60,505 nt of DNA from Patescibacteria group bacterium (lineage in GTDB: Bacteria; Patescibacteriota; Microgenomatia; Levybacterales; UBA12049): assembly GCA_035457005.1 (NCBI GenBank), contig DATICB010000017.1, forward strand, positions 1 to 60,505, in the 5' to 3' direction. The position numbers were made by a program, and so were the translations under genes. Positions within the stretch are counted from its first letter, which is position 1, and every line of letters begins with the position of its first letter. This document shows, piece after piece, positions 1 to 60,505 of this stretch. The notes beneath the pieces were generated by a model. It was not told the DNA's origin. It saw only the letters and a program-made list of their open reading frames with translations, and searched no databases.

Positions 1-121
1 CCTCCTGGTAAAGGAACAGTATACGATCCATCGACACTTGACTCTGGTGGTATAACACATGGCTTTGGGTATCTCATAGTTGTATTATATCATCAATCTC
101 TCAATTCTGAAAGCGTTTTTC

Positions 122-150
122 TTGTCAACATGATAAAAGTATGTTAGTCT
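122..150 (+). promoter_or_regulatory. sigma70-like promoter of the ligase gene, with the ATG 6 nt after the -10 box
   Basis: TTGTCA 122-127, a 17-nt spacer, TAGTCT 145-150, ATG at 157. There is no room for a Shine-Dalgarno, which implies a leaderless mRNA. Confidence 0.4.
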
Positions 151-156
151 CATTCT

Positions 157-1920
157 ATGCAGTTTGGTCATCTTTCTGAGTATTTTGAAAAATTAGAAAA
201 AACATCCTCACGACTTTCGCTTATTAGTATCCTCGCAGAATTATTTAAAGAAGTTGATTCTCCTGACGAAATAGAAAAAATCTGCTACCTGGTGCAAGGA
301 CGAATTGCGCCTTTTTTTGAGGCAACAGAAATTGGCATGGCAGATAAAACAGTTGCTGAAAGTATTGCTAGAGCATATGGATCTTCTAAAGAAGAAGTTC
401 TTAAACACTACGCTAAAAAAGGAGATATGGGTGTTGTTGCACAGGAATTCAGCAAAGAGCAAAGAGCAAAGAGCAAAGAATTATCTGTTGATGAAGTTTT
501 TGCAGTTTTGACAAAAATTGCTCGAACGAGTGGAGAAGGAACAGTTGAAAAAAAGCTGACCATGTTTGCTGATCTTCTGAAAAAAGTAGACTCATTATCT
601 AGTAAGTTTTTGGTCAGGATTCCACTGAGTAATCTTCGTCTTGGGATTGGGGATCCAACAGTTTTGGACGCGCTGTCTACAGTAAAATTAGGAGACAAAA
701 AGCAACGGCATTATTTGGAAGATGCATACAATAGAACATCGGATTTGGGTTTAATTGCCAAAACACTCTGGAGTGTCAAAAATCCCATGCATGCAGTTGC
801 TGCTGTTGAAAAATTGGAGGTCGTTGTTGGTAAGCCAATCAGAAGTGAGCTTTGTGAAAGGCTGCCATCTCCTGAAAAAACAATCGAAAAAATGGGAACA
901 GTGGACAGTCAATTTAAATACGATGGATTTCGCGTGCAAATTCACAAAAATGGAGAAGAAATTTCTCTTTTCTCACGCAATTTAGAAAATATGACCCACA
1001 TGTTTCCAGAATTAATAGAGGGGGCAAAAAGGCAGATTAAAGCACATTCTGCGATTGTGGACAGTGAGGCTTTGGCATACAACCCAGAATCAGAAGAATT
1101 TTTGCCATTTCAGGAGACAACCAAGAGACGAAGAAAACATAATATTGCCGAAACCATGGCAAAATTACCTTTGAAGGCATTTGTTTTTGACATTTTATAC
1201 AAAAATGGCAAAGCGCTTATTGATGAACCTTTGGAAAAACGGTTGGAAATTTTGAAAGAAACAGTTGAAAATGATGACACATTATTTGTTGCAAAAACGT
1301 CAAAAATTAATGACGCAAAAGCGTTGGGACTCATGCTTGATGATGCTATTTCTAAAGGTTTGGAGGGAATTGTTGTGAAAAAATTAAACAGTCCGTACAT
1401 TGCTGGAGCGAGAAATTTTAACTGGGTGAAGCTAAAAAGAAATCAGTCAGGAGAATTAAAAGATACAGTTGATTGCGTTATTTTAGGATACATTTTTGGA
1501 AAAGGGAAGCGCACAGCCTTTGGGGCAGGGGCACTTTTGGTTGGTGTGTATGACAAAAAACAGGATATATTTGTCACAGTGACAAAAATCGGTACAGGTC
1601 TAACGGATGAAGAGTGGAAATCTATTAAGCAAAGGACAAAAGGACTTGAGGTAGATCATAAACCTGCTCGAGTGGAATCTCTCATTACGCCAAGCGTGTG
1701 GGTTAAGCCAGAAATTGTTATCGAAGTTTTAGCAGATGAAATAACCAGAAGTCCTATTCACACAGCAGGAGCGGTTTTGAAAGAAGGAAAGGTAGTAGAG
1801 CCAGGCTATGCACTGCGATTTCCGAGATTAGTCAATTTCCGAGACAAAGATAAAAAGGCAGAAGATGCAACAGACACAAAAGAATTGATTGAAATGTATC
1901 AAGAGCAAGGTAAAAAGTAA
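157..1920 (+). CDS. ATP-dependent DNA ligase (archaeal/eukaryal Lig1-like)
   Basis: 587-aa ORF. The adenylation motif I is KYDGFRVQIHK. Also present are EGIVVKK and WVKLK motifs and an OB-fold-like C-terminus. Composition is Lys-rich, as is typical for this window. Confidence 0.9.
   Translation: MQFGHLSEYFEKLEKTSSRLSLISILAELFKEVDSPDEIEKICYLVQGRIAPFFEATEIGMADKTVAESIARAYGSSKEEVLKHYAKKGDMGVVAQEFSKEQRAKSKELSVDEVFAVLTKIARTSGEGTVEKKLTMFADLLKKVDSLSSKFLVRIPLSNLRLGIGDPTVLDALSTVKLGDKKQRHYLEDAYNRTSDLGLIAKTLWSVKNPMHAVAAVEKLEVVVGKPIRSELCERLPSPEKTIEKMGTVDSQFKYDGFRVQIHKNGEEISLFSRNLENMTHMFPELIEGAKRQIKAHSAIVDSEALAYNPESEEFLPFQETTKRRRKHNIAETMAKLPLKAFVFDILYKNGKALIDEPLEKRLEILKETVENDDTLFVAKTSKINDAKALGLMLDDAISKGLEGIVVKKLNSPYIAGARNFNWVKLKRNQSGELKDTVDCVILGYIFGKGKRTAFGAGALLVGVYDKKQDIFVTVTKIGTGLTDEEWKSIKQRTKGLEVDHKPARVESLITPSVWVKPEIVIEVLADEITRSPIHTAGAVLKEGKVVEPGYALRFPRLVNFRDKDKKAEDATDTKELIEMYQEQGKK
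451..478 (+). repeat. perfect heptanucleotide tandem repeat (AGCAAAG)x4 inside the ligase ORF
   Basis: agcaaag agcaaag agcaaag agcaaag is read directly from the sequence. It is translated as SKEQRAKSK. Confidence 0.95.
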
Positions 1921-2145
1921 GCATGGCACGTAAAGATACATCAGGACCTCAATGTGTCAACGGAATGGGTGAATGTCCGAGGGAATGTGAATTACAGCAA
2001 CTCATTGACGATTTAGGTATTGCCTATCCAGATTATGACAAGGGAGCTTTCCAGAAAAAATTAGGAGAAGTATGTCTGAGAAGACGTCTTAATGGGAGGA
2101 CACGACAACCCCGCAGACATCCATAACGTCTGGTACAATAGCCAC

Positions 2146-3606
2146 ATGATCGATATCGTTGCTGATTTACATCTACACAGTAAATATTCACGTGCTGTCA
2201 GTCCGCAAATGACAACACCTCTTATGGCACACGTTGCAGCGCAAAAAGGAATAGAACTATTGGCAACAGGAGACTGGACGCATCCGGTGTGGTTTCGTGA
2301 GCTGCAAGCAAATGTAGAAGAAGCAGAAGAAGGACTTTTCAAGCTAAAATCCCAAACCCCAAGCTCCAAATCCCAAATCCAAAATCCCAAATCACAAAAC
2401 GGTACTGATGAAAATCGAAAAGAAGCCAGATTTCTTTTGTCCACAGAGGTTGCGACGATTTTTTCGCAAAATGGAAAAGGAAGACGGATCCACCAATTAA
2501 TTTTTGTTCCGTCATTTGCAACTGCTGAAAAAGTTAATAAAGAGCTAATAAAAAGAGGCTTTAATTTGTCTTCTGATGGCAGGCCAATTATTGGTTTGTC
2601 TAGTAAAAATCTGCTCTCACTTCTTTTAGAAATTGATGAAAGATCGCTTTTAATTCCAGCCCATGCATGGACGCCGTGGTTTGGTATTTATGGACAAATG
2701 TCGGGATTTAACAGTTTGTCAGAGGCATTTGAAAACCTAGCGCCACACGTGTATGGCATTGAGACAGGACTTTCTTCCGATCCGGAAATGAATTGGCAAG
2801 TGGATGAGTTGCGGACTCGTTCGATTCTTTCTTTTTCCGATGCACATTCGCTGTCAAAAATGGGAAGAGAGGCAACAATTTTTCGATTGGAAAATTTAAG
2901 TTATGAAAATATACGTGCTGCTATCATGCAGCCGTCTCTTGTCTCTAGTCATCAGTCATTGGCTAAAGACCAAAGACAAAGAGCAAAAGACCAAGTGCTC
3001 TACACTATCGAGTTTTATCCAGAAGAGGGAAAATATCACTATTCAGGACATAGAAATTGCAAAATTACCATGACACCAGAAGAGCAAGAGAAAGCAAATA
3101 ATATGTGTCCTGTCTGCAAGAGACGACTGACCGACGGTGTCATGCGACGCGTCACTGAATTATCCCAAGAAAAACCACGAGGACTTCATAAGGCAAACAG
3201 TAAAGGTCTGGTGTGGATTGCTGATCCAAAAAATATCCATCCACCATTTGTTAAAATAGTGCCACTGCAGGAAATTATTGCCGAGGCAATAAGCAGACCT
3301 GTCACGTCACCGAAAGTAAAAGTTATTTTTGATGTACTTTGTGAAAAAGGAATATCCGAATTTCATGTACTCCTGCATCTATCGTTGGATGAAATTAGCA
3401 AGATTGTTGCAACAATTTCTTCACCAGAGTATGCAGCAAGAATTCGAGACGGTATTCAAAAAGTTCGGGAAGAACATATTATTATTCAGCCTGGATTTGA
3501 TGGGGTTTTTGGGACAGTAAAAATTTGGCAAGAAGACAATGATGTTGCAAAAGATACCGATGAAAGTTTGAATAGTGCTAAAGAACAAATAGGACTGGGA
3601 TTTTAG
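2146..3606 (+). CDS. PHP-domain endonuclease Q (EndoQ)-like protein
   Basis: Motifs seen are ADLHLHSKYSRAVS, PAHAWTPW, SFSDAHS, GKYHYSGH, the zinc ribbon CPVCKRRLTDGVMRRV, and C-terminal IIIQPGFDGVFG. The ORF track starts at 2092, but the conserved N-terminus begins at the in-frame ATG 2146. Confidence 0.7.
   Translation: MIDIVADLHLHSKYSRAVSPQMTTPLMAHVAAQKGIELLATGDWTHPVWFRELQANVEEAEEGLFKLKSQTPSSKSQIQNPKSQNGTDENRKEARFLLSTEVATIFSQNGKGRRIHQLIFVPSFATAEKVNKELIKRGFNLSSDGRPIIGLSSKNLLSLLLEIDERSLLIPAHAWTPWFGIYGQMSGFNSLSEAFENLAPHVYGIETGLSSDPEMNWQVDELRTRSILSFSDAHSLSKMGREATIFRLENLSYENIRAAIMQPSLVSSHQSLAKDQRQRAKDQVLYTIEFYPEEGKYHYSGHRNCKITMTPEEQEKANNMCPVCKRRLTDGVMRRVTELSQEKPRGLHKANSKGLVWIADPKNIHPPFVKIVPLQEIIAEAISRPVTSPKVKVIFDVLCEKGISEFHVLLHLSLDEISKIVATISSPEYAARIRDGIQKVREEHIIIQPGFDGVFGTVKIWQEDNDVAKDTDESLNSAKEQIGLGF
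2347..2395 (+). repeat. 7-nt-periodic array of the AAATCCC family, in frame in the EndoQ-like gene
   Basis: The units are aaatccc aaacccc aagctcc aaatccc aaatcca aaatccc aaatcac. They encode KSQTPSSKSQIQNPKSQ. Confidence 0.9.
2963..2997 (+). repeat. 7-nt-periodic array of the CAAAGAG/CTAAAGA family, in frame in the EndoQ-like gene
   Basis: The units are ctaaaga ccaaaga caaagag caaaaga ccaagtg. They encode AKDQRQRAKDQ. The unit is related to the ligase AGCAAAG repeat. Confidence 0.8.
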
Positions 3607-3680
3607 TCTAGCGCTTCATATCTGCTTCACATTGTTTTCCTTTCTTCTTTTTTCTATCCTCTTGCCAGAGGAAATGTAAT

Positions 3681-3830
3681 ATGACATTTACAGAAAAAGC
3701 AAAAATTGTTTTGGTACAAAACAATACAGATGTCCCGCAGCCGCCTTATGTCCCTAATGGATGGAATCCATGGGAGAGGCCTTACGGTCCAAAAGATGTT
3801 GTGGGAATAACAGATTCGAAAAGGAGGTAA
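3681..3830 (+). CDS. micro-protein A (49 aa, Pro/Trp-rich), first gene of a four-ORF operon
   Basis: The ORF runs from ATG 3681 to TAA 3828-3830. Translation is MTFTEKAKIVLVQNNTDVPQPPYVPNGWNPWERPYGPKDVVGITDSKRR. It is below the 60-aa cut-off of the ORF track. Its 3' end carries the AAGGAGG RBS of the next ORF. Confidence 0.45.
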   Translation: MTFTEKAKIVLVQNNTDVPQPPYVPNGWNPWERPYGPKDVVGITDSKRR

Positions 3831-3835
3831 GCAAT

Positions 3836-4003
3836 ATGGTATTTGCAATAAAAGAAGCGACAAATAAACAACCAGCACCACGAGCTAAATTAGCCGAGTA
3901 TTATCCGAGAAGAGGATGTGAATGTTCTTGCTTACCTGAACCGCGGTGTCGACCAGGGGACTGGCTGTGCGAAAAGGGAATACGGGAATCTAAAAGATCT
4001 TGA
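3836..4003 (+). CDS. micro-protein B (55 aa, 5 Cys, Pro/Arg-rich)
   Basis: A consensus RBS (aaaaggaggt) lies 7 nt upstream of ATG 3836. Translation is MVFAIKEATNKQPAPRAKLAEYYPRRGCECSCLPEPRCRPGDWLCEKGIRESKRS. Confidence 0.55.
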   Translation: MVFAIKEATNKQPAPRAKLAEYYPRRGCECSCLPEPRCRPGDWLCEKGIRESKRS

Positions 4004-4023
4004 ACAAAAGGAGGTGAATAGAT

Positions 4024-4203
4024 ATGAGTTTTAATCAAAAACGAGAAGGCGGAATGACACAAGGACCAGTACGAGCGGTGTATAACATGGGGGATATACG
4101 ACGAGGATACGAGCCGGAAATGGGTTATCCAGATACTTGTTGTCCTTGCCGTCCATGTGGGCCAAGACGGAGGCCAGAGGTTCCTTATGACTATCCGTTA
4201 TGA
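4024..4203 (+). CDS. micro-protein C (59 aa, CCPCRPC motif)
   Basis: The RBS aaaggaggtg lies 7 nt upstream of ATG 4024. Translation is MSFNQKREGGMTQGPVRAVYNMGDIRRGYEPEMGYPDTCCPCRPCGPRRRPEVPYDYPL. Confidence 0.55.
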   Translation: MSFNQKREGGMTQGPVRAVYNMGDIRRGYEPEMGYPDTCCPCRPCGPRRRPEVPYDYPL

Positions 4204-4361
4204 CTAACGTATTGGAAGCTGTAAAGGTTAGGTGTGTAGCATCAAGTCCTTTGAGGGTTAGATTTGCAAGCTGTGGTGGATGCAATCGTGATTGCGCACC
4301 TGAGCCACCCCGTCTACCAGAAGATTCATCATGGTTAGAACCAGGAGAAATTGTTTTGTAA
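4200..4361 (+). CDS. micro-protein D (53 aa, Cys-rich), ATGA-coupled to C
   Basis: ATG 4200-4202 overlaps the TGA stop of ORF C at 4201-4203. Translation is MTNVLEAVKVRCVASSPLRVRFASCGGCNRDCAPEPPRLPEDSSWLEPGEIVL. It shares a C-x-PEP motif with B. Confidence 0.45.
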   Translation: MTNVLEAVKVRCVASSPLRVRFASCGGCNRDCAPEPPRLPEDSSWLEPGEIVL

Positions 4362-4518
4362 CGATTTGTTGATGAGATATACATTTTTCTCCTCTTGCTT
4401 TTTTAAGTCGTTTCCTTTCATACTGAAAGAAGTAGTGTTCTGATAAAAATTATTATTGGAGTCGTTAGGTCTTCAATAATTGTTTGCACACAGAACAAAT
4501 GAAAGGTGGTGAATAAAA

Positions 4519-4956
4519 ATGGCAAAAAGTAAAAATTGGCAAGACATGATGGAAGAATGGTTTGGTAAGTTGCCAAGTCTTCCAAAAGGTGGACGAGACG
4601 TATTGGCTCAGGTTGCTCCATGGTTTGCATTAATTTTTGGTGTGTTGGGAGTTTTGGCTGGTCTTGGTGGTTTAGGGATTCTCTCAGTTTTATCACCAAT
4701 GATGCTTCTTGGATCAGGACTTGGGACAACAGCAAATACACTCCTGAGTGTTGCAATAGCACTTGTTGGATCAGTTCTTATGCTTGTAGCATTCCCTGGT
4801 CTGAAAAAGCGAAAAATGCAAGGATGGAACTTACTCTTCTGGAGCGAAGCTGTATCATTTGTGTCGTCATTGGTTGCATTCTCATTTGTGGGTGGAGTCA
4901 TTGGCGCACTTATTGGATTTTATCTGTTATACCAGATTAAGTCTTATTACAAATGA
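4519..4956 (+). CDS. small integral membrane protein (3-4 TM helices), function unknown
   Basis: 145-aa ORF with hydrophobic segments such as APWFALIFGVLGVLAGLGGLGIL. The RBS aaaggtggtg lies upstream. Confidence 0.7.
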   Translation: MAKSKNWQDMMEEWFGKLPSLPKGGRDVLAQVAPWFALIFGVLGVLAGLGGLGILSVLSPMMLLGSGLGTTANTLLSVAIALVGSVLMLVAFPGLKKRKMQGWNLLFWSEAVSFVSSLVAFSFVGGVIGALIGFYLLYQIKSYYK

Positions 4957-5048
4957 CAGTGGGTTTTATAGCAAAAAGTTTTCTCTGTTAAGAGGGGACT
5001 TTTTGTCTATTTGGTAGCACTCTTGTTTGGATATTGTATAATCAATAT

Positions 5049-5156
5049 ATGAAACTACTTGTTGGCCTTGTCCTCCTGATTTTACCGCTTGCCTTTCCAA
5101 TTCTGTTCGAATACGGCTCACGGGGCAATCTGAGGAGGATCTCGCATTATCTATGA
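5049..5156 (+). CDS. 35-aa hydrophobic upstream ORF, ATGA-coupled to pth
   Basis: A TATAAT box sits 6 nt before ATG 5049. Translation is MKLLVGLVLLILPLAFPILFEYGSRGNLRRISHYL. Its stop (TGA 5154-5156) overlaps the pth ATG (5153-5155). The first 7 codons resemble the pth start. Confidence 0.35.
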   Translation: MKLLVGLVLLILPLAFPILFEYGSRGNLRRISHYL

Positions 5157-5773
5157 AACTATTGATTGGACTCGGAAATCCTGGAGAAAAATACGAAACA
5201 ACAAGGCATAATATTGGTTTTATGGCCTTAGATCAATTTCTCAAAGACTTCGAGTCAACAAAAAATACTGTGTGGCAATCTTCAGACACATTTAAATCAG
5301 ATATCGCAGAAATTATCTGGCAGCACAAAAAAGAAACGTCTGGAAAAGTTCCTCATGGTGGTGAAAAAGTTATCTTGGTGAAACCAAAAACATACATGAA
5401 TGATTCTGGTCTTGCAGTGAGTCTTGTAAAAAATTTTTACAAAGTAGAGCCCGAAGACATTTGGGTTTTGCATGATGATGTTGATTTTCCGATAGGGAGC
5501 ATGAAGATTCGCTTTGGCGGTGCCTCAGCAGGGCATAGGGGCATTATGTCAATCATTGAAAAATTGGGAACAGATAAGTTTTACCGATTTCGCTTAGGCA
5601 TTGGGAGGCCTGGCGAAAGTGAACATTCAGGAGTAAGTCATTATGTTTTGGATAGTTTTAGCCATGAAGACCATGGAAAAGTGCGAGAACTCTTAAAAAG
5701 AACAAGTAAAGCATTACAGGTAGGACTCGAAAAGGGACTTGAGAAAGCAATGAATCAATACAATACAAAATAA
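5153..5773 (+). CDS. pth: peptidyl-tRNA hydrolase
   Basis: N-terminus MKLLIGLGNPGEKYETTRHNIGF, plus KPKTYMNDSG and GHRGIMS motifs. Confidence 0.95.
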   Translation: MKLLIGLGNPGEKYETTRHNIGFMALDQFLKDFESTKNTVWQSSDTFKSDIAEIIWQHKKETSGKVPHGGEKVILVKPKTYMNDSGLAVSLVKNFYKVEPEDIWVLHDDVDFPIGSMKIRFGGASAGHRGIMSIIEKLGTDKFYRFRLGIGRPGESEHSGVSHYVLDSFSHEDHGKVRELLKRTSKALQVGLEKGLEKAMNQYNTK

Positions 5774-5967
5774 TGGGAATTATACGAAGATTATCACGTA
5801 AAAAAGGTTCGAAGAGGCGCAGGGAAGGTTGGCAAGATTCAGGAGAGTCTCGAGTACTTGTTTTGTTTGCACAACCGTTGGATGTGTATCAGGATGACGG
5901 AAATAAAGACGCAGAACAGAAATTTTGGGAAAGAATGAGACAAATGAATATGCCACGTTTGGTGTAG
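5773..5967 (+). CDS. small basic protein (64 aa); its start overlaps the pth stop by 1 nt
   Basis: The junction reads taATGg at 5771-5775. Translation begins MGIIRRLSRKKGSKRRREGW. No family was recognised. Confidence 0.4.
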   Translation: MGIIRRLSRKKGSKRRREGWQDSGESRVLVLFAQPLDVYQDDGNKDAEQKFWERMRQMNMPRLV

Positions 5968-5977
5968 AACATTAGTA

Positions 5978-6005
5978 TTGACATAGAGGGAAAGAGTTGT
6001 ATACT
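5978..6005 (+). promoter_or_regulatory. sigma70-like promoter (TTGACA-16-TATACT)
   Basis: TTGACA 5978-5983 and TATACT 6000-6005, upstream of the 6039 ORF. Confidence 0.5.
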
Positions 6006-6038
6006 GCATATAGTTTTCAGGAGAAAAAAAGGAAAGAT

Positions 6039-6278
6039 ATGGGAAGATTAAGAGAAAGGGTACAAGTAACAATAAGGGGAGTAAAAAATGCCGCACAAAG
6101 CGCAATTGATTTGGTTCGCGGAGTTCCGCAAGAGCCTTCAGTGCCGCCAATGGGAGAAATATCAAGTTGGGCAGCTTCTTTAGATCCAAATTGGCCTGAC
6201 GAAGATCACAATCAACGTGAAGGAGTAGCACCAAAAGGCCGACGACGTTCAGGTGATGGTCAATTTGGTCTGAGATAA
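6039..6278 (+). CDS. small Pro/Arg/Gly-rich protein (79 aa)
   Basis: ATG 6039 is preceded by a purine-rich aggag...aaaggaaag stretch. The ORF-track start at 5997 lies inside the promoter. Translation begins MGRLRERVQVTIRG and contains DPNWPDEDHNQREG. Confidence 0.4.
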   Translation: MGRLRERVQVTIRGVKNAAQSAIDLVRGVPQEPSVPPMGEISSWAASLDPNWPDEDHNQREGVAPKGRRRSGDGQFGLR

Positions 6279-6340
6279 CTTGTTCAATAGAGCACTCCGT
6301 TATTTTAAATAAAGTTAGCATTGTCTGCTATACTATCCTT

Positions 6341-6610
6341 ATGCAATCTATTAAGCAGGTTTTAGATACGTTTAATCCCACAACAGACAAGTACATTTCT
6401 CGCGAATTTCAGAGCTTTGGGGTTCATTTAGCAGAAGCACTTGATGACTACAAACATAAATCACTGTATATAAAAATGGCCAAGACAGTTCATCGATCGA
6501 TTTTAGAAAAAGCACTTTCATTTTGTGTAGATAGCAATGCAAAAAGTAAAGGCGCGCTTTTTATGTGGAAGGTACAACAATTAAAAAAAAGCTTTAAAAT
6601 AGAAAAATAA
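6341..6610 (+). CDS. hypothetical protein (89 aa, Lys-rich, helical)
   Basis: Clean ORF with native-looking composition. No motif was recognised. Confidence 0.6.
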   Translation: MQSIKQVLDTFNPTTDKYISREFQSFGVHLAEALDDYKHKSLYIKMAKTVHRSILEKALSFCVDSNAKSKGALFMWKVQQLKKSFKIEK

Positions 6611-6620
6611 TCTCATTGTC

Positions 6621-6681
6621 ATTCCCGATTTGATCAGGAATCTATAGAAACAGGAACTAGATCCCGCACCAAGTGCGGGAT
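6621..6681. repeat. twin hairpin, REP-like element
   Basis: Hairpin 1 is attcccgat-ttg-atcaggaat. Hairpin 2 is atcccgcac-caa-gtgcgggat, a perfect 9-bp stem. No U-tract follows. Confidence 0.6.
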
Positions 6682-6693
6682 GACACAGAAACT

Positions 6694-7257
6694 ATGCCTA
6701 AGAAAGAAAAAAAATTATCAAAACTCGCAGCATTTTTTACCTCTCCCAGATGGGCGTATGTGGGATCATTTTTGCTCTCAATTATTCTTGTGTGGTTGGC
6801 ATTTAGATTCCAGCACAGAATTGAGCATTTTCGCTCCCTTGGGCTTTTGGGAATTTTTCTGATTAATCTTATTGGGTCATCCACTCTTTTTTTACCAGCA
6901 CCTGCTATTGCAAGCGTTGTTGCTGGGGGAGTTGTTTTTCCGCCATTTTTAGTTGCTTTGGTTGCTGCATTTGGCGCATCGTTAGGCGATATGCTTGGCT
7001 ATATTCTTGGCAGGACAGGGAAGCATATTGTCCTTAATCACACAGAAAAAAAGTGGTTTTCGTGGTTTCGTAGCATTTTCTCTCGTTTTGCAGATATTCT
7101 TATTTTTGCCTTTGCTTTTCTTCCTAATCCATTCTTTGATGGCATAGGGATTTTGGCAGGAATTTCTGAGTATCCACCAACGAAATTTTTCCTCCTTATG
7201 TTTGTGGGACGATTTGCAAGAAATGTTTTACTAGCTCTCATTGGAGCAAAATTATGA
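6694..7257 (+). CDS. DedA/YqaA-type (VTT domain) membrane protein
   Basis: Motifs LINLIGSSTLFLPAPAIASVVAGG and FGASLGDMLGYILGR. ATG 6694 (MPKKEKK) is preferred over the upstream GTG 6673, which lies inside a hairpin. Confidence 0.75.
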   Translation: MPKKEKKLSKLAAFFTSPRWAYVGSFLLSIILVWLAFRFQHRIEHFRSLGLLGIFLINLIGSSTLFLPAPAIASVVAGGVVFPPFLVALVAAFGASLGDMLGYILGRTGKHIVLNHTEKKWFSWFRSIFSRFADILIFAFAFLPNPFFDGIGILAGISEYPPTKFFLLMFVGRFARNVLLALIGAKL

Positions 7258-7535
7258 AAGTAGTTCATCTATTAATTTTTGGCAAAGTACATGGTGTAGG
7301 ATTTCGCAGTTACGTTAAGCATAATGCGCGGAAACTAGGACTTGTGGGATGGGTTCGTAATTTACCCGAAGGAACAGTAGAAGCAGAAGTGAGTGGTTCT
7401 GAAAAGGCAGTTGATCAACTCGTTCAATTATCTAAAAAGGGACCATTTTTAGCAGAGGTAACAAGTGTTGATGTGACAGATATGGAAAAAGATTTTCCCT
7501 ACAGTGAATTTCTCCTGCGCCACGATGTGGAGTGA
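7254..7535 (+). CDS. acyP: acylphosphatase
   Basis: Motif GKVHGVGFRSYVKHNARKLGLVGWVRNLPEGTVE. The start overlaps the upstream stop (ATGA). Confidence 0.9.
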   Translation: MKVVHLLIFGKVHGVGFRSYVKHNARKLGLVGWVRNLPEGTVEAEVSGSEKAVDQLVQLSKKGPFLAEVTSVDVTDMEKDFPYSEFLLRHDVE

Positions 7536-8287
7536 GTTATTGCTATGATACAATGGTACATATGGAAGCACTGCTTTTTTCTGTTCTCACCTTCTTTTCA
7601 ACCGTTTTCGGGGGGTTACTTGCATTAAAAAACAAAGAGAGACTTCACTTAATTATGAGTCTTACGGCTGGTGTCTTGGTAGGTGTTGCATTTTTTGATA
7701 TTTTGCCAGAAATGTTTCATTTGGCAGTTGATGCGCATTTAGACATAACTCCTGGACTTCTTATGTTGGTTGGTGGATTTTTGCTTATTCATGTTTTGGA
7801 GAAGTTGGCAATCATTAATCATGCGCACGAAGATGAATATGTTGAACACAAGCATCCAACAGTTGGACTGATTAGTGCAACTGGACTTTCTATCCACAGC
7901 TTTTTAGACGGTGTGGGAATAGGTCTTGGATTTCATGTAAGCTCGTCTGTTGGTATTTTGATTGCCATTGCAGTGATTGCGCATGATTTTTCTGATGGCT
8001 TAAATACTGTAACGCTTATGCTGACCCACAAAAATACCAGCAAGAAAGCACTACTTCTTTTATTGGTTGATGCAACAACACCTGTTTTGGGTGCACTGTC
8101 GACCTATCTTTTTACTATTCCACAAAATGTTTTGCTTTTGTATTTAGGATTTTTTGCAGGATTTCTTCTCTACATTGGTGCGTCAGATTTACTTCCCGAG
8201 GCTCATTCCAAGCACTCATCTTGGTATATGCTGCTTCTTACTGTAGCAGGCGCAGGGTTTATCTTCCTGGTCACAAGGCTTCTCTAG
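7532..8287 (+). CDS. ZIP-family divalent metal transporter (ZupT-like)
   Basis: Motifs HSFLDGVGIGLGF and IAHDFSDGLNTV, with multiple TM helices. GTG 7532 overlaps the acyP stop. ATG 7553 or 7562 are alternative starts. Confidence 0.85.
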   Translation: MSYCYDTMVHMEALLFSVLTFFSTVFGGLLALKNKERLHLIMSLTAGVLVGVAFFDILPEMFHLAVDAHLDITPGLLMLVGGFLLIHVLEKLAIINHAHEDEYVEHKHPTVGLISATGLSIHSFLDGVGIGLGFHVSSSVGILIAIAVIAHDFSDGLNTVTLMLTHKNTSKKALLLLLVDATTPVLGALSTYLFTIPQNVLLLYLGFFAGFLLYIGASDLLPEAHSKHSSWYMLLLTVAGAGFIFLVTRLL

Positions 8288-8288
8288 C

Positions 8289-8819
8289 TTATCTCTTGCA
8301 GTAGATACTCTCTCTGAGTTGTCTGAGCATGTAGAATGCAGAAAAAAGAAGGAAGATAACAGACAGAATGCGCAGTTCTAATCCATGAAAAGGAAGAAGT
8401 CCAATACTTGTCCCTAGTCCTAATACAGACAGGAGAGAGAGTCCGCACGATGTACATCCTGTGGTAAAAAGCCCAACCAGTGCTGCACCACCAATAGACA
8501 TGTGCAATTTTCCAAGTACACGAAGTTGAGAAAGTGTTTTGATAATAAGAAGTGTATTTATCCCCACAAGCACAGCAGTGCAAAGGAAAAGCACTGTGTC
8601 AAAGGGGGAGAAGGCAGTAAAAATACCAGAGAGAAGGGAGAGGAAAATATTTATGCGATCTTTAAAGGGAAAACTCTCTGATGCTAAGACAAGCCGATAA
8701 TTCAAAAGAAATGTAATGAGTATTACATAAGAGCTGGCAAAAAGGGCAATCAAGACAAGACTAGTAACTGAGGCGAGTTCTCGCAGACCGATAGAGAGAA
8801 GAGAAGGTATTTTGGGCAT
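8289..8819 (-). CDS. polytopic membrane protein with an intramembrane CxxC (GCTSCG)
   Basis: 176-aa ORF with 5-6 hydrophobic helices. The motif LFTTGCTSCGLSLLSVLG lies within a helix. It neighbours a DsbA-like gene. Confidence 0.6.
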   Translation of the reverse strand: MPKIPSLLSIGLRELASVTSLVLIALFASSYVILITFLLNYRLVLASESFPFKDRINIFLSLLSGIFTAFSPFDTVLFLCTAVLVGINTLLIIKTLSQLRVLGKLHMSIGGAALVGLFTTGCTSCGLSLLSVLGLGTSIGLLPFHGLELRILSVIFLLFSAFYMLRQLRESIYCKR

Positions 8820-8867
8820 ATGATTGAGTATAGCAAGTATGTGACATTTTTCATATGCATATAGGTA

Positions 8868-8895
8868 TTGACAATTTTATATATTATCTTATAAT
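8868..8895 (+). promoter_or_regulatory. sigma70-like promoter (TTGACA-16-TATAAT)
   Basis: TTGACA 8868-8873 and TATAAT 8890-8895. The ATG at 8907 lies 11 nt downstream with no Shine-Dalgarno. Confidence 0.55.
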
Positions 8896-8906
8896 GCGTA
8901 TATCAT

Positions 8907-9164
8907 ATGCCAAAAAGACAAAGATCAGAAGAGCAAATATTTGACCCGAGAGATGTAGAAAAAGCTGCGGGTCATTTTGGATTCTTTGCTCGACAAAGAC
9001 TAACAAGAGCTGCAAGAAAAGCAGGAGGTGTAGGGAGATTAACTGTTGTAGAAACCCCAAGGGGTCAGCATGACGTTTGGACGACAACCGTGGAAGAGGG
9101 TCGTCATAAAGGCCAGCCTGCTGTATACGCAGTTATGAGACCAAGACATCCAAGACACTCATAG
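8907..9164 (+). CDS. small basic disordered-type protein (85 aa)
   Basis: Translation begins MPKRQRSEEQIFDPRD and ends MRPRHPRHS. It has a strong promoter and a very short leader. Confidence 0.45.
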   Translation: MPKRQRSEEQIFDPRDVEKAAGHFGFFARQRLTRAARKAGGVGRLTVVETPRGQHDVWTTTVEEGRHKGQPAVYAVMRPRHPRHS

Positions 9165-9257
9165 GTTTTTGAATTTGTAGCATTCGATTTCCACTTTTAA
9201 TTCACTAATTTTCTTATTAAATAAAAACAAAAAATCTCTAACGAGTAGTAACAGACA

Positions 9258-10052
9258 TTATTTACTCAGTGCGGCGTCAATTGCAGATTTAAATGCTGTA
9301 TATGGTTGTGCGCCCACAACTGGAACGCCATTAATAAAGACTGTTGGAGTACCGTTGACACCTGCTTTTTGTCCATCTGCTAAGTCGGCTTGAGCGTCTT
9401 TCGCATATTTATCTGAATCTAAGCAACTGTTGAACTGATCAGTGTTTAAGCCCATATCTGCTGCAAACTTCTTAAGATTGTCTTTGCTGAATGTTCCGGA
9501 ATTTTCCTGACCCTGATGATTGTACAAATAATCATGATAGTCCCAGAATTTACCTTGCTCATTAGCACATCGTGCTGCATTTGCTGCGTCAGTACTCTCT
9601 TGTCCTAGGAATGGATAGTCTCTCCAATAGAATGCGATTTTTCCTGTTTTTACGTAGTCGTTAACAAGATTTGCTTCAACTGTTTTAAACCATTGTTCGC
9701 AGAAAGGGCACTGGAAGTCTGCAAATTCAACGACTTTTACTTTTGCATCTTTATTTCCCATGACCGGCAAATTACCAACAGAAACATCAACAGGTGTTCC
9801 GGGAGCAACAGATGGTTGTGCTCCAGCAGTCTGGGTTCCACCAGCTGGAACAGCAGCGGTACCGCTTAAATACTGGACTTTGGTAACAAGCATTCCTAAA
9901 AGAAATGATGCTACCAAAAGAAGACCCATCAAAACAGGTGTCCATGACTTTGGCAAAGGAATTTTACTTGGAAGCGTAAATGAAAATGTTCGTTTAGGAG
10001 TTGCCGCTTGTACTGCTTGAGATGGTTTTTCTGCTTGTTTGCGTGTTGGCAT
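9258..10052 (-). CDS. membrane-anchored DsbA-like thiol:disulfide oxidoreductase
   Basis: N-terminal TM helix (VLMGLLLVASFLLGMLV) and thioredoxin-fold active site FADFQCPFCEQW. Confidence 0.85.
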   Translation of the reverse strand: MPTRKQAEKPSQAVQAATPKRTFSFTLPSKIPLPKSWTPVLMGLLLVASFLLGMLVTKVQYLSGTAAVPAGGTQTAGAQPSVAPGTPVDVSVGNLPVMGNKDAKVKVVEFADFQCPFCEQWFKTVEANLVNDYVKTGKIAFYWRDYPFLGQESTDAANAARCANEQGKFWDYHDYLYNHQGQENSGTFSKDNLKKFAADMGLNTDQFNSCLDSDKYAKDAQADLADGQKAGVNGTPTVFINGVPVVGAQPYTAFKSAIDAALSK

Positions 10053-10116
10053 AGTACCCAGTATACGGATTCCCCTAAAGAATTGTCAATAGTATAAAAA
10101 AAGAAAGCAAGAAAAT

Positions 10117-11160
10117 TTGACTCACTTACGCAAACAGTTCTATAGTGGAAGTATTGTGAAAACAGTTTTCTTTGAAGTAGAGGAGTGGGAAAAGCCTTTT
10201 CTTAAGCAACACGTTGGGAAAGATATGGTATTGGTTGAGGATTTGCTGACTCCAGAAACAGCAAGCGCACATGCTGATGCAGAAATTATTTCAACATTTA
10301 TCACCTCACCTGTGGATAAAAATGTCCTCTCCAAAATGCCACATCTTAAGTATATAACCACCCGCTCAACAGGATTTGACCATATAGATTTGGCGTACTG
10401 TAAAGAAAAAGATATTGTGGTAAGTAATGTGCCCTCATATGGCGTACACACGGTTGCCGAGCATACCTTTGGGCTTATATTGGCTCTTGCTAAAAAACTG
10501 ATTCCATCAATTGAGCAGACCAGACGGGGTGATTTTTCACTAAGTGGTTTGGAGGGAATTGATTTAAATGGCAAAACGCTTGGCGTTATTGGTGCCGGAA
10601 AAATTGGGACTATGGTTATTCATTTGGCCAGGGCATTTGGTATGCATGTATTGGTCTATACCCGTCATCCAAAGCCTCAGGAAAATCATAATGTGGAATT
10701 CCTCACAAGTTTAGAGAGTCTTTTGGGAAGGTCTGATTTTGTCACGCTTCATCTGCCCTTAACACCTGAAACCAAACATTTTATTAACAAAAAAAATATC
10801 GGATTTTTCAAAAAAGGCGCGTACCTTATTAATACAGCACGCGGTGGACTCGTGGAAACAGAAGCTCTTCTTGATGCACTTGCGAAAAAACAATTGGCAG
10901 GCGCAGGGCTTGATGTATTGGAAGATGAATGTGATATCCGCGAAGAAAGAGAGCTATTGTCTTCTGAATTTTTAAAATCCTGCGATTTAAAGACTCAGCT
11001 TATGCAGCACATGCTTTTAAACCGCGATGATGTCCTAGTGACGCCCCACAAAGCATTTGACACCAAAGAAGCAATTGAAGAAATTCTGGAAACAACCATG
11101 AGTAATATTAAACATTTCGAAGAAGGAAAGCCGCAGAATATGGTGGAAGTTTCTGATTGA
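10117..11160 (+). CDS. D-isomer-specific 2-hydroxyacid dehydrogenase (NAD-binding)
   Basis: Motifs GVIGAGKIGTMV, NTARGGLV and VLVTPH. The start is uncertain: TTG 10117 or in-frame GTG 10156. Confidence 0.85.
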   Translation: MTHLRKQFYSGSIVKTVFFEVEEWEKPFLKQHVGKDMVLVEDLLTPETASAHADAEIISTFITSPVDKNVLSKMPHLKYITTRSTGFDHIDLAYCKEKDIVVSNVPSYGVHTVAEHTFGLILALAKKLIPSIEQTRRGDFSLSGLEGIDLNGKTLGVIGAGKIGTMVIHLARAFGMHVLVYTRHPKPQENHNVEFLTSLESLLGRSDFVTLHLPLTPETKHFINKKNIGFFKKGAYLINTARGGLVETEALLDALAKKQLAGAGLDVLEDECDIREERELLSSEFLKSCDLKTQLMQHMLLNRDDVLVTPHKAFDTKEAIEEILETTMSNIKHFEEGKPQNMVEVSD

Positions 11161-11206
11161 TAAATTCTTGCCTCAGGTTGCATAAAGTTTTATAATCACA
11201 GCATCT

Positions 11207-12829
11207 ATGGAAGAAGCTGCAGTTGTTGTTGAGCAGACGCCAGAAAAAGAAGCAGAGCCAGTCATATTTTCTCCTGTTGCAGAGAGTCTGCTGTCTGTTT
11301 TTGCCCAAAAAGAATCTCCTAATCATGAGCCCAAAATTACCGTCAATCGATTTGTTTCGGAAGTTGCCAATTGGTATGAAAAGTTGCGAAATGCCATGGA
11401 TTATCGGGACGAGGAAGTAGTACTTCGTGCATCAATTGAAAGAATCTTAAAAAGACGACTCGGGATGAAGCGAAATAGTACACAAAAAGGCCTCTCTGTT
11501 GCCGAACCACTTCTAAAAGAATTGGTGTGGGCGCATTATTTTCCCAATGGCACACTGCCTGAAAGTTACACACAAAAAGTGGGGGATATTATTGATGTCT
11601 GGGTGAGGTGGAGAAAAGGAGTAAAGGCACGATATGTTATGCGCGATGGAGTTTTGAATTTGTGGTTTTACCAGCTCTTATCATCGCACATTGCGCGGTT
11701 TTTAAATCCGCAAGTGCACAGAAATACCATGAGTAATTTTATGTTTTTTGTCATGAAAGACGAAATACATATTTCCGATGATTCTGTCGAACAAAAAGAT
11801 GTTCAGGTCTATTTAGCTGTAAGACGTGCGTATGCAAAAGATGATATAGCATTTCTCCGTTTTGCACTTTTCGAACAAATTTTTGGTTCGCTATCTATTC
11901 ACACTGTTGAGTCGGCAATTCACGGATTTAAACATGGATATCAGGAAATAAAAAAACAATTATCGTACAAATTAAAAGAAAAAATTTATCAAAACATAAA
12001 AAAACAAACGCCTGTTTTTCTTATTTTAGAAGACGTGTTGGCAAGTAAAAAAGGGAAGATAGAAGAACTTTTTGGTAATGAAGAGGAGTTTCAAAAAGCA
12101 GTGTATGATGCATGTGACAAACGATATAAAAGCATAAGGCGAAAAGTGTCACTCGCAATTTTACGAAATGTTGTTTTTTTACTTGTTACCAAAGCAATTT
12201 TTGCTTTAGCAATTGAAGGAACATATGATAAGTATGTCTATGGCAATATTGGGTGGTTGTCAATTCTTCTGAACATTGGCATTCCGCCGATTCTTCTTAT
12301 CATTGTAAGTCTTCTTATTACACAGCCAAAAGAAGATAACTCAAAAAGAATTTTGGATAAAATAAAAATAGTCTTGACAGAGGAGTCGCCAAAAATTACT
12401 CCTGTTTTTGTTGTTGCGAAAAAACCTAAAAAAACAGCAATGCATTACGTCTTTGCCTGTTTGTGGTTTTTGGCATTTTTCTTAAGTTTTGGTACGATGC
12501 AAAGCATTCTTTCGTCCTTGCATTTTAATATTGTGAGCCAGGCTGTTTTTATTTTCTTTATCGCAATAGTCAGCTTCTTGGCATACGGTATTTCGTCAAC
12601 AGCGCATCAGTATATGGTTGATCCCAAGCCAGGACTTTTTACGCCTTTCATCGACTTTTTATTTATTCCGATTGTTCGGGTTGGCAGGTGGTTTACCGAT
12701 GGCATTTCTTCAATCAATGTTATTGTTTTTCTCTTTGATTACGTAATAGAAATTCCTTTTAAAGCAATTTTTGGATTTTTTGATCAGCTTTTCTGGTATT
12801 TACATACAAAAAGAGAAGAGCTGGAATAA
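11207..12829 (+). CDS. large membrane protein, function unknown
   Basis: 540-aa ORF with a soluble N-terminal half and 5-6 C-terminal TM helices. Confidence 0.7.
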   Translation: MEEAAVVVEQTPEKEAEPVIFSPVAESLLSVFAQKESPNHEPKITVNRFVSEVANWYEKLRNAMDYRDEEVVLRASIERILKRRLGMKRNSTQKGLSVAEPLLKELVWAHYFPNGTLPESYTQKVGDIIDVWVRWRKGVKARYVMRDGVLNLWFYQLLSSHIARFLNPQVHRNTMSNFMFFVMKDEIHISDDSVEQKDVQVYLAVRRAYAKDDIAFLRFALFEQIFGSLSIHTVESAIHGFKHGYQEIKKQLSYKLKEKIYQNIKKQTPVFLILEDVLASKKGKIEELFGNEEEFQKAVYDACDKRYKSIRRKVSLAILRNVVFLLVTKAIFALAIEGTYDKYVYGNIGWLSILLNIGIPPILLIIVSLLITQPKEDNSKRILDKIKIVLTEESPKITPVFVVAKKPKKTAMHYVFACLWFLAFFLSFGTMQSILSSLHFNIVSQAVFIFFIAIVSFLAYGISSTAHQYMVDPKPGLFTPFIDFLFIPIVRVGRWFTDGISSINVIVFLFDYVIEIPFKAIFGFFDQLFWYLHTKREELE

Positions 12830-12899
12830 ATTTTTCTAAAAAATGCTTAAAGTTATGTTATGTAAAGATTTTTACAAAGGATAATGTGCATCTGTTTTC

Positions 12900-12929
12900 T
12901 TGACTCTAGCCTGAATTATTTGCTAAAAT
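12900..12929 (+). promoter_or_regulatory. sigma70-like promoter (TTGACT-18-TAAAAT), ATG 6 nt downstream
   Basis: TTGACT 12900-12905, TAAAAT 12924-12929, ATG 12936. Confidence 0.5.
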
Positions 12930-12935
12930 GTCATT

Positions 12936-13193
12936 ATGGGGAGTGGACTGCGCGAATCAGGAGTTACGTTGTGCACTATGTATTTAGATGGTCCTGGTGG
13001 GAAGAAGTTGACTGTTGGGACTGGGTATCGTGTTACATTTCGCCAGGAAGGAGTAACGATTTCTGACTACACATATTCTGGTGGCGGTGGAAGTGTAGAG
13101 CCTAATTATGGACCTGTGACTGTAGTTGGGCATAGGGAGAGAAGAAAACCAGTAGCTGGTATGTCAGGTTGGTATGTGACACACAGTTTGTAA
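12936..13193 (+). CDS. small protein, paralogue 1 (85 aa, GPGG motif)
   Basis: Motifs LDGPGGKKLTVGTG, ISDYTYSGGGG and GMSGWYVTHS. Paralogous to 13287..13562. Confidence 0.5.
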   Translation: MGSGLRESGVTLCTMYLDGPGGKKLTVGTGYRVTFRQEGVTISDYTYSGGGGSVEPNYGPVTVVGHRERRKPVAGMSGWYVTHSL

Positions 13194-13250
13194 AAGTATT
13201 AGATACATTAATATCCTCGCGCATTGTTTTTTAACAACGTCTATAGAGAC

Positions 13251-13279
13251 TTGCTTTTCTTCTGAAGTGTAATTATAAT
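13251..13279 (+). promoter_or_regulatory. sigma70-like promoter (TTGCTT-17-TATAAT), ATG 7 nt downstream
   Basis: TTGCTT 13251-13256, TATAAT 13274-13279, ATG 13287. Confidence 0.55.
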
Positions 13280-13286
13280 AGACACC

Positions 13287-13562
13287 ATGGTAGAAAGACC
13301 TTTCCAAAGACCTTTCCAAGGAACGATACGATATTGCGATACAGATTTAATTGGACCTGGTGGAAACGTTATGGGGACAGTTTTAACAGGACTAAGTAAT
13401 ATTTTTTCAACAGAGGAAGGACAAGTAGAACTTACAGACTTTGGCTATAGTTTTGGTGGGGAGGTTAATGTTATGAGCTCTGGTATTCGGACTAAAGTTA
13501 GAGTAAGTACAACACAAATAAAAGGTATGCCAAACGGTTACCGTATAAGACACAGGGATTAA
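13287..13562 (+). CDS. small protein, paralogue 2 (91 aa, GPGG motif)
   Basis: Motifs LIGPGGNVMGTV, LTDFGYSFGGE and GMPNGYRIRHR. Confidence 0.5.
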   Translation: MVERPFQRPFQGTIRYCDTDLIGPGGNVMGTVLTGLSNIFSTEEGQVELTDFGYSFGGEVNVMSSGIRTKVRVSTTQIKGMPNGYRIRHRD

Positions 13563-13702
13563 TCAAGAGGAAATCATCCTCTGCAATTTTATAACAAGCC
13601 TCCGTTATTATTTTGCTCATTGCGCCTGTTTGCTGCTGTAGTTGTTGAAAGCAAGAAAAGCAATGCGGGAAGCTTCCGGGCCACTTTCCAAAAAGATAGG
13701 TA

Positions 13703-13731
13703 TTGCAAAAAATAAAAAAAGGCGATAGGAT
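13703..13731 (+). promoter_or_regulatory. sigma70-like promoter of trxA (TTGCAA-17-TAGGAT)
   Basis: TTGCAA 13703-13708, TAGGAT 13726-13731, ATG 13743. No Shine-Dalgarno in the 11-nt gap. Confidence 0.45.
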
Positions 13732-13742
13732 AAATAGCACAT

Positions 13743-14063
13743 ATGGCTGACGTCACTGATCAAAATTTCCAAGACCAAGTATTAAAATCCTCAAAGCCTG
13801 TTCTGGTTGATTTCTGGGCTCCATGGTGTGGCCCATGCAAAATTGTTGGCCCAATTGTAGAGGAATTGGCACAGGAATACAAAGATAAAGTCGATGTAGT
13901 CAAGATGAATGTCGATGATAATCCGCAAGTTTCAGGTCAATATGGTGTTATGAGTATTCCAACACTCATGGTGTTTAAAAATGGTCAACCGATTAAATCC
14001 ACTATTGGTGCACAGCCAAAAGAGGCACTCAAACACATGGTTGATGAAGCAATAGCCGCATAA
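13743..14063 (+). CDS. trxA: thioredoxin
   Basis: WAPWCGPCK active site. 106 aa. Confidence 0.95.
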   Translation: MADVTDQNFQDQVLKSSKPVLVDFWAPWCGPCKIVGPIVEELAQEYKDKVDVVKMNVDDNPQVSGQYGVMSIPTLMVFKNGQPIKSTIGAQPKEALKHMVDEAIAA

Positions 14064-14144
14064 GCTTGGTTTCGCTTTGCTCAACTCCAGGGCAAGCTTG
14101 CTGCATATGAATTGGCCTTCGGCAAAGCAGTAACTTAATTCCAT

Positions 14145-14336
14145 ATGACAGAAGCAGATCATCCCTATAATCCACAACATGACCCTGTTGATCCATGTCA
14201 TGGCGGAAAAGATATTCCAGTTCATAGAAGTAATGTGAATGGAAAAGGTCCCGAAGTTTTGGAAAGATTTGTGCCATATGACTCAAAAAGAAAAACACAC
14301 AATCCCCAAAGACAAGGAGTACCAAGCACGAATTAA
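14145..14336 (+). CDS. small Pro/His/Asp-rich protein (63 aa) with an MTE start
   Basis: Translation begins MTEADHPYNPQHDPVDPCHGGKD. It shares the ATGACNGAAG start with three other small ORFs. Confidence 0.35.
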   Translation: MTEADHPYNPQHDPVDPCHGGKDIPVHRSNVNGKGPEVLERFVPYDSKRKTHNPQRQGVPSTN

Positions 14337-14400
14337 GAGTAAAATTTGTTTTTTTGTTGTTGATATTAATGGGATTTGTTTGTACTATTGGTAGTATTCT

Positions 14401-15327
14401 ATGGATATGTATGATGTGATCATTGTTGGCTCTGGACCCTCTGGTTTGACTGCTGCAATCTATGCAACCCGCGCTTCTTTAAAAACCGTTGTTATTGCTG
14501 GTCTTAAATGGGGTGGGCAACTGCAATTGACTACAGAAGTAGAGAATTTTCCAGGATTTGATGAGGCGATTCAAGGACCGGATTTAATGCTGAAAATGCG
14601 AAAACAGGCAGAAAAATTTGGTGCTGAATTTGTCCAAGCAGATATGGATCCAACCGATTTTTCCAAAATGAGTGGTGGACCATTTACAGTGACTGCAGCT
14701 GGCAAAACTTTTACTGGCAAGACACTTCTTATTGCAACAGGGGCAGATGCCAAAACGCTTGGGGTTCCAGGTGAGGGGAAGTTGACAGGCCATGGAGTAT
14801 CTTATTGTGCAACGTGTGACGGTGCGTTTTTCCGCAACAAAAATATTATTGTTGTTGGTGGGGGAGATTCTGCAATGGAGGAGGCTAATTTTCTTACCAA
14901 TTTTGCGGCAAGCGTTACTATTGTGCATAGACGAGACGAGTTTAAAGCCTCACAAATTATGTCTGAAAGGTGCAAAAATAATCCAAAGATCAAATTTCTC
15001 TTAAACTCCCAAATTACCGAAGTAAAAGGGGAGGGGCGCGTGCAATCGGTTATGATTCAAAATACCCAAACCCGACAGACGCAAGAAATGCCAATAGATG
15101 GTGTTTTTGTGGCTATTGGACACAGTCCAAATACCAAGATTTTTCAGGGAATTGAAGTGACTGAGCGGGGTTTTGTCAAAGCGCAAAGTGGCACACACAC
15201 TAATATTGAAGGTATTTTTGTGTCAGGAGACGTAGAAGATAGTAGATACATGCAAGCAATCACCGCTGCGGGGTTTGGTTGTATGGCAGCACTGGATATT
15301 GAACGCTACTTGGCTGAAAAAAGGTAA
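14401..15327 (+). CDS. trxB: thioredoxin-disulfide reductase
   Basis: FAD motif GSGPSGLTAAIYA, redox centre CATCDG, and GGGDSAMEEA. Confidence 0.95.
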   Translation: MDMYDVIIVGSGPSGLTAAIYATRASLKTVVIAGLKWGGQLQLTTEVENFPGFDEAIQGPDLMLKMRKQAEKFGAEFVQADMDPTDFSKMSGGPFTVTAAGKTFTGKTLLIATGADAKTLGVPGEGKLTGHGVSYCATCDGAFFRNKNIIVVGGGDSAMEEANFLTNFAASVTIVHRRDEFKASQIMSERCKNNPKIKFLLNSQITEVKGEGRVQSVMIQNTQTRQTQEMPIDGVFVAIGHSPNTKIFQGIEVTERGFVKAQSGTHTNIEGIFVSGDVEDSRYMQAITAAGFGCMAALDIERYLAEKR

Positions 15328-15345
15328 GTTGTGTCTTTCTTCTGC

Positions 15346-15374
15346 TTGACACTTTTTGGAGGCTGTGGTAAGAT
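15346..15374 (+). promoter_or_regulatory. candidate rRNA-operon promoter (TTGACA-17-TAAGAT)
   Basis: TTGACA 15346-15351 and TAAGAT 15369-15374, about 190 nt upstream of tRNA-Ala. Confidence 0.45.
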
Positions 15375-15519
15375 CGTCATTGGAACCAAAATTGGTTGCT
15401 TATGATAAGAATTTTTCAAGTAAATTTATTCCCTTTGCGGGCTTCTTGATGTCTTTATAAAGCTTTCTTTTGGTCTCCTGGTTGCTCTTTTATTATTTGG
15501 ATTGGAAGGTAGGCGATAT

Positions 15520-15554
15520 GCAATAAGCCAAAAGCCATTTGCCATAAGCCACTA
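15520..15554 (+). repeat. 7-nt-periodic array (GCCAnnn)x5 just upstream of tRNA-Ala(UGC)
   Basis: The units are gcaataa gccaaaa gccattt gccataa gccacta. Confidence 0.8.
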
Positions 15555-15566
15555 TCCTTTTTTTTT

Positions 15567-15639
15567 GGGCCGGTAGCTTAGTTGGTAGAGCGTCGCTTTT
15601 GCATAGCGAAGGTCGAGAGTTCGAATCTCTTCCGGTCCA
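15567..15639 (+). tRNA. tRNA-Ala (anticodon UGC)
   Basis: Hand-folded cloverleaf: acceptor GGGCCGG/CCGGTCC with the G3:U70 alanine identity pair, anticodon loop TTTGCAT, T-loop TTCGAAT, discriminator A. CCA is not encoded exactly; the sequence reads ACCCA. Confidence 0.9.
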
Positions 15640-15727
15640 CCCATTCGTCGCTTTGCTCCTCAGGGCAAGCTTCGAATTAACGGTTGGACAAGGAGAAATG
15701 AGAAGTTTATCCCGAAGAAATGAGGGA

Positions 15728-15744
15728 AATCTCTTCCGGTCCAC
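15728..15744 (+). repeat. 17-nt perfect duplicate of the tRNA-Ala 3' end
   Basis: aatctcttccggtccac occurs at 15624-15640 and again at 15728-15744. The ~35 nt following each copy are also similar. Confidence 0.9.
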
Positions 15745-16007
15745 TCATTTCGTTCAGGCTTGTTTTCTTGGACAAGCTCCCTAGTTTAGAGGGGGCTTTT
15801 CCAAGTTTAAAAGCTTGGGCTCTTTAATCCTCCTACGCTCTTTGAGCTACGGAAGGATTGAAAAGTTAAATCACTTTCTAAGGTAATGATTGGGCTTGCC
15901 CTCTCGAAGCTTTAGCGAAGTGGGGCTCTTTAACAAGTGAAGAGAAATCTCGTATTCGCGAGCATACAAAAGGTCGTCATCCGACCTTTCGCGTATACGG
16001 GAATTTA

Positions 16008-19330
<3,323 letters not shown>

Positions 19331-19440
19331 CTGATCCGTTTAAAATCGGGTTTTTCTCTTCCTTGTTAAAGAGCGTTAATTGGTCGCTAGCAGCTGGTCA
19401 TCAGTTGCTGGCAAGCGTTCATTAATAACTAAAAATTAAT

Positions 19441-19468
19441 AAAGACTATTAGCTAAAGACTAATAGCC
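19441..19468 (+). repeat. 7-nt-periodic array upstream of 5S
   Basis: The units are aaagact attagct aaagact aatagcc. Confidence 0.7.
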
Positions 19469-19486
19469 AGTTTTGTGTTGAAGCTT

Positions 19487-19597
19487 CGGTCTCTGGAGCG
19501 TAGTGGCACCACCTCTTCCCATTCCGAACAGAGTCGTGAAACACTTCAGCGTTGACGATACTAGATCTTTACGTTCTGGGACAATAGATCGAGGCCG
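19487..19597 (+). rRNA. rrf: 5S rRNA
   Basis: Conserved CCCATTCCGAAC block. Helix I is CGGTCTC/GAGGCCG. An extended precursor stem is TTTTGTGTTGAAG/CTTGAACACAAAA. Confidence 0.85.
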
Positions 19598-19622
19598 GGA
19601 CTTGAACACAAAACGTAAATTA

Positions 19623-19647
19623 CCTTCACGCAAGTGGAGGTTTTTTA
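19623..19647 (+). terminator. rho-independent terminator after 5S
   Basis: ccttcac-gcaa-gtggagg followed by tttttt. Confidence 0.65.
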
Positions 19648-19660
19648 TTGGTTGAGAATA

Positions 19661-19750
19661 GGCTTTGTCCTTCGGACACCAGGAAAGTCTGCCGCTAAAG
19701 AATTCGCCACCGCGAATACTATTTAATATGCGCTTTGTGCGAGCGGTAGC
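19661..19750 (+). ncRNA. structured ~90-nt RNA element, copy 1
   Basis: It is alignable to 36173-36260. The stem ATTCGC/GCGAAT here corresponds to ATTTGC/GCAAAT in copy 2, a compensatory change. The GGCUUU stem and GUCC-UUC-GGAC hairpin are preserved with G:U-compatible changes on the + strand only. Confidence 0.5.
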
Positions 19751-19754
19751 TCTC

Positions 19755-19776
19755 GGCCGGGACTTGAACACAAAAC
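19755..19776 (+). repeat. 22-nt perfect duplicate of the 5S 3' end and processing stem
   Basis: ggccgggacttgaacacaaaac occurs at 19593-19614 and 19755-19776. The similarity continues degenerately for about 65 nt. Confidence 0.9.
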
Positions 19777-19920
19777 AAATTTTTATCGTCCAAAAGTGAA
19801 GAATTTTTTGTTGAGAATTTGACACGTACCATTATTAGTTGTACGGTAAAGGTGGTATGGTATTTCCATTTGGAATTCCGACCGCACCTTCTGGACTTTC
19901 TGGCCCCGGGTTTTTCTTTG

Positions 19921-19942
19921 CCTGTCGACAGACAGGTTTTTT
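19921..19942 (+). terminator. orphan rho-independent terminator
   Basis: cctgtc-gaca-gacagg followed by tttttt. No CDS lies upstream of it. Confidence 0.6.
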
Positions 19943-20171
19943 CAAAAAATATCTTCCTAGTTCTACTTTTCAGAAAGGAGGACTGCCCATGTCTGGACCT
20001 TAAAAACCAATTGCTACAATTCTTAAGATGCTTTCTTTCATCTTCTTGAAAGAAACCTGTTTTGCAAGCAGCTCCGTTTGTAAAACAATTTGTAGGCGTA
20101 TTTAGAAAATAAAACGTCATAACTTTCTTTTTACTTTTTGAGTATATTTCTTGTTTGTCTTTATTCTTCAA

Positions 20172-20200
20172 TTGCCAAGAGGACGTTTTCCTGGTATACT
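20172..20200 (+). promoter_or_regulatory. sigma70-like promoter of rpsA (TTGCCA-17-TATACT)
   Basis: TTGCCA 20172-20177 and TATACT 20195-20200. Confidence 0.5.
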
Positions 20201-20235
20201 GTATCTATCCAATACGAAAGGGACTATGACAACAC

Positions 20236-21339
20236 ATGACAGCTACATCATCTAAACCAGCACTCTCCATGGCCGAACTCATGGCCAAAATGGGTTCAAA
20301 AATTCAACCATTGAAAAAAGGAGAGAAAGTTGAAGGAACAATTATCAAGCTTTCCAATCAGGACATTATGCTTCACTCAGATAAGGGTGTTGACATGATT
20401 GTTTTGGAAAAAGAGAAGCGACTCCATAAGCAGCTTATGAATTTCTTGACTGTTGGAGAAAAAGTGACTGCAGTTGTCTTGTATCCAGAATCAGATAATG
20501 GCTATCCTGCAGTAACACTTCGGGAGTTTATGGCAGAAAAATTGTGGCAAGAAGAAGAACGTTTACAAAAAACAGGCCAGAAAATGTCGGTGACAGTTGT
20601 TGAGACAACAAAAGGCGGCTTAGTTGTGGAATCAGAAACAGGACTGGTTGGCTTTTTGCCAAATTCTCACATGGCGCAAAATCAAAAAGCAGAAGATATG
20701 GTAGGGTCAAAGATTCAGGTCTCTATTGCAGAACTGAATAGAGAGAGTAAGAAAATTGTTTTTTCTCAAAAAACAGCACTTTCTCAAGATGACTTTAAGA
20801 AATTGGCCAATGAATATAAATCAGGGACAAAAGTACATGGGACAGTAAGTGGTATTACGCAGTTTGGCATTTTTGTCAGTCTTCCATTTGTCAGCGCAAC
20901 TGGTGAATCAATGACTGTCGATGGACTAGTCCATATTTCAGAAATTGCATGGGAAAAAGTAGCAGATTTGCATGATTTATTCCATTCCGGACAAGAAGTA
21001 GAAGCAGTCGTGATTGGCAGTGATCCACGTTCCAAAAGAATCGACTTATCAATAAAAAGGCTTACCAAAGACCCATTCCAGGCTGTTTTGGATGCTTTTC
21101 CAGCAGACAAAAAAGTGACAGGACTTGCCAAAGAAATGACAAACGATGGCTTGGTCGTTGATTTGGGCGAAGTGGATGGAACAATGGTTGAAGGACTGAT
21201 GAAAAAAGATAAAATCCCGCCAACAACAACCTATGAAATGGGTCAAAAAGTGCAAGCAACTGTTGTTGCAATAGATTCACGAAAAAGAAAAGTTATGTTA
21301 ACTCCTGTACTTTTGGAAAAGCCTCTGATGTACCGTTAA
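20236..21339 (+). CDS. rpsA: 30S ribosomal protein S1 (four S1 domains)
   Basis: Repeated S1-domain signatures, for example GTKVHGTVSGITQFGIFVSL and GQEVEAVVIGSD. Confidence 0.9.
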   Translation: MTATSSKPALSMAELMAKMGSKIQPLKKGEKVEGTIIKLSNQDIMLHSDKGVDMIVLEKEKRLHKQLMNFLTVGEKVTAVVLYPESDNGYPAVTLREFMAEKLWQEEERLQKTGQKMSVTVVETTKGGLVVESETGLVGFLPNSHMAQNQKAEDMVGSKIQVSIAELNRESKKIVFSQKTALSQDDFKKLANEYKSGTKVHGTVSGITQFGIFVSLPFVSATGESMTVDGLVHISEIAWEKVADLHDLFHSGQEVEAVVIGSDPRSKRIDLSIKRLTKDPFQAVLDAFPADKKVTGLAKEMTNDGLVVDLGEVDGTMVEGLMKKDKIPPTTTYEMGQKVQATVVAIDSRKRKVMLTPVLLEKPLMYR

Positions 21340-21360
21340 TAACGGTCTATAGTGTGTCGG

Positions 21361-21669
21361 CTACCATCTTCCTCGTCTTACGCGTGGTAATCCATAGGCA
21401 ATCGATCGAAGAAAGAATCGATCTCGTCTTATGGCAAAACTGCCCCAGACGCTTGATCTATCTAAGGCAGCTAACCCGCCAAGCTCGCCGCCAAGGATGT
21501 GCATAGGTTCAGAAAATGATGCAAGCTCAAAATTTGCATGGTGTGTTAGGTCTCCAAGGAATCCAAAGACAAGTAGTCCCGCAATCGGATAGGTGACCAT
21601 AGTAATTTTTGTATCCCACGCTCCCAACCAGGCATCTTTAGCCCACCGAACAGGACTTCTGAATTCCAT
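21361..21669 (-). CDS. doubtful ORF (102 aa); possibly non-coding
   Basis: Atypical composition: 2 Lys, 11 Arg and 5 Trp. No Shine-Dalgarno. The local GC looks higher than in the flanks. Confidence 0.25.
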   Translation of the reverse strand: MEFRSPVRWAKDAWLGAWDTKITMVTYPIAGLLVFGFLGDLTHHANFELASFSEPMHILGGELGGLAALDRSSVWGSFAIRRDRFFLRSIAYGLPRVRRGRW

Positions 21670-21790
21670 AGGTAGCTATAATAACGCACTTGAAGCAGAA
21701 AATCAATATTATAAGATGTCTTTCTTTTTGCAATAGCTTGATGAGATTCTAGTGTTTCTGCGCAGGTCGTAGTATACTTGGGATAGTTTT

Positions 21791-23248
21791 ATGCCTAAAT
21801 CCGTTGTCTCTTTTGTCTGTCAGGAATGTGGATATGATTCTCCTGCGTATTTAGGAAAGTGTCCTGAATGTGGAAATTGGAACACCTTTAAAGAGTTTAG
21901 GCAATCCTCAAATCCTAAATCCCAAACAACAGCAAGTTATCATTCGACAGAAAATATAACAGCCCAGCCGCTGAGCGAGATTGTTTTATCGCCAAAAGAA
22001 AGGCTTTTTACAGGCTTTTCGGAAATGGATACAGTATTGGGTGGGGGAATTGTCAAAGGGTCCGCAACACTTTTAGCAGGAGATCCGGGAATTGGCAAAA
22101 GTACTGTTTTGTTGCAGCTGTGTTTAAACCTGGCAAAAGAAAAAGAAACAAAAGCTGTTTTGTATATTTCTGCAGAAGAATCAAAAGAGCAGGTGGCAAT
22201 GCGGGCGACTCGTCTTTTAGATGGCAATCCTCAAATCCCAAATTCCAAATCCCAAATAAGTTCAAAAAATCAAATAGCAAACACAAAGTTACCAGAAAAT
22301 CTTTTGCTTTTATCTATCACAAATGTTGATAAGATTGTTGAGATTATCGAGCAAACAAAACCTGATTTTGTCGTCGTGGATTCTGTCCAGACAGTAGAAA
22401 GTGAAGAGGCTGGGGGAATGAGTGGGTCTGTATCACAAATTCGCTACGCTACCTCTCGCTTTATTCGGTCTGCAAAGCAGACTGGTATTCCTGTTTTTTT
22501 GGTTGGTCACGTTACAAAAGAAGGCATGGTGGCAGGGCCAATGGTTTTATCGCATATGGTTGATACGGTGCTTTTCTTGGAAGGAGAAAAATATACCAAG
22601 ACAAGAATTTTACGCTCCTTTAAAAATAGATTTGGTCCAGTAGACGAGGTTGGTATTTTTCTCATGGATGAAAACGGCATGACTGAAGTAAAAAATCCTG
22701 AACAAATATTTCTATCGGATGGTCAGCAAAGCGCTCCAGGATCTGTTTTGACTGTTATTTTAGAGGGAAGTAGGCCATTTCTTATAGAAATTCAGGCACT
22801 TGTTGTCTATTCTAAATTTCCTATGCCCAGGAGAGTAAGTCTGGGATTGGACAATAAGCGAGTCGAGCTCTTGTTGGCTGTGCTGCAAAAACACGCAAAA
22901 TTGCCTTTAGAAAATTACGATGTTTTCGTCAACGTAGCAGGAGGAATAAAAGTAAGTGATCGAGCAGTGGATTTGGGTGTATGTTTGGCGATATATTCAT
23001 CGCTGAAAAATAAACCGCTTACCAAAACAGTTGGTATTGCAGAGGTTGGGCTTTTGGGGGAGTTACGCAAAGTACCTGATCTGACAAAAAGAGTGAAAGA
23101 GGCTCGGAAATTGGGGTTTACCAAAGTGATTAGCGCAGAAGGACAAGCAACACTTATGGATACACTGGAAAATTTTGGCTATACTCCAGGAAGTAAGCAA
23201 TGGAAACAGGCGGACGAGAGACATTTTACGATTCCAAATGAAGAGTAG
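21791..23248 (+). CDS. radA: DNA repair protein RadA/Sms
   Basis: N-terminal zinc finger CQECGYDSPAYLGKCPECGNW, Walker A GDPGIGKST, and a Lon-like C-terminal domain. Confidence 0.95.
   Translation: MPKSVVSFVCQECGYDSPAYLGKCPECGNWNTFKEFRQSSNPKSQTTASYHSTENITAQPLSEIVLSPKERLFTGFSEMDTVLGGGIVKGSATLLAGDPGIGKSTVLLQLCLNLAKEKETKAVLYISAEESKEQVAMRATRLLDGNPQIPNSKSQISSKNQIANTKLPENLLLLSITNVDKIVEIIEQTKPDFVVVDSVQTVESEEAGGMSGSVSQIRYATSRFIRSAKQTGIPVFLVGHVTKEGMVAGPMVLSHMVDTVLFLEGEKYTKTRILRSFKNRFGPVDEVGIFLMDENGMTEVKNPEQIFLSDGQQSAPGSVLTVILEGSRPFLIEIQALVVYSKFPMPRRVSLGLDNKRVELLLAVLQKHAKLPLENYDVFVNVAGGIKVSDRAVDLGVCLAIYSSLKNKPLTKTVGIAEVGLLGELRKVPDLTKRVKEARKLGFTKVISAEGQATLMDTLENFGYTPGSKQWKQADERHFTIPNEE
21903..21930 (+). 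repeat. AAATCCC-family heptamer array in radA (N-terminal linker)
   Basis: The sequence is aatcctc aaatcct aaatccc aaacaac, encoding SSNPKSQT. Confidence 0.75.
22233..22260 (+). repeat. AAATCCC-family heptamer array in radA (after the ATPase core)
   Basis: The units are aaatccc aaattcc aaatccc aaataag, encoding QIPNSKSQIS. Confidence 0.85.
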
Positions 23249-23291
23249 TAGTTTGGCAAATGATCAATAACTCACTGTTTAATTTACCTGT

Positions 23292-24074
23292 ATGGATACA
23301 AAAAAAATAACCAAACCAGAGATAGTTCAGACAGCTGCTGTTAAGCCGCCAGTTGTTTCTTCGCACTTTGTGGGTAATTTGGCAGATGAGATTGCCAAAA
23401 CATTGGCTGCAAAATTCCCACGAGGGTGGCAGAAAAGCACGGTAAAAAAGAAAAAACCAAAAAATAAAAAAGAAGCAGAAAAAGCTGTTTTTTTGGACAC
23501 ATCGGCAATTATTGATGGACGAATTTTTGATGTTATTGACACCGGCATCTTGAATGGGTTTGTGATTGTTCCAGAATTTATTCTTCTTGAGTTAAAGCAT
23601 ATTGCGGATTCGCAGGACATGGTAAAACGTGAAAGAGGACAACGAGGTTTGGAAAGACTAGAAAAAGTGAAAAGAAGTAGGTACATAAAACTTCTTATTT
23701 TGCCAGGAAACGAAAAAACAGACAAGCAAAAAGAGGTAGATGAAAAGCTTTTGACCATGACAAAAATGTACAAAGGCAGGCTCATTACGTGTGATTTTAA
23801 TTTAGAAAAGAAAGCGAGTGTTTCTGGGGTAACAGCAATTAATGTGCATCATTTGGCAAATAAATTAAAAGTGATTGCCGTGCCTGGCGAGAGCCTGCAT
23901 GTCAAGATTCAACACATTGGTAAAGATCCAACGCAAGGAGTAGGATATTTGGACGATGGAACGATGATTGTTGTGGAGCAGGGAAGTGGGTACTTGGACC
24001 ATTTTCTGAATGTTGTCGTAAGTCGTGTTATCCAAACCTCTTCTGGCCGCATGCTTTTTGCCAAAAAAATATAA
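23292..24074 (+). CDS. PIN + TRAM domain protein (YacL-like)
   Basis: PIN signature VFLDTSAIIDGRI, with a C-terminal TRAM-like beta domain (HVKIQHIGKDPTQGVGYLDDGTMIVV). It is adjacent to radA, as in many bacteria. Confidence 0.85.
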   Translation: MDTKKITKPEIVQTAAVKPPVVSSHFVGNLADEIAKTLAAKFPRGWQKSTVKKKKPKNKKEAEKAVFLDTSAIIDGRIFDVIDTGILNGFVIVPEFILLELKHIADSQDMVKRERGQRGLERLEKVKRSRYIKLLILPGNEKTDKQKEVDEKLLTMTKMYKGRLITCDFNLEKKASVSGVTAINVHHLANKLKVIAVPGESLHVKIQHIGKDPTQGVGYLDDGTMIVVEQGSGYLDHFLNVVVSRVIQTSSGRMLFAKKI

Positions 24075-24113
24075 TTTGCATTTGGAAAAAGTTCTTTCTA
24101 TAGTTAGGATAGA

Positions 24114-26504
24114 GTGAAAAAAAATCTTTTGCTTTATCTCAAGGACTTTACCTTCAGATATCTTGCTCTGCTTATTATTGTCTTTTTTGCCTATACCTTT
24201 GCAGGGAAATTAGGGCTCAGTCTTGCATTTATCAATGCGAGCTCAACTGCTATTTGGCCGCCGACAGGTATTGCAATTGCTGTGCTTATTCTCTTTGGAA
24301 GAAAAGTGTGGCCATCAATTTTCTTGGGAGCATTTCTTGTTAATGTCACAACACAAGGCAATATAGCTACGTCGATCGGTATTGCTCTTGGAAATACATT
24401 AGAGGCGCTGGTCGCTGCATATCTGGTTAATCGCTTTGCTCATGGAAAGAACGCGTTTGATCACGCAGTCGATGTGTCAAAATTTACAGGCAGCGTACTC
24501 TTTGCAGCAATGGTGAGCGCAACTATTGGTGTAACAACGCTTATTTTTGGAGGATATGCTTCTTTATCGAATTTTTGGCAAGTGTGGTTTACATGGATTT
24601 TTGGTGACGTTGGGGGAGCGCTGATTATTGCTCCGTTTATTATTATTTTTGGTATTCACAAGATGCGTATTCACCTGCAGCTAAATCTTGTGAAGATTGC
24701 AGAACTTTTCTTATTCTTTTTTCTTGTCATTCTAACGTCACAGTCTATCTTTTCTGGGAATTTCCCCTTTGACTATTTTGTCTATCCGATTCTTGTCTGG
24801 GGAGCATTCCGTTTTGGAAGGCGCGAAATAACAACTGGCGTACTTCTTATCGCACTCATTGCGGTGTGGTATACCGTTCATGGAACAGGCCCGTTTTTTT
24901 TACCCCATGATGTTAATAGATCACTGCTTCGTGTGGCATTCTATGTTTCAGTGACATCTTTTTCTCTGTTGGCAATTTGCGCAGCACTTCTTGAACGCAA
25001 ACAAGCAAGAAAAGGTCTTGAAGTGAGCGAGAAAAGATTCCGTTCGCTTATAGAAAAAAGCTTTGACGCATTCGTTCTCATTGATGCAGCATCACGTATT
25101 TCTTATGCAAGTCCATCGGTAAAGCAACTTCTGGGATATGCACCTGAAGAACTAGTGGGCACAGTAGGGTTTAATTTAGTGGCTCAGGAAGACAGGAACT
25201 TTACGATGAAAGAGTTGGCAAAGCTTGTTCTCAAGCCAGGCGGTGTCATAACAATTGAGTACCGAACTATAACAAAAGACAAAAAAGTCATTTGGGTTGA
25301 GGCTGTTGGAACGAATCTTTTGCTTGATCCGACAGTTGCCGCGGTCGTTGTTAATTTTAGAGACATTACCGAGAAAAAACTTTCCCGGGAAAGAATAGAA
25401 AAAGAAAAAGTCGAAGACGAGGCGCTGTTGAAATCTATTGGGGAGGGGATGATAGCAACAGATGATACAGGGAAAATTACGCTCGTTAATGATGCAGCGT
25501 GCGAAATGCTTCATATGAAAAAATCCGATTTGATTGGAAAAAATATTGCCGAAACAGTGCCTATGCAAGACGGGGAGGGAAGAACGCTTCCGCCTGAAGA
25601 GCGTCCCATGGCAAAAGTTTTGGAAGTTGGAAAGACTATTGTTACCTCTCCTCATAATTATTACATGAGGCCTGATAAGAGCAAATTCCCCGTGCGGTTT
25701 ACTCTAACGCCAATTAAACTAAACAACAAGATTGTTGGAACAATTGAAATTTTCCGTGATATTACAAAAGAAATAGAGGTGGATAAAGCAAAATCAGAAT
25801 TTGTCTCTCTTGCATCGCATCAGCTCAGGACGCCACTAACAACGATTAATTGGCACATAGAGCGTCTCATGGCTAATGAGCTTGGCAAGATGCCAGCCAA
25901 ACAGAAGGAATATGTACAGGTTATTTATCACGCAAGCCTGCGCATGGTAGCACTTATTAATGCGCTCCTAAATGCCTCACGCTTGGAGTTGGGGACATTT
26001 ATTGCAGAGCCTACCGCTGTTTCGTATGAAAGCGTGATTGACGCGGTTGTTGCAGATTTTAAATCTGATGTACAGAGGCGAAAAATAAAGCTGGTAAAGA
26101 AAATACCAGCTCATTTGGCAAAATTTTCTGCTGATCCCAGGCTCCTCACCATTATTGTACAAAACCTTCTTTCCAATGCAATTAAGTACAGTAAAGATAA
26201 TACAGAAATAGTGATTCATGTATCTTCGGATGAAAAAGGTTTTGTTCTGGAAATTATGGATCATGGTGTTGGTATTCCGAAAGATGCACAAAAGCATATT
26301 TTTAGCAAAATGTTTCGTGCGGACAATGCAAAAGAAATAGACAGGGATGGGACAGGACTTGGTTTGTATATTGTCAAATCAATTGCAGATGCAACAGGTG
26401 GCAGCATTTCCTTTGCATCGGTTGAGAAGAAAGGAACAACATTTACCTTGCGATACCCAAAAACAGGTATGCAGAGAAAGGCTGGAACAAAAGAGCTGCG
26501 TTAA
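24114..26504 (+). CDS. sensor histidine kinase (MASE1-like membrane domain, two PAS domains, HisKA, HATPase)
   Basis: About 290 aa of polytopic N-terminus, PAS-like segments, the H-box SHQLRTPLTTI, the N-box LLSNAIKYS and the G-box GTGLGLYIVKSI. GTG start. Confidence 0.9.
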   Translation: MKKNLLLYLKDFTFRYLALLIIVFFAYTFAGKLGLSLAFINASSTAIWPPTGIAIAVLILFGRKVWPSIFLGAFLVNVTTQGNIATSIGIALGNTLEALVAAYLVNRFAHGKNAFDHAVDVSKFTGSVLFAAMVSATIGVTTLIFGGYASLSNFWQVWFTWIFGDVGGALIIAPFIIIFGIHKMRIHLQLNLVKIAELFLFFFLVILTSQSIFSGNFPFDYFVYPILVWGAFRFGRREITTGVLLIALIAVWYTVHGTGPFFLPHDVNRSLLRVAFYVSVTSFSLLAICAALLERKQARKGLEVSEKRFRSLIEKSFDAFVLIDAASRISYASPSVKQLLGYAPEELVGTVGFNLVAQEDRNFTMKELAKLVLKPGGVITIEYRTITKDKKVIWVEAVGTNLLLDPTVAAVVVNFRDITEKKLSRERIEKEKVEDEALLKSIGEGMIATDDTGKITLVNDAACEMLHMKKSDLIGKNIAETVPMQDGEGRTLPPEERPMAKVLEVGKTIVTSPHNYYMRPDKSKFPVRFTLTPIKLNNKIVGTIEIFRDITKEIEVDKAKSEFVSLASHQLRTPLTTINWHIERLMANELGKMPAKQKEYVQVIYHASLRMVALINALLNASRLELGTFIAEPTAVSYESVIDAVVADFKSDVQRRKIKLVKKIPAHLAKFSADPRLLTIIVQNLLSNAIKYSKDNTEIVIHVSSDEKGFVLEIMDHGVGIPKDAQKHIFSKMFRADNAKEIDRDGTGLGLYIVKSIADATGGSISFASVEKKGTTFTLRYPKTGMQRKAGTKELR

Positions 26505-26546
26505 GGGAATCTTGCATTTTCTGTCAAGAAAGTAAATACTACATAT

Positions 26547-26942
26547 ATGGCTGAAGAAAAAAAGATTGTTTTAGTTGTTGAAGATGAGGTGCCGATGCTC
26601 CAGGTCTTACGAGACAAGCTCAGAGAGTCAGGATTTGCCACATTTCAGGCTCGGGATGGGGAAGAGGGACTGTCTTTGGCTCTTGCCCACCATCCAGATG
26701 TCATTCTTTTGGATCTTCTTATGCCAAAAATGGATGGTATGACTATGATGAGTAAACTCAGGCAAGATGTGTGGGGGAAGAAGGTTCCGGTAATTATCCT
26801 AACCAATGTCAGCGCAGACACAGATGCAACGATAAAAGCAATTATTGCATATCAGCCTGCATATTACCTGGTAAAATCAGATGTTAAGCTCGATGGGATT
26901 GTTGAGAAAATACAAAGTGTCTTAAGTAAAAAAGACAAATAA
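26547..26942 (+). CDS. stand-alone response-regulator receiver (CheY-like)
   Basis: Motifs VLVVEDE, DVILLDLLMPKMDG and a conserved K in YLVKS. No output domain. Confidence 0.9.
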   Translation: MAEEKKIVLVVEDEVPMLQVLRDKLRESGFATFQARDGEEGLSLALAHHPDVILLDLLMPKMDGMTMMSKLRQDVWGKKVPVIILTNVSADTDATIKAIIAYQPAYYLVKSDVKLDGIVEKIQSVLSKKDK

Positions 26943-26995
26943 AAACTACTAGATAATTTCCGTTTCAGTGCTGGTTCTGGAAAAAACTAAAGATC

Positions 26996-27406
26996 TTATA
27001 CAGGCAAGAAGAATGTCTTAATGCCAAAAAGCTGATGTAGTTGGGAAAAAGTGCAGACTTCATGGATCCCGCGTTTTTCGGCCATAGTCAGCATAAGGGA
27101 TTCTTGAAACGACATATCAGATGTTCCAACAACCACTTTCATTGCTGTATTAATTTCTACAATTTCTGGTGACAAAACAGCAATATTACTAAATGTTAAT
27201 GCCTTGATAAAATCTTTTGCAACAGCAAAATTGATTACTTCAGATATTTTTTGATATGTTGCTGATACTATTGATATATTTGTAAATAAGAAACAATGTT
27301 CTTGCGCAAAATAACGGAAAAATGCTCCTGCATGTAAGTGTTTGGCATGAGCTCTATCAATAAATGCCAGCAATGCATCTTCTGCTAAAAAAACTTTTGT
27401 TTGCAT
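26996..27406 (-). CDS. PIN-like putative toxin
   Basis: 136 aa, placed 3 nt downstream of an HTH gene. Acidic residues sit in PIN-like positions (FLAEDALLAFID, TSDMSFQE). The last catalytic Asp was not found. Confidence 0.45.
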   Translation of the reverse strand: MQTKVFLAEDALLAFIDRAHAKHLHAGAFFRYFAQEHCFLFTNISIVSATYQKISEVINFAVAKDFIKALTFSNIAVLSPEIVEINTAMKVVVGTSDMSFQESLMLTMAEKRGIHEVCTFSQLHQLFGIKTFFLPV

Positions 27407-27409
27407 AGG

Positions 27410-27688
27410 TTATGTCAGTGACGCACCTCGACCAGAAAGTTTAAGAAACGGATCTTCATAGCCAAATGGTTTTTCGACTTTGCCTTTTTTTGCTTTTATA
27501 ATAATTGCTTGTTGTGGTGTTGCGGTAAACAAATCTTTATGAAAAGATGACAAGTCTTGTTCTTTAATTCGTACATTGCCGCCAACCTTAACTGCCTTAA
27601 GCCGTCCATCTTTGATATAACGACGAATCGTAAGCTGATGAACCTTTAAAATAAATGCAACTTGCCGTACAGACAATAAAGAATCCAT
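27410..27688 (-). CDS. excisionase/MerR-type helix-turn-helix protein, putative antitoxin
   Basis: LSVRQVAFILKVHQLTIRRYIKDGRLKAVKVGGNVRIKEQDL matches the Xis-type HTH pattern. Confidence 0.7.
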   Translation of the reverse strand: MDSLLSVRQVAFILKVHQLTIRRYIKDGRLKAVKVGGNVRIKEQDLSSFHKDLFTATPQQAIIIKAKKGKVEKPFGYEDPFLKLSGRGASLT

Positions 27689-28329
27689 AGATTAAGTATA
27701 AAAAGAGTTTTTGCCAATTACAATATGCAATTTATAACAATTGTATGCAATTATGCACACAATTTTGATTTCGTTGACATTGAAAAGGCGTTTTCACATA
27801 CTGGTATCATACTTATGAAGAAGACAAACAGATTATCTGCACGGATTGCTCGAAAGAAAACACAAAGAAAAGTATATATTACTACTCAACCGTCGGCACT
27901 TCGCCAGCTGGTTGAATTTTTCTTCTTTATCCCATAAACCGAGATAAAAAGGCAGGTGTTTTGGTCCTCGGGGGTTTGGCTGCAATGAGTGCCAAGGTCT
28001 TACTGTAAAGAAAAAACCAAAAAGAGATGGAGGACCCTGCCCAAGTCTTCCACCTCTTTCTGTCGATAAGATATAATTTCGTTCAAAAATCGCAGATGAT
28101 TTTTATTGTCTTATCAACTTAAACTCAAAAAAACGGCCTCGTCAATTTTCTTGACAGCATGCAATGCATTTGTTACAAACTTTTTGCATGTAGTTTTTTC
28201 CTGCCTAAAGGACTATTTGCATTTTCAAGAGCATTGCTTTTCGTACCGAATTCATATTCACTGAGTAACGAAAGCGATGCTCTTTTTTGTGTTAAAGACC
28301 TCGTCAGCTTGCGGCCAACGTTTCTTTAT

Positions 28330-28488
28330 TTACAACAATACCACTGGCACTGCTAAACCCTTTTTTAAAAGCTTTTCAAACTGTGTACGACCTTGTTTTA
28401 TGAGTGCTGCTTGCTTGTAGTCATCAAGAGAAGAAAGAACCTTTGTAGGCTTATGTAGCGTGTTGAATAAGGCAGTGATGATTTTCAT
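28330..28488 (-). CDS. 52-aa Lys-rich small ORF, not in the ORF track
   Basis: Translation is MKIITALFNTLHKPTKVLSSLDDYKQAALIKQGRTQFEKLLKKGLAVPVVLL. Composition looks native. No clear RBS. Confidence 0.3.
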   Translation of the reverse strand: MKIITALFNTLHKPTKVLSSLDDYKQAALIKQGRTQFEKLLKKGLAVPVVLL

Positions 28489-28872
28489 ATTCTTTTTGAA
28501 TTGTATCACGCGTTGTCAAGTGTGTCAAACCTATAGCCCTTTTCCGATAAAATAGAACATACCCTATAGCATAGATAGTTTCATTTAGACTACTGTGACA
28601 ATCTAAAAAAGATATCCCAAAACATGTGGATAACTTTGGGAAAGAGTTTTAGTTATTCTTTCGTACCCGAAAGAATCAAAGGGTTTTGTTGCAATCTCCT
28701 TTTGTGCTTTCAGTTCCTCACTCGCTCTGTCGGGGGATAACACCCCCTCCACCATTTTGGTGGGTTCCCCCTGATGGCTCGTTCGTTCTTCACGCACAAA
28801 ACATGAGAAGCAACAAAGAGGATTGAGTATAAGAAAGTACGATAAAATAAATACACAATACGAGACGATGTG

Positions 28873-29643
28873 TTATTGGGTAGAAAGGTCAGGGGAGCGG
28901 AAGGTATTGAGGAAGGAGCGAAGGTTGGGGCGGTACTCGTAGGTATCCATTGATTGAATCCAAAGTTTAATCAGACTTGGAATTTTCTTAAATGTTGTCT
29001 TTCGGTGGGGATTTTCTGTTCGGCGGTATTGAAGGAAGTGGGGAAGGTTAATAATGTTTCCAAATTGAAGCAGCTTCATAGTAATATCTGAATACAAAAC
29101 AGCAGATTCCGAGGTATTAAAATACAGCAAATCTTTTGGCAAGACGGTTTTGTTGATCATAATTGTCTCAAAATCCAAAGCAATGCCATGAAGTGGTCTG
29201 TGATAAATTGTCTCGGTGTGTTGGGGGAATGCGCTTTTGCCTGTAGATCTCCCTATGCTGTTAATAAAGGTACACTGTGTACCAACGGCAACGACCTGAG
29301 GATTGTTTTGAAGATACGTAGCCTGTTTTTTTAGTCTATTTTTATACACCATGTCTTTGCCATCCATAAGGGCAAGCAAATGTCCTTTTGCTTTTTTCAG
29401 TGCCCGATTAAGAGTAATTGCCTTGCCATAGTGTTTCACATTACGATATATTCTGATACGATTGTCCAATTGTTTGTAAATTTTAAGAATTTTCCAGGTG
29501 TCATCCCGTGAGAAGTCGTCAATAGCAATTATCTCAAAATCTTCATAGGTGCTGTCAAGAAGACTATCCAGACAGGCAGCAAGATAATGTCCCACATTGT
29601 GGACTGGCAATAAAACAGATACAGATGGTTTTTTCGGTTGCAT
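28873..29643 (-). CDS. family 2 glycosyltransferase
   Basis: VSVLLPVHNVGHYLAACLDSLLDSTYEDFEIIAIDDFSRDDT is a classic GT2 N-terminus with the DxD region. Confidence 0.85.
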   Translation of the reverse strand: MQPKKPSVSVLLPVHNVGHYLAACLDSLLDSTYEDFEIIAIDDFSRDDTWKILKIYKQLDNRIRIYRNVKHYGKAITLNRALKKAKGHLLALMDGKDMVYKNRLKKQATYLQNNPQVVAVGTQCTFINSIGRSTGKSAFPQHTETIYHRPLHGIALDFETIMINKTVLPKDLLYFNTSESAVLYSDITMKLLQFGNIINLPHFLQYRRTENPHRKTTFKKIPSLIKLWIQSMDTYEYRPNLRSFLNTFRSPDLSTQ

Positions 29644-29780
29644 AAACAGTATGGGCAGAGGGATTTGTAGATCCTTTTATACGTGGTCTAGAATGCTATT
29701 CCAATACAAAAAGTGTATCAGAAGACAGGATATCTTGTCAAATCGGCACGCGGTTGTTCTCCGAGACAGAAGGATCTCTC

Positions 29781-29809
29781 TTGACAAACATATCGTCGTA
29801 TGGTGTAAT
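29781..29809 (+). promoter_or_regulatory. sigma70-like promoter of rho (TTGACA-17-TGTAAT)
   Basis: TTGACA 29781-29786 and TGTAAT 29804-29809, with a ~60-nt leader. Confidence 0.45.
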
Positions 29810-29871
29810 ACACATGGTTGCTCCTAAATCTTTCGGAAAAACGTTACCCAAAATGACAATTCAGTAAATCT

Positions 29872-31266
29872 ATGGCGTATAAGAAAACATCTTCTGTCTC
29901 TGATTTTGTTGGTTCTGCAATGCAAAATGCAGATGCCACGGTTGCTGACGAGCAAAAAACAGAGCCACAGCAGCCGGCTACACAACAAGATGTGAAGCCT
30001 TTTGACAGCTCTTCTGGTAAATCATTCAGACCATTTGGCGCTCCTGTTCAGCATAGACCATTCCAGCCATTCAATGAAATGGGTGGAGCACGTTCTTTTG
30101 CAAGACCCGTGCAGCATGATACCAATGGTGTTACGCAGCCTGCACAAATGGCACTCCAGGGTCCAACAGAAGAGGTCACTGGTATTTTAGATGTCCAAAT
30201 GGAAGGACATGGATTTTTACGTCCAAAATTTGTCCCAAGCAATAAAGATATTTACATTTCTGCATCGCAAATTCGCAGATTTATGCTTCGGGCAGGAGAC
30301 AAAGTAGGCGGCGTTGCGAGACCACCAAAAGATAATGAGAGGTATTATGGTTTGCTGAAAGTCGAAACAGTCAACGGCAAGAGTGCGGAGGAGACACTGA
30401 AAAGACCATGGTTTGACGACCTAACTCCAGTCTATCCAAATAAACAAATCAAATTATCTACCGGCAAAACACCAATGTCCACCCGCATTATTGATTTGGT
30501 TGCGCCAATTGGATTTGGACAACGGGGCATGATTGTGTCACCTCCAAAAGCTGGAAAAACAACCATTATTAAAGAAATTGCAGCAGGAATTTCTGCCAAC
30601 TTTCCAGATGTTCATTTAATGGCAGCACTTATTGCAGAACGTCCTGAGGAAGTAACAGATATTTCTCAATCGGTAAAGGGGGAAGTAGTTGCTTCAAATT
30701 TTGACGAGTCACCAGAAAACCAAATTCGCGTTGCAGAAATTACATTAGAGCGAGCAAAAAGACTTGTTGAAGAAGGAAAAGATGTTGTTATTCTTTTGGA
30801 TTCGATCACGCGACTTGCCCGTGCATACAATTTGGGTGTTGCACCATCTGGTCGTACACTTTCCGGCGGATTTGATCCAGCAGCATTATTCCCAGCCAAG
30901 AAATTCTTCGGTGCAGCACGAAATTGCCAGGAAGGTGGAAGCCTCACTATTATCGGAACAGCGCTTATAGAAACAGGATCCAGAATGGATGATCTTATAT
31001 ATGAAGAATTTAAAGGAACGGGCAATATGGAATTGCACTTAGTTCGATCTCTTGCAGAAAGAAGAATTTTCCCAGCAATTGATGTAGCAAAGTCAGGTAC
31101 TCGAGAAGAAGCACGAATTCTTCCAGAAGAAACCTTAAAGCAAGTTGTTACACTTCATAGAATGCTTGATATGTTGGGAGAAGGAGAGCGAACAGAGCGC
31201 TTAATGGAGCAGCTTTCCAAAACAGATGATAATGCAGATTTCTTAAAAACCCTCAAAGTTTCCTAA
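29872..31266 (+). CDS. rho: transcription termination factor Rho with a ~100-aa low-complexity N-terminal extension
   Basis: Motifs GILDVQMEGHGFLRP, Walker A PPKAGKTT, and RIFPAIDVAKSGTREE. Confidence 0.95.
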   Translation: MAYKKTSSVSDFVGSAMQNADATVADEQKTEPQQPATQQDVKPFDSSSGKSFRPFGAPVQHRPFQPFNEMGGARSFARPVQHDTNGVTQPAQMALQGPTEEVTGILDVQMEGHGFLRPKFVPSNKDIYISASQIRRFMLRAGDKVGGVARPPKDNERYYGLLKVETVNGKSAEETLKRPWFDDLTPVYPNKQIKLSTGKTPMSTRIIDLVAPIGFGQRGMIVSPPKAGKTTIIKEIAAGISANFPDVHLMAALIAERPEEVTDISQSVKGEVVASNFDESPENQIRVAEITLERAKRLVEEGKDVVILLDSITRLARAYNLGVAPSGRTLSGGFDPAALFPAKKFFGAARNCQEGGSLTIIGTALIETGSRMDDLIYEEFKGTGNMELHLVRSLAERRIFPAIDVAKSGTREEARILPEETLKQVVTLHRMLDMLGEGERTERLMEQLSKTDDNADFLKTLKVS

Positions 31267-31697
31267 CTATTTTTTAACGACTGTGTTCTTCTACTGGGAA
31301 AAAATCGAGACAAAGGTCTGATTCTTAACGCCCGACGAAGTTCTCTTGTGTCAAGTCCAAACAAAACAGTTCGGGAGACAGGATAAGAATCTTCTTGTAC
31401 TTTTCCATCAACATTTTGTTGCACGCTGACAGACTTAGTAAGGATAAAAGTAGGGTATGCGCCGTCCCATCCCATGCGAATAAATAGTTCTGCAATTTTA
31501 TCGTGTTCTGCCTGCTCTTGTGGGAGCGGACCGCCGTCTTTATCTTCAAGATACGTCCAATCATACGTAAATCCTTTTCGGTTAAGTGGCCATCGGTAGT
31601 TATGAACAAATGTGTCTAATTGCTTTTTTGCATCTGTACAATGGGGGCACCACTCTGCTGCAACAACATCTAAATGATAGGTTTCATGAGCATTCAT
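31263..31697 (-). CDS. thioredoxin-fold protein with a CPHC motif
   Basis: The motif is AEWCPHCTDAKKQL. The gene is convergent with rho and overlaps it by 4 nt. Confidence 0.6.
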   Translation of the reverse strand: MNAHETYHLDVVAAEWCPHCTDAKKQLDTFVHNYRWPLNRKGFTYDWTYLEDKDGGPLPQEQAEHDKIAELFIRMGWDGAYPTFILTKSVSVQQNVDGKVQEDSYPVSRTVLFGLDTRELRRALRIRPLSRFFPSRRTQSLKNS

Positions 31698-31756
31698 AGG
31701 ATAAGGGCAAGACTATATACCTAGAGTGTATATTTGTCAAATGGATTTGACTCAAA

Positions 31757-32920
31757 ATGCTCATTTTGATACCATTGGAGAACTCCATGCATGTATTTTT
31801 TTCAAAAGTTGGCAAAACAAAAAATGTGGTTGTGTCGTGGATACAACTCGTGAGTGAATTTCTTAGATTTGTCTATTCCTACACCAGACACCACATGATG
31901 TCTGTGATTGCTTTTTTAGAAAGCATCAAGAATATTTTGGTTCACTTTTTTCAAATGAAACGAGGCCGATACACCCGGCCTTTTTTGCACTTTGCGACCA
32001 TTTTGGTTATTGGCTTGGGTGTAATGATAACACCATTTCTAGCAGATACATTTCCACTTTTTGCAGCACAAACCCAAGGTCTTGAGAAAACGCCAAGTCC
32101 CAACAGTACGCAGCAATCAATAGCTGTAGATACCAATGTATTTCAAACACAAATTTCTTCCCAACTTCGCAGCAAAATTATTGATTACACTGTTGAAAAA
32201 GGAGATACATTGTCATCAATTGCACAGAAATTTGGCATTTCTGAGGATACCATTAAATGGGCAAATGACCTGACAGACGATGGTCTGACAGTAGGGGATA
32301 GTCTTAAAATATTACCAGTTACCGGCGTTGCGTACAAAGTCCAAGCAGGCGATACCGTGTACTCCATTGCCAAAAAGTATGCCACTGACGCACAGAAAAT
32401 CGTTGATTTTCCTTTCAATGATTTTGCCAATCCCGAAACCTTCTCACTTGTTTCTGGGCAAATTCTTATTGTCCCGGATGGTGTGCAGCCGTCAAGTCAG
32501 CCGACCTATTCTGCGCCAGTCTATGCGCAGGTTCCTGAGTATTCAGGAGAAGTTTCAGGAGGATTTGTTTGGCCAATCAGAGGTCTTCTGACGCAGTATT
32601 TCAGCTTGTATCATACAGGACTTGATATCGCAGGACCTGTTGGGACGCCAATCTATGCTGCCAAAAGTGGCGTGATTGATGAAAGCTCATGTGGCTGGAA
32701 TTACGGCTATGGATGTCATATTTTAATGGACAATGGCGGAGGCTACTCAACCATGTACGCGCACATGGTAAGCCAACCAGTCGTTGGGGTGGGGCAAAGT
32801 GTGTCTCAGGGTCAGCTGATTGGCTACAGAGGGTCTACCGGAAGATCTACCGGACCACACACCCATTTTGAAATTAGGATTGGTGGACATGTGGTCAATC
32901 CACTTCCATATTTACCTTGA
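31757..32920 (+). CDS. LysM-domain M23 metallopeptidase (cell-wall hydrolase)
   Basis: N-terminal TM helix, two LysM repeats (YTVEKGDTLSSIAQKFG and YKVQAGDTVYSIAKKY), and M23 motifs HTGLDIAGPVGTPIYAA and GPHTHFEI. The start is uncertain. Confidence 0.9.
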   Translation: MLILIPLENSMHVFFSKVGKTKNVVVSWIQLVSEFLRFVYSYTRHHMMSVIAFLESIKNILVHFFQMKRGRYTRPFLHFATILVIGLGVMITPFLADTFPLFAAQTQGLEKTPSPNSTQQSIAVDTNVFQTQISSQLRSKIIDYTVEKGDTLSSIAQKFGISEDTIKWANDLTDDGLTVGDSLKILPVTGVAYKVQAGDTVYSIAKKYATDAQKIVDFPFNDFANPETFSLVSGQILIVPDGVQPSSQPTYSAPVYAQVPEYSGEVSGGFVWPIRGLLTQYFSLYHTGLDIAGPVGTPIYAAKSGVIDESSCGWNYGYGCHILMDNGGGYSTMYAHMVSQPVVGVGQSVSQGQLIGYRGSTGRSTGPHTHFEIRIGGHVVNPLPYLP

Positions 32921-32958
32921 GAGTATCTAGTATTTTTATTTTTATAAAACTCCTCTTT

Positions 32959-32993
32959 ATACCAAATACAAAATACCATATACTACATACTAT
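32959..32993 (+). repeat. 7-nt-periodic array (ATACnnn)x5 just upstream of tRNA-Ala(CGC)
   Basis: The units are ataccaa atacaaa ataccat atactac atactat. Confidence 0.8.
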
Positions 32994-32996
32994 TCT

Positions 32997-33067
32997 GGGC
33001 CATTAGCATAGTGGTAGTGCGCTACATTCGCATTGTAGATACAGCGGTCCGATTCCGCTATGGTCCA
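32997..33067 (+). tRNA. tRNA-Ala (anticodon CGC) with an atypical T-loop
   Basis: Acceptor GGGCCAT/ATGGTCC with G3:U70. Anticodon loop TTCGCAT. T-stem AGCGG/CCGCT, but the T-loop is TCCGATT, with C at the usual U55 position. Confidence 0.7.
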
Positions 33068-33071
33068 CCCA

Positions 33072-33144
33072 GGGCCGGTAGCTTAGTTGGTAGAGCGCCT
33101 CCATGGCATGGAGGAGGTCGAGAGTTCAAGTCTCTTCCGGTCCA
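33072..33144 (+). tRNA. tRNA-Ala (anticodon GGC)
   Basis: Acceptor GGGCCGG/CCGGTCC with G3:U70. Anticodon loop ATGGCAT. T-loop TTCAAGT. It lies 4 nt after the previous tRNA. Confidence 0.9.
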
Positions 33145-33184
33145 CAATTTAGCCTCAGAGTTATCAGTCAGTACGCATTGTCAG

Positions 33185-33213
33185 TTGTCTTCTAGCCTCA
33201 ATTTTGCTATACT
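33185..33213 (+). promoter_or_regulatory. sigma70-like promoter (TTGTCT-17-TATACT), ATG 8 nt downstream
   Basis: TTGTCT 33185-33190, TATACT 33208-33213, ATG 33222. Confidence 0.5.
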
Positions 33214-33221
33214 TATCTCCC

Positions 33222-33410
33222 ATGACGGAAGAAAGACGCGGAAAGCGCAGAGGACCAAATACGGACGCACATAATGATACGATCAGCAGAGAAAGGCGAA
33301 GAAAAAGCCGAGAAAGAGGTCGTGTTCCGCTTACAGAACAGCACAAGAAGAGGATCGGTGAAGGCAGAACGCGAAACAGTAGAGCAAGGCAACAAGGGGA
33401 ACAGCGCTAG
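33222..33410 (+). CDS. small highly basic protein (62 aa) with an MTE start
   Basis: Translation begins MTEERRGKRRGPNTDAHNDTISRERRRKSRERGR. The ORF-track start at 33204 lies inside the -10 box, so ATG 33222 is preferred. Confidence 0.45.
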   Translation: MTEERRGKRRGPNTDAHNDTISRERRRKSRERGRVPLTEQHKKRIGEGRTRNSRARQQGEQR

Positions 33411-33540
33411 CTCTTCTTGCCCTTTTGCCCCATTTCTGCTATACTATTGGGAGTGAATTTCTCCAAGGGTCACCTTTTCATCTAGAAATAGGAACAGTTG
33501 GAAATAAAAAGATAAAATTCCAGATGGGGGGTGACTATCA

Positions 33541-33837
33541 ATGCAAGATCAAACATTAACATGCGCAGACTGTGGTAAGCCATTTACATGGACTGCTTCA
33601 GAACAGCAATTCTACCAGCAAAAAGGTTTCACAAATCCACCAAAACGATGTCCAGATTGTCGAGCAGCTAAAAAGGCTCGAATGGGTGACAATCGAGGCG
33701 GATTTGGCGGAGGCCAAAGACAGATGTACGAAATAACTTGTGCAAATTGTGGTAAAAAGGACACAGTGCCTTTCCAACCTCGAGGCGACAAGCCGGTTTT
33801 GTGCCGAGACTGTTTTAGGCAGCAAAAAGGCGCCTAA
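33541..33837 (+). CDS. double zinc-ribbon protein (CxxC-x17-CxxC type)
   Basis: The two ribbons are CADCGKPF...CPDC and CANCGKKDTVPFQPRGDKPVLCRDC. Confidence 0.8.
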   Translation: MQDQTLTCADCGKPFTWTASEQQFYQQKGFTNPPKRCPDCRAAKKARMGDNRGGFGGGQRQMYEITCANCGKKDTVPFQPRGDKPVLCRDCFRQQKGA

Positions 33838-34024
33838 CAAATTATCCAACCAGCAAGAAACGTATCAATTCATTGAAAAGCTCCCAGGGGTTGGATTTTT
33901 TGTGGAAAAAAAGTTTTTTCTTCTTTCTGTTCCGACAAAAAGAAGCAGAGAGCTCTCGTCACGTTAGTTCATCATGGTTCAATTGCTCACTCACGGTACT
34001 AAGTGACGAATAGAAAATCGTGGT

Positions 34025-36094
34025 TTATTTAGTTGGTGTAGGGGAGACCAAAGGCACTTGCTGTGTCTGAGTTGGCAATCCATTTGCTTGTGGCAAAGAT
34101 AGTTGCTGTTGTGTGCCAGATGTTTGACCTTGTGTTGTTGGCTGTTGCTGTCCTCCATTACCTATTTTTGCCTGAAGTGCTGCTATTTCGTCGCTGATCC
34201 TTTTCTCGTTTTGCGCATCTGCCGCGACTAATTGTTTGACGATTTGATACTGTGCTACTGCGTTTTGAAGATCTCCTTTTTGCTCGTATGCGTGGCCAAG
34301 ATTGTAATATGCATTTGCATAATCCTGCTTAAGACTGATTGCCTGCTGGAACATCCGAATTGCATTGTCGTATTGGCCAATTTGGTAATACAAACCACCA
34401 AGGCTCAAGTATTCTTGTGGATTTGCGCTATCAAGTGCTGCTGCTTGTTGTGCTGCTGCTATAGCAAAATCCTGCGCATTTTGACCAACACCAATGAGCG
34501 ACCGGTAAACACTGGAGAGATTTTGCCATGCACTGACTGATTGGGGCGCAAGTGTTGTTGCTTGTCGTCCAACAGTAATTGCTTGCTGAATAAGCGTGAA
34601 TGCTGTTTGTTGTGTTGTCGCGCTTGGCGATGATTTACCGGCTTGCAGTGCTAACAGCGAGTTGGCAAGTGCAATATTTGTTTGAGAGAAAATGCGGTAG
34701 TAATCGCTTCGATATGGGAAAGTGGTGATTGCTTGTGCTTGGAGCTTGTATGCAATTGTTCCATTATTGGTACTTGCTGCAGACAGGGACTGCTGGAATA
34801 AAGCATCGGACAGCGCATAGGTTGTTGTATAGAATCCAAGAAGAACAACGAGTGCAAGAAGAACAACCAGTGCAACAATTGGTGTTGGGCGGCTATCTTT
34901 TTTGCCTGTCTGATTTTCATCAAGTGTCGTAAAGGCAAAAACACCTTTTTTCAAAGCAACAAATTGCAATTCAATGTCAAAGTAATCTTGTGGCATTCGC
35001 TCTCTTTGGGACAGAGTGAATCCTGCCATAAGGAAGAAAAGCAGCGCAACTTCGACAAACGAGAAAGGAACAACAACCGATAAGAGAAATGCGACAATAA
35101 GTGAAATAAAGAATGGATTTTTTTGCTTTTTGGCAATTGGCAAGATGCTTCGGTATGCCATGAATAAGAAAGATAAAATACCAACCAATCCTGTTGTTGC
35201 CAAAAGCTCTAAGACATAACTTGATGAATTGTTGAAAGAGAGAAACCACAACTGCTGATTGGTGTTAAAAGAACTGTTATGGAACCTTGCGAAAATTGAG
35301 GCAAAATTACCATAGCCTTCTCCAAAGAAAAATGTCTGCAAAACTCTGCCACTATCTTGAGAAATTGCTGCAAATGCTGTTTGGAATCCTGCGTCAAAAG
35401 GCAAGAGTGTTGGCTTTTGTGCTCCCAAAAGTGGCATAGCAACAACTGCGAGTCCAGCAACTAAAGCGAGTCCTGCTATAGCAAAGACACCAACACGTGC
35501 TGTGAGATGTTTTTTGACAACAGGAAGAATAAAAGAAAATGTTAATGGCAAAACAATCGCCATATAGAGGGCATATTCTATATATGTATTGAGTGTTGTA
35601 AACGTTGCGACTCGTGTTGACGCAAATGGCAACAAATAGACTTTGTAGTAAGACAAAACAGTAATGACTGTTGCCAAGACTGCACCTGTGAGTAAGCTGC
35701 TTAAGAAAAATAATGCGACTTTACGTGTCTTAAAGATATTTACTAATACAAAGTAACTCAGTGCTAAGAAAACAACTGGCAAGGAAGTAATCAAACTATC
35801 CATTCTGTTGGCAGAAAAAAATGCAGAGATCATGACTGCAACAGTGAATAGAATAATTGGAACATCCAGTGGTGTTCTCCTCACACGGACTTGTCCTTGT
35901 AACACCATTTGTACTCCCCATGCAATCAGTGAGACAAAAACGACAAATGCCAAAAGCAAAATTTTTGGCAAGAAAAACCCATCTGTCGTGAATGTACCCA
36001 CAACCAGTGGAAAAGCTAAAAAGGTAAGTCCCCATAAAAAGAAAAGACTTGATTCAATGTGTTGAGAAAGTTGTTGTTTTTGCTCGGTTGTCAT
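34025..36094 (-). CDS. O-antigen ligase/polymerase-like polytopic membrane protein with C-terminal TPR repeats
   Basis: About 12 TM helices, a Wzy_C-like loop region, and TPR motifs (YYNLGHAYEQKGDLQNAVAQYQ). Confidence 0.75.
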   Translation of the reverse strand: MTTEQKQQLSQHIESSLFFLWGLTFLAFPLVVGTFTTDGFFLPKILLLAFVVFVSLIAWGVQMVLQGQVRVRRTPLDVPIILFTVAVMISAFFSANRMDSLITSLPVVFLALSYFVLVNIFKTRKVALFFLSSLLTGAVLATVITVLSYYKVYLLPFASTRVATFTTLNTYIEYALYMAIVLPLTFSFILPVVKKHLTARVGVFAIAGLALVAGLAVVAMPLLGAQKPTLLPFDAGFQTAFAAISQDSGRVLQTFFFGEGYGNFASIFARFHNSSFNTNQQLWFLSFNNSSSYVLELLATTGLVGILSFLFMAYRSILPIAKKQKNPFFISLIVAFLLSVVVPFSFVEVALLFFLMAGFTLSQRERMPQDYFDIELQFVALKKGVFAFTTLDENQTGKKDSRPTPIVALVVLLALVVLLGFYTTTYALSDALFQQSLSAASTNNGTIAYKLQAQAITTFPYRSDYYRIFSQTNIALANSLLALQAGKSSPSATTQQTAFTLIQQAITVGRQATTLAPQSVSAWQNLSSVYRSLIGVGQNAQDFAIAAAQQAAALDSANPQEYLSLGGLYYQIGQYDNAIRMFQQAISLKQDYANAYYNLGHAYEQKGDLQNAVAQYQIVKQLVAADAQNEKRISDEIAALQAKIGNGGQQQPTTQGQTSGTQQQLSLPQANGLPTQTQQVPLVSPTPTK

Positions 36095-36172
36095 AGATAA
36101 TTTTCTTTCAGTATGTATAACTGTAACAAGGCAAAAAGTATAATGTCAAGGAGAATTTTTACTATTAACATA

Positions 36173-36260
36173 GGCTTTGTCCTTCGGATACCATGAGAGC
36201 CTGCTAGATAGTATTTGCCACCGCAAATACTACGTAATATGTGCTGTTTCAGCAGGGCAG
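36173..36260 (+). ncRNA. structured ~90-nt RNA element, copy 2
   Basis: See 19661..19750. This copy is flanked by imperfect 25-nt direct repeats: tgtcaaggagaatttttactattaa at 36144-36168 and tgtcaaggaagaaaaatactattta at 36264-36288. Confidence 0.5.
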
Positions 36261-36336
36261 TACTGTCAAGGAAGAAAAATACTATTTATATCAACTTTTC
36301 TTATAGACAAACATACTATATATAGTATGTTCTTTT

Positions 36337-39300
36337 TTAGTTGACGATTAACCAATTAAATGTTGTGTTGGTTGTCTGCTGAAGAGGAATACCAACAGTA
36401 AAGGATGTTTTATCAACTTGGCGAATTAAGTATGGTGTTATTGTGCTTTGCCCAACAGGCGTGATGTAAATAAGTGATTTGCTCGTTACTAGTTTGTTGT
36501 CGATTGTTATTTCTGTTTGGTGTGCTTTCACATCTGCGGTGCCTGCCGATCCTGTTGCAACAAGTTCGGTATTGCTCACAGCCAGAGCTGGCTCTGCTAC
36601 TTGCAGATTCAATTTGCCAATCGTTGCCGCGCCAGACGCAATGACATTACCAAGCTGGTCAATCGTAAAGATGCCAGAGCCAGACGCATTTTGAACAGAA
36701 AGATTGGATGTTGCTAATGCTGCACCTGTTGCCGTTGGATTGTTGCCTAATTTTACCGTAAGGTTACGGTCATTGCTGATTGGCGAGATAATATTTGCAG
36801 CCAAGGTTTTACTAAAGACTGCATTGCCATTGACTGTGAGGTTGCCATCAGTGTCGATTGCCAAAAGCCCTCCTTCAAAATTCACGCCTCCTTGTCGAAG
36901 TGGCTGAATATCAAATGTTGCGCCCAAGACGTTGACTCCATTGTCGGCAAGAATTAACTGACTGCCAATTGCGAGCTGTCCAGTAATAGTAGTATCAGAA
37001 AGAGTGGTAGTACCAAGACTCATAAGACCTTGTTCAAACATACCAGTTGTTGCGTCTAAATTCGGGACATATGCCAAGAACCCAGAATATGAGGCTAAAT
37101 TAGTGTAGCCAAGGTATGGATTTAGCAGTCCAGAATTGGTACTGCTACTACCACCAAGTCCTGTAGCAATATTTTCACCAGTTGGTGCTCCACTTGGTGT
37201 AGCAAAGTATATATTGGTCACATTGGTAATATTTTGAGCAGAAAGTGTACTCACCACTGCTTGCAGTCCTGCAATGGTATTAGCCTCAATTCTGTTGGCG
37301 TGGAGGGTCCCGGATACGGTAGCATCGCCATTTACTGCGAGATTTTGCGAGGTAAGAGTGCCAGAAAATGTTGCATTACCAATATTGTCAATTGTAGCCA
37401 CGGCAGATCCACTTGCGCCATTTCTTACTTCTATCCTAGAGTTTCCTAGGCTCAAAGCAATGCTATTATCTTGCCCAAGAGGCGAGACAATGCCGGTGTG
37501 AAGCTGATCAATAGATGCAATAGGCGAGTTAACAGTTCCATTATTGAATTGGCTCAAGCTTCCATTGCTGATTGCTGTCTGGACAACGCCAATAATGTAA
37601 TCGGACAGACTTTGTCCAGCGATAGTGACATTGGCAGTGGCAATAGACAGGGAATTGGTGATAGTCTGTTGTGCTTGCAAGGATCCAACTCTCAAGTTTC
37701 CAATCACTGCTTCAGACAATGCGGCAATTTGATGAATTGGATTTCCGAATATGTCAGAAAGCATGTAATAGTGGGGAATAGTAAAGTCAGCGGAGACTGT
37801 TGCATTTTGATTCATGATAATATCTCCGGTACCGCTGAGGTCCAGATTAGTAAGTTTGCCAGAAAGCATTGCAAGCTGGCTATTTGCAGACGTTGTGGCA
37901 ACATCAACTTTGGTATTTAAATCCTGAACTGCCTTGACAATAAGTGGAGTAATTCTTCCATAATCAACACCCCATGGATCTTGTGGATTCACATCTCCAT
38001 ATCTGTCGTCTGGGTTTGTCGGCACGCTGACTGCGTTGGGAAAGACATTATACAGCCATTGAGCAATAAACCCCGTCTGCAGAGGGCCTGTTGGCTCAGT
38101 TTTGTAATGGAAGTTGACAACAGGAATCTGTAAGAGCTGATCTAGTCCCATATTGGTTGGAGCAATATCTGTCTTAAGACGGATATCAGAGGTATTGGTA
38201 TAGGTGACACCTCCACCGTTTCCCTGAACAGTACCCAAGGATGTGCCGTCTCCATCAAGGTATTGTAAAAAAAAGGCAGTATCACTGGTATTTGCTCCTG
38301 CTTGAATTCTAATCCCATCACCCGAATTAGAAACGGCATCATTATGGACAACAAGCGCAAAGTTACCGCCAGTGATACCACTGGTAACAGTCATCTGCCC
38401 GGTTGCTCCCCAAATAACGTCATAATTGCCATAGGTACGATCATACAAACCCAGTTGTCCAGACGTTCCAGCGGCGTCATTGTACCATTCATACTGATGT
38501 CCTCCCCCTGGAGTTCCATCCATAATAATTATGCCTCCTGCACTGCTATGTCCTACACGAATATTTCCTGAATTAACATCAAGGGTCGCGTTTGGGGTTG
38601 TTGTCCCAATGCCTACATTGCCACCACCTGGGTTAAGAGAAATGTTGCCAGTAGTACCTAATGTTGCATTAGGAAAGGCTTCTATAACTAGTGGACCATT
38701 ATTATTTGCAAATATAGCCCCAAGAGAGGTACCGGCCCTTTTCCATGTCGTTAGAAATACACCGTCATTTACCGTGTCTATATTTAGCGCACTTAGGGAG
38801 TTATTTGCTGCTTGGTTACTCACAATATCAAGTGTTGATGTTGGATTGGCTGTTCCGATTCCAACTCTCCCAAAGGTGTTATTCACATAGAGTGTTGGGT
38901 CTACCTGGGATGGGTCTTGCTCGGTATCAACAGACACCACTGGCTCTGGGTTGGTGAATGAGCGGACATATATGGTATTAGCAGAATTGGTGGTTGCATA
39001 GCCATTGTGGGGAGTACCAGTTGGGTTTGCCAAATCGGTTACTTCTGCTGCGCTGAGTGCTGCATCATAAAAGTGTACTTCATCAATATATCCTCTAAAA
39101 AAGTGGGCATTTGATCCTGCAGATTGTCCAATCTTAAGAGATTGGGAGGAAGAAGAACCTATTGTGGAAGAGCCTCCCGTACAGGTAGAGACTTGCACGC
39201 CGTTTACATAGGCGATTGCAGATGTTCCGGATTTAGTCACGGTGACATGCTGCCACACGTCGGGTGTAAGGATAATGCCCCCATTTGACCATTTATCTGT

Positions 39301-42300
39301 TCCTGCTCCGATTGTGTTACATCGATAGGAAGCTCCATCACTCCAGCCAAAGAAATAGGTATTACCTGTTCCAGTTGATTCTAGCATATACCCACCACTT
39401 GTATTGATATTATGTTTACTAAAAATATCTGCGCTGGTAGGCTGTACTGCTCCTGGCTTGACCCATAAATCAGCTGACATGGCATTACTAAAATTAATAC
39501 TGCTGCTATTGGCAATACTGATACTGTCCCCAACCCCATCAAAATAGACACCATTGTTAAACATGCCATTAGCAATAATTCCGTTGGAAAGTGTCCCTGT
39601 ATTGCCATTACCCGATGTATCACTTTCTGTTGTGCCGGAGGTAATATCCATGCTGTATGCCGCCTGAAGCCCACTAATGGAGCGAACAAATGTATTCGCG
39701 GCAGATGAAACACTGGTGGACAGAGACAAATTGCCATAGTAGATATAGATATTTTTCTTTTCTCCTGGTGGGAGCTGGGGGACTTTTACCCAGAAAATAG
39801 TTGATGACGTATTGCAGGTACCAGGCTCCATCCAGTAATTAAGATTGGTTGTACCATCAGAATCAGTAAAGCGCACGCCAGTACAATCATTTCTCATCTT
39901 GCCAACAGAGATAGGAGCCGTTGTATTGATTGATACTTTCACTTGGTAGTCTGCATTAGCAGAACTAGATGCTGACTGGGTATTATCTACGGTAATGCGA
40001 GCACGATATGATTCACCATAACTTGATGCTATCCAGGAAGTTGGATCATAGAGCCCTGACTTAATATCTCCAGCAACAGTGAGCAGGGCAGAAGTAGAGG
40101 CAACAGATGTTGTCCCAAGCGCTACATTGCCAGTTGTCTGTTGCACATAAAAGCTGGGGAGCATTTGGGTCACAGTATTTTGCTCTTGGCCTAATGATGC
40201 AATAGTTGGCTCTGTTGATACATATGCTCGTGCTTCTTCTGTATTGGCATTACTTGCAATAGTATAGCCATAATTTTGACCCCCATTGGAATACAAATCA
40301 GTAATCTGAGATGAAGATAAGGCGATATTATAGACACGGGGCTCATCTAGGGTGCCGGTAAAGAAACCTGCGCGTGCACCTGCGTTGTAGGGGGGTGCTG
40401 CGCCAATATCCAAGACGCCTGTTGGCGCACTGCCAACAGTGATCGTTGCCGGTGTACCTGTTGAGGCACCATCAACATAGAGCGTCATGGTTGTTCCGGA
40501 AATGGTCATGACAGCGTAGTGCCAATTACCATCAGCATAGGTTGTGGCAGTACTATCAACTATATAGTCTGTTGGGTTATTAAAGTACTCTGCTTCTACT
40601 TTTCCACTTGTTAGGAAGTTAAGACCAAAAAGGGTGCGAGTCCCAATTTGGGTATCTTTTCTAATAAGAGTTTCCTTAGAGCTTGGGTTAGATGATTTCT
40701 TAAACCAAATAGCAACTGATAATGGTTGGGTGATACGCAGGTTGCTACTGTCATTGATTTCTACATAGTCGCTATTGCCATCAAATGTTCGAGCATTACC
40801 AAAAATACCGGTTGCAACAGTTGTACCCGATTCAGAAGCGACGTTATTGCCATTCCCTGAGAAATCATTCATTGGCATGTAGGTTGGCTCATCAAATCTC
40901 CAGGCACCCTGTACTCCAGAAATTTCCCGGACAAACGTACTTGTGGAAGAGGATGCTGCACTTGCGCCCGCGTTGCCATAGTACATATACATCATTTTGT
41001 TGGGACCTGGAATAAGGGGTACCTTTACCCAGAACGTCGTTGCAGTGGTATTGCAGGAATTGGGCTCAATCCAGTAATTAAGGTTAGTCGACCCATCTGA
41101 GTCGGTAAATCGTACATCATTACAACTTGAAAGCACCTTTCCAGAAGAAACAAGACCTGTGGTATCCATAACAACTCGCACCTGGTAATTGATAAGCTGC
41201 TGCCCATAGGTATTGTTGATTGAAATTTGTCTTCTGTAGCTATAGCCATCCACACCCCAATTTGTGGCATCTTTGCCAACACGTAAATCTCCATAGACAT
41301 CAAGCTTGTATTGAGCAGAGGTGGTGCCGATACCAGCAGAGCCATTAATATCCATGGCCTGTCCGGATGCTGCAGGATCGATAAAGTAATTGGTGTTATC
41401 CAAATCCTGGAAAGACCTTGCACGCAAGATACCCGAGTTGGTGAGTTGAAGCTCAGTTGCTCCGGAGGCAGAAGCAGTGAGGATATCTGCTACATTGTTC
41501 TGTTGATTGACTATGAGTGCAGAATTCCCTAAGCCGTCTTTCTCAATATCCAAAGGCCCAAGGGGGGAAGTAGTGCCAATGCCAACATTGCCATTACTGA
41601 AGTAATGAGGGCCAGATCCTGTGACATGCAATCCGGTTGCGCTTATGGTAAATGCGGAAGCATCTCCTGTTGCGAAATAATTATTATTAATGCCAAATTT
41701 AATTTGTCCTCCCGATGGGGCGTTCAAAAAGGTATAGGTTCCGTCACCGAGTAAAGAGTAATTATTACACGTGAGATTATTTGTCCCAAAAGAGATACCA
41801 CTATATCCGCCCCCACAATTTGGAGATCCAATATAGGTATATGAGCTAGATTCTCCAAGGACTTGTAACTGTTCTTGAGGACTGTTTGTTCCAATGCCAA
41901 TATTCCCGGAACTTGCTATATATAGTGCAGGATTTCCTTCACCGCTATTGCCACCAACAGAATTATAAAACCCAAGGGTTGCATTGTTGAGTAAGTCAAC
42001 TTTTGTATTTGCCGCTGTGAAGGAAAGGTTGCCGGAAGTGGTTGCTGTCCCTGCATAGGTTCCAGAACCAAAAATCTGGAATTTTGCAGAGCTTGTGGCT
42101 AAACCGCCAACTGCCAAATCATTCGTAAGATTGGCAGGAGCTAAAACTCCAAGGCTGCTCAACTGCCAGAACCCCGCGATACCGCCACTGCTTGGAGTAA
42201 CAATTTGTCTCACATAGAGCGTATCCCATTCTTGTCCTCCTGCTGTCGGATCAGATCCCAAATTGTACGTATCGTTTGTTTTTGGAATAAGACTTGATGC

Positions 42301-45300
42301 AAAAAATCCAGTTGCGGTAATGTCATCGCTAGTTGCATCGCCAAGATTTACTTTTCCATTCAAAGTTGTTGTTCCTGTCACTGTCAGTGCATTATTCACT
42401 GTTGTCGTGCCGCTTGTTCCGCCTATGTTTACATTTGTTGTCAAGGCATTATTAGCGAGATTAAGTGTTGTTGCAGCAGACCCAAAGTTAATGGTTGTTG
42501 CTGTGGTATTGAGAAGATTGACACTTGTCTGATTGGTTGCAATGGTTGCTGCATTTAAATTGATAGTTGATCCTGTGCCACCGTTGAGCGCAGTAAGTGT
42601 AATATTTCCTGTTTGACTGTCACCGATGGTAAGCCCTTGATTATTTCGTGTTGCGATAACATTTGCCGTATCGCCGTTGAACGTCAGTGTTCCGGTTGTT
42701 GTCGCATTGCCAGTATTGGCAAACACCTGGAATTTAGCAGATGCTGTACCAGTGCCACCAATTGCCAAATCATTCCAGTTATTCGTTGGATACAAGACAT
42801 TACTTGCTAAGGTCCAGTAGCCACCAACACCGCCTGTTGCAGGAAGATAGACATTACTTGCTGTGACTGCGCCAGTCAGGTAAAGATTTTTCCAAGACAG
42901 CGCAACTGAGCCAAGGTCATCTGTATTGGTTATGCTTGGTATGATATCGGTGCTGACACGGCCAGTAAAACCAATCGTATTGCCTGTACCGCTTCCCAAG
43001 ACGACATTGCCCCTAATGGTATTTGTTCCTGCTGCATTACCAATACCAATGCCGCCTGTTGCACCAGATCCGATATTGATATTAGTTGCGTTAGAATCAA
43101 AAAGACTTGCTGTACCGGCAGTTGTTGTGATATTGCCACCATTCACAGCAACATTTCCTGAGGTAGTAAAATTGCCTGTTTGGGTTATGTCGCCGTTGTT
43201 AGCAATAGAGAGTACAGTTCCAAGACCAGAATCTCCTCCAACAGATGTTTTGACATTTAAGACGCTGCCGTTGAGTAATGCAACCTGCGTTGTGGTTCCT
43301 CTGAAAGAAAGTCCCGCAGAAGAGGTTGCCGTTCCTGCGGTGTTGACGCCAAGTGTTGTTGCAAATACTTGCCATGGTGTTGCAGACCCTGTTGCATTGC
43401 CACCAACTGCCAAATCATTCCATGCATTCACAGGAGACAATACATTGTTAGTCAGCTGCCAGAATCCTGAGACGCCTCCTGAAACAGGGGAGATGAAAGT
43501 GTTTGCATAGACTGTGCCATAGTAGTGAGTTGCAGAGCCAAGATTGATTGATCCATTGCCTGTTGGAACAAGATCGGTTGCCAAAGACCCAGTGGTTGTA
43601 ATCGTGTTGGTTGAGCTTGTTCCCAAAGTGACATCACCTTTCAAATTAATTGGTGTATTCGATGCGCCAATATTCAATGCTGTGGTTGCACCTGCGCCAA
43701 AGTTAATTGTTGTTGCTGTGCTGTTTAATAAATTAAAAGTGGTCTGATTGGTTGAGAATGTGCCGCCATTGTCTGCGATATTGCCTGTGGTAGTGAGTGC
43801 ATTGTTGACAGTTGTTGTTCCAGAGCTATTGCCAATATTTAAGCTCGTTGCTGTTGGGAAGGCAGTAAAGGATGTTCCACTGCTGTCGAGCGTTGTTCCA
43901 TTTATTGTGACTATGCCGTTGCCATTTTGTGGTTTTAAGGTAATATTGCCTGTTGTGTCGCCACCAATGGTAAGGCCTGCGTTTCGTGCTGTTTGGAGTG
44001 AGCCTGTGGCTGTTAGGTAGGTGGCATTGCCATTTAACCCGGAGCTTACCGATGCAACTGGTGTTCCGGATCCTGTCATATTGAGTACTGCAAATTTTGC
44101 AGAAGTAGTTGCCGAGCCACCAATGAAGAAATCAAACGTTTCATTGATTGGGTAGAGCGCGCCATTTGTCATAGTCCACCAATTACTTGCTGCAGAAGAG
44201 CAATCACTCCAGCTTGGTGCAGATGATGCATTAGAAATAAGACATTGGCCACCTGACCCAACAGATGTGAATGCGTATCGTGTTCCATTTGAGTAGGCGA
44301 CACTTCCCGCAGAGCCTAATGTTGTTGCATTGGTGCCGCCATTAGCAATTGGCAAGATAGAACTACCAACATCTGCTGTTAAATCAATTGCGTTAAATGT
44401 TGGTGCGCCTGCACCGTTGCCGCGAAGGAAAGTATGTGCTGCGCCTTGTGCTGTTTCGGCAACAGTGCCATTGGTATCAGATAAGTACAAAATACCATCT
44501 GCTGTGGTATATTTCTTAGCGATAAGTGTGCCATCATTTTGAATGGTAAATTTGGTGACACCTGACGCCGATGCAGTAAAGATGTCGCCGTTGGGTCCTT
44601 GCTTATTGACGACCAGTGCCGAATTTCCGCCTGCGTTTGGCTGCACAGTAATATTCCCTAAACCGCTATTTTGTCCAAGAATAATATTACCTGTTCCAGA
44701 AGACAAAAGCGTCAGGTCTGCATTGCTGGTAGTCTGAATTGTTGAGGAAGAACCGTTGCCAAGCGTTACGGTCGTGCCGTTCACTGTGAAATTTCCTCCG
44801 GTTGTTGTTAGTCCTGTTCCCGTTGTAAAGCTTGATGCACCGGCAAAGGTAACGCTGCTTCCTGAGATTCCATTCAGCGGACTCAGCGTTATATTTCCTG
44901 TGGTTGTTCCACCAATGGTTAATCCCTGGTTTCTTGTGGTCTGAATAAGACTGCCTGTACCATCAAACGTCAGTGTTCCTGCTGTTGTTGCATTGCCAGT
45001 ATTTCCAAACACCTGGAATTTAGCACTACTTGTTGCTGTCCCGCCAATTGCCAGATCATCAGCAATATTACTTGGAGAGATTATTCCTGAATTCCTCTGC
45101 CAGAAACCGTCATACTGTGCTGTTGCACTTAAAATAAGCCCATTTGCGTAGACATTTCTCCAGGCGAGCGCATTCGAACCAAGATCATATAGATTATTTG
45201 CATCAGGACCGACACTGCCTGCAAGTTGCAGTCTAAATGATCCTGGATTAGTTGTGCCAATGCCAACATTATTGCCGTTAAGAATAATGTTGCCGGTTTG

Positions 45301-48300
45301 ATTATCACCAAGAGTCAGCCCTTGATTATTCCTTGCAGCAATAAGGTTGGTTGCTGCAGTACCGCTGGTAAACGTCAGTGTTCCTGCTGTTGTTGCATTA
45401 CCAGAATTGGCGAAAATTTGAAATTTAGCGCTACCGGTTGCTGTGCCACCAATTGCGACATCGTCGGTTATATTGAGCGGTGCCAAAACACCTAAATTTC
45501 TCTGCCATGTTTGTGTAATTGGCTGTCCATTCTGGTAAATATTATTCGCATAAATATTATTCCACTGAAGAGCTGCCGAGCCTAAGTCATAGGTATTGGT
45601 TGTGTAGGGGAGAATATTGGACGAAACATTGCTGTTAAAACTAATATTGCCTGTAGTGTTGCCGCCCAATGTAAGCGTTTCATTTCTCACTGTCTGAATC
45701 GTTCCGTCTGCTGCAAAATACATGCCAGTGCCATTCAATCCTGATGATACCGATGCAGTTGGTGTGCCATTAGCGATATTGAGTACTGCAAATTTAGCAG
45801 ATGTTGTACTGGTTGCTCCTACTAATACATCGTTTGTTATATTTGTTGGAGATAATGCGCCATTGTTTAACTGCCAGAATCCAAGATACTGTGAAGAAGC
45901 CGAGCCAAAGAGATTGGTAATATAGGCACTACCATAGTAATTGGCTGGAGATCCTAAATTAATACTTGTTGATTGGGGAATAAGACTTCCTGAGAAAACG
46001 CCAACTGGGTTAATGGTATTGGCGCTCGTTGCTCCCAAAACTGCATTGTTGTTGGCAGTGAAAACACCTGTTGCTGTGAGTGCGTTATTCACTGTTGTCG
46101 TGCCGCTTGTTCCGCCTATGTTTACATTTGTTGTCAAGGCATTATTAGCGAGATTGAGTGTTGTTGCTGCACTGCCAAAGTTAATTGTTGTTGCTGTGGT
46201 ATTGAGTAAATTGACACTTGTCTGATTGGTTGCCAGTGTTGCTGCATTTAAATTGATAGTTGATCCTGTGCCACCGTTTAAGGGTTGGAGCGTTATATTT
46301 CCGGTCGTATTTCCACCAATGGTGAGTCCTTGATTTCTCACTGTCTGAATTGTTCCGTCTGCTGCAAAATACATGCCAGTTCCGCTTAATCCTGAAGAAA
46401 CAGATGCTGTTGGATTTCCAGAGCCAGTCATGTTGAGGACAGCAAATTTAGCAGTTGTTGTTGCGGTGCCGCCAGCTAAGATGTCGTCAGTAATATTAGC
46501 AGGGGAGAGTGTGCCAAGATTTCTTTGCCAGAATCCTGCAGTATTGCCGGATGTAATAATGTTTTTGACATACAAATTATTCCACTCCAAACTTGCAGAG
46601 CCTAAATTATAAGTGTCAGCATCTGCGGGAATAAGATCGGAGTTGATAAATCCACTGACCGTGAGCGATCCTGTCCCATTGTTTGGTTTTAAGATAATAC
46701 CACCTGTCGTGTCTCCACCAAGAGTAAGTGGTTGGTTGCTCGTTGTTTGGATTTGAGACCCTGTTCCGGTAAACGTCAGTGTTCCGGCAGTTGTTGCATT
46801 GCCAGTATTCCCAAAGACTTGGAATTTAGCACTATTGGTAGACGTTCCGCCAATTGCAAAATCATTTGTTATATTTGTTGGGCTTAAGACGCCGCTGTTT
46901 AATTGCCAGAATCCATCATACTGTGCATTCGGACCTAAAAGAAGACCATTTGCATAGATATTTCTCCAGCGAAGTGGTGTTGTTCCATCTCCCAAATCAA
47001 AAGTATTATCAGTTGTTGGGACAAGACTGCTACCAAATCTTCCTGTTGTGACAATAGTATCAGCCGTTGCATTACCCAAATTAACATCTCCATTAAGATT
47101 TGTTGTATTATTTGCTGTGAAAATACCTGTTGCTGTGAGTGCGCTATTCACTGTTGTTGTGCCACCAGTCACGCCAAATCCTAATGTTGTCGCATTGGCG
47201 GTAAATGCATTAAATGTTGATGCAGTTGTTTGAAGAGCAGAACCATTCACAGTAACTGTTCCATTACCACTGTTTGGACTTAAAGTAATACCACCTGTCG
47301 TGTCTCCACCAAGAGTAAGTGGTTGGTTACTCGTTGTTTGGATTTGAGACCCTGTTCCGGTAAAGGTTAAATTGCCAGCAGTTGTTGCGTTACCAGAATT
47401 GGCGAAGACCTGGAATTTCGCAGTTGCTGTTGCTGTCCCGCCAATTGCTAAATCGTCTGCAATATTCGCAGGGGAGACAACGCCGAGATTCCTCTGCCAG
47501 AATCCAACCGTGGTTCCTGTTGAGATAACATTTTTTACATAGATGTTGTTCCACTCCAAACTTGCAGAGCCAAGATCATACGTATCTGTTGTTCGTGGGC
47601 CAACATTGCCTGCCACTTCGAGAGCAAAATCGCTCGTTGTTGTTGTGCCAATGCCAACATTTCCTGTTGAATCAACATAGAGTCCTGTTGTTCCTTTCGG
47701 TGATAATTGAACTGATCCTGTTGTTGCAGAGCCTATGGTGAGCGGGCGATTGTTGGTGGTTGCAATGACGCCATTACTATTCAGTGTTATATTCCCAGAA
47801 ATGGATGCAGTTGGTGTGCCAGACCCTGGAGCATTATTTAAGAACGAAAAATTAGCAGAAGAACTACTCGTACCGCCAAACAAAACATCTAATGTTGTAT
47901 TAACAGGATAGAGAATTCCATTCCCACTATCCAATGTCCAATAATTTGTTGCACCGGCAGCGGTTGAACAACTTGTCCAGCTTGGCGCACCAGATCCTGC
48001 AGAGACAAGACATTGATTTGTCGAGCCTACCGCCGTGAATGCATAATTGGTGCCGTTGGAATAGGCAACACTTCCGGCTAACCCAATGGTGTTGGTGTTC
48101 GTACCGCCATTGGCAATTGGCAAGATGCCAGTAACTTCTGAAGCTAGGTTGACACTGCTTGATGATAAAACGCCTCCTGTTGCGTGGACAACGCCTGTCC
48201 CAAGGCCACCAATAGTGACTGTTCCTGCTCCATTGAGTGGGTTCAATGTGATGTTTCCTGTTGTAGTTCCGCCAATTGTCAGTCCTTGATTTTTCGTTGT

Positions 48301-51300
48301 CTGAATAAGACTGCCTGTACCATCAAACGTCAGTGTTCCTGCTGTTGTCGCATTCCCAGTATTTCCAAACACCTGGAATTTGGCAGTACTGGTAGACGTC
48401 CCGCCAATTGCTAAATCATCGGTAATATTACTTGGAGAAATGATTCCGGAATTTCTCTGCCAGAATCCTGAAATAGTACCTCCGGAAATAATGTTGTTAA
48501 CATATAAATTATTCCACTGCAAACTTGCAGAACCCAAATCATACGTATTGGTTACTTGGGGAATGAGGTTAGAGTTAATATGGCCATTAACAGTAATATA
48601 TCCGTTGCCATTAAGTGGACTCAAGGTAATGTTGCCAGTACTGCTGCCACCGATCGTGAGGCCTTGGTTATTGGTTGTTTGAATCTGACCGACACTATTC
48701 AGCGTTATATTTCCAGAAATGGATGCTGTTGGTGTCCCAGATCCTGGCGCATTGTTAAGAAACGAAAAATTAGCAGACGAGCTACTTGTACCGCCAAACA
48801 AAACATCCAATGTGGTATTCACGGGGTAGAGACTCCCGTTGGCAAGTGTCCAGTAATTAGTGACGCCTGCTGCTGTAGAACAACTACTCCATGTTGGTGA
48901 TCCTGCCGCGCCTGAAAGAAGACATTGTCCTGCTGTTCCTACCGCAGTGAATGCATAGTTGGTGCCGTTGGAATACGCAACACTTCCAGCAGAGCCGATG
49001 CTTCCAGTATTGGTTCCGCCATTAGCAATTGGTAAAATACCAGTGATCTCGCTGGTTAGGCTAACATTAGAGGAGGAAAGCAGACCTCCTGTTGAGTGAA
49101 CAACACCTGTACCAAGTCCAGCAATCGTGACAGTCCCTGTGCCGTTAAGTGGTTTTAAGACAATATTTCCAGTCGTGTCGCCACCAATAGTCAGACCCTG
49201 ATTGTTGGTTGTCTGAATAAGTCCTGCGCTGTTGAGTGTAATATTTCCGGAAATAGATGCAGTTGGTGTACCTGCCGCATTATTCAAGAAAGCAAATTTA
49301 GCAGATGAAGATGAGTCACCGCCAAATAAGACATCGAGTGTTGTATTGATTGGGTAGAGGGTGCCATTCGCAAGTGTCCAAAAATTAGTTCCCGAAGCGC
49401 CGCTGCCACAACTGCCCCAAGTAGGTGTTCCACCGCCTGCAGACGTAAGACACTGCCCGGCAGAGCCTGCTGCTGTTTGGAAGAAAAGTCCAGTCCCATC
49501 TGCATAGAAGATTCCGCCTGCGGTGTTGTAGTTGGATGCAGTAATTGTGCCAGTATTACCCAGCGTGAATTTGCTTACGCCGGCTGCAGATGCAGTGAAT
49601 AATGCTCCTGCGCCGTCTTGATTAATGGTGACTGCAGGAATACCAGAATTAGTAGCCAGGACAGCAAAGGTGTCATCAACCTCAACAGAGCCTGTCGCTG
49701 ATGAAATATTATTATTTTGTGTTGAATTGATGAGCGGCTTTTGCAAGTCAATAAATCCTTGGCCGTCGGGCGCGATTGTTATGTTGCCATTGGTCCCTGC
49801 GTTTGTATTTAAGACAAGCGTATCGCCGCTCAAGGTGAATGCACCACCAACTGTTTGGAATGTGCTCGCTGCGCCAATAGACAAATTGCCAGCGGAGTTA
49901 AGCGCCAAAACAACATTGCTTGTTCCTGCGCCGGATTGGGTAATCGGGGGCAAGCCTTGAAGCGTTTCCGCATTAGTCGCGTAGGCAACGGTTGCCAGCT
50001 GCTGTCTTGGTGTTAGCTCTGGAGTCTGAGCAACGGTAATGCCTAAGAAAAGATTGGCATTATTAGCAAAAAGAGACTGTTGAATTGCACTTCCTTGTCC
50101 CAATAACACTGAAAAAACACCATTGGCATCAGGAGTAACATTATCGACCTCTTGCCACAAAAGAGCTGAACCGGTTGCTGTAGCGTTGGTGTAAATACCA
50201 AAACGTAAATTGGTCGAGGTTGTTATTGGATTGCTGCTACTATCTGTCAGCCTGCCTTGGAAGGAAAGAATCCTGTTTGGTTGTGCTGCTGCTAGAATAT
50301 GCTGACCATTTTGTGGGCGTGATGCAAAATTGTTGTAAAACCCAAATCCAATGACTGTCATGACAATCATGAGGATTGCCCAGTTAAAATAATGCGCAAT
50401 TGCATAACTATGATATCTTTTGTACCAGTTGGGTCGTGTATATCGTGCATGATGAATAAGTGTTTCAAGCCATGGCAACTGATTCAGTATTCTTTGTGCT
50501 GGAGCGAAAACTGACTTTGAAATATTTTTCACAGGCATAAATTGCGCAAGCCTCTTCTGCTCGTCTGTCAGCTTGTTGGTGAAAAGAGGCTTACCCCTGA
50601 GTGTCCAGATTGCTTTATGACCATGAACAACTAAGTGGGTGAGTGGAGTTATGAAAACACTGTCAAATACAAAATTGATTCCTTTTGATATCTTTTGAGC
50701 AAGTCTAAAAGGAGGAAAAGGAGAATAAGTGTGAGATTTTGTGGGTAGCGCAGTGGGTTTTGCTACACCTTCTCCATCGTCGGTAGTTAGGACATGGTCT
50801 TTTTGTTGTCTCTCTGGCGATTCAAAAGTGTTAGTGCTAGGAATATTTGTAACATCAATTGGATTGACGGGAAGACCTTTTTGATTTTGCAAAAGATTTT
50901 GACTATTTGCCCAGGCAACGTACTTACGGAGTGAGGAGAGCTTGCGGTTAATTGATGAGTTGGAAAAAGCATGTTCAGCCACAAGTGCATCTCTGTAACT
51001 TGCAAGCAGGGCATTGTCCAAGCTCTCTAAAACAGTTGCTTCTGGATTCTGTTGTTGCACCGAAGACTGTGCCCATTTAAAAAATTGTTTCAAGTCAATG
51101 ATATAGTTTTTGATAGTTAGATTGCTTGCGTTATAGACATAAAGAAAATCTTTGAATTGTTTGAGCTGGTATGGATCTTCTATATGCTGGCTAGATGTCA
51201 CCTGATCAAGTGGACTCGCGCTTACGTAGCCTTGTAATTTAAGGAAATGAAAGAATTTTCTCAAGGAAGAGACATGCCTATCAAGCGATCTTTCTGAGAG

Positions 51301-51495
51301 TTGTTGATTTTTTTCTTGTCTAAAAAGGGCGATGTGCTCTGAGGAAATACTTTTAGGATCAAACGATGTCTGGTATTTCTCTTCAAACCACACGATGAAG
51401 TGTTTCACGTCCAGGCTGTAGTTTTTCACAGTCACTTTCGATGGAGCTGGTTTGAGCGAAAATAAATAATTTTTAAATTTGATTAAATATTCCAT
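36337..51495 (-). CDS. giant (5,052 aa) membrane-anchored, tail-fibre-like surface protein
   Basis: Uninterrupted 15,159-nt ORF. The domain order was read from the translation and is given in the sub-features below. Confidence 0.9.
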   Translation of the reverse strand: MEYLIKFKNYLFSLKPAPSKVTVKNYSLDVKHFIVWFEEKYQTSFDPKSISSEHIALFRQEKNQQLSERSLDRHVSSLRKFFHFLKLQGYVSASPLDQVTSSQHIEDPYQLKQFKDFLYVYNASNLTIKNYIIDLKQFFKWAQSSVQQQNPEATVLESLDNALLASYRDALVAEHAFSNSSINRKLSSLRKYVAWANSQNLLQNQKGLPVNPIDVTNIPSTNTFESPERQQKDHVLTTDDGEGVAKPTALPTKSHTYSPFPPFRLAQKISKGINFVFDSVFITPLTHLVVHGHKAIWTLRGKPLFTNKLTDEQKRLAQFMPVKNISKSVFAPAQRILNQLPWLETLIHHARYTRPNWYKRYHSYAIAHYFNWAILMIVMTVIGFGFYNNFASRPQNGQHILAAAQPNRILSFQGRLTDSSSNPITTSTNLRFGIYTNATATGSALLWQEVDNVTPDANGVFSVLLGQGSAIQQSLFANNANLFLGITVAQTPELTPRQQLATVAYATNAETLQGLPPITQSGAGTSNVVLALNSAGNLSIGAASTFQTVGGAFTLSGDTLVLNTNAGTNGNITIAPDGQGFIDLQKPLINSTQNNNISSATGSVEVDDTFAVLATNSGIPAVTINQDGAGALFTASAAGVSKFTLGNTGTITASNYNTAGGIFYADGTGLFFQTAAGSAGQCLTSAGGGTPTWGSCGSGASGTNFWTLANGTLYPINTTLDVLFGGDSSSSAKFAFLNNAAGTPTASISGNITLNSAGLIQTTNNQGLTIGGDTTGNIVLKPLNGTGTVTIAGLGTGVVHSTGGLLSSSNVSLTSEITGILPIANGGTNTGSIGSAGSVAYSNGTNYAFTAVGTAGQCLLSGAAGSPTWSSCSTAAGVTNYWTLANGSLYPVNTTLDVLFGGTSSSSANFSFLNNAPGSGTPTASISGNITLNSVGQIQTTNNQGLTIGGSSTGNITLSPLNGNGYITVNGHINSNLIPQVTNTYDLGSASLQWNNLYVNNIISGGTISGFWQRNSGIISPSNITDDLAIGGTSTSTAKFQVFGNTGNATTAGTLTFDGTGSLIQTTKNQGLTIGGTTTGNITLNPLNGAGTVTIGGLGTGVVHATGGVLSSSSVNLASEVTGILPIANGGTNTNTIGLAGSVAYSNGTNYAFTAVGSTNQCLVSAGSGAPSWTSCSTAAGATNYWTLDSGNGILYPVNTTLDVLFGGTSSSSANFSFLNNAPGSGTPTASISGNITLNSNGVIATTNNRPLTIGSATTGSVQLSPKGTTGLYVDSTGNVGIGTTTTSDFALEVAGNVGPRTTDTYDLGSASLEWNNIYVKNVISTGTTVGFWQRNLGVVSPANIADDLAIGGTATATAKFQVFANSGNATTAGNLTFTGTGSQIQTTSNQPLTLGGDTTGGITLSPNSGNGTVTVNGSALQTTASTFNAFTANATTLGFGVTGGTTTVNSALTATGIFTANNTTNLNGDVNLGNATADTIVTTGRFGSSLVPTTDNTFDLGDGTTPLRWRNIYANGLLLGPNAQYDGFWQLNSGVLSPTNITNDFAIGGTSTNSAKFQVFGNTGNATTAGTLTFTGTGSQIQTTSNQPLTLGGDTTGGIILKPNNGTGSLTVSGFINSDLIPADADTYNLGSASLEWNNLYVKNIITSGNTAGFWQRNLGTLSPANITDDILAGGTATTTAKFAVLNMTGSGNPTASVSSGLSGTGMYFAADGTIQTVRNQGLTIGGNTTGNITLQPLNGGTGSTINLNAATLATNQTSVNLLNTTATTINFGSAATTLNLANNALTTNVNIGGTSGTTTVNNALTATGVFTANNNAVLGATSANTINPVGVFSGSLIPQSTSINLGSPANYYGSAYITNLFGSASSQYLGFWQLNNGALSPTNITNDVLVGATSTTSAKFAVLNIANGTPTASVSSGLNGTGMYFAADGTIQTVRNETLTLGGNTTGNISFNSNVSSNILPYTTNTYDLGSAALQWNNIYANNIYQNGQPITQTWQRNLGVLAPLNITDDVAIGGTATGSAKFQIFANSGNATTAGTLTFTSGTAATNLIAARNNQGLTLGDNQTGNIILNGNNVGIGTTNPGSFRLQLAGSVGPDANNLYDLGSNALAWRNVYANGLILSATAQYDGFWQRNSGIISPSNIADDLAIGGTATSSAKFQVFGNTGNATTAGTLTFDGTGSLIQTTRNQGLTIGGTTTGNITLSPLNGISGSSVTFAGASSFTTGTGLTTTGGNFTVNGTTVTLGNGSSSTIQTTSNADLTLLSSGTGNIILGQNSGLGNITVQPNAGGNSALVVNKQGPNGDIFTASASGVTKFTIQNDGTLIAKKYTTADGILYLSDTNGTVAETAQGAAHTFLRGNGAGAPTFNAIDLTADVGSSILPIANGGTNATTLGSAGSVAYSNGTRYAFTSVGSGGQCLISNASSAPSWSDCSSAASNWWTMTNGALYPINETFDFFIGGSATTSAKFAVLNMTGSGTPVASVSSGLNGNATYLTATGSLQTARNAGLTIGGDTTGNITLKPQNGNGIVTINGTTLDSSGTSFTAFPTATSLNIGNSSGTTTVNNALTTTGNIADNGGTFSTNQTTFNLLNSTATTINFGAGATTALNIGASNTPINLKGDVTLGTSSTNTITTTGSLATDLVPTGNGSINLGSATHYYGTVYANTFISPVSGGVSGFWQLTNNVLSPVNAWNDLAVGGNATGSATPWQVFATTLGVNTAGTATSSAGLSFRGTTTQVALLNGSVLNVKTSVGGDSGLGTVLSIANNGDITQTGNFTTSGNVAVNGGNITTTAGTASLFDSNATNINIGSGATGGIGIGNAAGTNTIRGNVVLGSGTGNTIGFTGRVSTDIIPSITNTDDLGSVALSWKNLYLTGAVTASNVYLPATGGVGGYWTLASNVLYPTNNWNDLAIGGTGTASAKFQVFANTGNATTTGTLTFNGDTANVIATRNNQGLTIGDSQTGNITLTALNGGTGSTINLNAATIATNQTSVNLLNTTATTINFGSAATTLNLANNALTTNVNIGGTSGTTTVNNALTVTGTTTLNGKVNLGDATSDDITATGFFASSLIPKTNDTYNLGSDPTAGGQEWDTLYVRQIVTPSSGGIAGFWQLSSLGVLAPANLTNDLAVGGLATSSAKFQIFGSGTYAGTATTSGNLSFTAANTKVDLLNNATLGFYNSVGGNSGEGNPALYIASSGNIGIGTNSPQEQLQVLGESSSYTYIGSPNCGGGYSGISFGTNNLTCNNYSLLGDGTYTFLNAPSGGQIKFGINNNYFATGDASAFTISATGLHVTGSGPHYFSNGNVGIGTTSPLGPLDIEKDGLGNSALIVNQQNNVADILTASASGATELQLTNSGILRARSFQDLDNTNYFIDPAASGQAMDINGSAGIGTTSAQYKLDVYGDLRVGKDATNWGVDGYSYRRQISINNTYGQQLINYQVRVVMDTTGLVSSGKVLSSCNDVRFTDSDGSTNLNYWIEPNSCNTTATTFWVKVPLIPGPNKMMYMYYGNAGASAASSSTSTFVREISGVQGAWRFDEPTYMPMNDFSGNGNNVASESGTTVATGIFGNARTFDGNSDYVEINDSSNLRITQPLSVAIWFKKSSNPSSKETLIRKDTQIGTRTLFGLNFLTSGKVEAEYFNNPTDYIVDSTATTYADGNWHYAVMTISGTTMTLYVDGASTGTPATITVGSAPTGVLDIGAAPPYNAGARAGFFTGTLDEPRVYNIALSSSQITDLYSNGGQNYGYTIASNANTEEARAYVSTEPTIASLGQEQNTVTQMLPSFYVQQTTGNVALGTTSVASTSALLTVAGDIKSGLYDPTSWIASSYGESYRARITVDNTQSASSSANADYQVKVSINTTAPISVGKMRNDCTGVRFTDSDGTTNLNYWMEPGTCNTSSTIFWVKVPQLPPGEKKNIYIYYGNLSLSTSVSSAANTFVRSISGLQAAYSMDITSGTTESDTSGNGNTGTLSNGIIANGMFNNGVYFDGVGDSISIANSSSINFSNAMSADLWVKPGAVQPTSADIFSKHNINTSGGYMLESTGTGNTYFFGWSDGASYRCNTIGAGTDKWSNGGIILTPDVWQHVTVTKSGTSAIAYVNGVQVSTCTGGSSTIGSSSSQSLKIGQSAGSNAHFFRGYIDEVHFYDAALSAAEVTDLANPTGTPHNGYATTNSANTIYVRSFTNPEPVVSVDTEQDPSQVDPTLYVNNTFGRVGIGTANPTSTLDIVSNQAANNSLSALNIDTVNDGVFLTTWKRAGTSLGAIFANNNGPLVIEAFPNATLGTTGNISLNPGGGNVGIGTTTPNATLDVNSGNIRVGHSSAGGIIIMDGTPGGGHQYEWYNDAAGTSGQLGLYDRTYGNYDVIWGATGQMTVTSGITGGNFALVVHNDAVSNSGDGIRIQAGANTSDTAFFLQYLDGDGTSLGTVQGNGGGVTYTNTSDIRLKTDIAPTNMGLDQLLQIPVVNFHYKTEPTGPLQTGFIAQWLYNVFPNAVSVPTNPDDRYGDVNPQDPWGVDYGRITPLIVKAVQDLNTKVDVATTSANSQLAMLSGKLTNLDLSGTGDIIMNQNATVSADFTIPHYYMLSDIFGNPIHQIAALSEAVIGNLRVGSLQAQQTITNSLSIATANVTIAGQSLSDYIIGVVQTAISNGSLSQFNNGTVNSPIASIDQLHTGIVSPLGQDNSIALSLGNSRIEVRNGASGSAVATIDNIGNATFSGTLTSQNLAVNGDATVSGTLHANRIEANTIAGLQAVVSTLSAQNITNVTNIYFATPSGAPTGENIATGLGGSSSTNSGLLNPYLGYTNLASYSGFLAYVPNLDATTGMFEQGLMSLGTTTLSDTTITGQLAIGSQLILADNGVNVLGATFDIQPLRQGGVNFEGGLLAIDTDGNLTVNGNAVFSKTLAANIISPISNDRNLTVKLGNNPTATGAALATSNLSVQNASGSGIFTIDQLGNVIASGAATIGKLNLQVAEPALAVSNTELVATGSAGTADVKAHQTEITIDNKLVTSKSLIYITPVGQSTITPYLIRQVDKTSFTVGIPLQQTTNTTFNWLIVN
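37905..38195 (-). other. peptidase S74-type intramolecular chaperone (auto-cleaving) domain, internal
   Basis: TNTSDIRLKTDIAPTNMGLDQLLQIPVVNFHYK..GFIAQWLYNVFPNAV..VDYGRITPLIVKAVQDLNTKV. The conserved Ser is residue 4436 (codon 38188-38190). Confidence 0.7.
39030..41255 (-). other. two consecutive DUF2341-like + LamG (concanavalin-like) cassettes
   Basis: Cassette 1: YRRQISINN..VRFTDSDGSTNLNYWIEP..FWVKVP..YMYYGN, followed by FDGNSDYVEI..GNWHYAVMT..LYVDG..LDEPRVYN. The second copy is YRARITVDN..YIYYGN followed by a LamG region. Confidence 0.65.
41500..50200 (-). repeat. at least 14 tandem tail-fibre-like modules
   Basis: The recurring unit is DLGSxxLxWxNxY .. GFWQ(R/L)N..SPxNIxDDLAIGGT..AKFQVFxNxGNATTAGTLTF. 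LPIANGGTN and vGIGTtxP..LxV motifs are interspersed. Confidence 0.8.
50329..50406 (-). other. single clear transmembrane helix (aa 364-389)
   Basis: YAIAHYFNWAILMIVMTVIGFGFYNN. Confidence 0.75.
50887..51495 (-). other. two tandem tyrosine-recombinase-type N-terminal SAM-like/core-binding domains (aa ~3-95 and ~108-203)
   Basis: Domain 1: FKNYLFSL..VTVKNYSLDVKHFIVWF..SERSLDRHVSSLRKFFHFLKLQGY. Domain 2: LKQFKDFLYV..LTIKNYIIDLKQFFKWA..SINRKLSSLRKYVAWA. No catalytic R-H-R-Y domain follows. Confidence 0.6.
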
Positions 51496-51679
51496 AAGGC
51501 AGTTTTGGAAAGAATTATAATGTGTGAAAAATTTATTTCATGACTTTTCTCTGTTTTAGCCTCGAGATTATACAGATTATACGGATTATCATGTGTCTCG
51601 TACTACTACTATTTAGCGTAGAAAGTATACACGTGGTTGTCAATAACCTGGAGTAAAGACAAAAATAAAAAATCGAATC

Positions 51680-51701
51680 TGTGAAAATAACAATTTTCAC
51701 A
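51680..51701. promoter_or_regulatory. perfect 9-bp inverted repeat TGTGAAAAT-N4-ATTTTCACA, a candidate operator
   Basis: Read directly from the sequence. Related TGTGAAAA half-sites occur at 51523, 51817 (reverse) and 51838. It lies between the divergent giant gene and the 52094 gene. Confidence 0.4.
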
Positions 51702-52093
51702 TGTGGAAAAGAAATAAAAAACCGAACAAAAGAAGAATACTAGTCTCGATAGATTTACAATTTTTAGATAAATCTATATCAATAAATATCATGTTTCTCA
51801 GTAAGTCCTGTAATATGATTTTTCACAGCAGGCAGCAGTGAAAAGTAAAATTTCATTTATTTTCGTATTTTAAGACAGGTTTTACTTCTTTTCGTATTGT
51901 TTCTAGCCACGAGTTCAGCAACCAAAAATTAGCAGTCCGAATAGGGAAGCGATACGTTTTTACATGTGGTGATTTGGATTGATTTGATAAGGAAAACAAA
52001 AATTATTGTGCCAAAAGGGGCTTAAAAGATAGAGAATAGCCAAAATTCCTCGTTGCGCTGTTATTTTTACTGGCTTACACTTACATTGTAGAC

Positions 52094-52978
52094 ATGAAAA
52101 AAATATTTCCTCTTGTACTCTTATGCATGCTTGCATTTTTTGTAAAAGTCCCTGTTGCGTTTGGTGCTGTTGCAACGCAGAGTGGAACAACCAATATTAC
52201 CGTAACGATCTCTGGTAACGTGTTGTCGCTTTCTGGCTACATTGCACCATTTGCCTCGATTGTCCTCACGGTTAATGGAAATGTGATTACTTCAACCACG
52301 GCAGATGCGGCGGGCAATTTCTCTTTTAGCAATGTAGCCGTGCCCAAAGCAACGAGTACGGTATGTTTGGATGCTGTTGATTTTAAAAAGCTTGGTACAT
52401 CCAAAGCATGTATTAGTGTGATACCTATTGATGGGGTCATTACGAAAACAGGAATTTTTCTTCCGCCAACACTTGGTGTTCAGCGAACCGATGTCTTTGT
52501 TGGGGACAGCGCTTTAGCATTTGGCTATGGCATGCCTGGAGCAACAATTACTGTTCACGTCAATAGCAGCAAAGGATGCACTGTTACAGCAGAATCTACA
52601 GGCTACTACACATGCAATATTACCATTCAAAAAGTGGGATCGTACGAATTGTATGCTGATGCAGTCTTGAATAACAAGCCAACAGAGCAGCAGCTTTACA
52701 AAATTCTCATAAAAGGTATTACGGTCTCTAAGCCTTCAATTACGCCTGGACCAACTGTATCACCGTTGCCTGAGCTTAATCTTTTTGCAATTCCATGGTG
52801 GGTGTGGTTATTGCTTGTCCTGATAAGCATTATCCTTATTATTATTCTTCTTCGAAAATTCAAACCTGAGGCTCTGCCAACTATTGGTGTTCCGGCATTT
52901 AAAATTAATCATGCATTTGATTTCTTATTTAAGTCTCGAAAATTGCACCATTGGTGGATGAAAGGTGTAGGGTATTAG
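52094..52978 (+). CDS. secreted Ig-like-domain protein with a C-terminal membrane anchor
   Basis: Signal peptide MKKIFPLVLLCMLAFFVKVPVAFG. Two beta-sandwich-like repeats (TADAAGNFSFSNV and TAESTGYYTCNITI). TM helix WWVWLLLVLISIILIIILL. Confidence 0.7.
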   Translation: MKKIFPLVLLCMLAFFVKVPVAFGAVATQSGTTNITVTISGNVLSLSGYIAPFASIVLTVNGNVITSTTADAAGNFSFSNVAVPKATSTVCLDAVDFKKLGTSKACISVIPIDGVITKTGIFLPPTLGVQRTDVFVGDSALAFGYGMPGATITVHVNSSKGCTVTAESTGYYTCNITIQKVGSYELYADAVLNNKPTEQQLYKILIKGITVSKPSITPGPTVSPLPELNLFAIPWWVWLLLVLISIILIIILLRKFKPEALPTIGVPAFKINHAFDFLFKSRKLHHWWMKGVGY

Positions 52979-53667
52979 AGTCTCCAGGCAAGGGAAGCTA
53001 GGGTTGGTTCATTCACTTCGCGAGGTTCATTTGCTTTCGGTAGTCCAAGCGCTGTAATAGTTTGCTCATAGACATCTTCAATGCTTCCTTCGGCTGCAAT
53101 TGCGTGAAACGAGCTGGTATGGGCATCAATGATATCCATAAGAATATCTGGCGTGTGGTCATGAAATTGTCGAAGCCGCTCGGTTATGACTTCTGCAAGA
53201 TCATCTCTTCGAGGCTCTTCGCCTTTTGCGACAGCACGTGCTCTTCTTGTGCCTGCACGTTGAAAAGACGTTTCGTCAGAAATTGCATAGTATAAAAAAT
53301 CACTGTGCGCATCAGGCTCAGTAGCAAGCCATTGCGAAATTTCTCGTGCCTGAGCTACTGTCCGCGGGGTTCCTGGGAAAAGAAATGTATCAACGCCCTC
53401 CTCGCGAAGTGTAGCGATCTCTTGTTTTACTAACTCAATAACAACTGCATCGGGAAACAGCCCACCCTCATCAACTTTTTGTATGTACGGCCTGACCAGC
53501 TCATGATACTTGCCGTATTGGCCTCTAGCGCTTCTTGCACCGCGATACAAGTCACCAATAGAAATTCGTGCAGCATGGGGAAGTCTTTCGAGGAGTAAGT
53601 CTGACTGTGTATCTTTGCCGGATCCGCCTCTGCCAATCATAAAGATGTAACGGGGATTTTGTTGCAT
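52975..53667 (-). CDS. adenylate-kinase-family P-loop nucleotide kinase
   Basis: Motifs IFMIGRGGSGKDTQSDLL, ISIGDLYR and FPGTPRTVAQA. The tail is atypically long. Confidence 0.7.
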   Translation of the reverse strand: MQQNPRYIFMIGRGGSGKDTQSDLLLERLPHAARISIGDLYRGARSARGQYGKYHELVRPYIQKVDEGGLFPDAVVIELVKQEIATLREEGVDTFLFPGTPRTVAQAREISQWLATEPDAHSDFLYYAISDETSFQRAGTRRARAVAKGEEPRRDDLAEVITERLRQFHDHTPDILMDIIDAHTSSFHAIAAEGSIEDVYEQTITALGLPKANEPREVNEPTLASLAWRL

Positions 53668-53715
53668 GCCTTAGAGGCATACTACCTAAAAGAATCATAG
53701 AGCGCAACACGCAGT

Positions 53716-54732
53716 TTACAAATGAGTCATTTTATGCCTGACTCGCTCAATCACAATCAAAAGAATTACAACAGCCAGGAAAAACCCAAGCAAGTATTCC
53801 CACGGCATAACAAAAAAGTAAATTGTTTTTGTGAAAAGTGGTCCTTCTGGAGAAAGCGAAACAATAATATTTGCGCGGTATGGTCCGAAAAGCACATTTT
53901 TATTCCACAAAGCAACAGGATGATTGTTATCAACCGCATTTTCTTTACTGGTGAGAAAACGAGTTGAGTTGCCTAAAACATTCACAGAGAGTAAATCAAC
54001 CTTCCCAACAAGTTGGCCAAACATATTTCGGATAAGAATCTGGCCTGTTGGTGTTATAAAATGACGACTTGTGTTAGTGATTGATACAGTAAAAGGAATA
54101 GGAGCTGTCTGGGCAAACCATGGCGTTGTGAATTCATTCAAAAGTCCTGTTGTTTCATCTTTTGGTGCGATAGAAAGAAGAATATTTGCAGCAATGCCTG
54201 CGGTAATGTGGCTGCCGTTGGCATCTTGATTTACAGAATCAGTTGAAACAAACAAAACAGAGAAGTAATAATCTGCTCCAGGCTCGTCTTTAGGGAGGCC
54301 AATACGAAGCGTGAGTGTTTTCTTCTGCTTAGGAGCTAAGCTGAGGCTACTAATGGGAGTATCGCCATCCAGGATTTGTACTTTTTGAAAAATATCCTTG
54401 TCTGGTAGCATTTTTGTGCCCACAGGAAGGTATAGCACTTGACCATTGTTAGTGCCACTTGCAGTAAATGGCCTCAAAGTTACTGAAACATTTTCCGTAT
54501 CTTGACTTGCATTCACGACGGTGATGTCTTTTGATATAATCGTTGGCGCTGTTGCTTGAATTTGAAGAATGGGTGGATATACACCCAAGGCGAAATCAGC
54601 TGCGAAAGCATTCGCAGGAAATAATCCAATACACAAATAACCCAATAAACCAATCAATAAAGAAAATAAAAAATAGTGCGTATTTAGTGTTTTGTATTTA
54701 GTATTTTGTATTTGATCAATGGTATTTGTCAT
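53716..54732 (-). CDS. cell-surface protein resembling DUF916+DUF3324 proteins of WxL loci
   Basis: N-terminal anchor/signal, two beta-rich domains (GADYYFSVLFVS..GIAANILLSI and FTVSITNTSRHF..GPYRANIIVS), and a C-terminal TM helix. Confidence 0.6.
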   Translation of the reverse strand: MTNTIDQIQNTKYKTLNTHYFLFSLLIGLLGYLCIGLFPANAFAADFALGVYPPILQIQATAPTIISKDITVVNASQDTENVSVTLRPFTASGTNNGQVLYLPVGTKMLPDKDIFQKVQILDGDTPISSLSLAPKQKKTLTLRIGLPKDEPGADYYFSVLFVSTDSVNQDANGSHITAGIAANILLSIAPKDETTGLLNEFTTPWFAQTAPIPFTVSITNTSRHFITPTGQILIRNMFGQLVGKVDLLSVNVLGNSTRFLTSKENAVDNNHPVALWNKNVLFGPYRANIIVSLSPEGPLFTKTIYFFVMPWEYLLGFFLAVVILLIVIERVRHKMTHL

Positions 54733-54755
54733 TGGTATATTGGGTTATTCATCTC

Positions 54756-55526
54756 CTAGAAATTTGGACTAGCCACGTACGTAATAGTGTTTGTATACAC
54801 GCCAGGGAGCTGAGAGCCTGATACGTTGACTTTGTAGGTAACTTGCGACTGCTTCTCTAGAGAAGAGCCAGATGTGTTCTGCATGACAACCTGAGGGGAT
54901 TGAGACAATGCTGCATTTGCAAACGGCTTGTATGTATTTGCAGTAAAGGTAGAGCAATCAGTTTGTGCCACGTTATCGCAGCGATAGCCAAATCCATAGG
55001 TGAGATTGCTAACCCAATTTGCAGCAAACGATGGCGTACACAAGCCGCTGTCACAGGTTGTATCAGGAATTAAAGAGCCAGATGGTGATTGAAGACTATG
55101 GTTTTCTATACCTGTCACAGAATATCCTGATGCAGTGCTTAATACATCGAGTATGTTTGTTCTACTTACTGGACTTGTTGGATCAACTGTTCCAAAATTT
55201 AAATCTGTTGGTGTTACAGTAAAAGTAAAAATTCCAGAAACAACGGATTTATTACAAAATATGCCTCCATAAAATCCTGCGCAGATAGTGTAATTTGTCC
55301 CGGTATACAGACCTGCGCCCAATTCGCCAGATGTAAAGGTAAGTGTTTTTCCGCTGCCAGATGATTGTCCTGCAATGCTATTCAGATTGCCCAGAATAAT
55401 AATATAAAAAGCATTGGACATGGTAAAAGCGTTTGCGCTTTTACCAAATAAACCAATAGACAAATAAACCAATAATCCAATCAATATAAAAAAGAAAGCA
55501 TACTTGGACAGAAGTATATTTTTCAT
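54756..55526 (-). CDS. secreted beta-rich protein, possibly WxL-like
   Basis: N-terminal signal/anchor homologous to that of the neighbouring gene (LIGLLVYLSIGLF versus LIGLLGYLCIGLF). Also FTFTVTPTDLNFG, and the C-terminus GVYTNTITYVASPNF. Confidence 0.55.
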   Translation of the reverse strand: MKNILLSKYAFFFILIGLLVYLSIGLFGKSANAFTMSNAFYIIILGNLNSIAGQSSGSGKTLTFTSGELGAGLYTGTNYTICAGFYGGIFCNKSVVSGIFTFTVTPTDLNFGTVDPTSPVSRTNILDVLSTASGYSVTGIENHSLQSPSGSLIPDTTCDSGLCTPSFAANWVSNLTYGFGYRCDNVAQTDCSTFTANTYKPFANAALSQSPQVVMQNTSGSSLEKQSQVTYKVNVSGSQLPGVYTNTITYVASPNF

Positions 55527-55578
55527 GAAATTACTTTTTGTTACAAGATTGATTCGTAGTATTCATTATGCATCATGG

Positions 55579-56217
55579 TTATTGTTTTGTTTCGCTTCGC
55601 AGATCTTCTGTTTCTTCTAAAATCTCATTCAATTTCTCAACATCGTCAGATTTAAGATTCTTTTTTTCGTTTTGCAACACTTTTTCTATATCTTTTGCAA
55701 TAGTTGTGCCTGCTTCTTCGGATCTTTCTGCCAGAGAAACTATTTCATCTGCCTGCTTTTCACGATCTCTGTATTCTTTGCCAAAAAAATAGGGAAGAGG
55801 AGAAATAAGAAGAAAAGAGCCAAGCTGAATGTATTGTCCCAGGCTGCCGCCATTGGTCAGGACTGCTGGCAAGAAAATAATGACTGTTCCAATTGCAAAA
55901 ATAAATACTGTGACAGGCTCAAAAATAAAAGTAATGCCAAAACCTAAAAAGTACAACAAAAAGAAAAACCAGCTTGCCATTTGTCCTGTTGCAAAAATAA
56001 GAAGGAAAATTGCTGTATTAAGCGTAAAAACATCGGGTATGCCACCCCAAATAGCATCTTCTTTTTTCATTTTTCGTTTTACAAATTGGGCGACAAGATA
56101 CACAATAACCATGACTGCCAAAACTTGCACAGTAAAATCAGTAAATGGACTTTGCTCCCAAGCAAAAACAAGGGTAAAGGAAAAAATCAGCACGAATGCG
56201 TGAAGAAGTGCTTTCAT
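55579..56217 (-). CDS. polytopic membrane protein with an acidic coiled-coil tail
   Basis: 212 aa with 5 TM helices. The C-terminus contains EKQADEIVSLAERSEEAGTTIAKDIEKVLQNEKK. Confidence 0.7.
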   Translation of the reverse strand: MKALLHAFVLIFSFTLVFAWEQSPFTDFTVQVLAVMVIVYLVAQFVKRKMKKEDAIWGGIPDVFTLNTAIFLLIFATGQMASWFFFLLYFLGFGITFIFEPVTVFIFAIGTVIIFLPAVLTNGGSLGQYIQLGSFLLISPLPYFFGKEYRDREKQADEIVSLAERSEEAGTTIAKDIEKVLQNEKKNLKSDDVEKLNEILEETEDLRSETKQ

Positions 56218-56279
56218 GAATTAATAGTAGATGAAGAAGCTGTGACCTTCAAGAGGAGAAATAATTTATGAATTTCTTC

Positions 56280-56309
56280 TTGACAAAAAGAATGGTTATT
56301 TTTTATACT
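56280..56309 (+). promoter_or_regulatory. sigma70-like promoter (TTGACA-18-TATACT), ATG 9 nt downstream
   Basis: TTGACA 56280-56285, TATACT 56304-56309, ATG 56319. Confidence 0.55.
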
Positions 56310-56318
56310 GCCTGAGAT

Positions 56319-56531
56319 ATGGGATTTACACCAACAAGACCCCCAAGAGAAGTAGAGGTTCGAAGAGTTCCTAGGGGGAGTTCACTTTCTGGCCTGGGTG
56401 GTCCAGCAGATAATCCATATAGAAGACCTGCTACGCCAAAAGATAGTCAAGATGCAATCAGAGAGAGTCATCAAGAAGGGCAGGTAAAGAAAGCTCAACG
56501 CCGCAGAAATGAACAAGCTAATCAATCTTAA
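56319..56531 (+). CDS. small basic Pro/Arg-rich protein (70 aa)
   Basis: Translation begins MGFTPTRPPREVEVRRVPRG and continues through DNPYRRPATPKD. Confidence 0.45.
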   Translation: MGFTPTRPPREVEVRRVPRGSSLSGLGGPADNPYRRPATPKDSQDAIRESHQEGQVKKAQRRRNEQANQS

Positions 56532-56534
56532 ATT

Positions 56535-56789
56535 ATGGGTCACTATCGAGACCGAGATTCAAGATACCCCAGTCAAGTAAGAAATCCCTTTTCAAAAGAG
56601 CCCGCAATACGACAGGTTCCTCGGGGAGCAGATACTGATCCCTTTGGTACGAAAGAAGCAACCCCAGGAAGACAGCCAACACCTGCAGATGTAGCAGCAA
56701 ATAAAGCAACTCAAAGAGCGGAGATAATACAAAGAAGAAACGCTGGGCGTCTTGGAAAGGATCCACATCCTGAAGAATGGGATGTGTAA
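56535..56789 (+). CDS. small basic Pro/Arg-rich protein (84 aa), likely paralogue of 56319
   Basis: It shares the RQVPRG, TDPF and ATP motifs. It starts 3 nt after the previous stop. Confidence 0.45.
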   Translation: MGHYRDRDSRYPSQVRNPFSKEPAIRQVPRGADTDPFGTKEATPGRQPTPADVAANKATQRAEIIQRRNAGRLGKDPHPEEWDV

Positions 56790-56939
56790 CTTTCTTGTAT
56801 TTCTTTTTGTTGTTTAGTACAATCGCTGCATGAATACAAATCTTTCCAAACTTCTTCTTGTTTCCTGGTAGGGGAGAAGTTTGTATGTGTACAAATTCTC
56901 CCAGAAATGGGAGTTTTTTATTCGCTAAAATTTTAGATT

Positions 56940-57152
56940 ATGACAGAAGAAGAACAACCAAAAAGGAAAAGAGGCAGTAGGGCGCGTGAAGAAAGAAGAA
57001 AATCAGTACGTCAAAAAAACGGCGATCGTCCCCCGAGTAGAAATCCGAAGGGAATATTGCACCATCTCCATGCAGAACTGCAAAGGGAACATGGTCGCGG
57101 GTATGAGGGAGTTAGAAGGGGAAAGGGAAATAAGATAAGAAATCCCTATTAA
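56940..57152 (+). CDS. small basic protein (70 aa), MTEEEQPKRKRG family
   Basis: It is homologous along its full length to 57215..57430. The first 12 codons differ only at synonymous third positions. Confidence 0.6.
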   Translation: MTEEEQPKRKRGSRAREERRKSVRQKNGDRPPSRNPKGILHHLHAELQREHGRGYEGVRRGKGNKIRNPY

Positions 57153-57214
57153 ACAAACCGTCTAAACCGGTAGTGTGTTTATTTTGAATAAAAAATACAT
57201 TTTGGTATATACTT

Positions 57215-57430
57215 ATGACAGAAGAAGAACAACCGAAAAGAAAAAGAGGTGCAAAAGCCCACAAGCAAGAAAGAAGAGACGCTCGTAAAAAGGCGGGATC
57301 TGCACCAAATGGTCCAAGTAGTAATCCAAAACTTCAGTTACACTTTGACCATCATGAGCAGCAAGAGCGCCATAGGGGAGGAACAAGTCCGGTGCGAAGA
57401 AAGCCTCCTCATAAAAGAAAGAGGTTTTAA
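57215..57430 (+). CDS. small basic protein (71 aa), MTEEEQPKRKRG family
   Basis: See 56940..57152. It ends 3 nt before the leuS ATG. Confidence 0.6.
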   Translation: MTEEEQPKRKRGAKAHKQERRDARKKAGSAPNGPSSNPKLQLHFDHHEQQERHRGGTSPVRRKPPHKRKRF

Positions 57431-57433
57431 TAT

Positions 57434-59926
57434 ATGAAAACAACAGAATGGAAAAATCCCCACAACACTAAAGTTACGTGGGGCAAGTATTTTCCACAAG
57501 ATATAGAGAAAAAGTGGCAAGAAGTATGGAAAGAAGCCGGACTGTATAAGTTCAAATCCCAAATCCCAAGCTCCAAATTCCAAAAATATTACACATTAGT
57601 TGAGCTTCCATACCCATCAGGAGACTTGCATATTGGTCACTGGTTTACCTTTATTGCACCAGATGTGCTTTCACGATTCAAGCGCATGCAAGGCTACAAT
57701 GTTTTCTTTCCCATGGGATACGATGCGTTTGGTTTGCCAGCAGAAAACGCAGCAATCAAGCGTGGTATTCATCCACAAGACTGGACATTGAAAAATATTG
57801 AGACCATGACGGCCCAATTCGAGACTATGGGCACAATGATTGATTGGGATCACGTCACAGTCACGTGTTTGCCCGAATATTACAAATGGAATCAGTGGAT
57901 CTTTATTAAGATGTTTGAAAAAGGCATTGCGTACAGAGGCAAAACACTTTCCAATTGGTGCCCAACAGATCAAACTGTTTTGGCTAACGAGCATGTAGAA
58001 AATGGCAAATGTTGGCGGTGTGGGTCGGTAGTTGTTCAGAAAGAAGTAGAACAGTGGTTTTTACGCATTACAGACTATGCTGAAGAGCTTTTGTGGAACA
58101 GAGAGGGCAATGGTGTCGATTGGCCAAAAAGTGTCCAGGTAGCGCAAAATGATTGGATAGGAAAAAGTGAAGGGCTTGAAATAAGTTATCCAATTGAGGG
58201 TTCTGAAGAGAAGGTGACCATATTTACTAGCCGCCCCGATACAAATTTTGGCGCAACATTTATAGCGCTTGCTCCAGAAAATCCGCTGGTTACAATAATT
58301 ACCAGGCCGGAGCGCAAAGAAGAAGTTGAGAAATATGTCAAAATAGCTTCAGAGAAAACAGAATTGGAGCGCAAAGAAGAAGGTAAAGAAAAGTCAGGTG
58401 CATTTACCGGAGCGTATGCTATTAATCATTTAACTGGAGAAAAAATGCCTATTTGGGTATCTGACTTTGTTTTAATGAACTTTGGAACAGGTGCACTTGT
58501 TGGTGTTCCTGCTCACGATCTCAGAGACTTTGATTTTGCCCATAAATTCAATCTAAACATCAAGCGAGTTGTTGTTGGCAAAGATGGCGACAAATCGCCA
58601 ATTACAAAGCGTGAACAGGTTCAGGAAGAAGATGGGATAATGATTAATTCAGATTTCTTAGATGGAATTGATATTCATGAGGCTACAGGAAAGATTATGG
58701 ACTATATTGTCGAAAAAGGCTGGGGCAAGAAGGTAACTATGTATCATCTACATGATTGGTCTGTGAGTCGCCAAAGGTATTGGGGAACACCAGTGCCAAT
58801 GATACACTGCGATACAGATGGAATAGTTCCGGTACCTTTAGATCAACTACCAGTAACGCTTCCCTACGATGTTGATTATCAGCCAAAAGGCAAGCCGCCT
58901 TTGGCCTCCAATGATGAATGGATGAAAGTGACATGTCCTAAATGCGGCAAAGATGCTCGACGTGATGCAGAAACATTAGATACATTTTTTGATAGTTCGT
59001 GGTATTACTACCGATATGTCGATCCATCCTTCAGAGATGGACCTTTTGATCCTACGGAAGTCAAAAAACTCATGCCTTTGGATATTTACTTTGGTGGAGG
59101 CGAACATACCTTGGGACACACCTTGTACGCACGATTTTTTACCAAATTCTTTAAAGATTTAGGTATGGTTAACTTTGATGAGTTTGCGCTTAAAAGAGTA
59201 CAGCATGGGATCGTACTCGGCACAGATGGGAATAAGATGAGTAAGAGCAAAGGGAATGTGATTAATCCTGATGACGTGGTAAAAGAATTTGGCACTGACG
59301 CAGTGCGGGTATATCTTTCATTTATGATGCCATACAATGCCACAGGGCCGTGGTCTGTCAGCTCAATGTATGGGATGTTTCGATTCTTAAAACGCGTCTG
59401 GGATTTGTACCCACGGGTTACTGCAGGAGAGTTAACGCGAGAAGATAAATTTCAGATGCACACGACCATTAAAAAAGTCGGCGACGATATTGCAGAGACA
59501 AAAAATAACACAGCTGTTGCTGCCATGATGAAGTGGCTCAATTACTTAGATGCGAAAGAGCAAATTTGGGAGGAAGAATTCAAGAATTTTCTGATTATCT
59601 TGTCACCATTTGCTCCGCATATCACAGAAGAGCTTTGGCAGTTAAACAAGTTGTCTGATAGCGAGGCTGGTGATGAGGCATTTTCATCAATTCACCAGGA
59701 AAAGTGGCCTAGCCATGATAATAGTTTGATAGTTTCTGATACAGTTACCGTTGCTGTACAAATCAATGGAAAATTGCGAGATACTCTTGTCATTGTGAGC
59801 GAAGCGAAGCAATCTGATGTCGAGGAGGTTGCGAAGCAATCTGAAAAAGTCAAAGTTCATCTAGAAGGAAAGACAGTGAAAAAAGTAATTTACGTGCCCG
59901 GGAAAATCCTCAATTTTGTGATATAA
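57434..59926 (+). CDS. leuS: leucine--tRNA ligase
   Basis: HIGH motif (GDLHIGHW), KMSKS, and CP1 editing domain blocks. Confidence 0.95.
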   Translation: MKTTEWKNPHNTKVTWGKYFPQDIEKKWQEVWKEAGLYKFKSQIPSSKFQKYYTLVELPYPSGDLHIGHWFTFIAPDVLSRFKRMQGYNVFFPMGYDAFGLPAENAAIKRGIHPQDWTLKNIETMTAQFETMGTMIDWDHVTVTCLPEYYKWNQWIFIKMFEKGIAYRGKTLSNWCPTDQTVLANEHVENGKCWRCGSVVVQKEVEQWFLRITDYAEELLWNREGNGVDWPKSVQVAQNDWIGKSEGLEISYPIEGSEEKVTIFTSRPDTNFGATFIALAPENPLVTIITRPERKEEVEKYVKIASEKTELERKEEGKEKSGAFTGAYAINHLTGEKMPIWVSDFVLMNFGTGALVGVPAHDLRDFDFAHKFNLNIKRVVVGKDGDKSPITKREQVQEEDGIMINSDFLDGIDIHEATGKIMDYIVEKGWGKKVTMYHLHDWSVSRQRYWGTPVPMIHCDTDGIVPVPLDQLPVTLPYDVDYQPKGKPPLASNDEWMKVTCPKCGKDARRDAETLDTFFDSSWYYYRYVDPSFRDGPFDPTEVKKLMPLDIYFGGGEHTLGHTLYARFFTKFFKDLGMVNFDEFALKRVQHGIVLGTDGNKMSKSKGNVINPDDVVKEFGTDAVRVYLSFMMPYNATGPWSVSSMYGMFRFLKRVWDLYPRVTAGELTREDKFQMHTTIKKVGDDIAETKNNTAVAAMMKWLNYLDAKEQIWEEEFKNFLIILSPFAPHITEELWQLNKLSDSEAGDEAFSSIHQEKWPSHDNSLIVSDTVTVAVQINGKLRDTLVIVSEAKQSDVEEVAKQSEKVKVHLEGKTVKKVIYVPGKILNFVI
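57554..57581 (+). repeat. AAATCCC-family heptamer array in leuS
   Basis: The units are aaatccc aaatccc aagctcc aaattcc, encoding KSQIPSSKFQ. It is about 29/32 identical to the array at 2347. Confidence 0.9.
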
Positions 59927-60275
59927 AATCCACATGAGATATGCATCAGATGCACATGTACATTCTATCATAAAGGAGTAATATCTTCTCTAAAGATACA
60001 CCGATGGTATTCAAATGAGTTATATGCGGTCAAGAGAAATCTTTCCAACTAAGTTTTTGTCGGACAGAGTTCCTGTACAAAGTAAAAATATCAACTTTAC
60101 CAGCCGACGCACGGGTTCAGAAACTGATACCAATCATACAGCTGTGCATGCAGCTGTAGCTGCGGCAATAATAGCAGCAATCATAGCTGCTGTGTTGTAA
60201 GAGCTGATGTCTTGGTTATAAATTTTAGCAGTAAAACGCTTATTGCAAACATAAAAAAAGGATTATAATTGCTGG

Positions 60276-60505
60276 ATGAGAGTACCAACGAGATTACCAA
60301 GAAGATATACGAGGTCACTAAGAGGACAGGCACAAGCAGACCCAGATGAGACATTTAGACGTGGAATGGACAGTTTTGCTGATCGGGATTCTGTTGCAAC
60401 CACAGAGGATGTTTATAGGTCGGTATCAGGTTATGATCCTAGAGCAAAAGCAGAAGAATTAGCAAGAGCGGGGGACACCATTGATGTTTGGGCTCAGATA
60501 GGAGT
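60276..60505 (+). CDS. small Arg/Asp-rich protein, truncated by the window end
   Basis: TATAAT at 60264-60269 lies 6 nt before ATG 60276. Translation begins MRVPTRLPRRYTRSLRGQAQADPDETFRRG. Confidence 0.35.
   Translation, partial: MRVPTRLPRRYTRSLRGQAQADPDETFRRGMDSFADRDSVATTEDVYRSVSGYDPRAKAEELARAGDTIDVWAQIG

Follow-up and report, generated by a model that had tools for sequence, protein, structure and literature searches.

Tandem recombinase-type core-binding domains without a catalytic domain at the predicted cytoplasmic end of a giant surface fibre in Levybacteria-type CPR bacteria

Described systems related to the locus

The N-terminal core-binding (CB, SAM-like) domain of XerC/XerD-type tyrosine recombinases (Pfam PF02899, Phage_int_SAM_1) is a four-helix bundle that reads about 5 bp in the major groove. 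In the XerH-difH complex, this bundle makes most of the base-specific contacts and reads the inner 5 bp of each arm (PMC5241119). CB domains also make protomer-protomer contacts in recombinase tetramers, and isolated CB domains generally bind DNA weakly. Membrane-tethered one-component regulators of the ToxR, CadC and TcpP type carry an N-terminal cytoplasmic DNA-binding domain with an OmpR-type winged-helix fold, one transmembrane (TM) helix and a small extracytoplasmic sensor domain, and bind direct repeats near promoters. The eukaryotic factor MyRF (myelin regulatory factor), which was noted to contain an S74 domain (PMC10769870), combines an N-terminal DNA-binding domain, a TM helix and a trimerising, self-cleaving Peptidase_S74 intramolecular-chaperone domain; because its S74 domain lies between the DNA-binding domain and the TM helix on the cytoplasmic side, cleavage releases the factor. 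Finally, the mosaic adhesive trimer (MAT) fibres of Bdellovibrio and phage S74 tail fibres or spikes have a beta-rich base domain right after the membrane-targeting signal, a long Gly/Thr/Asn/Ser-rich fibre, lectin-like tip modules and an S74 domain, and an SDxxxK motif defines the S74 group of the MAT fibres (PMC10769870).

Here we analyzed a 60,505-nucleotide stretch of DNA (the window; contig DATICB010000017.1 of assembly GCA_035457005.1) from an uncultured Levybacteria-type bacterium, in which a single gene combines parts of these systems (Table 1). A first-pass annotation, made from the sequence alone, had noted two recombinase CB domains without an R-H-R-Y catalytic domain, followed by a single membrane crossing and about 4,600 extracellular residues of an adhesin-like fibre. 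Our analysis confirmed this observation, and the coordinates and sequence motifs that it gave were correct.

Table 1. Features of the fibre gene and its upstream region (positions in the window).
Position	Strand	Residues	Feature
36337-51495	-	1-5,052	Whole gene: single-pass membrane protein (CB-CB, linker, basic region, TM, giant fibre)
51196-51495	-	1-100	CB1, first core-binding domain; modelled helices 2-13, 20-41, 52-63 and 68-87
50881-51186	-	104-205	CB2, second core-binding domain
50731-50880	-	206-255	Flexible linker
50407-50730	-	256-363	Conserved basic juxtamembrane region; motifs YSxFPPxRLxQK, NIxKxxYAP and RYTRPxWYKxYHSY
50323-50406	-	364-391	Single predicted TM helix (signal anchor)
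50026-50271	-	~409-490	First extracellular beta-sandwich (fibre base); motif LSFQGRLTD...LLWQEV...PD.NG.FS
38029-38190	-	4436-4489	Peptidase_S74 domain; catalytic motif S4436-D-I-R-L-K4441
51556-51591	-		Cis element, sense strand TGATAATCC GTATAATCT GTATAATCT CGAGGCTAA: three tandem 9-bp units plus a tail, about 60-95 nt upstream of the ATG
51615-51654	-		Conserved promoter: ACTCCAGG (51647-51654), TTGACA (51638-51643), 17-nt spacer, TACGCT (51615-51620); -35 and -10 assignments inferred
51680-51701			Palindrome TGTGAAAA-N6-TTTTCACA, one of several TTTTCAC boxes flanking promoter and array

Domain content, predicted fold and predicted topology

To determine whether the N-terminal repeats are CB domains, we searched the protein against Pfam and NCBIfam profiles. 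Phage_int_SAM_1 matched in two stretches with a total of 74.4 bits (cut-off 22.3) and, when the repeats were scanned separately, CB1 gave 44.9 bits (E 1.4e-11, HMM positions 3-83 of 83) and CB2 gave 42.9 bits (E 6.3e-11, HMM positions 1-82 of 83), each about twice the gathering score. The best NCBIfam matches were XerC and XerD, but the XerC, XerD and XerA models matched only over their N-terminal ~95 positions; XerC and XerD aligned at positions ~4-97 of ~295 and scored 81 and 69 bits against cut-offs of 335 and 330. No Phage_integrase or other catalytic-domain hit was found anywhere in the 5,052 residues at E <= 1. The protein is therefore not a recombinase, no recombination is possible, and the name "site-specific integrase" under which relatives appear in public records is a misnomer. 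Both repeats carry the CB signatures T-x-x-[NA]-Y-x-x-D-[LV]-x-x-F on helix B and S-x-x-R-x-[LV]-S-[SA]-[LV]-R-x-[FY] on helix D, and the family has its own invariant K-N before the Tyr and N-R-K on helix D. CB2 is 29% identical to CB1 (E 3e-9), consistent with an internal duplication.

We next examined the predicted fold. A single-sequence search of the PDB with residues 1-212 found nothing, and only a family profile reached XerA and a XerC-like chain; the latter (9i5v, labelled "RaiA") is a full XerC-like ORF fused to RaiA in Porphyromonas, of which only 34 RaiA residues were modelled, and is irrelevant to function here. A fold search with a 500-residue multi-domain model was diluted by the beta-sandwich and was, therefore, repeated with a model of the tandem alone. 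The AlphaFold2 model of residues 1-205 has a mean pLDDT of 92.7 (~95 in CB1) and shows two four-helix units. Its top ~26 Foldseek hits in the PDB were all recombinase CB domains at probability 0.96-1.00, with a probability of 1.00 to lambda Int, XerD, XerA, IntI and Brujita Int, and with TM-scores of 0.72 (3nrw) and 0.74 (2oxo) and rmsd of 2.0-2.8 Å against these isolated-domain entries. The Foldseek E-values were weak (0.1-1), as is usual for small helical domains.

To assess topology, we used hydrophobicity and the positive-inside rule. Only one Kyte-Doolittle peak above 1.6 was found in the whole protein, at residues ~364-391, and the structure model shows a helix at 365-391. Its estimated insertion energy is about -2 to +3 kcal/mol in intact homologues, with 12-21 K/R on its N-terminal side against 1-3 in the 20 residues after it, so the CB pair is predicted to be cytoplasmic. 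A second TM helix at residues ~272-290, which would place the CB pair outside, was rejected because this hydrophobic helix has an unfavourable insertion energy (+2 to +18 kcal/mol) and basic flanks on both sides; these energies, on the Hessa scale, are approximate. The layout is that of ToxR-like regulators (predicted N-in DNA-binding-type domain, one TM helix, extracytoplasmic part), although the fold is a recombinase CB bundle rather than a winged helix and the outside part is a structural fibre of about 4,660 residues. The linker has pLDDT < 50, only 13% pairwise identity and a length of 27 to 70 residues among homologues. The juxtamembrane region has no Pfam match, but has a pI > 10 and a net charge of +9 to +19 in nearly all homologues (+8 in one).

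The extracellular part carries Laminin_G/ConA-like, DUF2341 and Peptidase_S74 domains and, like MAT and S74 fibres, has a long Gly/Thr/Asn/Ser-rich fibre and lectin-like tip modules. The base beta-sandwich is modelled at pLDDT ~90 and has 54% pairwise identity; the NCBIfam model Bdello_MAT_N gave only a weak hit to it (29.8 bits against a cut-off of 60), and its homologues elsewhere directly follow ordinary signal peptides. MAT fibres start with a cleavable signal peptide and have no cytoplasmic part, whereas here the N-terminus is hydrophilic and the signal peptide is replaced by 363 cytoplasmic residues plus a signal anchor. The S74 domain (Pfam E 2.7e-12) carries the SDxxxK motif, but about 617 residues follow its cleavage site, far more than a usual chaperone module. 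Thus, the "adhesin" of the first-pass annotation is a tail-fibre/MAT-like self-processing fibre.

Conservation of the architecture was then examined. It recurs in at least 209 species genomes of Levy-, Roizman- and Shapirobacteria. The CB module was paired with a TM helix and a long extracellular region in 80 of 80 loci examined, and in the 150 best database representatives the module always starts near residue 1. The CB domains are under purifying selection, with 43-50% pairwise identity (mean 49.5% for CB2) against 13% in the adjacent linker. Residues K24, N25, Y26, D29, F33, S70, R73, S76 and F81 of CB1 and T127, K129, N130, Y131, D134, F138, W141, N183, R184, K185, L186, S187 and S188 of CB2 are invariant. 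CB1 has a pI of ~9.5 across the family, both domains are basic in nearly all homologues, and the whole cytoplasmic part has a net charge of +16 in the window protein.

We also considered whether the fusion might be a chimeric assembly, a mis-called start, or a functionless remnant of an integrase gene fused by accident to a prophage tail-fibre gene. In favor of this, public records annotate relatives as "site-specific integrase, partial", the tail-fibre-like and S74 domains are of phage type, and some relatives look split into two genes. However, the gene is one uninterrupted ORF starting at the ATG at 51495, in-frame stops lie just upstream, M1 is invariant in homologues, and no alternative start removes the domains. 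Apparently short homologues on long contigs, which looked like stand-alone CB-TM proteins of 415 and 677 residues, are frameshifted in long-read assemblies, and the conserved fibre motif continues in another frame. The same continuous architecture occurs in more than 100 independent assemblies from three candidate classes, and the context is chromosomal (leuS, rho, adk, tRNAs). This explanation is, therefore, effectively refuted. Altogether, the conditions that would have overturned the first-pass annotation (no significant CB similarity, an N-terminus outside the cell, or a start that removes these residues) did not hold.

A conserved sequence array at the promoter of the fibre gene

In addition, we found a cis element that could not be seen in the first-pass annotation. 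It consists of two or three tandem 9-bp units (ATAA...GTATAATCNGTATAATYT) at about +18 to +50 of a conserved TTGACA promoter, with flanking TTTTCAC boxes. The element is unique in the window, with 0.02 expected by chance, and it was present once, on the same strand, upstream of the gene in 78 of 83 sources. In 111 distinct loci, the TATAAT columns and the G before the last unit are 98-100% conserved. An exact-pattern scan of GTDB genomes gave 111 new hits, of which 76 have the CB gene 25-630 nt downstream. Pattern hits in other phyla (Pyrinomonadaceae, Flavobacterium and others) are conserved coding sequence or chance, and lack the promoter and tail. Thus, the element is found essentially only at this gene, in every lineage.

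The position of the element is fixed relative to the promoter but not to the start codon: TTGAC lies upstream of the array in 111 of 111 loci, with a median gap of 57 nt (IQR 54-64), while the distance to the start codon ranges over 1 kb, and in Roizman- and Shapirobacteria the array lies inside the first codons. This indicates a DNA-level, transcription-proximal role. ACTCTAGG-N3-TTGACA occurs 51 times in 1.3 Mb, and 48 of these are at this promoter; the -10 of the window is too weak to be picked up by a generic promoter scan. TTTTCAC peaks 140-160 nt upstream of the array in 68 of 107 loci and again at +20 to +140, about 34-fold above a background of 0.47 per kb, which implies that some other factor also acts at this promoter.

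To test whether the array acts as RNA or peptide, we searched Rfam, which gave no match at E <= 1, and ran RNAalifold on 60 anchored sequences, which predicted no pairs (energy 0.0). A translated leader peptide or uORF ("YNxYN") was rejected for Levybacteria, because an in-frame ATG is present in only 37 of 111 loci, the frame is fused to the main ORF in 8 of 111, and TAT/AAT show no synonymous variation; the array is translated in Roizman- and Shapirobacteria, where the start codon lies upstream of it. An invertible promoter was also rejected, since no flanking inverted repeats of note were found.

The array core is exactly the sigma-70 -10 consensus (TATAAT) on the non-template strand of the initially transcribed region. 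Sigma-70-dependent promoter-proximal pause elements, for example at lambda PR', and ops-type leader signals of long operons are comparable in that -10-like hexamers lie in the initially transcribed region of a very long transcription unit. However, this array is tandem with a strict 9-bp period, extends beyond the hexamer (G-TATAAT-C-N, with a YTNGNNGCT tail), and lies somewhat further downstream than classical pause elements. Sigma-dependent pausing, or simply extra promoters, would explain its extreme conservation without any role for the CB domains.

Possible roles of the CB pair

The first-pass annotation had suggested that the CB module links surface contact to the nucleoid or to incoming DNA, or serves as a protein-interaction scaffold. 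This interpretation was partly supported: its structural claims hold, but our data neither prove nor exclude the functional ideas. Our preferred hypothesis, which remains tentative, is that the N-terminus is a functional, Xer-derived tandem DNA-reading head that has lost the recombinase catalytic domain and is tied by its ~50-residue flexible linker to a strongly basic, membrane-hugging base and the single TM anchor of a trimeric, tail-fibre/MAT-like surface fibre. In this view, each bundle would read about 5 bp in the major groove, the two would bind adjacent direct repeats, and their likeliest target would be the array at the gene's own promoter. As the CB pair is the first part of the 15-kb gene to be translated, it could act in cis, even co-translationally, to throttle or tether its own transcription unit, giving autogenous control of a very costly fibre and holding the locus at the fibre base. 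The analysis established the identity and modelled fold of the domains, the absence of a catalytic domain, the N-in topology by sequence rules, purifying selection on the CB domains, conservation of the architecture, and the existence, exclusivity and promoter-relative position of the array, while we only infer that the domains bind DNA at all, that the array is their site, and that regulation results.

Consistent with this hypothesis, the invariant polar and basic residues sit on helices B and D (K24-N25-Y26, S70/R73/S76/R79/K80, K129-N130-Y131, N183-R184-K185, R190), the helices that enter the major groove in recombinases, and the unit GTATAA resembles GCATAA, the conserved inner dif half-site read by Xer proteins. 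However, array and CB module co-occur in all family members, so that this association cannot be separated from one between array and fibre. We looked for a fibre that lacks CB domains but keeps the array, and found no CB-less fibre paralogue among the Microgenomatia loci examined; CB-less fibre bases exist only in other lineages. Furthermore, Roizmanbacteria keep two perfect repeats but only about one good CB domain, and there is no clean correlation between the numbers of repeats and domains.

An alternative, which we consider somewhat less likely, is that the CB fold was co-opted as a cytoplasmic docking or oligomerisation platform, which might organise the trimeric fibre base, recruit assembly or Pam-pilus factors, or resist pull-out of a single-helix anchor. 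The array would then be read by sigma factor, as a pause site or as auxiliary -10 elements for a 15-kb gene, or by another regulator. The sigma-like array core, the TTTTCAC boxes, the repeat and domain numbers in Roizmanbacteria, the protomer contacts of CB domains, and the location of the gene in a conserved surface-structure cluster with Pam-pilin-like genes and a TPR protein are in line with this. On the other hand, the residues kept invariant are the polar and basic ones on the DNA-facing helices B and D rather than a new hydrophobic patch, both domains stay basic, an unconstrained tether suits reaching for a ligand more than a rigid base plate, and no partner protein is evident.

A non-specific nucleic-acid tether, essentially the suggestion of the first-pass annotation, appears unlikely. 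The CB pair and the basic juxtamembrane region would bind DNA or RNA without sequence preference, coupling the fibre base mechanically to the nucleoid in a very small cell or handing over DNA taken up from a host. The basic cytoplasmic part, the DNA-binding type of fold and the flexible tether fit this, and CPR cells are tiny and depend on host-derived nucleotides. However, invariant Asn, Lys, Arg and Ser at fixed helix positions in two diverged repeats suggest a defined ligand rather than bulk electrostatics, no competence or DNA-uptake genes are among the conserved neighbours, and the cis elements are not explained.

Finally, fibre engagement or tension might trigger juxtamembrane or intramembrane cleavage that frees the CB pair to act on DNA, as with MyRF, Notch, or regulated proteolysis of anti-sigma factors. 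The N-in layout with lectin-like extracellular domains, the disordered linker and the presence of an S74 domain, as in MyRF, would fit, but this reading is very unlikely: the S74 domain is extracellular, near the far end of the fibre and about 4,000 residues from the membrane, so its cleavage cannot release the head, no protease site or site-2-protease partner was seen, and the linker sequence is not conserved. The DNA-binding fold also differs from that of MyRF. A bolder reading, also unlikely but not excluded, is that the fibre (1,300 to 6,000 residues) is a direct outside-to-DNA signalling device, in which the heads hold the operator array, and possibly other sites, against the membrane, and host contact, tension or fibre processing changes that occupancy. 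An episymbiotic CPR cell would then convert surface attachment into a transcriptional or chromosome-positioning response with no second messenger, which would be a bacterial counterpart of MyRF/Notch-type signalling built from an exapted Xer CB domain.

As far as the searchable literature shows, no prior description exists, and this would be the first described case of the tyrosine-recombinase CB domain used without its enzyme, and of a DNA-binding-type module at the cytoplasmic end of a bacterial surface fibre. The gene also comes with a very conserved, gene-private promoter architecture (the TATAA 9-bp array, the ACTCTAGG box and the TTTTCAC boxes). Hundreds of these genes are labelled "site-specific integrase" in public databases, which will mislead searches for mobile elements in CPR genomes. 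The family is nearly universal in Levybacteria, extends to Roizman- and Shapirobacteria, and lies beside the recently described CPR Pam-pilus operon, so it probably matters for how these uncultured episymbionts attach to hosts.

Core-binding domains and predicted topology of the fibre N-terminus

To determine whether the N-terminal residues belong to the giant fibre protein, we examined its open reading frame, which encodes 5,052 aa without interruption. In-frame stop codons lie immediately upstream of the initiating ATG, and the initiator Met was found to be invariant in an alignment of 28 homologues; therefore, the N-terminal residues are part of the protein. Pfam Phage_int_SAM_1 matched the first 205 residues in two stretches (74.4 bits against a cut-off of 22.3), and when the two halves were scanned separately, aa 1-100 gave E 1.4e-11 and aa 104-205 gave E 6.3e-11, with each match covering essentially the whole 83-position model. 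The NCBIfam XerC, XerD and XerA models aligned only through their N-terminal ~95 positions and scored far below their whole-protein cut-offs, and no catalytic (Phage_integrase) domain was detected anywhere in the protein at E <= 1. An AlphaFold2 model of aa 1-205, built on 37 family sequences, had a mean pLDDT of 92.7 and showed two four-helix units. Its top ~26 Foldseek matches in the PDB were all recombinase core-binding (CB) domains, namely those of lambda Int, XerD, XerA, IntI, Brujita Int, Cre, Tn1549 Int and XerH, with probabilities of 0.96-1.00 and, against isolated-domain entries, TM-scores of 0.72-0.74 and rmsd of 2.0-2.8 A, although the Foldseek E-values themselves were weak (0.1-1). 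The two repeats are 29% identical to each other (E 3e-9), consistent with an internal duplication. The first-pass annotation, which described two such domains without a catalytic domain at the cytoplasmic end of a surface fibre, was thus correct in every detail that could be checked, and its observation is confirmed.

The best PDB sequence match to the family profile was chain 14 of entry 9i5v, a 401-aa Porphyromonas gingivalis chain that was deposited as 'RaiA' and whose N-terminal part is XerC-like. The corresponding paper models only 34 residues of the hibernation-factor part and does not comment on the recombinase-like part.

We next examined the topology of the protein. It has no N-terminal signal peptide and contains a single strongly hydrophobic segment, at aa ~364-391. 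Many homologues have a second, weaker hydrophobic stretch at aa ~272-290, which would place the CB pair outside the cell if it were a real TM helix. However, this is probably not the case: its estimated insertion energy is +2 to +18 kcal/mol, against about -2 to +3 kcal/mol for the true TM helix in intact homologues (these values are approximate), it contains a conserved Asp and Pro, and both of its flanks are basic, with 12-21 Lys/Arg in the loop between the two segments against 1-3 in the 20 residues after the TM helix. With one membrane crossing, the two ends of the protein lie on opposite sides. The C-terminal 4,660 residues carry Laminin_G/ConA-like, DUF2341 and Peptidase_S74 domains, and their base domain directly follows an ordinary signal peptide in other bacteria. 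The N-terminal 363 residues are therefore inferred, from sequence rules alone, to be cytoplasmic.

A model of 500 aa, together with the alignment, defined the layout of the cytoplasmic part. CB1 (aa 2-101, pLDDT ~94) and CB2 (aa 111-198, pLDDT ~88) are followed by a disordered linker (aa 206-253) that is unconstrained both in sequence (13% pairwise identity) and in length (27-70 aa). Next comes a conserved, very basic juxtamembrane region (aa 256-363), with a pI above 10 and a net charge of +9 to +19 in nearly all homologues, which has three family-specific motifs (YSxFPPxRLxQK, NIxKxxYAP and RYTRPxWYKxYHSY) and no Pfam match. The TM helix is followed by a confidently modelled beta-sandwich (aa 409-490) that weakly matches the N-terminal domain of Bdellovibrio MAT fibres. 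CB1 and CB2 are as conserved as the TM helix and the fibre base (43.5% and 49.5% pairwise identity), and both are basic in nearly all homologues. Their invariant residues are mostly polar or basic and sit on helix B (K24-N25-Y26...D29...F33; K129-N130-Y131...D134...F138) and helix D (S70, R73, S76, R79, K80; N183-R184-K185-L-S-S-L-R190). By helical periodicity, S70/R73/S77/K80 form one polar stripe, which is inferred to face a ligand.

Distribution of the family and its genomic context

A profile scan of GTDB species genomes found at least 209 genomes with a relative. All informative labels were Levybacteria or Patescibacteria, and we take the 'uncultured Gammaproteobacteria' labels of some third-party assemblies to be placeholders. 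In all 80 loci retrieved, the module is followed by a TM helix at aa ~350-460 and a long ORF; complete ORFs run 1,270-3,710 aa, and several run off a 10-kb flank. Among 1.84 billion representative proteins, 179 clusters were found at E <= 1e-30, in which the module always starts at about residue 1 and lengths are mostly 1,300-1,700 aa, with a tail to 6,048 aa. Two apparent stand-alone CB-TM proteins on long contigs proved to be frameshifts in long-read assemblies, one of them a 1.14-Mb Levybacteria chromosome; single frameshifts split the fibre gene in both assemblies, and these are probably assembly indels rather than pseudogenes. Weaker members occur in Shapirobacteria (two CB domains) and Roizmanbacteria (one good CB domain plus a degenerate one). 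Together with the invariant start, this recurrence effectively excludes the explanation that the fusion is an artefact or a relic. Public records name these fibre N-termini 'site-specific integrase, partial' or 'site-specific recombinase XerD'. Because the catalytic domain is absent, this is a systematic mis-annotation, and it could inflate counts of mobile elements in CPR genomes.

The genomic context is chromosomal, with leuS, rho, adk and tRNA-Ala genes. The three tRNA-Ala genes have anticodons TGC, CGC and GGC, and the CGC and GGC genes are directly abutting, with no spacer. The fibre gene lies within a conserved surface-structure cluster. Three small surface-protein genes lie upstream on the same strand in 38, 38 and 24 of 40 loci; one weakly matches NCBIfam CPR_Pam_pilin_C ('CPR Pam pilus pilin'; 39 bits against 55), and one is like the PG-binding domain of the WxL-interacting protein. 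A divergent CarboxypepD_reg/Big_6 protein and a downstream 689-aa TPR protein complete the cluster, with synteny in 23-38 of 40 loci, except for the divergent gene (16 of 40). A 2026 preprint on the CPR Pam pilus notes that 'a tail fibre-like protein' consistently co-localises with the pam operon, but does not mention any integrase- or recombinase-like domain.

The fibre has an S74 domain with the catalytic SDxxxK motif (S4436...K4441, here SDIRLK), as in the S74 group of Bdellovibrio MAT fibres (PMC10769870), and is therefore most likely a self-processing trimer. This domain is not at the C-terminus: about 617 fibre-like residues follow the predicted self-cleavage site, far more than in a usual intramolecular chaperone module. 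A large C-terminal piece may therefore be shed, or may act as the chaperone.

Coordinates of the fibre gene, its upstream elements and neighbouring features (window positions unless a locus is named; L001 and L002 are the loci from the two long-read assemblies)
Feature	Position	Strand	Remark
Fibre ORF	36337-51495	-	5,052 aa; ATG at 51495
S74 domain and following residues	36337-38190	-	aa 4436-5052
Tandem 9-bp array	51556-51591	-	about +18 to +50 of the promoter
Palindrome of TTTTCAC/GTGAAAA boxes	51680-51701		TGTGAAAA-N6-TTTTCACA
Further copies of the TTTTCAC/GTGAAAA boxes	51523-51532; 51818-51828; 51838-51844		
Surface-structure cluster around the fibre gene	53716-56217 and 52094-52978; 34025-36094	- and +; -	three small upstream genes, divergent gene, downstream TPR gene
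tRNA-Ala genes	15566-15643 and 32996-33145		CGC and GGC genes abut at 33071/33072
Frameshift in L001	about 11931-12034		position in the locus
Frameshift in L002	about 11164-11248		position in the locus

A private tandem array upstream of the fibre gene

Comparison of the upstream regions showed that the non-coding DNA is far better conserved than the proteins. The consensus, ATAA...GTATAATcNGTATAATyTnGnnGCTa, consists of two to three tandem 9-bp units; three units occur in 78 loci, two in 31 and four in 2. The TATAAT columns, and the G before the last unit, are 98-100% conserved across 111 distinct loci, and the array is almost invariant across at least 111 loci whose proteins are only 30-60% identical; it is a finding in its own right. 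It occurs nowhere else in the 60.5 kb of the window (0.02 expected by chance) and is present once, on the sense strand, upstream of the gene in 78 of 83 sources. An exact-pattern scan of all GTDB genomes gave 111 new loci, of which 76 have the CB gene 25-630 nt downstream; the others are edge-truncated, or are unrelated coding or chance matches in other phyla.

To assess the position of the array, we measured its distance to the promoter and to the coding sequence. A TTGAC(A) box precedes it in 111 of 111 loci at a tight distance (median 57 nt, IQR 54-64), whereas the distance to the coding sequence ranges over more than 1 kb. The promoter-relative position listed in the table assumes a 17-nt spacer and a TAYNCT -10 element. 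In five Roizmanbacteria-type loci and one Shapirobacteria locus, the start codon lies upstream of the array, so that the same nucleotides are translated in frame at the very N-terminus as M-x-x-x-Y-N-x-Y-N-[FL]-E. In Levybacteria, however, only 37 of 111 loci have an in-frame ATG and 8 are fused to the main ORF, and TAT/AAT never vary synonymously, indicating that the constraint is on the nucleic acid. We found no Rfam match, no conserved RNA structure and no flanking inverted repeats.

Two other private motifs were found at this promoter. ACTCTAGG-N3-TTGACA occurs 51 times in 1.3 Mb, with 48 of those at this promoter. In addition, TTTTCAC boxes, often as a GTGAAAA...TTTTCAC palindrome, flank the promoter and array; they peak about 140-160 nt upstream of the array in 68 of 107 loci and again just downstream, about 34-fold over background, and would be bound by an as yet unidentified factor.

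The array core is exactly the sigma-70 -10 hexamer on the non-template strand of the early transcribed region. It could therefore be a sigma-dependent pause or auxiliary promoter signal for a giant gene, with the CB pair serving as a protein-interaction or anchoring platform. We regard this main rival as doubtful, somewhat below the reading that we favor, but the two could not be separated because array, CB module and fibre always co-occur in the Microgenomatia loci examined, and CB-less fibre bases were found only in other lineages.

Candidate roles of the paired core-binding domains

We tentatively propose, short of even odds, that the CB pair is a cytoplasmic, membrane-tethered DNA-reading head, and that its likeliest target is the tandem 9-bp array at its own promoter. 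Major-groove reading is the established job of this fold; in XerH-difH, the N-terminal four-helix bundle makes most of the base-specific contacts and reads the inner 5 bp of each arm (PMC5241119). The residues under strongest selection are the polar and basic ones on those helices, two domains joined head to tail fit two adjacent direct repeats, and the array is exclusive to this gene and is positioned like an operator. Moreover, the unit GTATAA is one base away from the conserved inner dif half-site GCATAA. In this view, the CB pair, being the first part of a 15-kb gene to be made, could act in cis on its own transcription unit, which would limit initiation (autogenous control of a very costly product) and hold the locus at the fibre base. 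Our analysis establishes that the domains are real, conserved and, by sequence rules, cytoplasmic, and that the array exists and is private; every further step, including DNA binding itself, the array as the site and the regulatory outcome, is inference.

The interpretation offered in the first-pass annotation is partly supported: its structural claims hold, whereas its speculative ideas, that the domains might link the fibre to the nucleoid or to incoming DNA or might serve as a protein scaffold, are neither proved nor excluded. Non-specific nucleoid or DNA tethering, as it suggested, appears unlikely but possible, and release-type signalling as in MyRF seems more unlikely still, although it also is not excluded.

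The domains are members of the PF02899 domain family, but the protein is not a tyrosine recombinase, because the defining catalytic domain was tested for and is absent. In its inferred function it most resembles membrane-tethered DNA-binding proteins such as ToxR and CadC. In architecture it resembles MyRF (DNA-binding head, TM helix, phage-type S74 domain), but with a different domain order and a different DNA-binding fold. The extracellular part is a MAT/tail-fibre-like S74 fibre whose signal peptide has been replaced by a 363-residue cytoplasmic module plus a signal anchor. Full-text searches found no prior description of this combination. Altogether, it is a conserved and surprising exaptation of a recombinase domain, which comes with a concrete, cheaply testable ligand hypothesis and relates to how uncultured CPR episymbionts organise their surface fibres.

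Follow-up and report, generated by a model that had tools for sequence, protein, structure and literature searches.

An orphan small-protein gene family and a predicted leucine leader-peptide attenuator upstream of leuS in a Patescibacteria bacterium

Directly upstream of leuS in a Patescibacteria (CPR) bacterium lie four short ATG ORFs whose predicted products are strongly basic, and the locus raises two questions: whether these ORFs are genes at all, and why they stand next to a leucyl-tRNA synthetase. We examined them computationally within a 60,505-nt stretch of DNA, hereafter the window. An original prediction, made from the letters of the sequence, had placed four ORFs here with leuS beginning 3 nt after the last, and all of them lie exactly at the coordinates it gave. 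Our analysis identifies the four small basic ORFs as real genes without a family, and we consider it likely that these lineage-restricted genes form two transcription units, the second of them driven through a leader attenuator; for the latter reading we infer the transcription starts, the attenuation and the cotranscription of leuS.

Results

The features given below with their coordinates in the window are on the + strand. ORF1 (56319 to 56531; 70 aa, pI 11.1, without a known family) is followed in the same frame by ORF2 (56535 to 56789; 84 aa), which starts 3 nt past the ORF1 stop. ORF3 (56940 to 57152; 70 aa, pI 11.3) is one of three proteins in an orphan family, and ORF4 (57215 to 57430; 71 aa, pI 11.4) is its paralogue. 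The leucyl-tRNA synthetase gene leuS (57434 to 59926; 830 aa) starts 3 nt after the ORF4 stop, and its product is 57 to 71% identical to LeuS of other Patescibacteria.

The four small proteins carry net charges of +3 to +13 at pI 9.7 to 11.4, with Arg at ~16% vs. 3.8% in the other window genes. The basic, Arg-rich character first ascribed to them therefore stands, while the contrast drawn with a Lys-rich bulk proteome is true only mildly, Lys being 7.0% in the other window genes. GRAVY values of −1.3 to −2.1 and only 6 to 12 hydrophobic residues per protein accompany charged N-termini (MGFTPTRPPRE in ORF1, MGHYRDRDSRY in ORF2, and MTEEEQPKRKRG in both ORF3 and ORF4). Read from these sequences and the GRAVY values, the N-termini lack a hydrophobic segment, which argues against the suggestion that the proteins are secreted effectors. 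Searches of Pfam, NCBIfam, PHROGs, PADLOC and PDB sequences gave no curated family match above cut-off for any of the four, as the original prediction had anticipated in recognizing no family; the best curated match, GMT-wHTH for ORF1, scored 13.6 bits against a cut-off of 27 and was rejected as noise.

One reading of such ORFs is that they are chance open frames in purine-rich, T-poor noncoding DNA, for example a long leuS leader, and are never translated. The + strand of the region is indeed A-rich (A 0.37, T 0.21), off-frame ORFs of 40 to 62 codons are also present, no Shine–Dalgarno (SD) motif precedes any of the four, and no family matches them. However, 0 of 2,000 composition-preserving shuffles of the 1.1 kb reached four ATG ORFs of 70 or more codons on a single strand (shuffle mean 0.147), and codon usage scores best in the annotated frame for all four ORFs (for ORF1, by codon-usage LLR). 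The lack of SD motifs is normal for this genome. Across strains from at least eight metagenomes, every indel either lies outside the ORFs or has a length divisible by three, and the reading frames are kept in every strain variant as well as in P0003, a third homologue of ORF3 and ORF4.

The comparison of ORF3, ORF4 and P0003 weighs further against chance frames. ORF3 and ORF4 share 53% identity (BLASTP E = 2e-16; z = 16 against composition-preserving shuffles), and, both beginning with MTEEEQPKRKRG, they are set apart over their first 12 codons by CCA/CCG, AGG/AGA and GGC/GGT alone, so the paralogy and the three synonymous differences reported for them hold. P0003 has the same length in an unrelated genomic context, and the two samples that yielded its contigs are also those of strain contigs L081 and L085. 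Among the three sequences pN is 0.35 to 0.44 vs. pS of 0.68 to 0.89, differing codons are used at 15 of the 23 invariant residues, and gaps in the nucleotide alignment occur only in multiples of three. This synonymous bias, together with the shuffles, bears out the claim that the ORFs are coding rather than noise and leaves chance frames an extremely improbable account.

Purifying selection had been proposed for ORF3 and ORF4 from their near-identical first 36 nt. That identity is open to a second explanation: in run X3, a minority strain has a mosaic gene whose N-terminus resembles that of ORF4 and whose C-terminus is that of ORF3, so gene conversion can also yield the 36-nt near-identity. 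The stronger evidence for selection comes from P0003 and from the exchange of synonymous codons at invariant residues, and judged by these substitution patterns the amino-acid sequence of ORF3 and ORF4 is under constraint. ORF4 itself is identical in strain contig L081.

The family is very small. Only three members in all turned up when 1.84 billion representative proteins were searched with a profile, a k-mer-indexed homologue search with ORF4, ORF2 and ORF1 gave only the queries themselves or strain variants, scanning metagenomes with the ORF3/ORF4/P0003 alignment added none, and the family HMM detected no further member among all six-frame ORFs of 165 loci. Homologues with preserved frames, whose absence had been named as evidence against the genes, are thus nearly lacking at a distance, while among strains and in P0003 the frames are kept. 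ORF3 and ORF4 are tandem duplicates of ~70 aa, very basic and Leu-poor, and are real genes. AF2 on the three sequences places two helices at residues 13 to 26 and 36 to 55 with low confidence (pLDDT 66, pTM 0.27), and the proteins are probably helical or disordered.

Coding support is weaker for ORF1 and ORF2 than for ORF3 and ORF4, and comes from codon usage, from variants between strains and from a weak homologue in a relative. The second pair that these two ORFs had been said to form is real, but the similarity is weak (BLASTP E = 2e-4; shuffle z = 4.8, p ~0.001). Because the two share a frame and only TAA-ATT divides them, a single gene that has split, or an internal repeat, may account for the pair. 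The ORF1 strain variant (P0006, on L085) has three synonymous changes and one nonsynonymous change, and a weak ORF1 homologue lies at 1601 to 1936 of L086, the locus of the closest relative found (z = 5.9). Between strains, ORF2 codons 1 to 39 are conserved, with four synonymous and no nonsynonymous changes, whereas codons 40 to 84 (56652 to 56786) differ by 32 nt changes affecting ~17 aa, with no indel between these alleles; a third allele is 18 nt shorter and keeps the frame. The divergence amounts to 24% over 135 nt, and the flanks differ by 1% or less. On this allele comparison the C-terminal half of ORF2 is an allelic hypervariable cassette, and the pattern is a better fit to recombinational exchange of old alleles than to locally relaxed constraint. 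We also considered a target of a diversity-generating retroelement and rejected it: 56640 to 56790 has no second copy in the window, and the changes affect all codon positions and all bases.

The cassette could also be taken to mean that the small-ORF region came in by horizontal transfer or as a mobile island, such as a phage or defense remnant, whose genes serve the element and not the cell, as could the variable spacer between leuS and a conserved, divergent membrane-protein gene, which measures 78 bp in L001, 182 bp in L087, 1.2 kb in the window and 3 kb in L086, where it holds different orphan ORFs. Yet no integrase, transposase, repeat, phage (PHROGs) or defense (PADLOC) match was found, GC content is the same as in the surroundings, promoter style and codon usage are host-like, and the attenuator described below links part of the region to leuS; we regard a mobile island as quite improbable.

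Transcription of the first pair is predicted to start at a promoter-like element, P1 (56280 to 56309; TTGACA-18-TATACT), the promoter named in the original prediction, which matches 11 of the 12 consensus positions. Only 9 nt separate P1 from the ORF1 ATG, a spacing that predicts little or no leader. The other window genes have −10 boxes 3 to 17 nt before their start codons and no SD motifs; in the small-ORF region the only SD-like motif is GAGGT, in the last ORF4 codons and 8 nt before the leuS ATG, and translation of ORF4 and leuS is probably coupled. A terminator-like hairpin in the last ORF2 codons (56764 to 56786) is followed by a T-rich tail, and the L085 allele preserves its core, CATCC/GGATG; this hairpin is a possible end of the ORF1–ORF2 transcript.

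The 150-nt spacer between ORF2 and ORF3, passed over in the original prediction, contains a promoter, a 13-codon leader ORF, mutually exclusive hairpins and a terminator with a T-run. The promoter-like P2 (56795 to 56823; TTGTAT-17-TACAAT) is a weak match, with three of six positions in the −35 hexamer and a score under the promoter-scan threshold, and it aligns with TTGACA-17-TATACT, 6 nt and ATGAATACAAA in L086. It ends 6 nt before the ATG of the leader-peptide ORF (56830 to 56871; ATG AAT ACA AAT CTT TCC AAA CTT CTT CTT GTT TCC TGG TAG), a position that predicts a leaderless leader mRNA. The encoded peptide, MNTNLSKLLLVSW, has Leu at 4 of its 13 codons, all CTT and three of them consecutive. 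The four ORFs are adjacent, as the earlier description of a four-gene cluster had it, but do not read as a single unit, since the hairpin, the second promoter and the attenuator split the pairs.

Three alternative structures can form in the leader RNA. In hairpin 1:2 (56847 to 56883), region 1 with the Leu codons (56847 to 56859) pairs with region 2 (56871 to 56883) over 13 bp. In the antiterminator 2:3 (56872 to 56902), 56872 to 56885 pairs with 56890 to 56902 and takes 5 of the 6 nt of the 5′ arm of the terminator. The intrinsic terminator 3:4 (56898 to 56919) consists of CTCCCA-GAAA-TGGGAG (56898 to 56913) followed by TTTTTT. Hairpin 1:2 plus the terminator is the minimum-free-energy structure at −26 kcal/mol (z = −2.5), and constraint folds give −15.0 kcal/mol for the antiterminator vs. 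−9.5 kcal/mol for the terminator. In thermodynamic modeling, occupying the Leu run yields the antiterminator and occupying the stop codon yields the terminator, in the window and in L086 alike. By its predicted architecture, then, the spacer is a classical leader-peptide attenuator.

Conservation of this arrangement extends to one independent relative and to strain variants. In L086, whose LeuS is 71% identical, an orthologous leader, MNTKSLGLLTALLLTEEC, has 6 Leu among its 18 codons, begins with ATGAATACAAA as in the window and follows a consensus promoter. The L086 terminator is CCCCGC-ACAT-GCGGGG plus T5, with three of six pairs changed on both sides, so the stem changes are compensatory; its antiterminator (−14.1 kcal/mol) lies only ~1.5 kcal/mol below its terminator (−12.6 kcal/mol). 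Among the window strains the leader start, the Leu run and the stop are kept despite 1 to 2 nt indels beside the stop, and intergenic mismatches number 1 in 254 nt, the changes being clustered elsewhere. The attenuator is absent from the distant Patescibacteria leuS loci L001, L002, L087, L089 and L090, and a scan for Leu-rich mini-ORFs upstream of leuS at all loci gave no other clear attenuator. Gene order in L086 is attenuator, small basic ORF, leuS. The small ORF there (89 aa) gives a shuffle p of ~0.01 against ORF3/ORF4, an hhalign probability of 3% and no family-HMM match; it is a positional analogue and possibly a divergent orthologue of ORF3/ORF4.

A promoter and a terminator ~90 nt apart would equally be the anatomy of a stand-alone sRNA gene, and a terminator 110 nt past the ORF2 stop could end the ORF1–ORF2 operon, in which case the Leu mini-ORF would be incidental and leuS not regulated. 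Weak Rfam sRNA matches do overlap 56795 to 56919. The only RNA run, the rhizosphere metatranscriptome X24, gave low-depth contigs, one of which passes from the ORF2 end, upstream of P2, through the whole of this segment and its terminator into ORF3; this contig is what ORF2 read-through or carried-over DNA would give, and does not match a clean start at 56830. Yet L086 and the strain variants retain the mini-ORF, its Leu run and the placing of its stop against region 2 while the stems change, the 1:2, 2:3 and 3:4 pairings exclude one another in just the classical geometry, and Leu is the amino acid of the downstream synthetase. Moreover, of the 159 mini-ORFs with LLL in the 60-kb window, only MNTNLSKLLLVSW is followed by a terminator. 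On balance an sRNA gene or operon terminator with an incidental mini-ORF seems unlikely, and we proceed with the attenuator.

Discussion

We propose that the first unit would run from P1 through ORF1 and ORF2 to the hairpin in the 3′ end of ORF2, and that transcription of the second would start from P2 at or beside the ATG of the 13-codon leader ORF. When Leu-tRNA(Leu) is plentiful, the ribosome would reach the UAG and, because this codon abuts region 2, would mask region 2 as it terminates; the 3:4 terminator would then form and transcription would stop at 56919. Under a shortage of charged tRNA(Leu), the ribosome would stall at the CUU run and cover region 1, so that region 2 could pair with region 3; no terminator would then form, and read-through would extend into ORF3, ORF4 and leuS. 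The gene that the attenuator most plausibly serves is leuS, and ORF3, ORF4 and leuS are most likely controlled by leucyl-tRNA supply through the leader switch; the attenuator at 56795 to 56919 would thus account for the adjacency of ORF3 and ORF4 to leuS. Since ~520 nt, two ORFs and −10-like boxes follow the terminator (such boxes precede ORF3 and ORF4, and the 89-aa ORF of L086), leuS may be transcribed independently as well.

The attenuator is a new instance of an already known regulatory type, while the proteins form an orphan family. The leaders leuL of the E. coli leu operon and pheM of pheST are classical ribosome-mediated transcription attenuators. The window has all the parts of such systems, namely a leader ORF rich in cognate codons, overlapping 1:2, 2:3 and 3:4 hairpins, and a terminator with a GC stem and U-run; it differs in having no sequence relationship to them, a Patescibacteria host, a leader predicted to be leaderless, and two small-protein genes before leuS. 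Among covariance models, Rfam RF01859 Phe_leader matches the region best, with 29.1 bits (17.6 bits for L086) where the gathering score is 55. The alignment takes in the start at AUGAA, the hairpin of the codon run and the U-run terminator, but the in-frame codons of the window are Leu CUU and not Phe UUU/UUC; we rejected Phe_leader membership on both the score and the codons. Neither Leu_leader nor T-box matched the region at E ≤ 10 in Rfam, and, with no Rfam hit reaching its gathering score, we set aside regulation of leuS by an upstream T-box or other riboswitch. The T-box leuS leaders of Firmicutes sense tRNA directly, without translation; they share with the proposed switch the logic by which uncharged tRNA(Leu) leads to more synthetase through a choice between terminator and antiterminator.

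In Streptomyces, attenuators have been predicted to precede both leuS and trpS (Seliverstov et al. 2005, PMC1262725), and an aminoacyl-tRNA synthetase as target is common to the window leuS, Streptomyces leuS and pheST. In mycobacteria, leaderless poly-Cys sORFs act as Cys-responsive attenuators (bioRxiv 10.1101/834739). They place a regulatory sORF at the 5′ end of the transcript and sense one amino acid for a downstream operon, as predicted likewise for the window, which differs in its amino acid (Leu), its phylum and its explicit predicted intrinsic terminator/antiterminator pair.

What the small proteins do is addressed here by conjecture. Our guess is that they are basic helical nucleic-acid binders coexpressed with LeuRS; ORF3 and ORF4 would most likely be nonspecific RNA, tRNA or ribosome binders made with LeuRS under limiting leucine charging. 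The small basic proteins bS21 and bL34 are associated with ribosomes or nucleic acids. The window proteins resemble them in size (~45 to 70 aa), very high pI, Arg/Lys-rich composition and little hydrophobic core, and differ in having no detectable similarity to any Pfam, NCBIfam or PDB entry. A fuller picture, in which ORF3, ORF4 and P0003 are lineage-specific translation helpers that bind tRNA(Leu), LeuRS or the ribosome and are induced with LeuRS by the leaderless attenuator as tRNA(Leu) charging drops, forming a starvation module particular to an amino-acid-auxotrophic CPR episymbiont, with ORF1 and ORF2 and the hypervariable ORF2 C-terminus as a separate, fast-evolving interaction module, strikes us as rather improbable.

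To our knowledge, cis-regulatory mechanisms in Patescibacteria (CPR) are almost undescribed, and a limited literature search found no paper linking these bacteria with leader-peptide attenuation. Without the attenuator, what remains at this locus is a set of ordinary lineage-specific hypothetical small proteins. For annotation, the locus teaches that a 13-codon regulatory ORF can be concealed in an apparent spacer between orphan genes. If the proposed switch is true, leucine limitation would be the expression context of two orphan small proteins, making their function testable, and reduced, SD-poor, auxotrophic bacteria would match the level of a synthetase to tRNA charging by ribosome-mediated attenuation.

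Four small basic-protein genes upstream of leuS

The four ATG ORFs before leuS, the leucyl-tRNA synthetase gene, lie on the forward strand where the original prediction had placed them: ORF1 at 56319-56531; ORF2 at 56535-56789, in the same reading frame as ORF1 and separated from it only by TAA-ATT; ORF3 at 56940-57152; and ORF4 at 57215-57430, with leuS starting at 57434, 3 nt past the ORF4 stop. The TTGACA-18-TATACT promoter-like site described before ORF1 (P1) is likewise present, at 56280-56309. The encoded proteins have a pI of 9.7-11.4, a GRAVY of -1.3 to -2.1 and few hydrophobic residues; pooled, they contain ~16% Arg and 2.7% Leu, compared with 3.8% Arg, 7.0% Lys and 10.3% Leu in the remaining genes of the window, which bears out the Arg richness noted earlier. 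The coding strand of the interval is A-rich and T-poor, favoring open frames; shuffling it yielded a mean of 0.147 ATG ORFs with 70 codons or more, and four were reached in 0 of 2000 shuffles. For all four ORFs, the frame with the best codon usage is the annotated one. As anticipated, none matched a family in Pfam, NCBIfam, PHROGs, PADLOC or PDB sequences.

Across 29 long genes of the window the Shine-Dalgarno (SD) motif is nearly missing, so small ORFs without SD sites are normal here. Many of these genes have TATACT-, TATAAT- or TAGTAT-like -10 boxes 3-17 nt ahead of the start codon; together with the scarcity of SD motifs, such spacing leads one to expect short or absent 5' leaders, and suggests that leaderless or very-short-leader mRNAs are widespread in this genome. 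The nearest LeuS sequences are from Patescibacteria, with identities of 71% (metagenome contig L086, the closest relative found), 60% (L087), 57% (L001) and 54% (a Daviesbacteria MAG). Elsewhere in the window, the 23S rRNA gene (16015-19322) measures 3308 nt against a 2925-position model, corresponding to ~380 nt of insertions; rRNA-gene insertions are common in CPR bacteria. A single minus-strand ORF at 36337-51495 encodes a giant protein of 5052 aa, and the only tRNA genes in the 60 kb are three for tRNA-Ala (15566-15643, 32996-33071 and 33072-33145; anticodons TGC, CGC and GGC), two of them directly adjoining.

A predicted leucine leader-peptide attenuator

ORF2 and ORF3 are separated by 150 nt that are more than spacer. 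On the forward strand they contain a second promoter-like site, P2 (from 56795; TTGTAT, 17 nt, TACAAT, then 6 nt to an ATG), which is a weak promoter match; a leader ORF (ATG AAT ACA AAT CTT TCC AAA CTT CTT CTT GTT TCC TGG TAG) encoding MNTNLSKLLLVSW; and a terminator hairpin, CTCCCA-GAAA-TGGGAG, followed by TTTTTT. Among 159 LLL mini-ORFs in the 60.5-kb window, this leader alone is followed by a perfect terminator. The free RNA folds at -26 kcal/mol into the terminator plus a 13-bp hairpin pairing the Leu-codon segment (56847-56859) with 56871-56883. With the 5' part deleted or masked, 56872-56885 switches to pairing with 56890-56902, which occupies five of six nucleotides in the terminator 5' arm; the fold energy of this antiterminator in the window is -15.0 kcal/mol, versus -9.5 for the terminator. 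A ribosome footprint modeled on the Leu run allows the antiterminator to form; with the footprint on the leader stop codon, immediately adjacent to region 2, the terminator is the only one of the two to form. The modeled folds thus have the geometry of a classical attenuator, with a 1:2 hairpin, a 2:3 antiterminator and a 3:4 terminator.

L086 has the same arrangement: a consensus TTGACA-17-TATACT, 6 nt and then ATGAATACAAA, an 18-codon leader ORF with six Leu codons (MNTKSLGLLTALLLTEEC), an antiterminator, and a terminator of other sequence (CCCCGC-ACAT-GCGGGG plus T5) in which, relative to the window, both partners have changed in three of six base pairs. L086 is the sole independent orthologue, too few for covariation statistics. 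In strain variants from sequencing runs X5 and X7, the last leader codons are changed and 1-2 nt are deleted beside the stop, with the position of the TAG kept. The best Rfam match of the region is Phe_leader, a leader-peptide attenuator family, which aligns with the window leader over start codon, codon-run hairpin and U-run; its 29.1 bits fall under the gathering score of 55, so the leader resembles this family in architecture without being a member.

For Streptomyces, classical attenuators have been predicted ahead of leuS (PMC1262725), and in mycobacteria leaderless short ORFs act as amino-acid-responsive attenuators (bioRxiv 10.1101/834739). The attenuator predicted here belongs to a well-known regulatory kind; distinctive are its predicted leaderless nature, its Patescibacteria host and the small-protein genes placed before leuS. 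The original prediction holds for the genes, the constraint on ORF3 and ORF4 and the lack of a known family; it was incomplete on how the locus is organized, because the predicted organizing feature is this leucine leader-peptide attenuator.

Four SAR202/Dehalococcoidia loci (L038, L047, L052 and L129) also have a mini-ORF of 12 codons, M(V/D)L(Q/R)(R/Q)(R/H)LLLE(M/I)P, conserved ~85 nt upstream of leuS. It contains three consecutive Leu codons and is overlapped by a conserved hairpin, but no U-run terminator is evident; this may be a Leu-sensing leader of another type, in Chloroflexota.

Proposed working of the locus

In the most likely reading, P1 drives transcription of ORF1 and ORF2, and a hairpin formed by the final ORF2 codons, with its T-rich tail, may end that transcript. 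The P2 transcript would begin at the leader ATG, and the supply of Leu-tRNA(Leu) would decide between termination at 56919 and read-through to ORF3, ORF4 and leuS. The sole SD-like motif of the region lies inside ORF4; this motif and the 3-nt gap suggest translational coupling of ORF4 to leuS. The transcription data are low-depth contigs from one rhizosphere metatranscriptome, covering parts of ORF1, ORF2, the attenuator up to the ORF3 start, and leuS. The contig over the attenuator could reflect read-through from ORF2 or DNA carry-over, since one contig starts upstream of P2. Likewise, leuS could be transcribed independently of the attenuator, as -10-like boxes precede ORF3, ORF4 and an 89-aa ORF at the corresponding place in L086. 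Under the attenuation model, ORF3 and ORF4 would be co-expressed with the synthetase. This co-expression, together with charge, size and the lack of a hydrophobic core, makes non-specific RNA, tRNA or ribosome binding by their proteins a tentative possibility. AF2, run on a three-sequence alignment, gave two helices (13-26 and 36-55) at low confidence (pLDDT 66, pTM 0.27). The earlier suggestion of secreted effectors fares poorly, as the N-terminus is not hydrophobic and Sec- or Tat-type secretion is unlikely.

An orphan family and a partly variable ORF pair

ORF3 and ORF4 share MTEEEQPKRKRG, and their first 12 codons show three differences, all at synonymous third positions. With 53% identity over 62 residues (BLASTP, E = 2e-16) and z = 16 against composition-preserving shuffles, they are paralogues, as proposed. 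A profile of the two, searched against 1.84 billion representative proteins, returned only themselves and P0003 (70 aa, E = 3e-6), which is located on three short public contigs in an unlike genomic context: a stand-alone gene with TTGAGA-17-TATAAT 7 nt from its ATG, and flavokinase and EamA genes nearby. Among the three, pN is 0.35-0.44 and pS a saturated 0.68-0.89; codons differ at 15 of 23 invariant residues; gaps in the nucleotide alignment are solely of 3, 6, 12 or 15 nt; and third codon positions are the most variable. By these patterns ORF3 and ORF4 are real genes under constraint, as had been claimed; with P0003 they form an extremely restricted orphan protein family.

Both ORFs are identical in strain contig L081 (soil/groundwater metagenome contigs), and indels between diverged alleles all fall in intergenic DNA. 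A minority contig of run X3 is a mosaic of DNA from upstream of ORF3, an ORF4-like N-terminal half and the ORF3 C-terminal half (junctions at window 56934/57214 and 57319/57039), evidence that in natural populations the tandem paralogues undergo recombination or gene conversion; conversion can in part explain why their first 36 nt are nearly identical.

The second proposed pair, ORF1 and ORF2, is indeed alike, if weakly (E = 2e-4; z = 4.8 against shuffles). Relative to strain contig L085, ORF1 has three synonymous changes and one non-synonymous change, ORF2 codons 1-39 have four and none, and the 254 nt of intergenic flanks differ once; ORF2 codons 40-84 (56652-56786) carry 32 nucleotide and ~17 amino-acid changes without an indel. 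This hypervariable allelic cassette thus diverges by ~24% between strains, versus at most 1% in its flanks. A third allele is 18 nt shorter with the frame kept; public metagenomes contain three or more alleles, with either no indels or 3n ones. Such a pattern is more like a swap of old alleles than local decay. The absence of a template copy and the changes at all bases and codon positions make a diversity-generating retroelement unlikely. At the ORF1 stop, a low-depth contig that is ~9% diverged lacks 2 nt.

The leuS N-terminal region (57457-57590, LeuS codons ~8-52) is also polymorphic among strains, with indels of 5, 25 and 29 nt summing to ~30 nt, and a low-complexity stretch, QIPSSKFQ in the window, is replaced by QADSGQARMTNPKSQ in L081. 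The LeuS segment aaatcccaaatcccaagctccaaattcc draws contigs of many unrelated organisms.

Evolution of the leuS upstream region

Synteny at the divergent 212-aa membrane-protein gene, and in the genes lying past it, extends to L086, L087 and L001. Between this gene and leuS, L001 has a spacer of 78 bp and L087 one of 182 bp, as against 1.2 kb for the window and ~3 kb for L086. The very basic 89-aa ORF of L086 lies between attenuator and leuS, ending 4 nt before leuS; its similarity to ORF3/ORF4 is marginal (shuffle p ~0.01), with E-x-QP...KRRG..AR..RR and H..H..L..EHG.G stretches in common. In the L086 spacer (1044-4009) there are seven further orphan ORFs; one is ORF1-like (z = 5.9), and two, on the minus strand of this 3-kb island, encode small glycine-zipper-like membrane proteins. 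The L086 leuS frame appears broken after ~98 codons, possibly by assembly error or frameshift. The composition of the small-ORF region agrees with the host genome, and no mobile-element, phage or defense signatures were found in it. The attenuator and small ORFs are absent at the more distant leuS loci compared. Taken with the variable spacer and the orphan ORFs, this absence argues that one Patescibacteria lineage has, upstream of leuS, a gene nursery that is young and changes fast.
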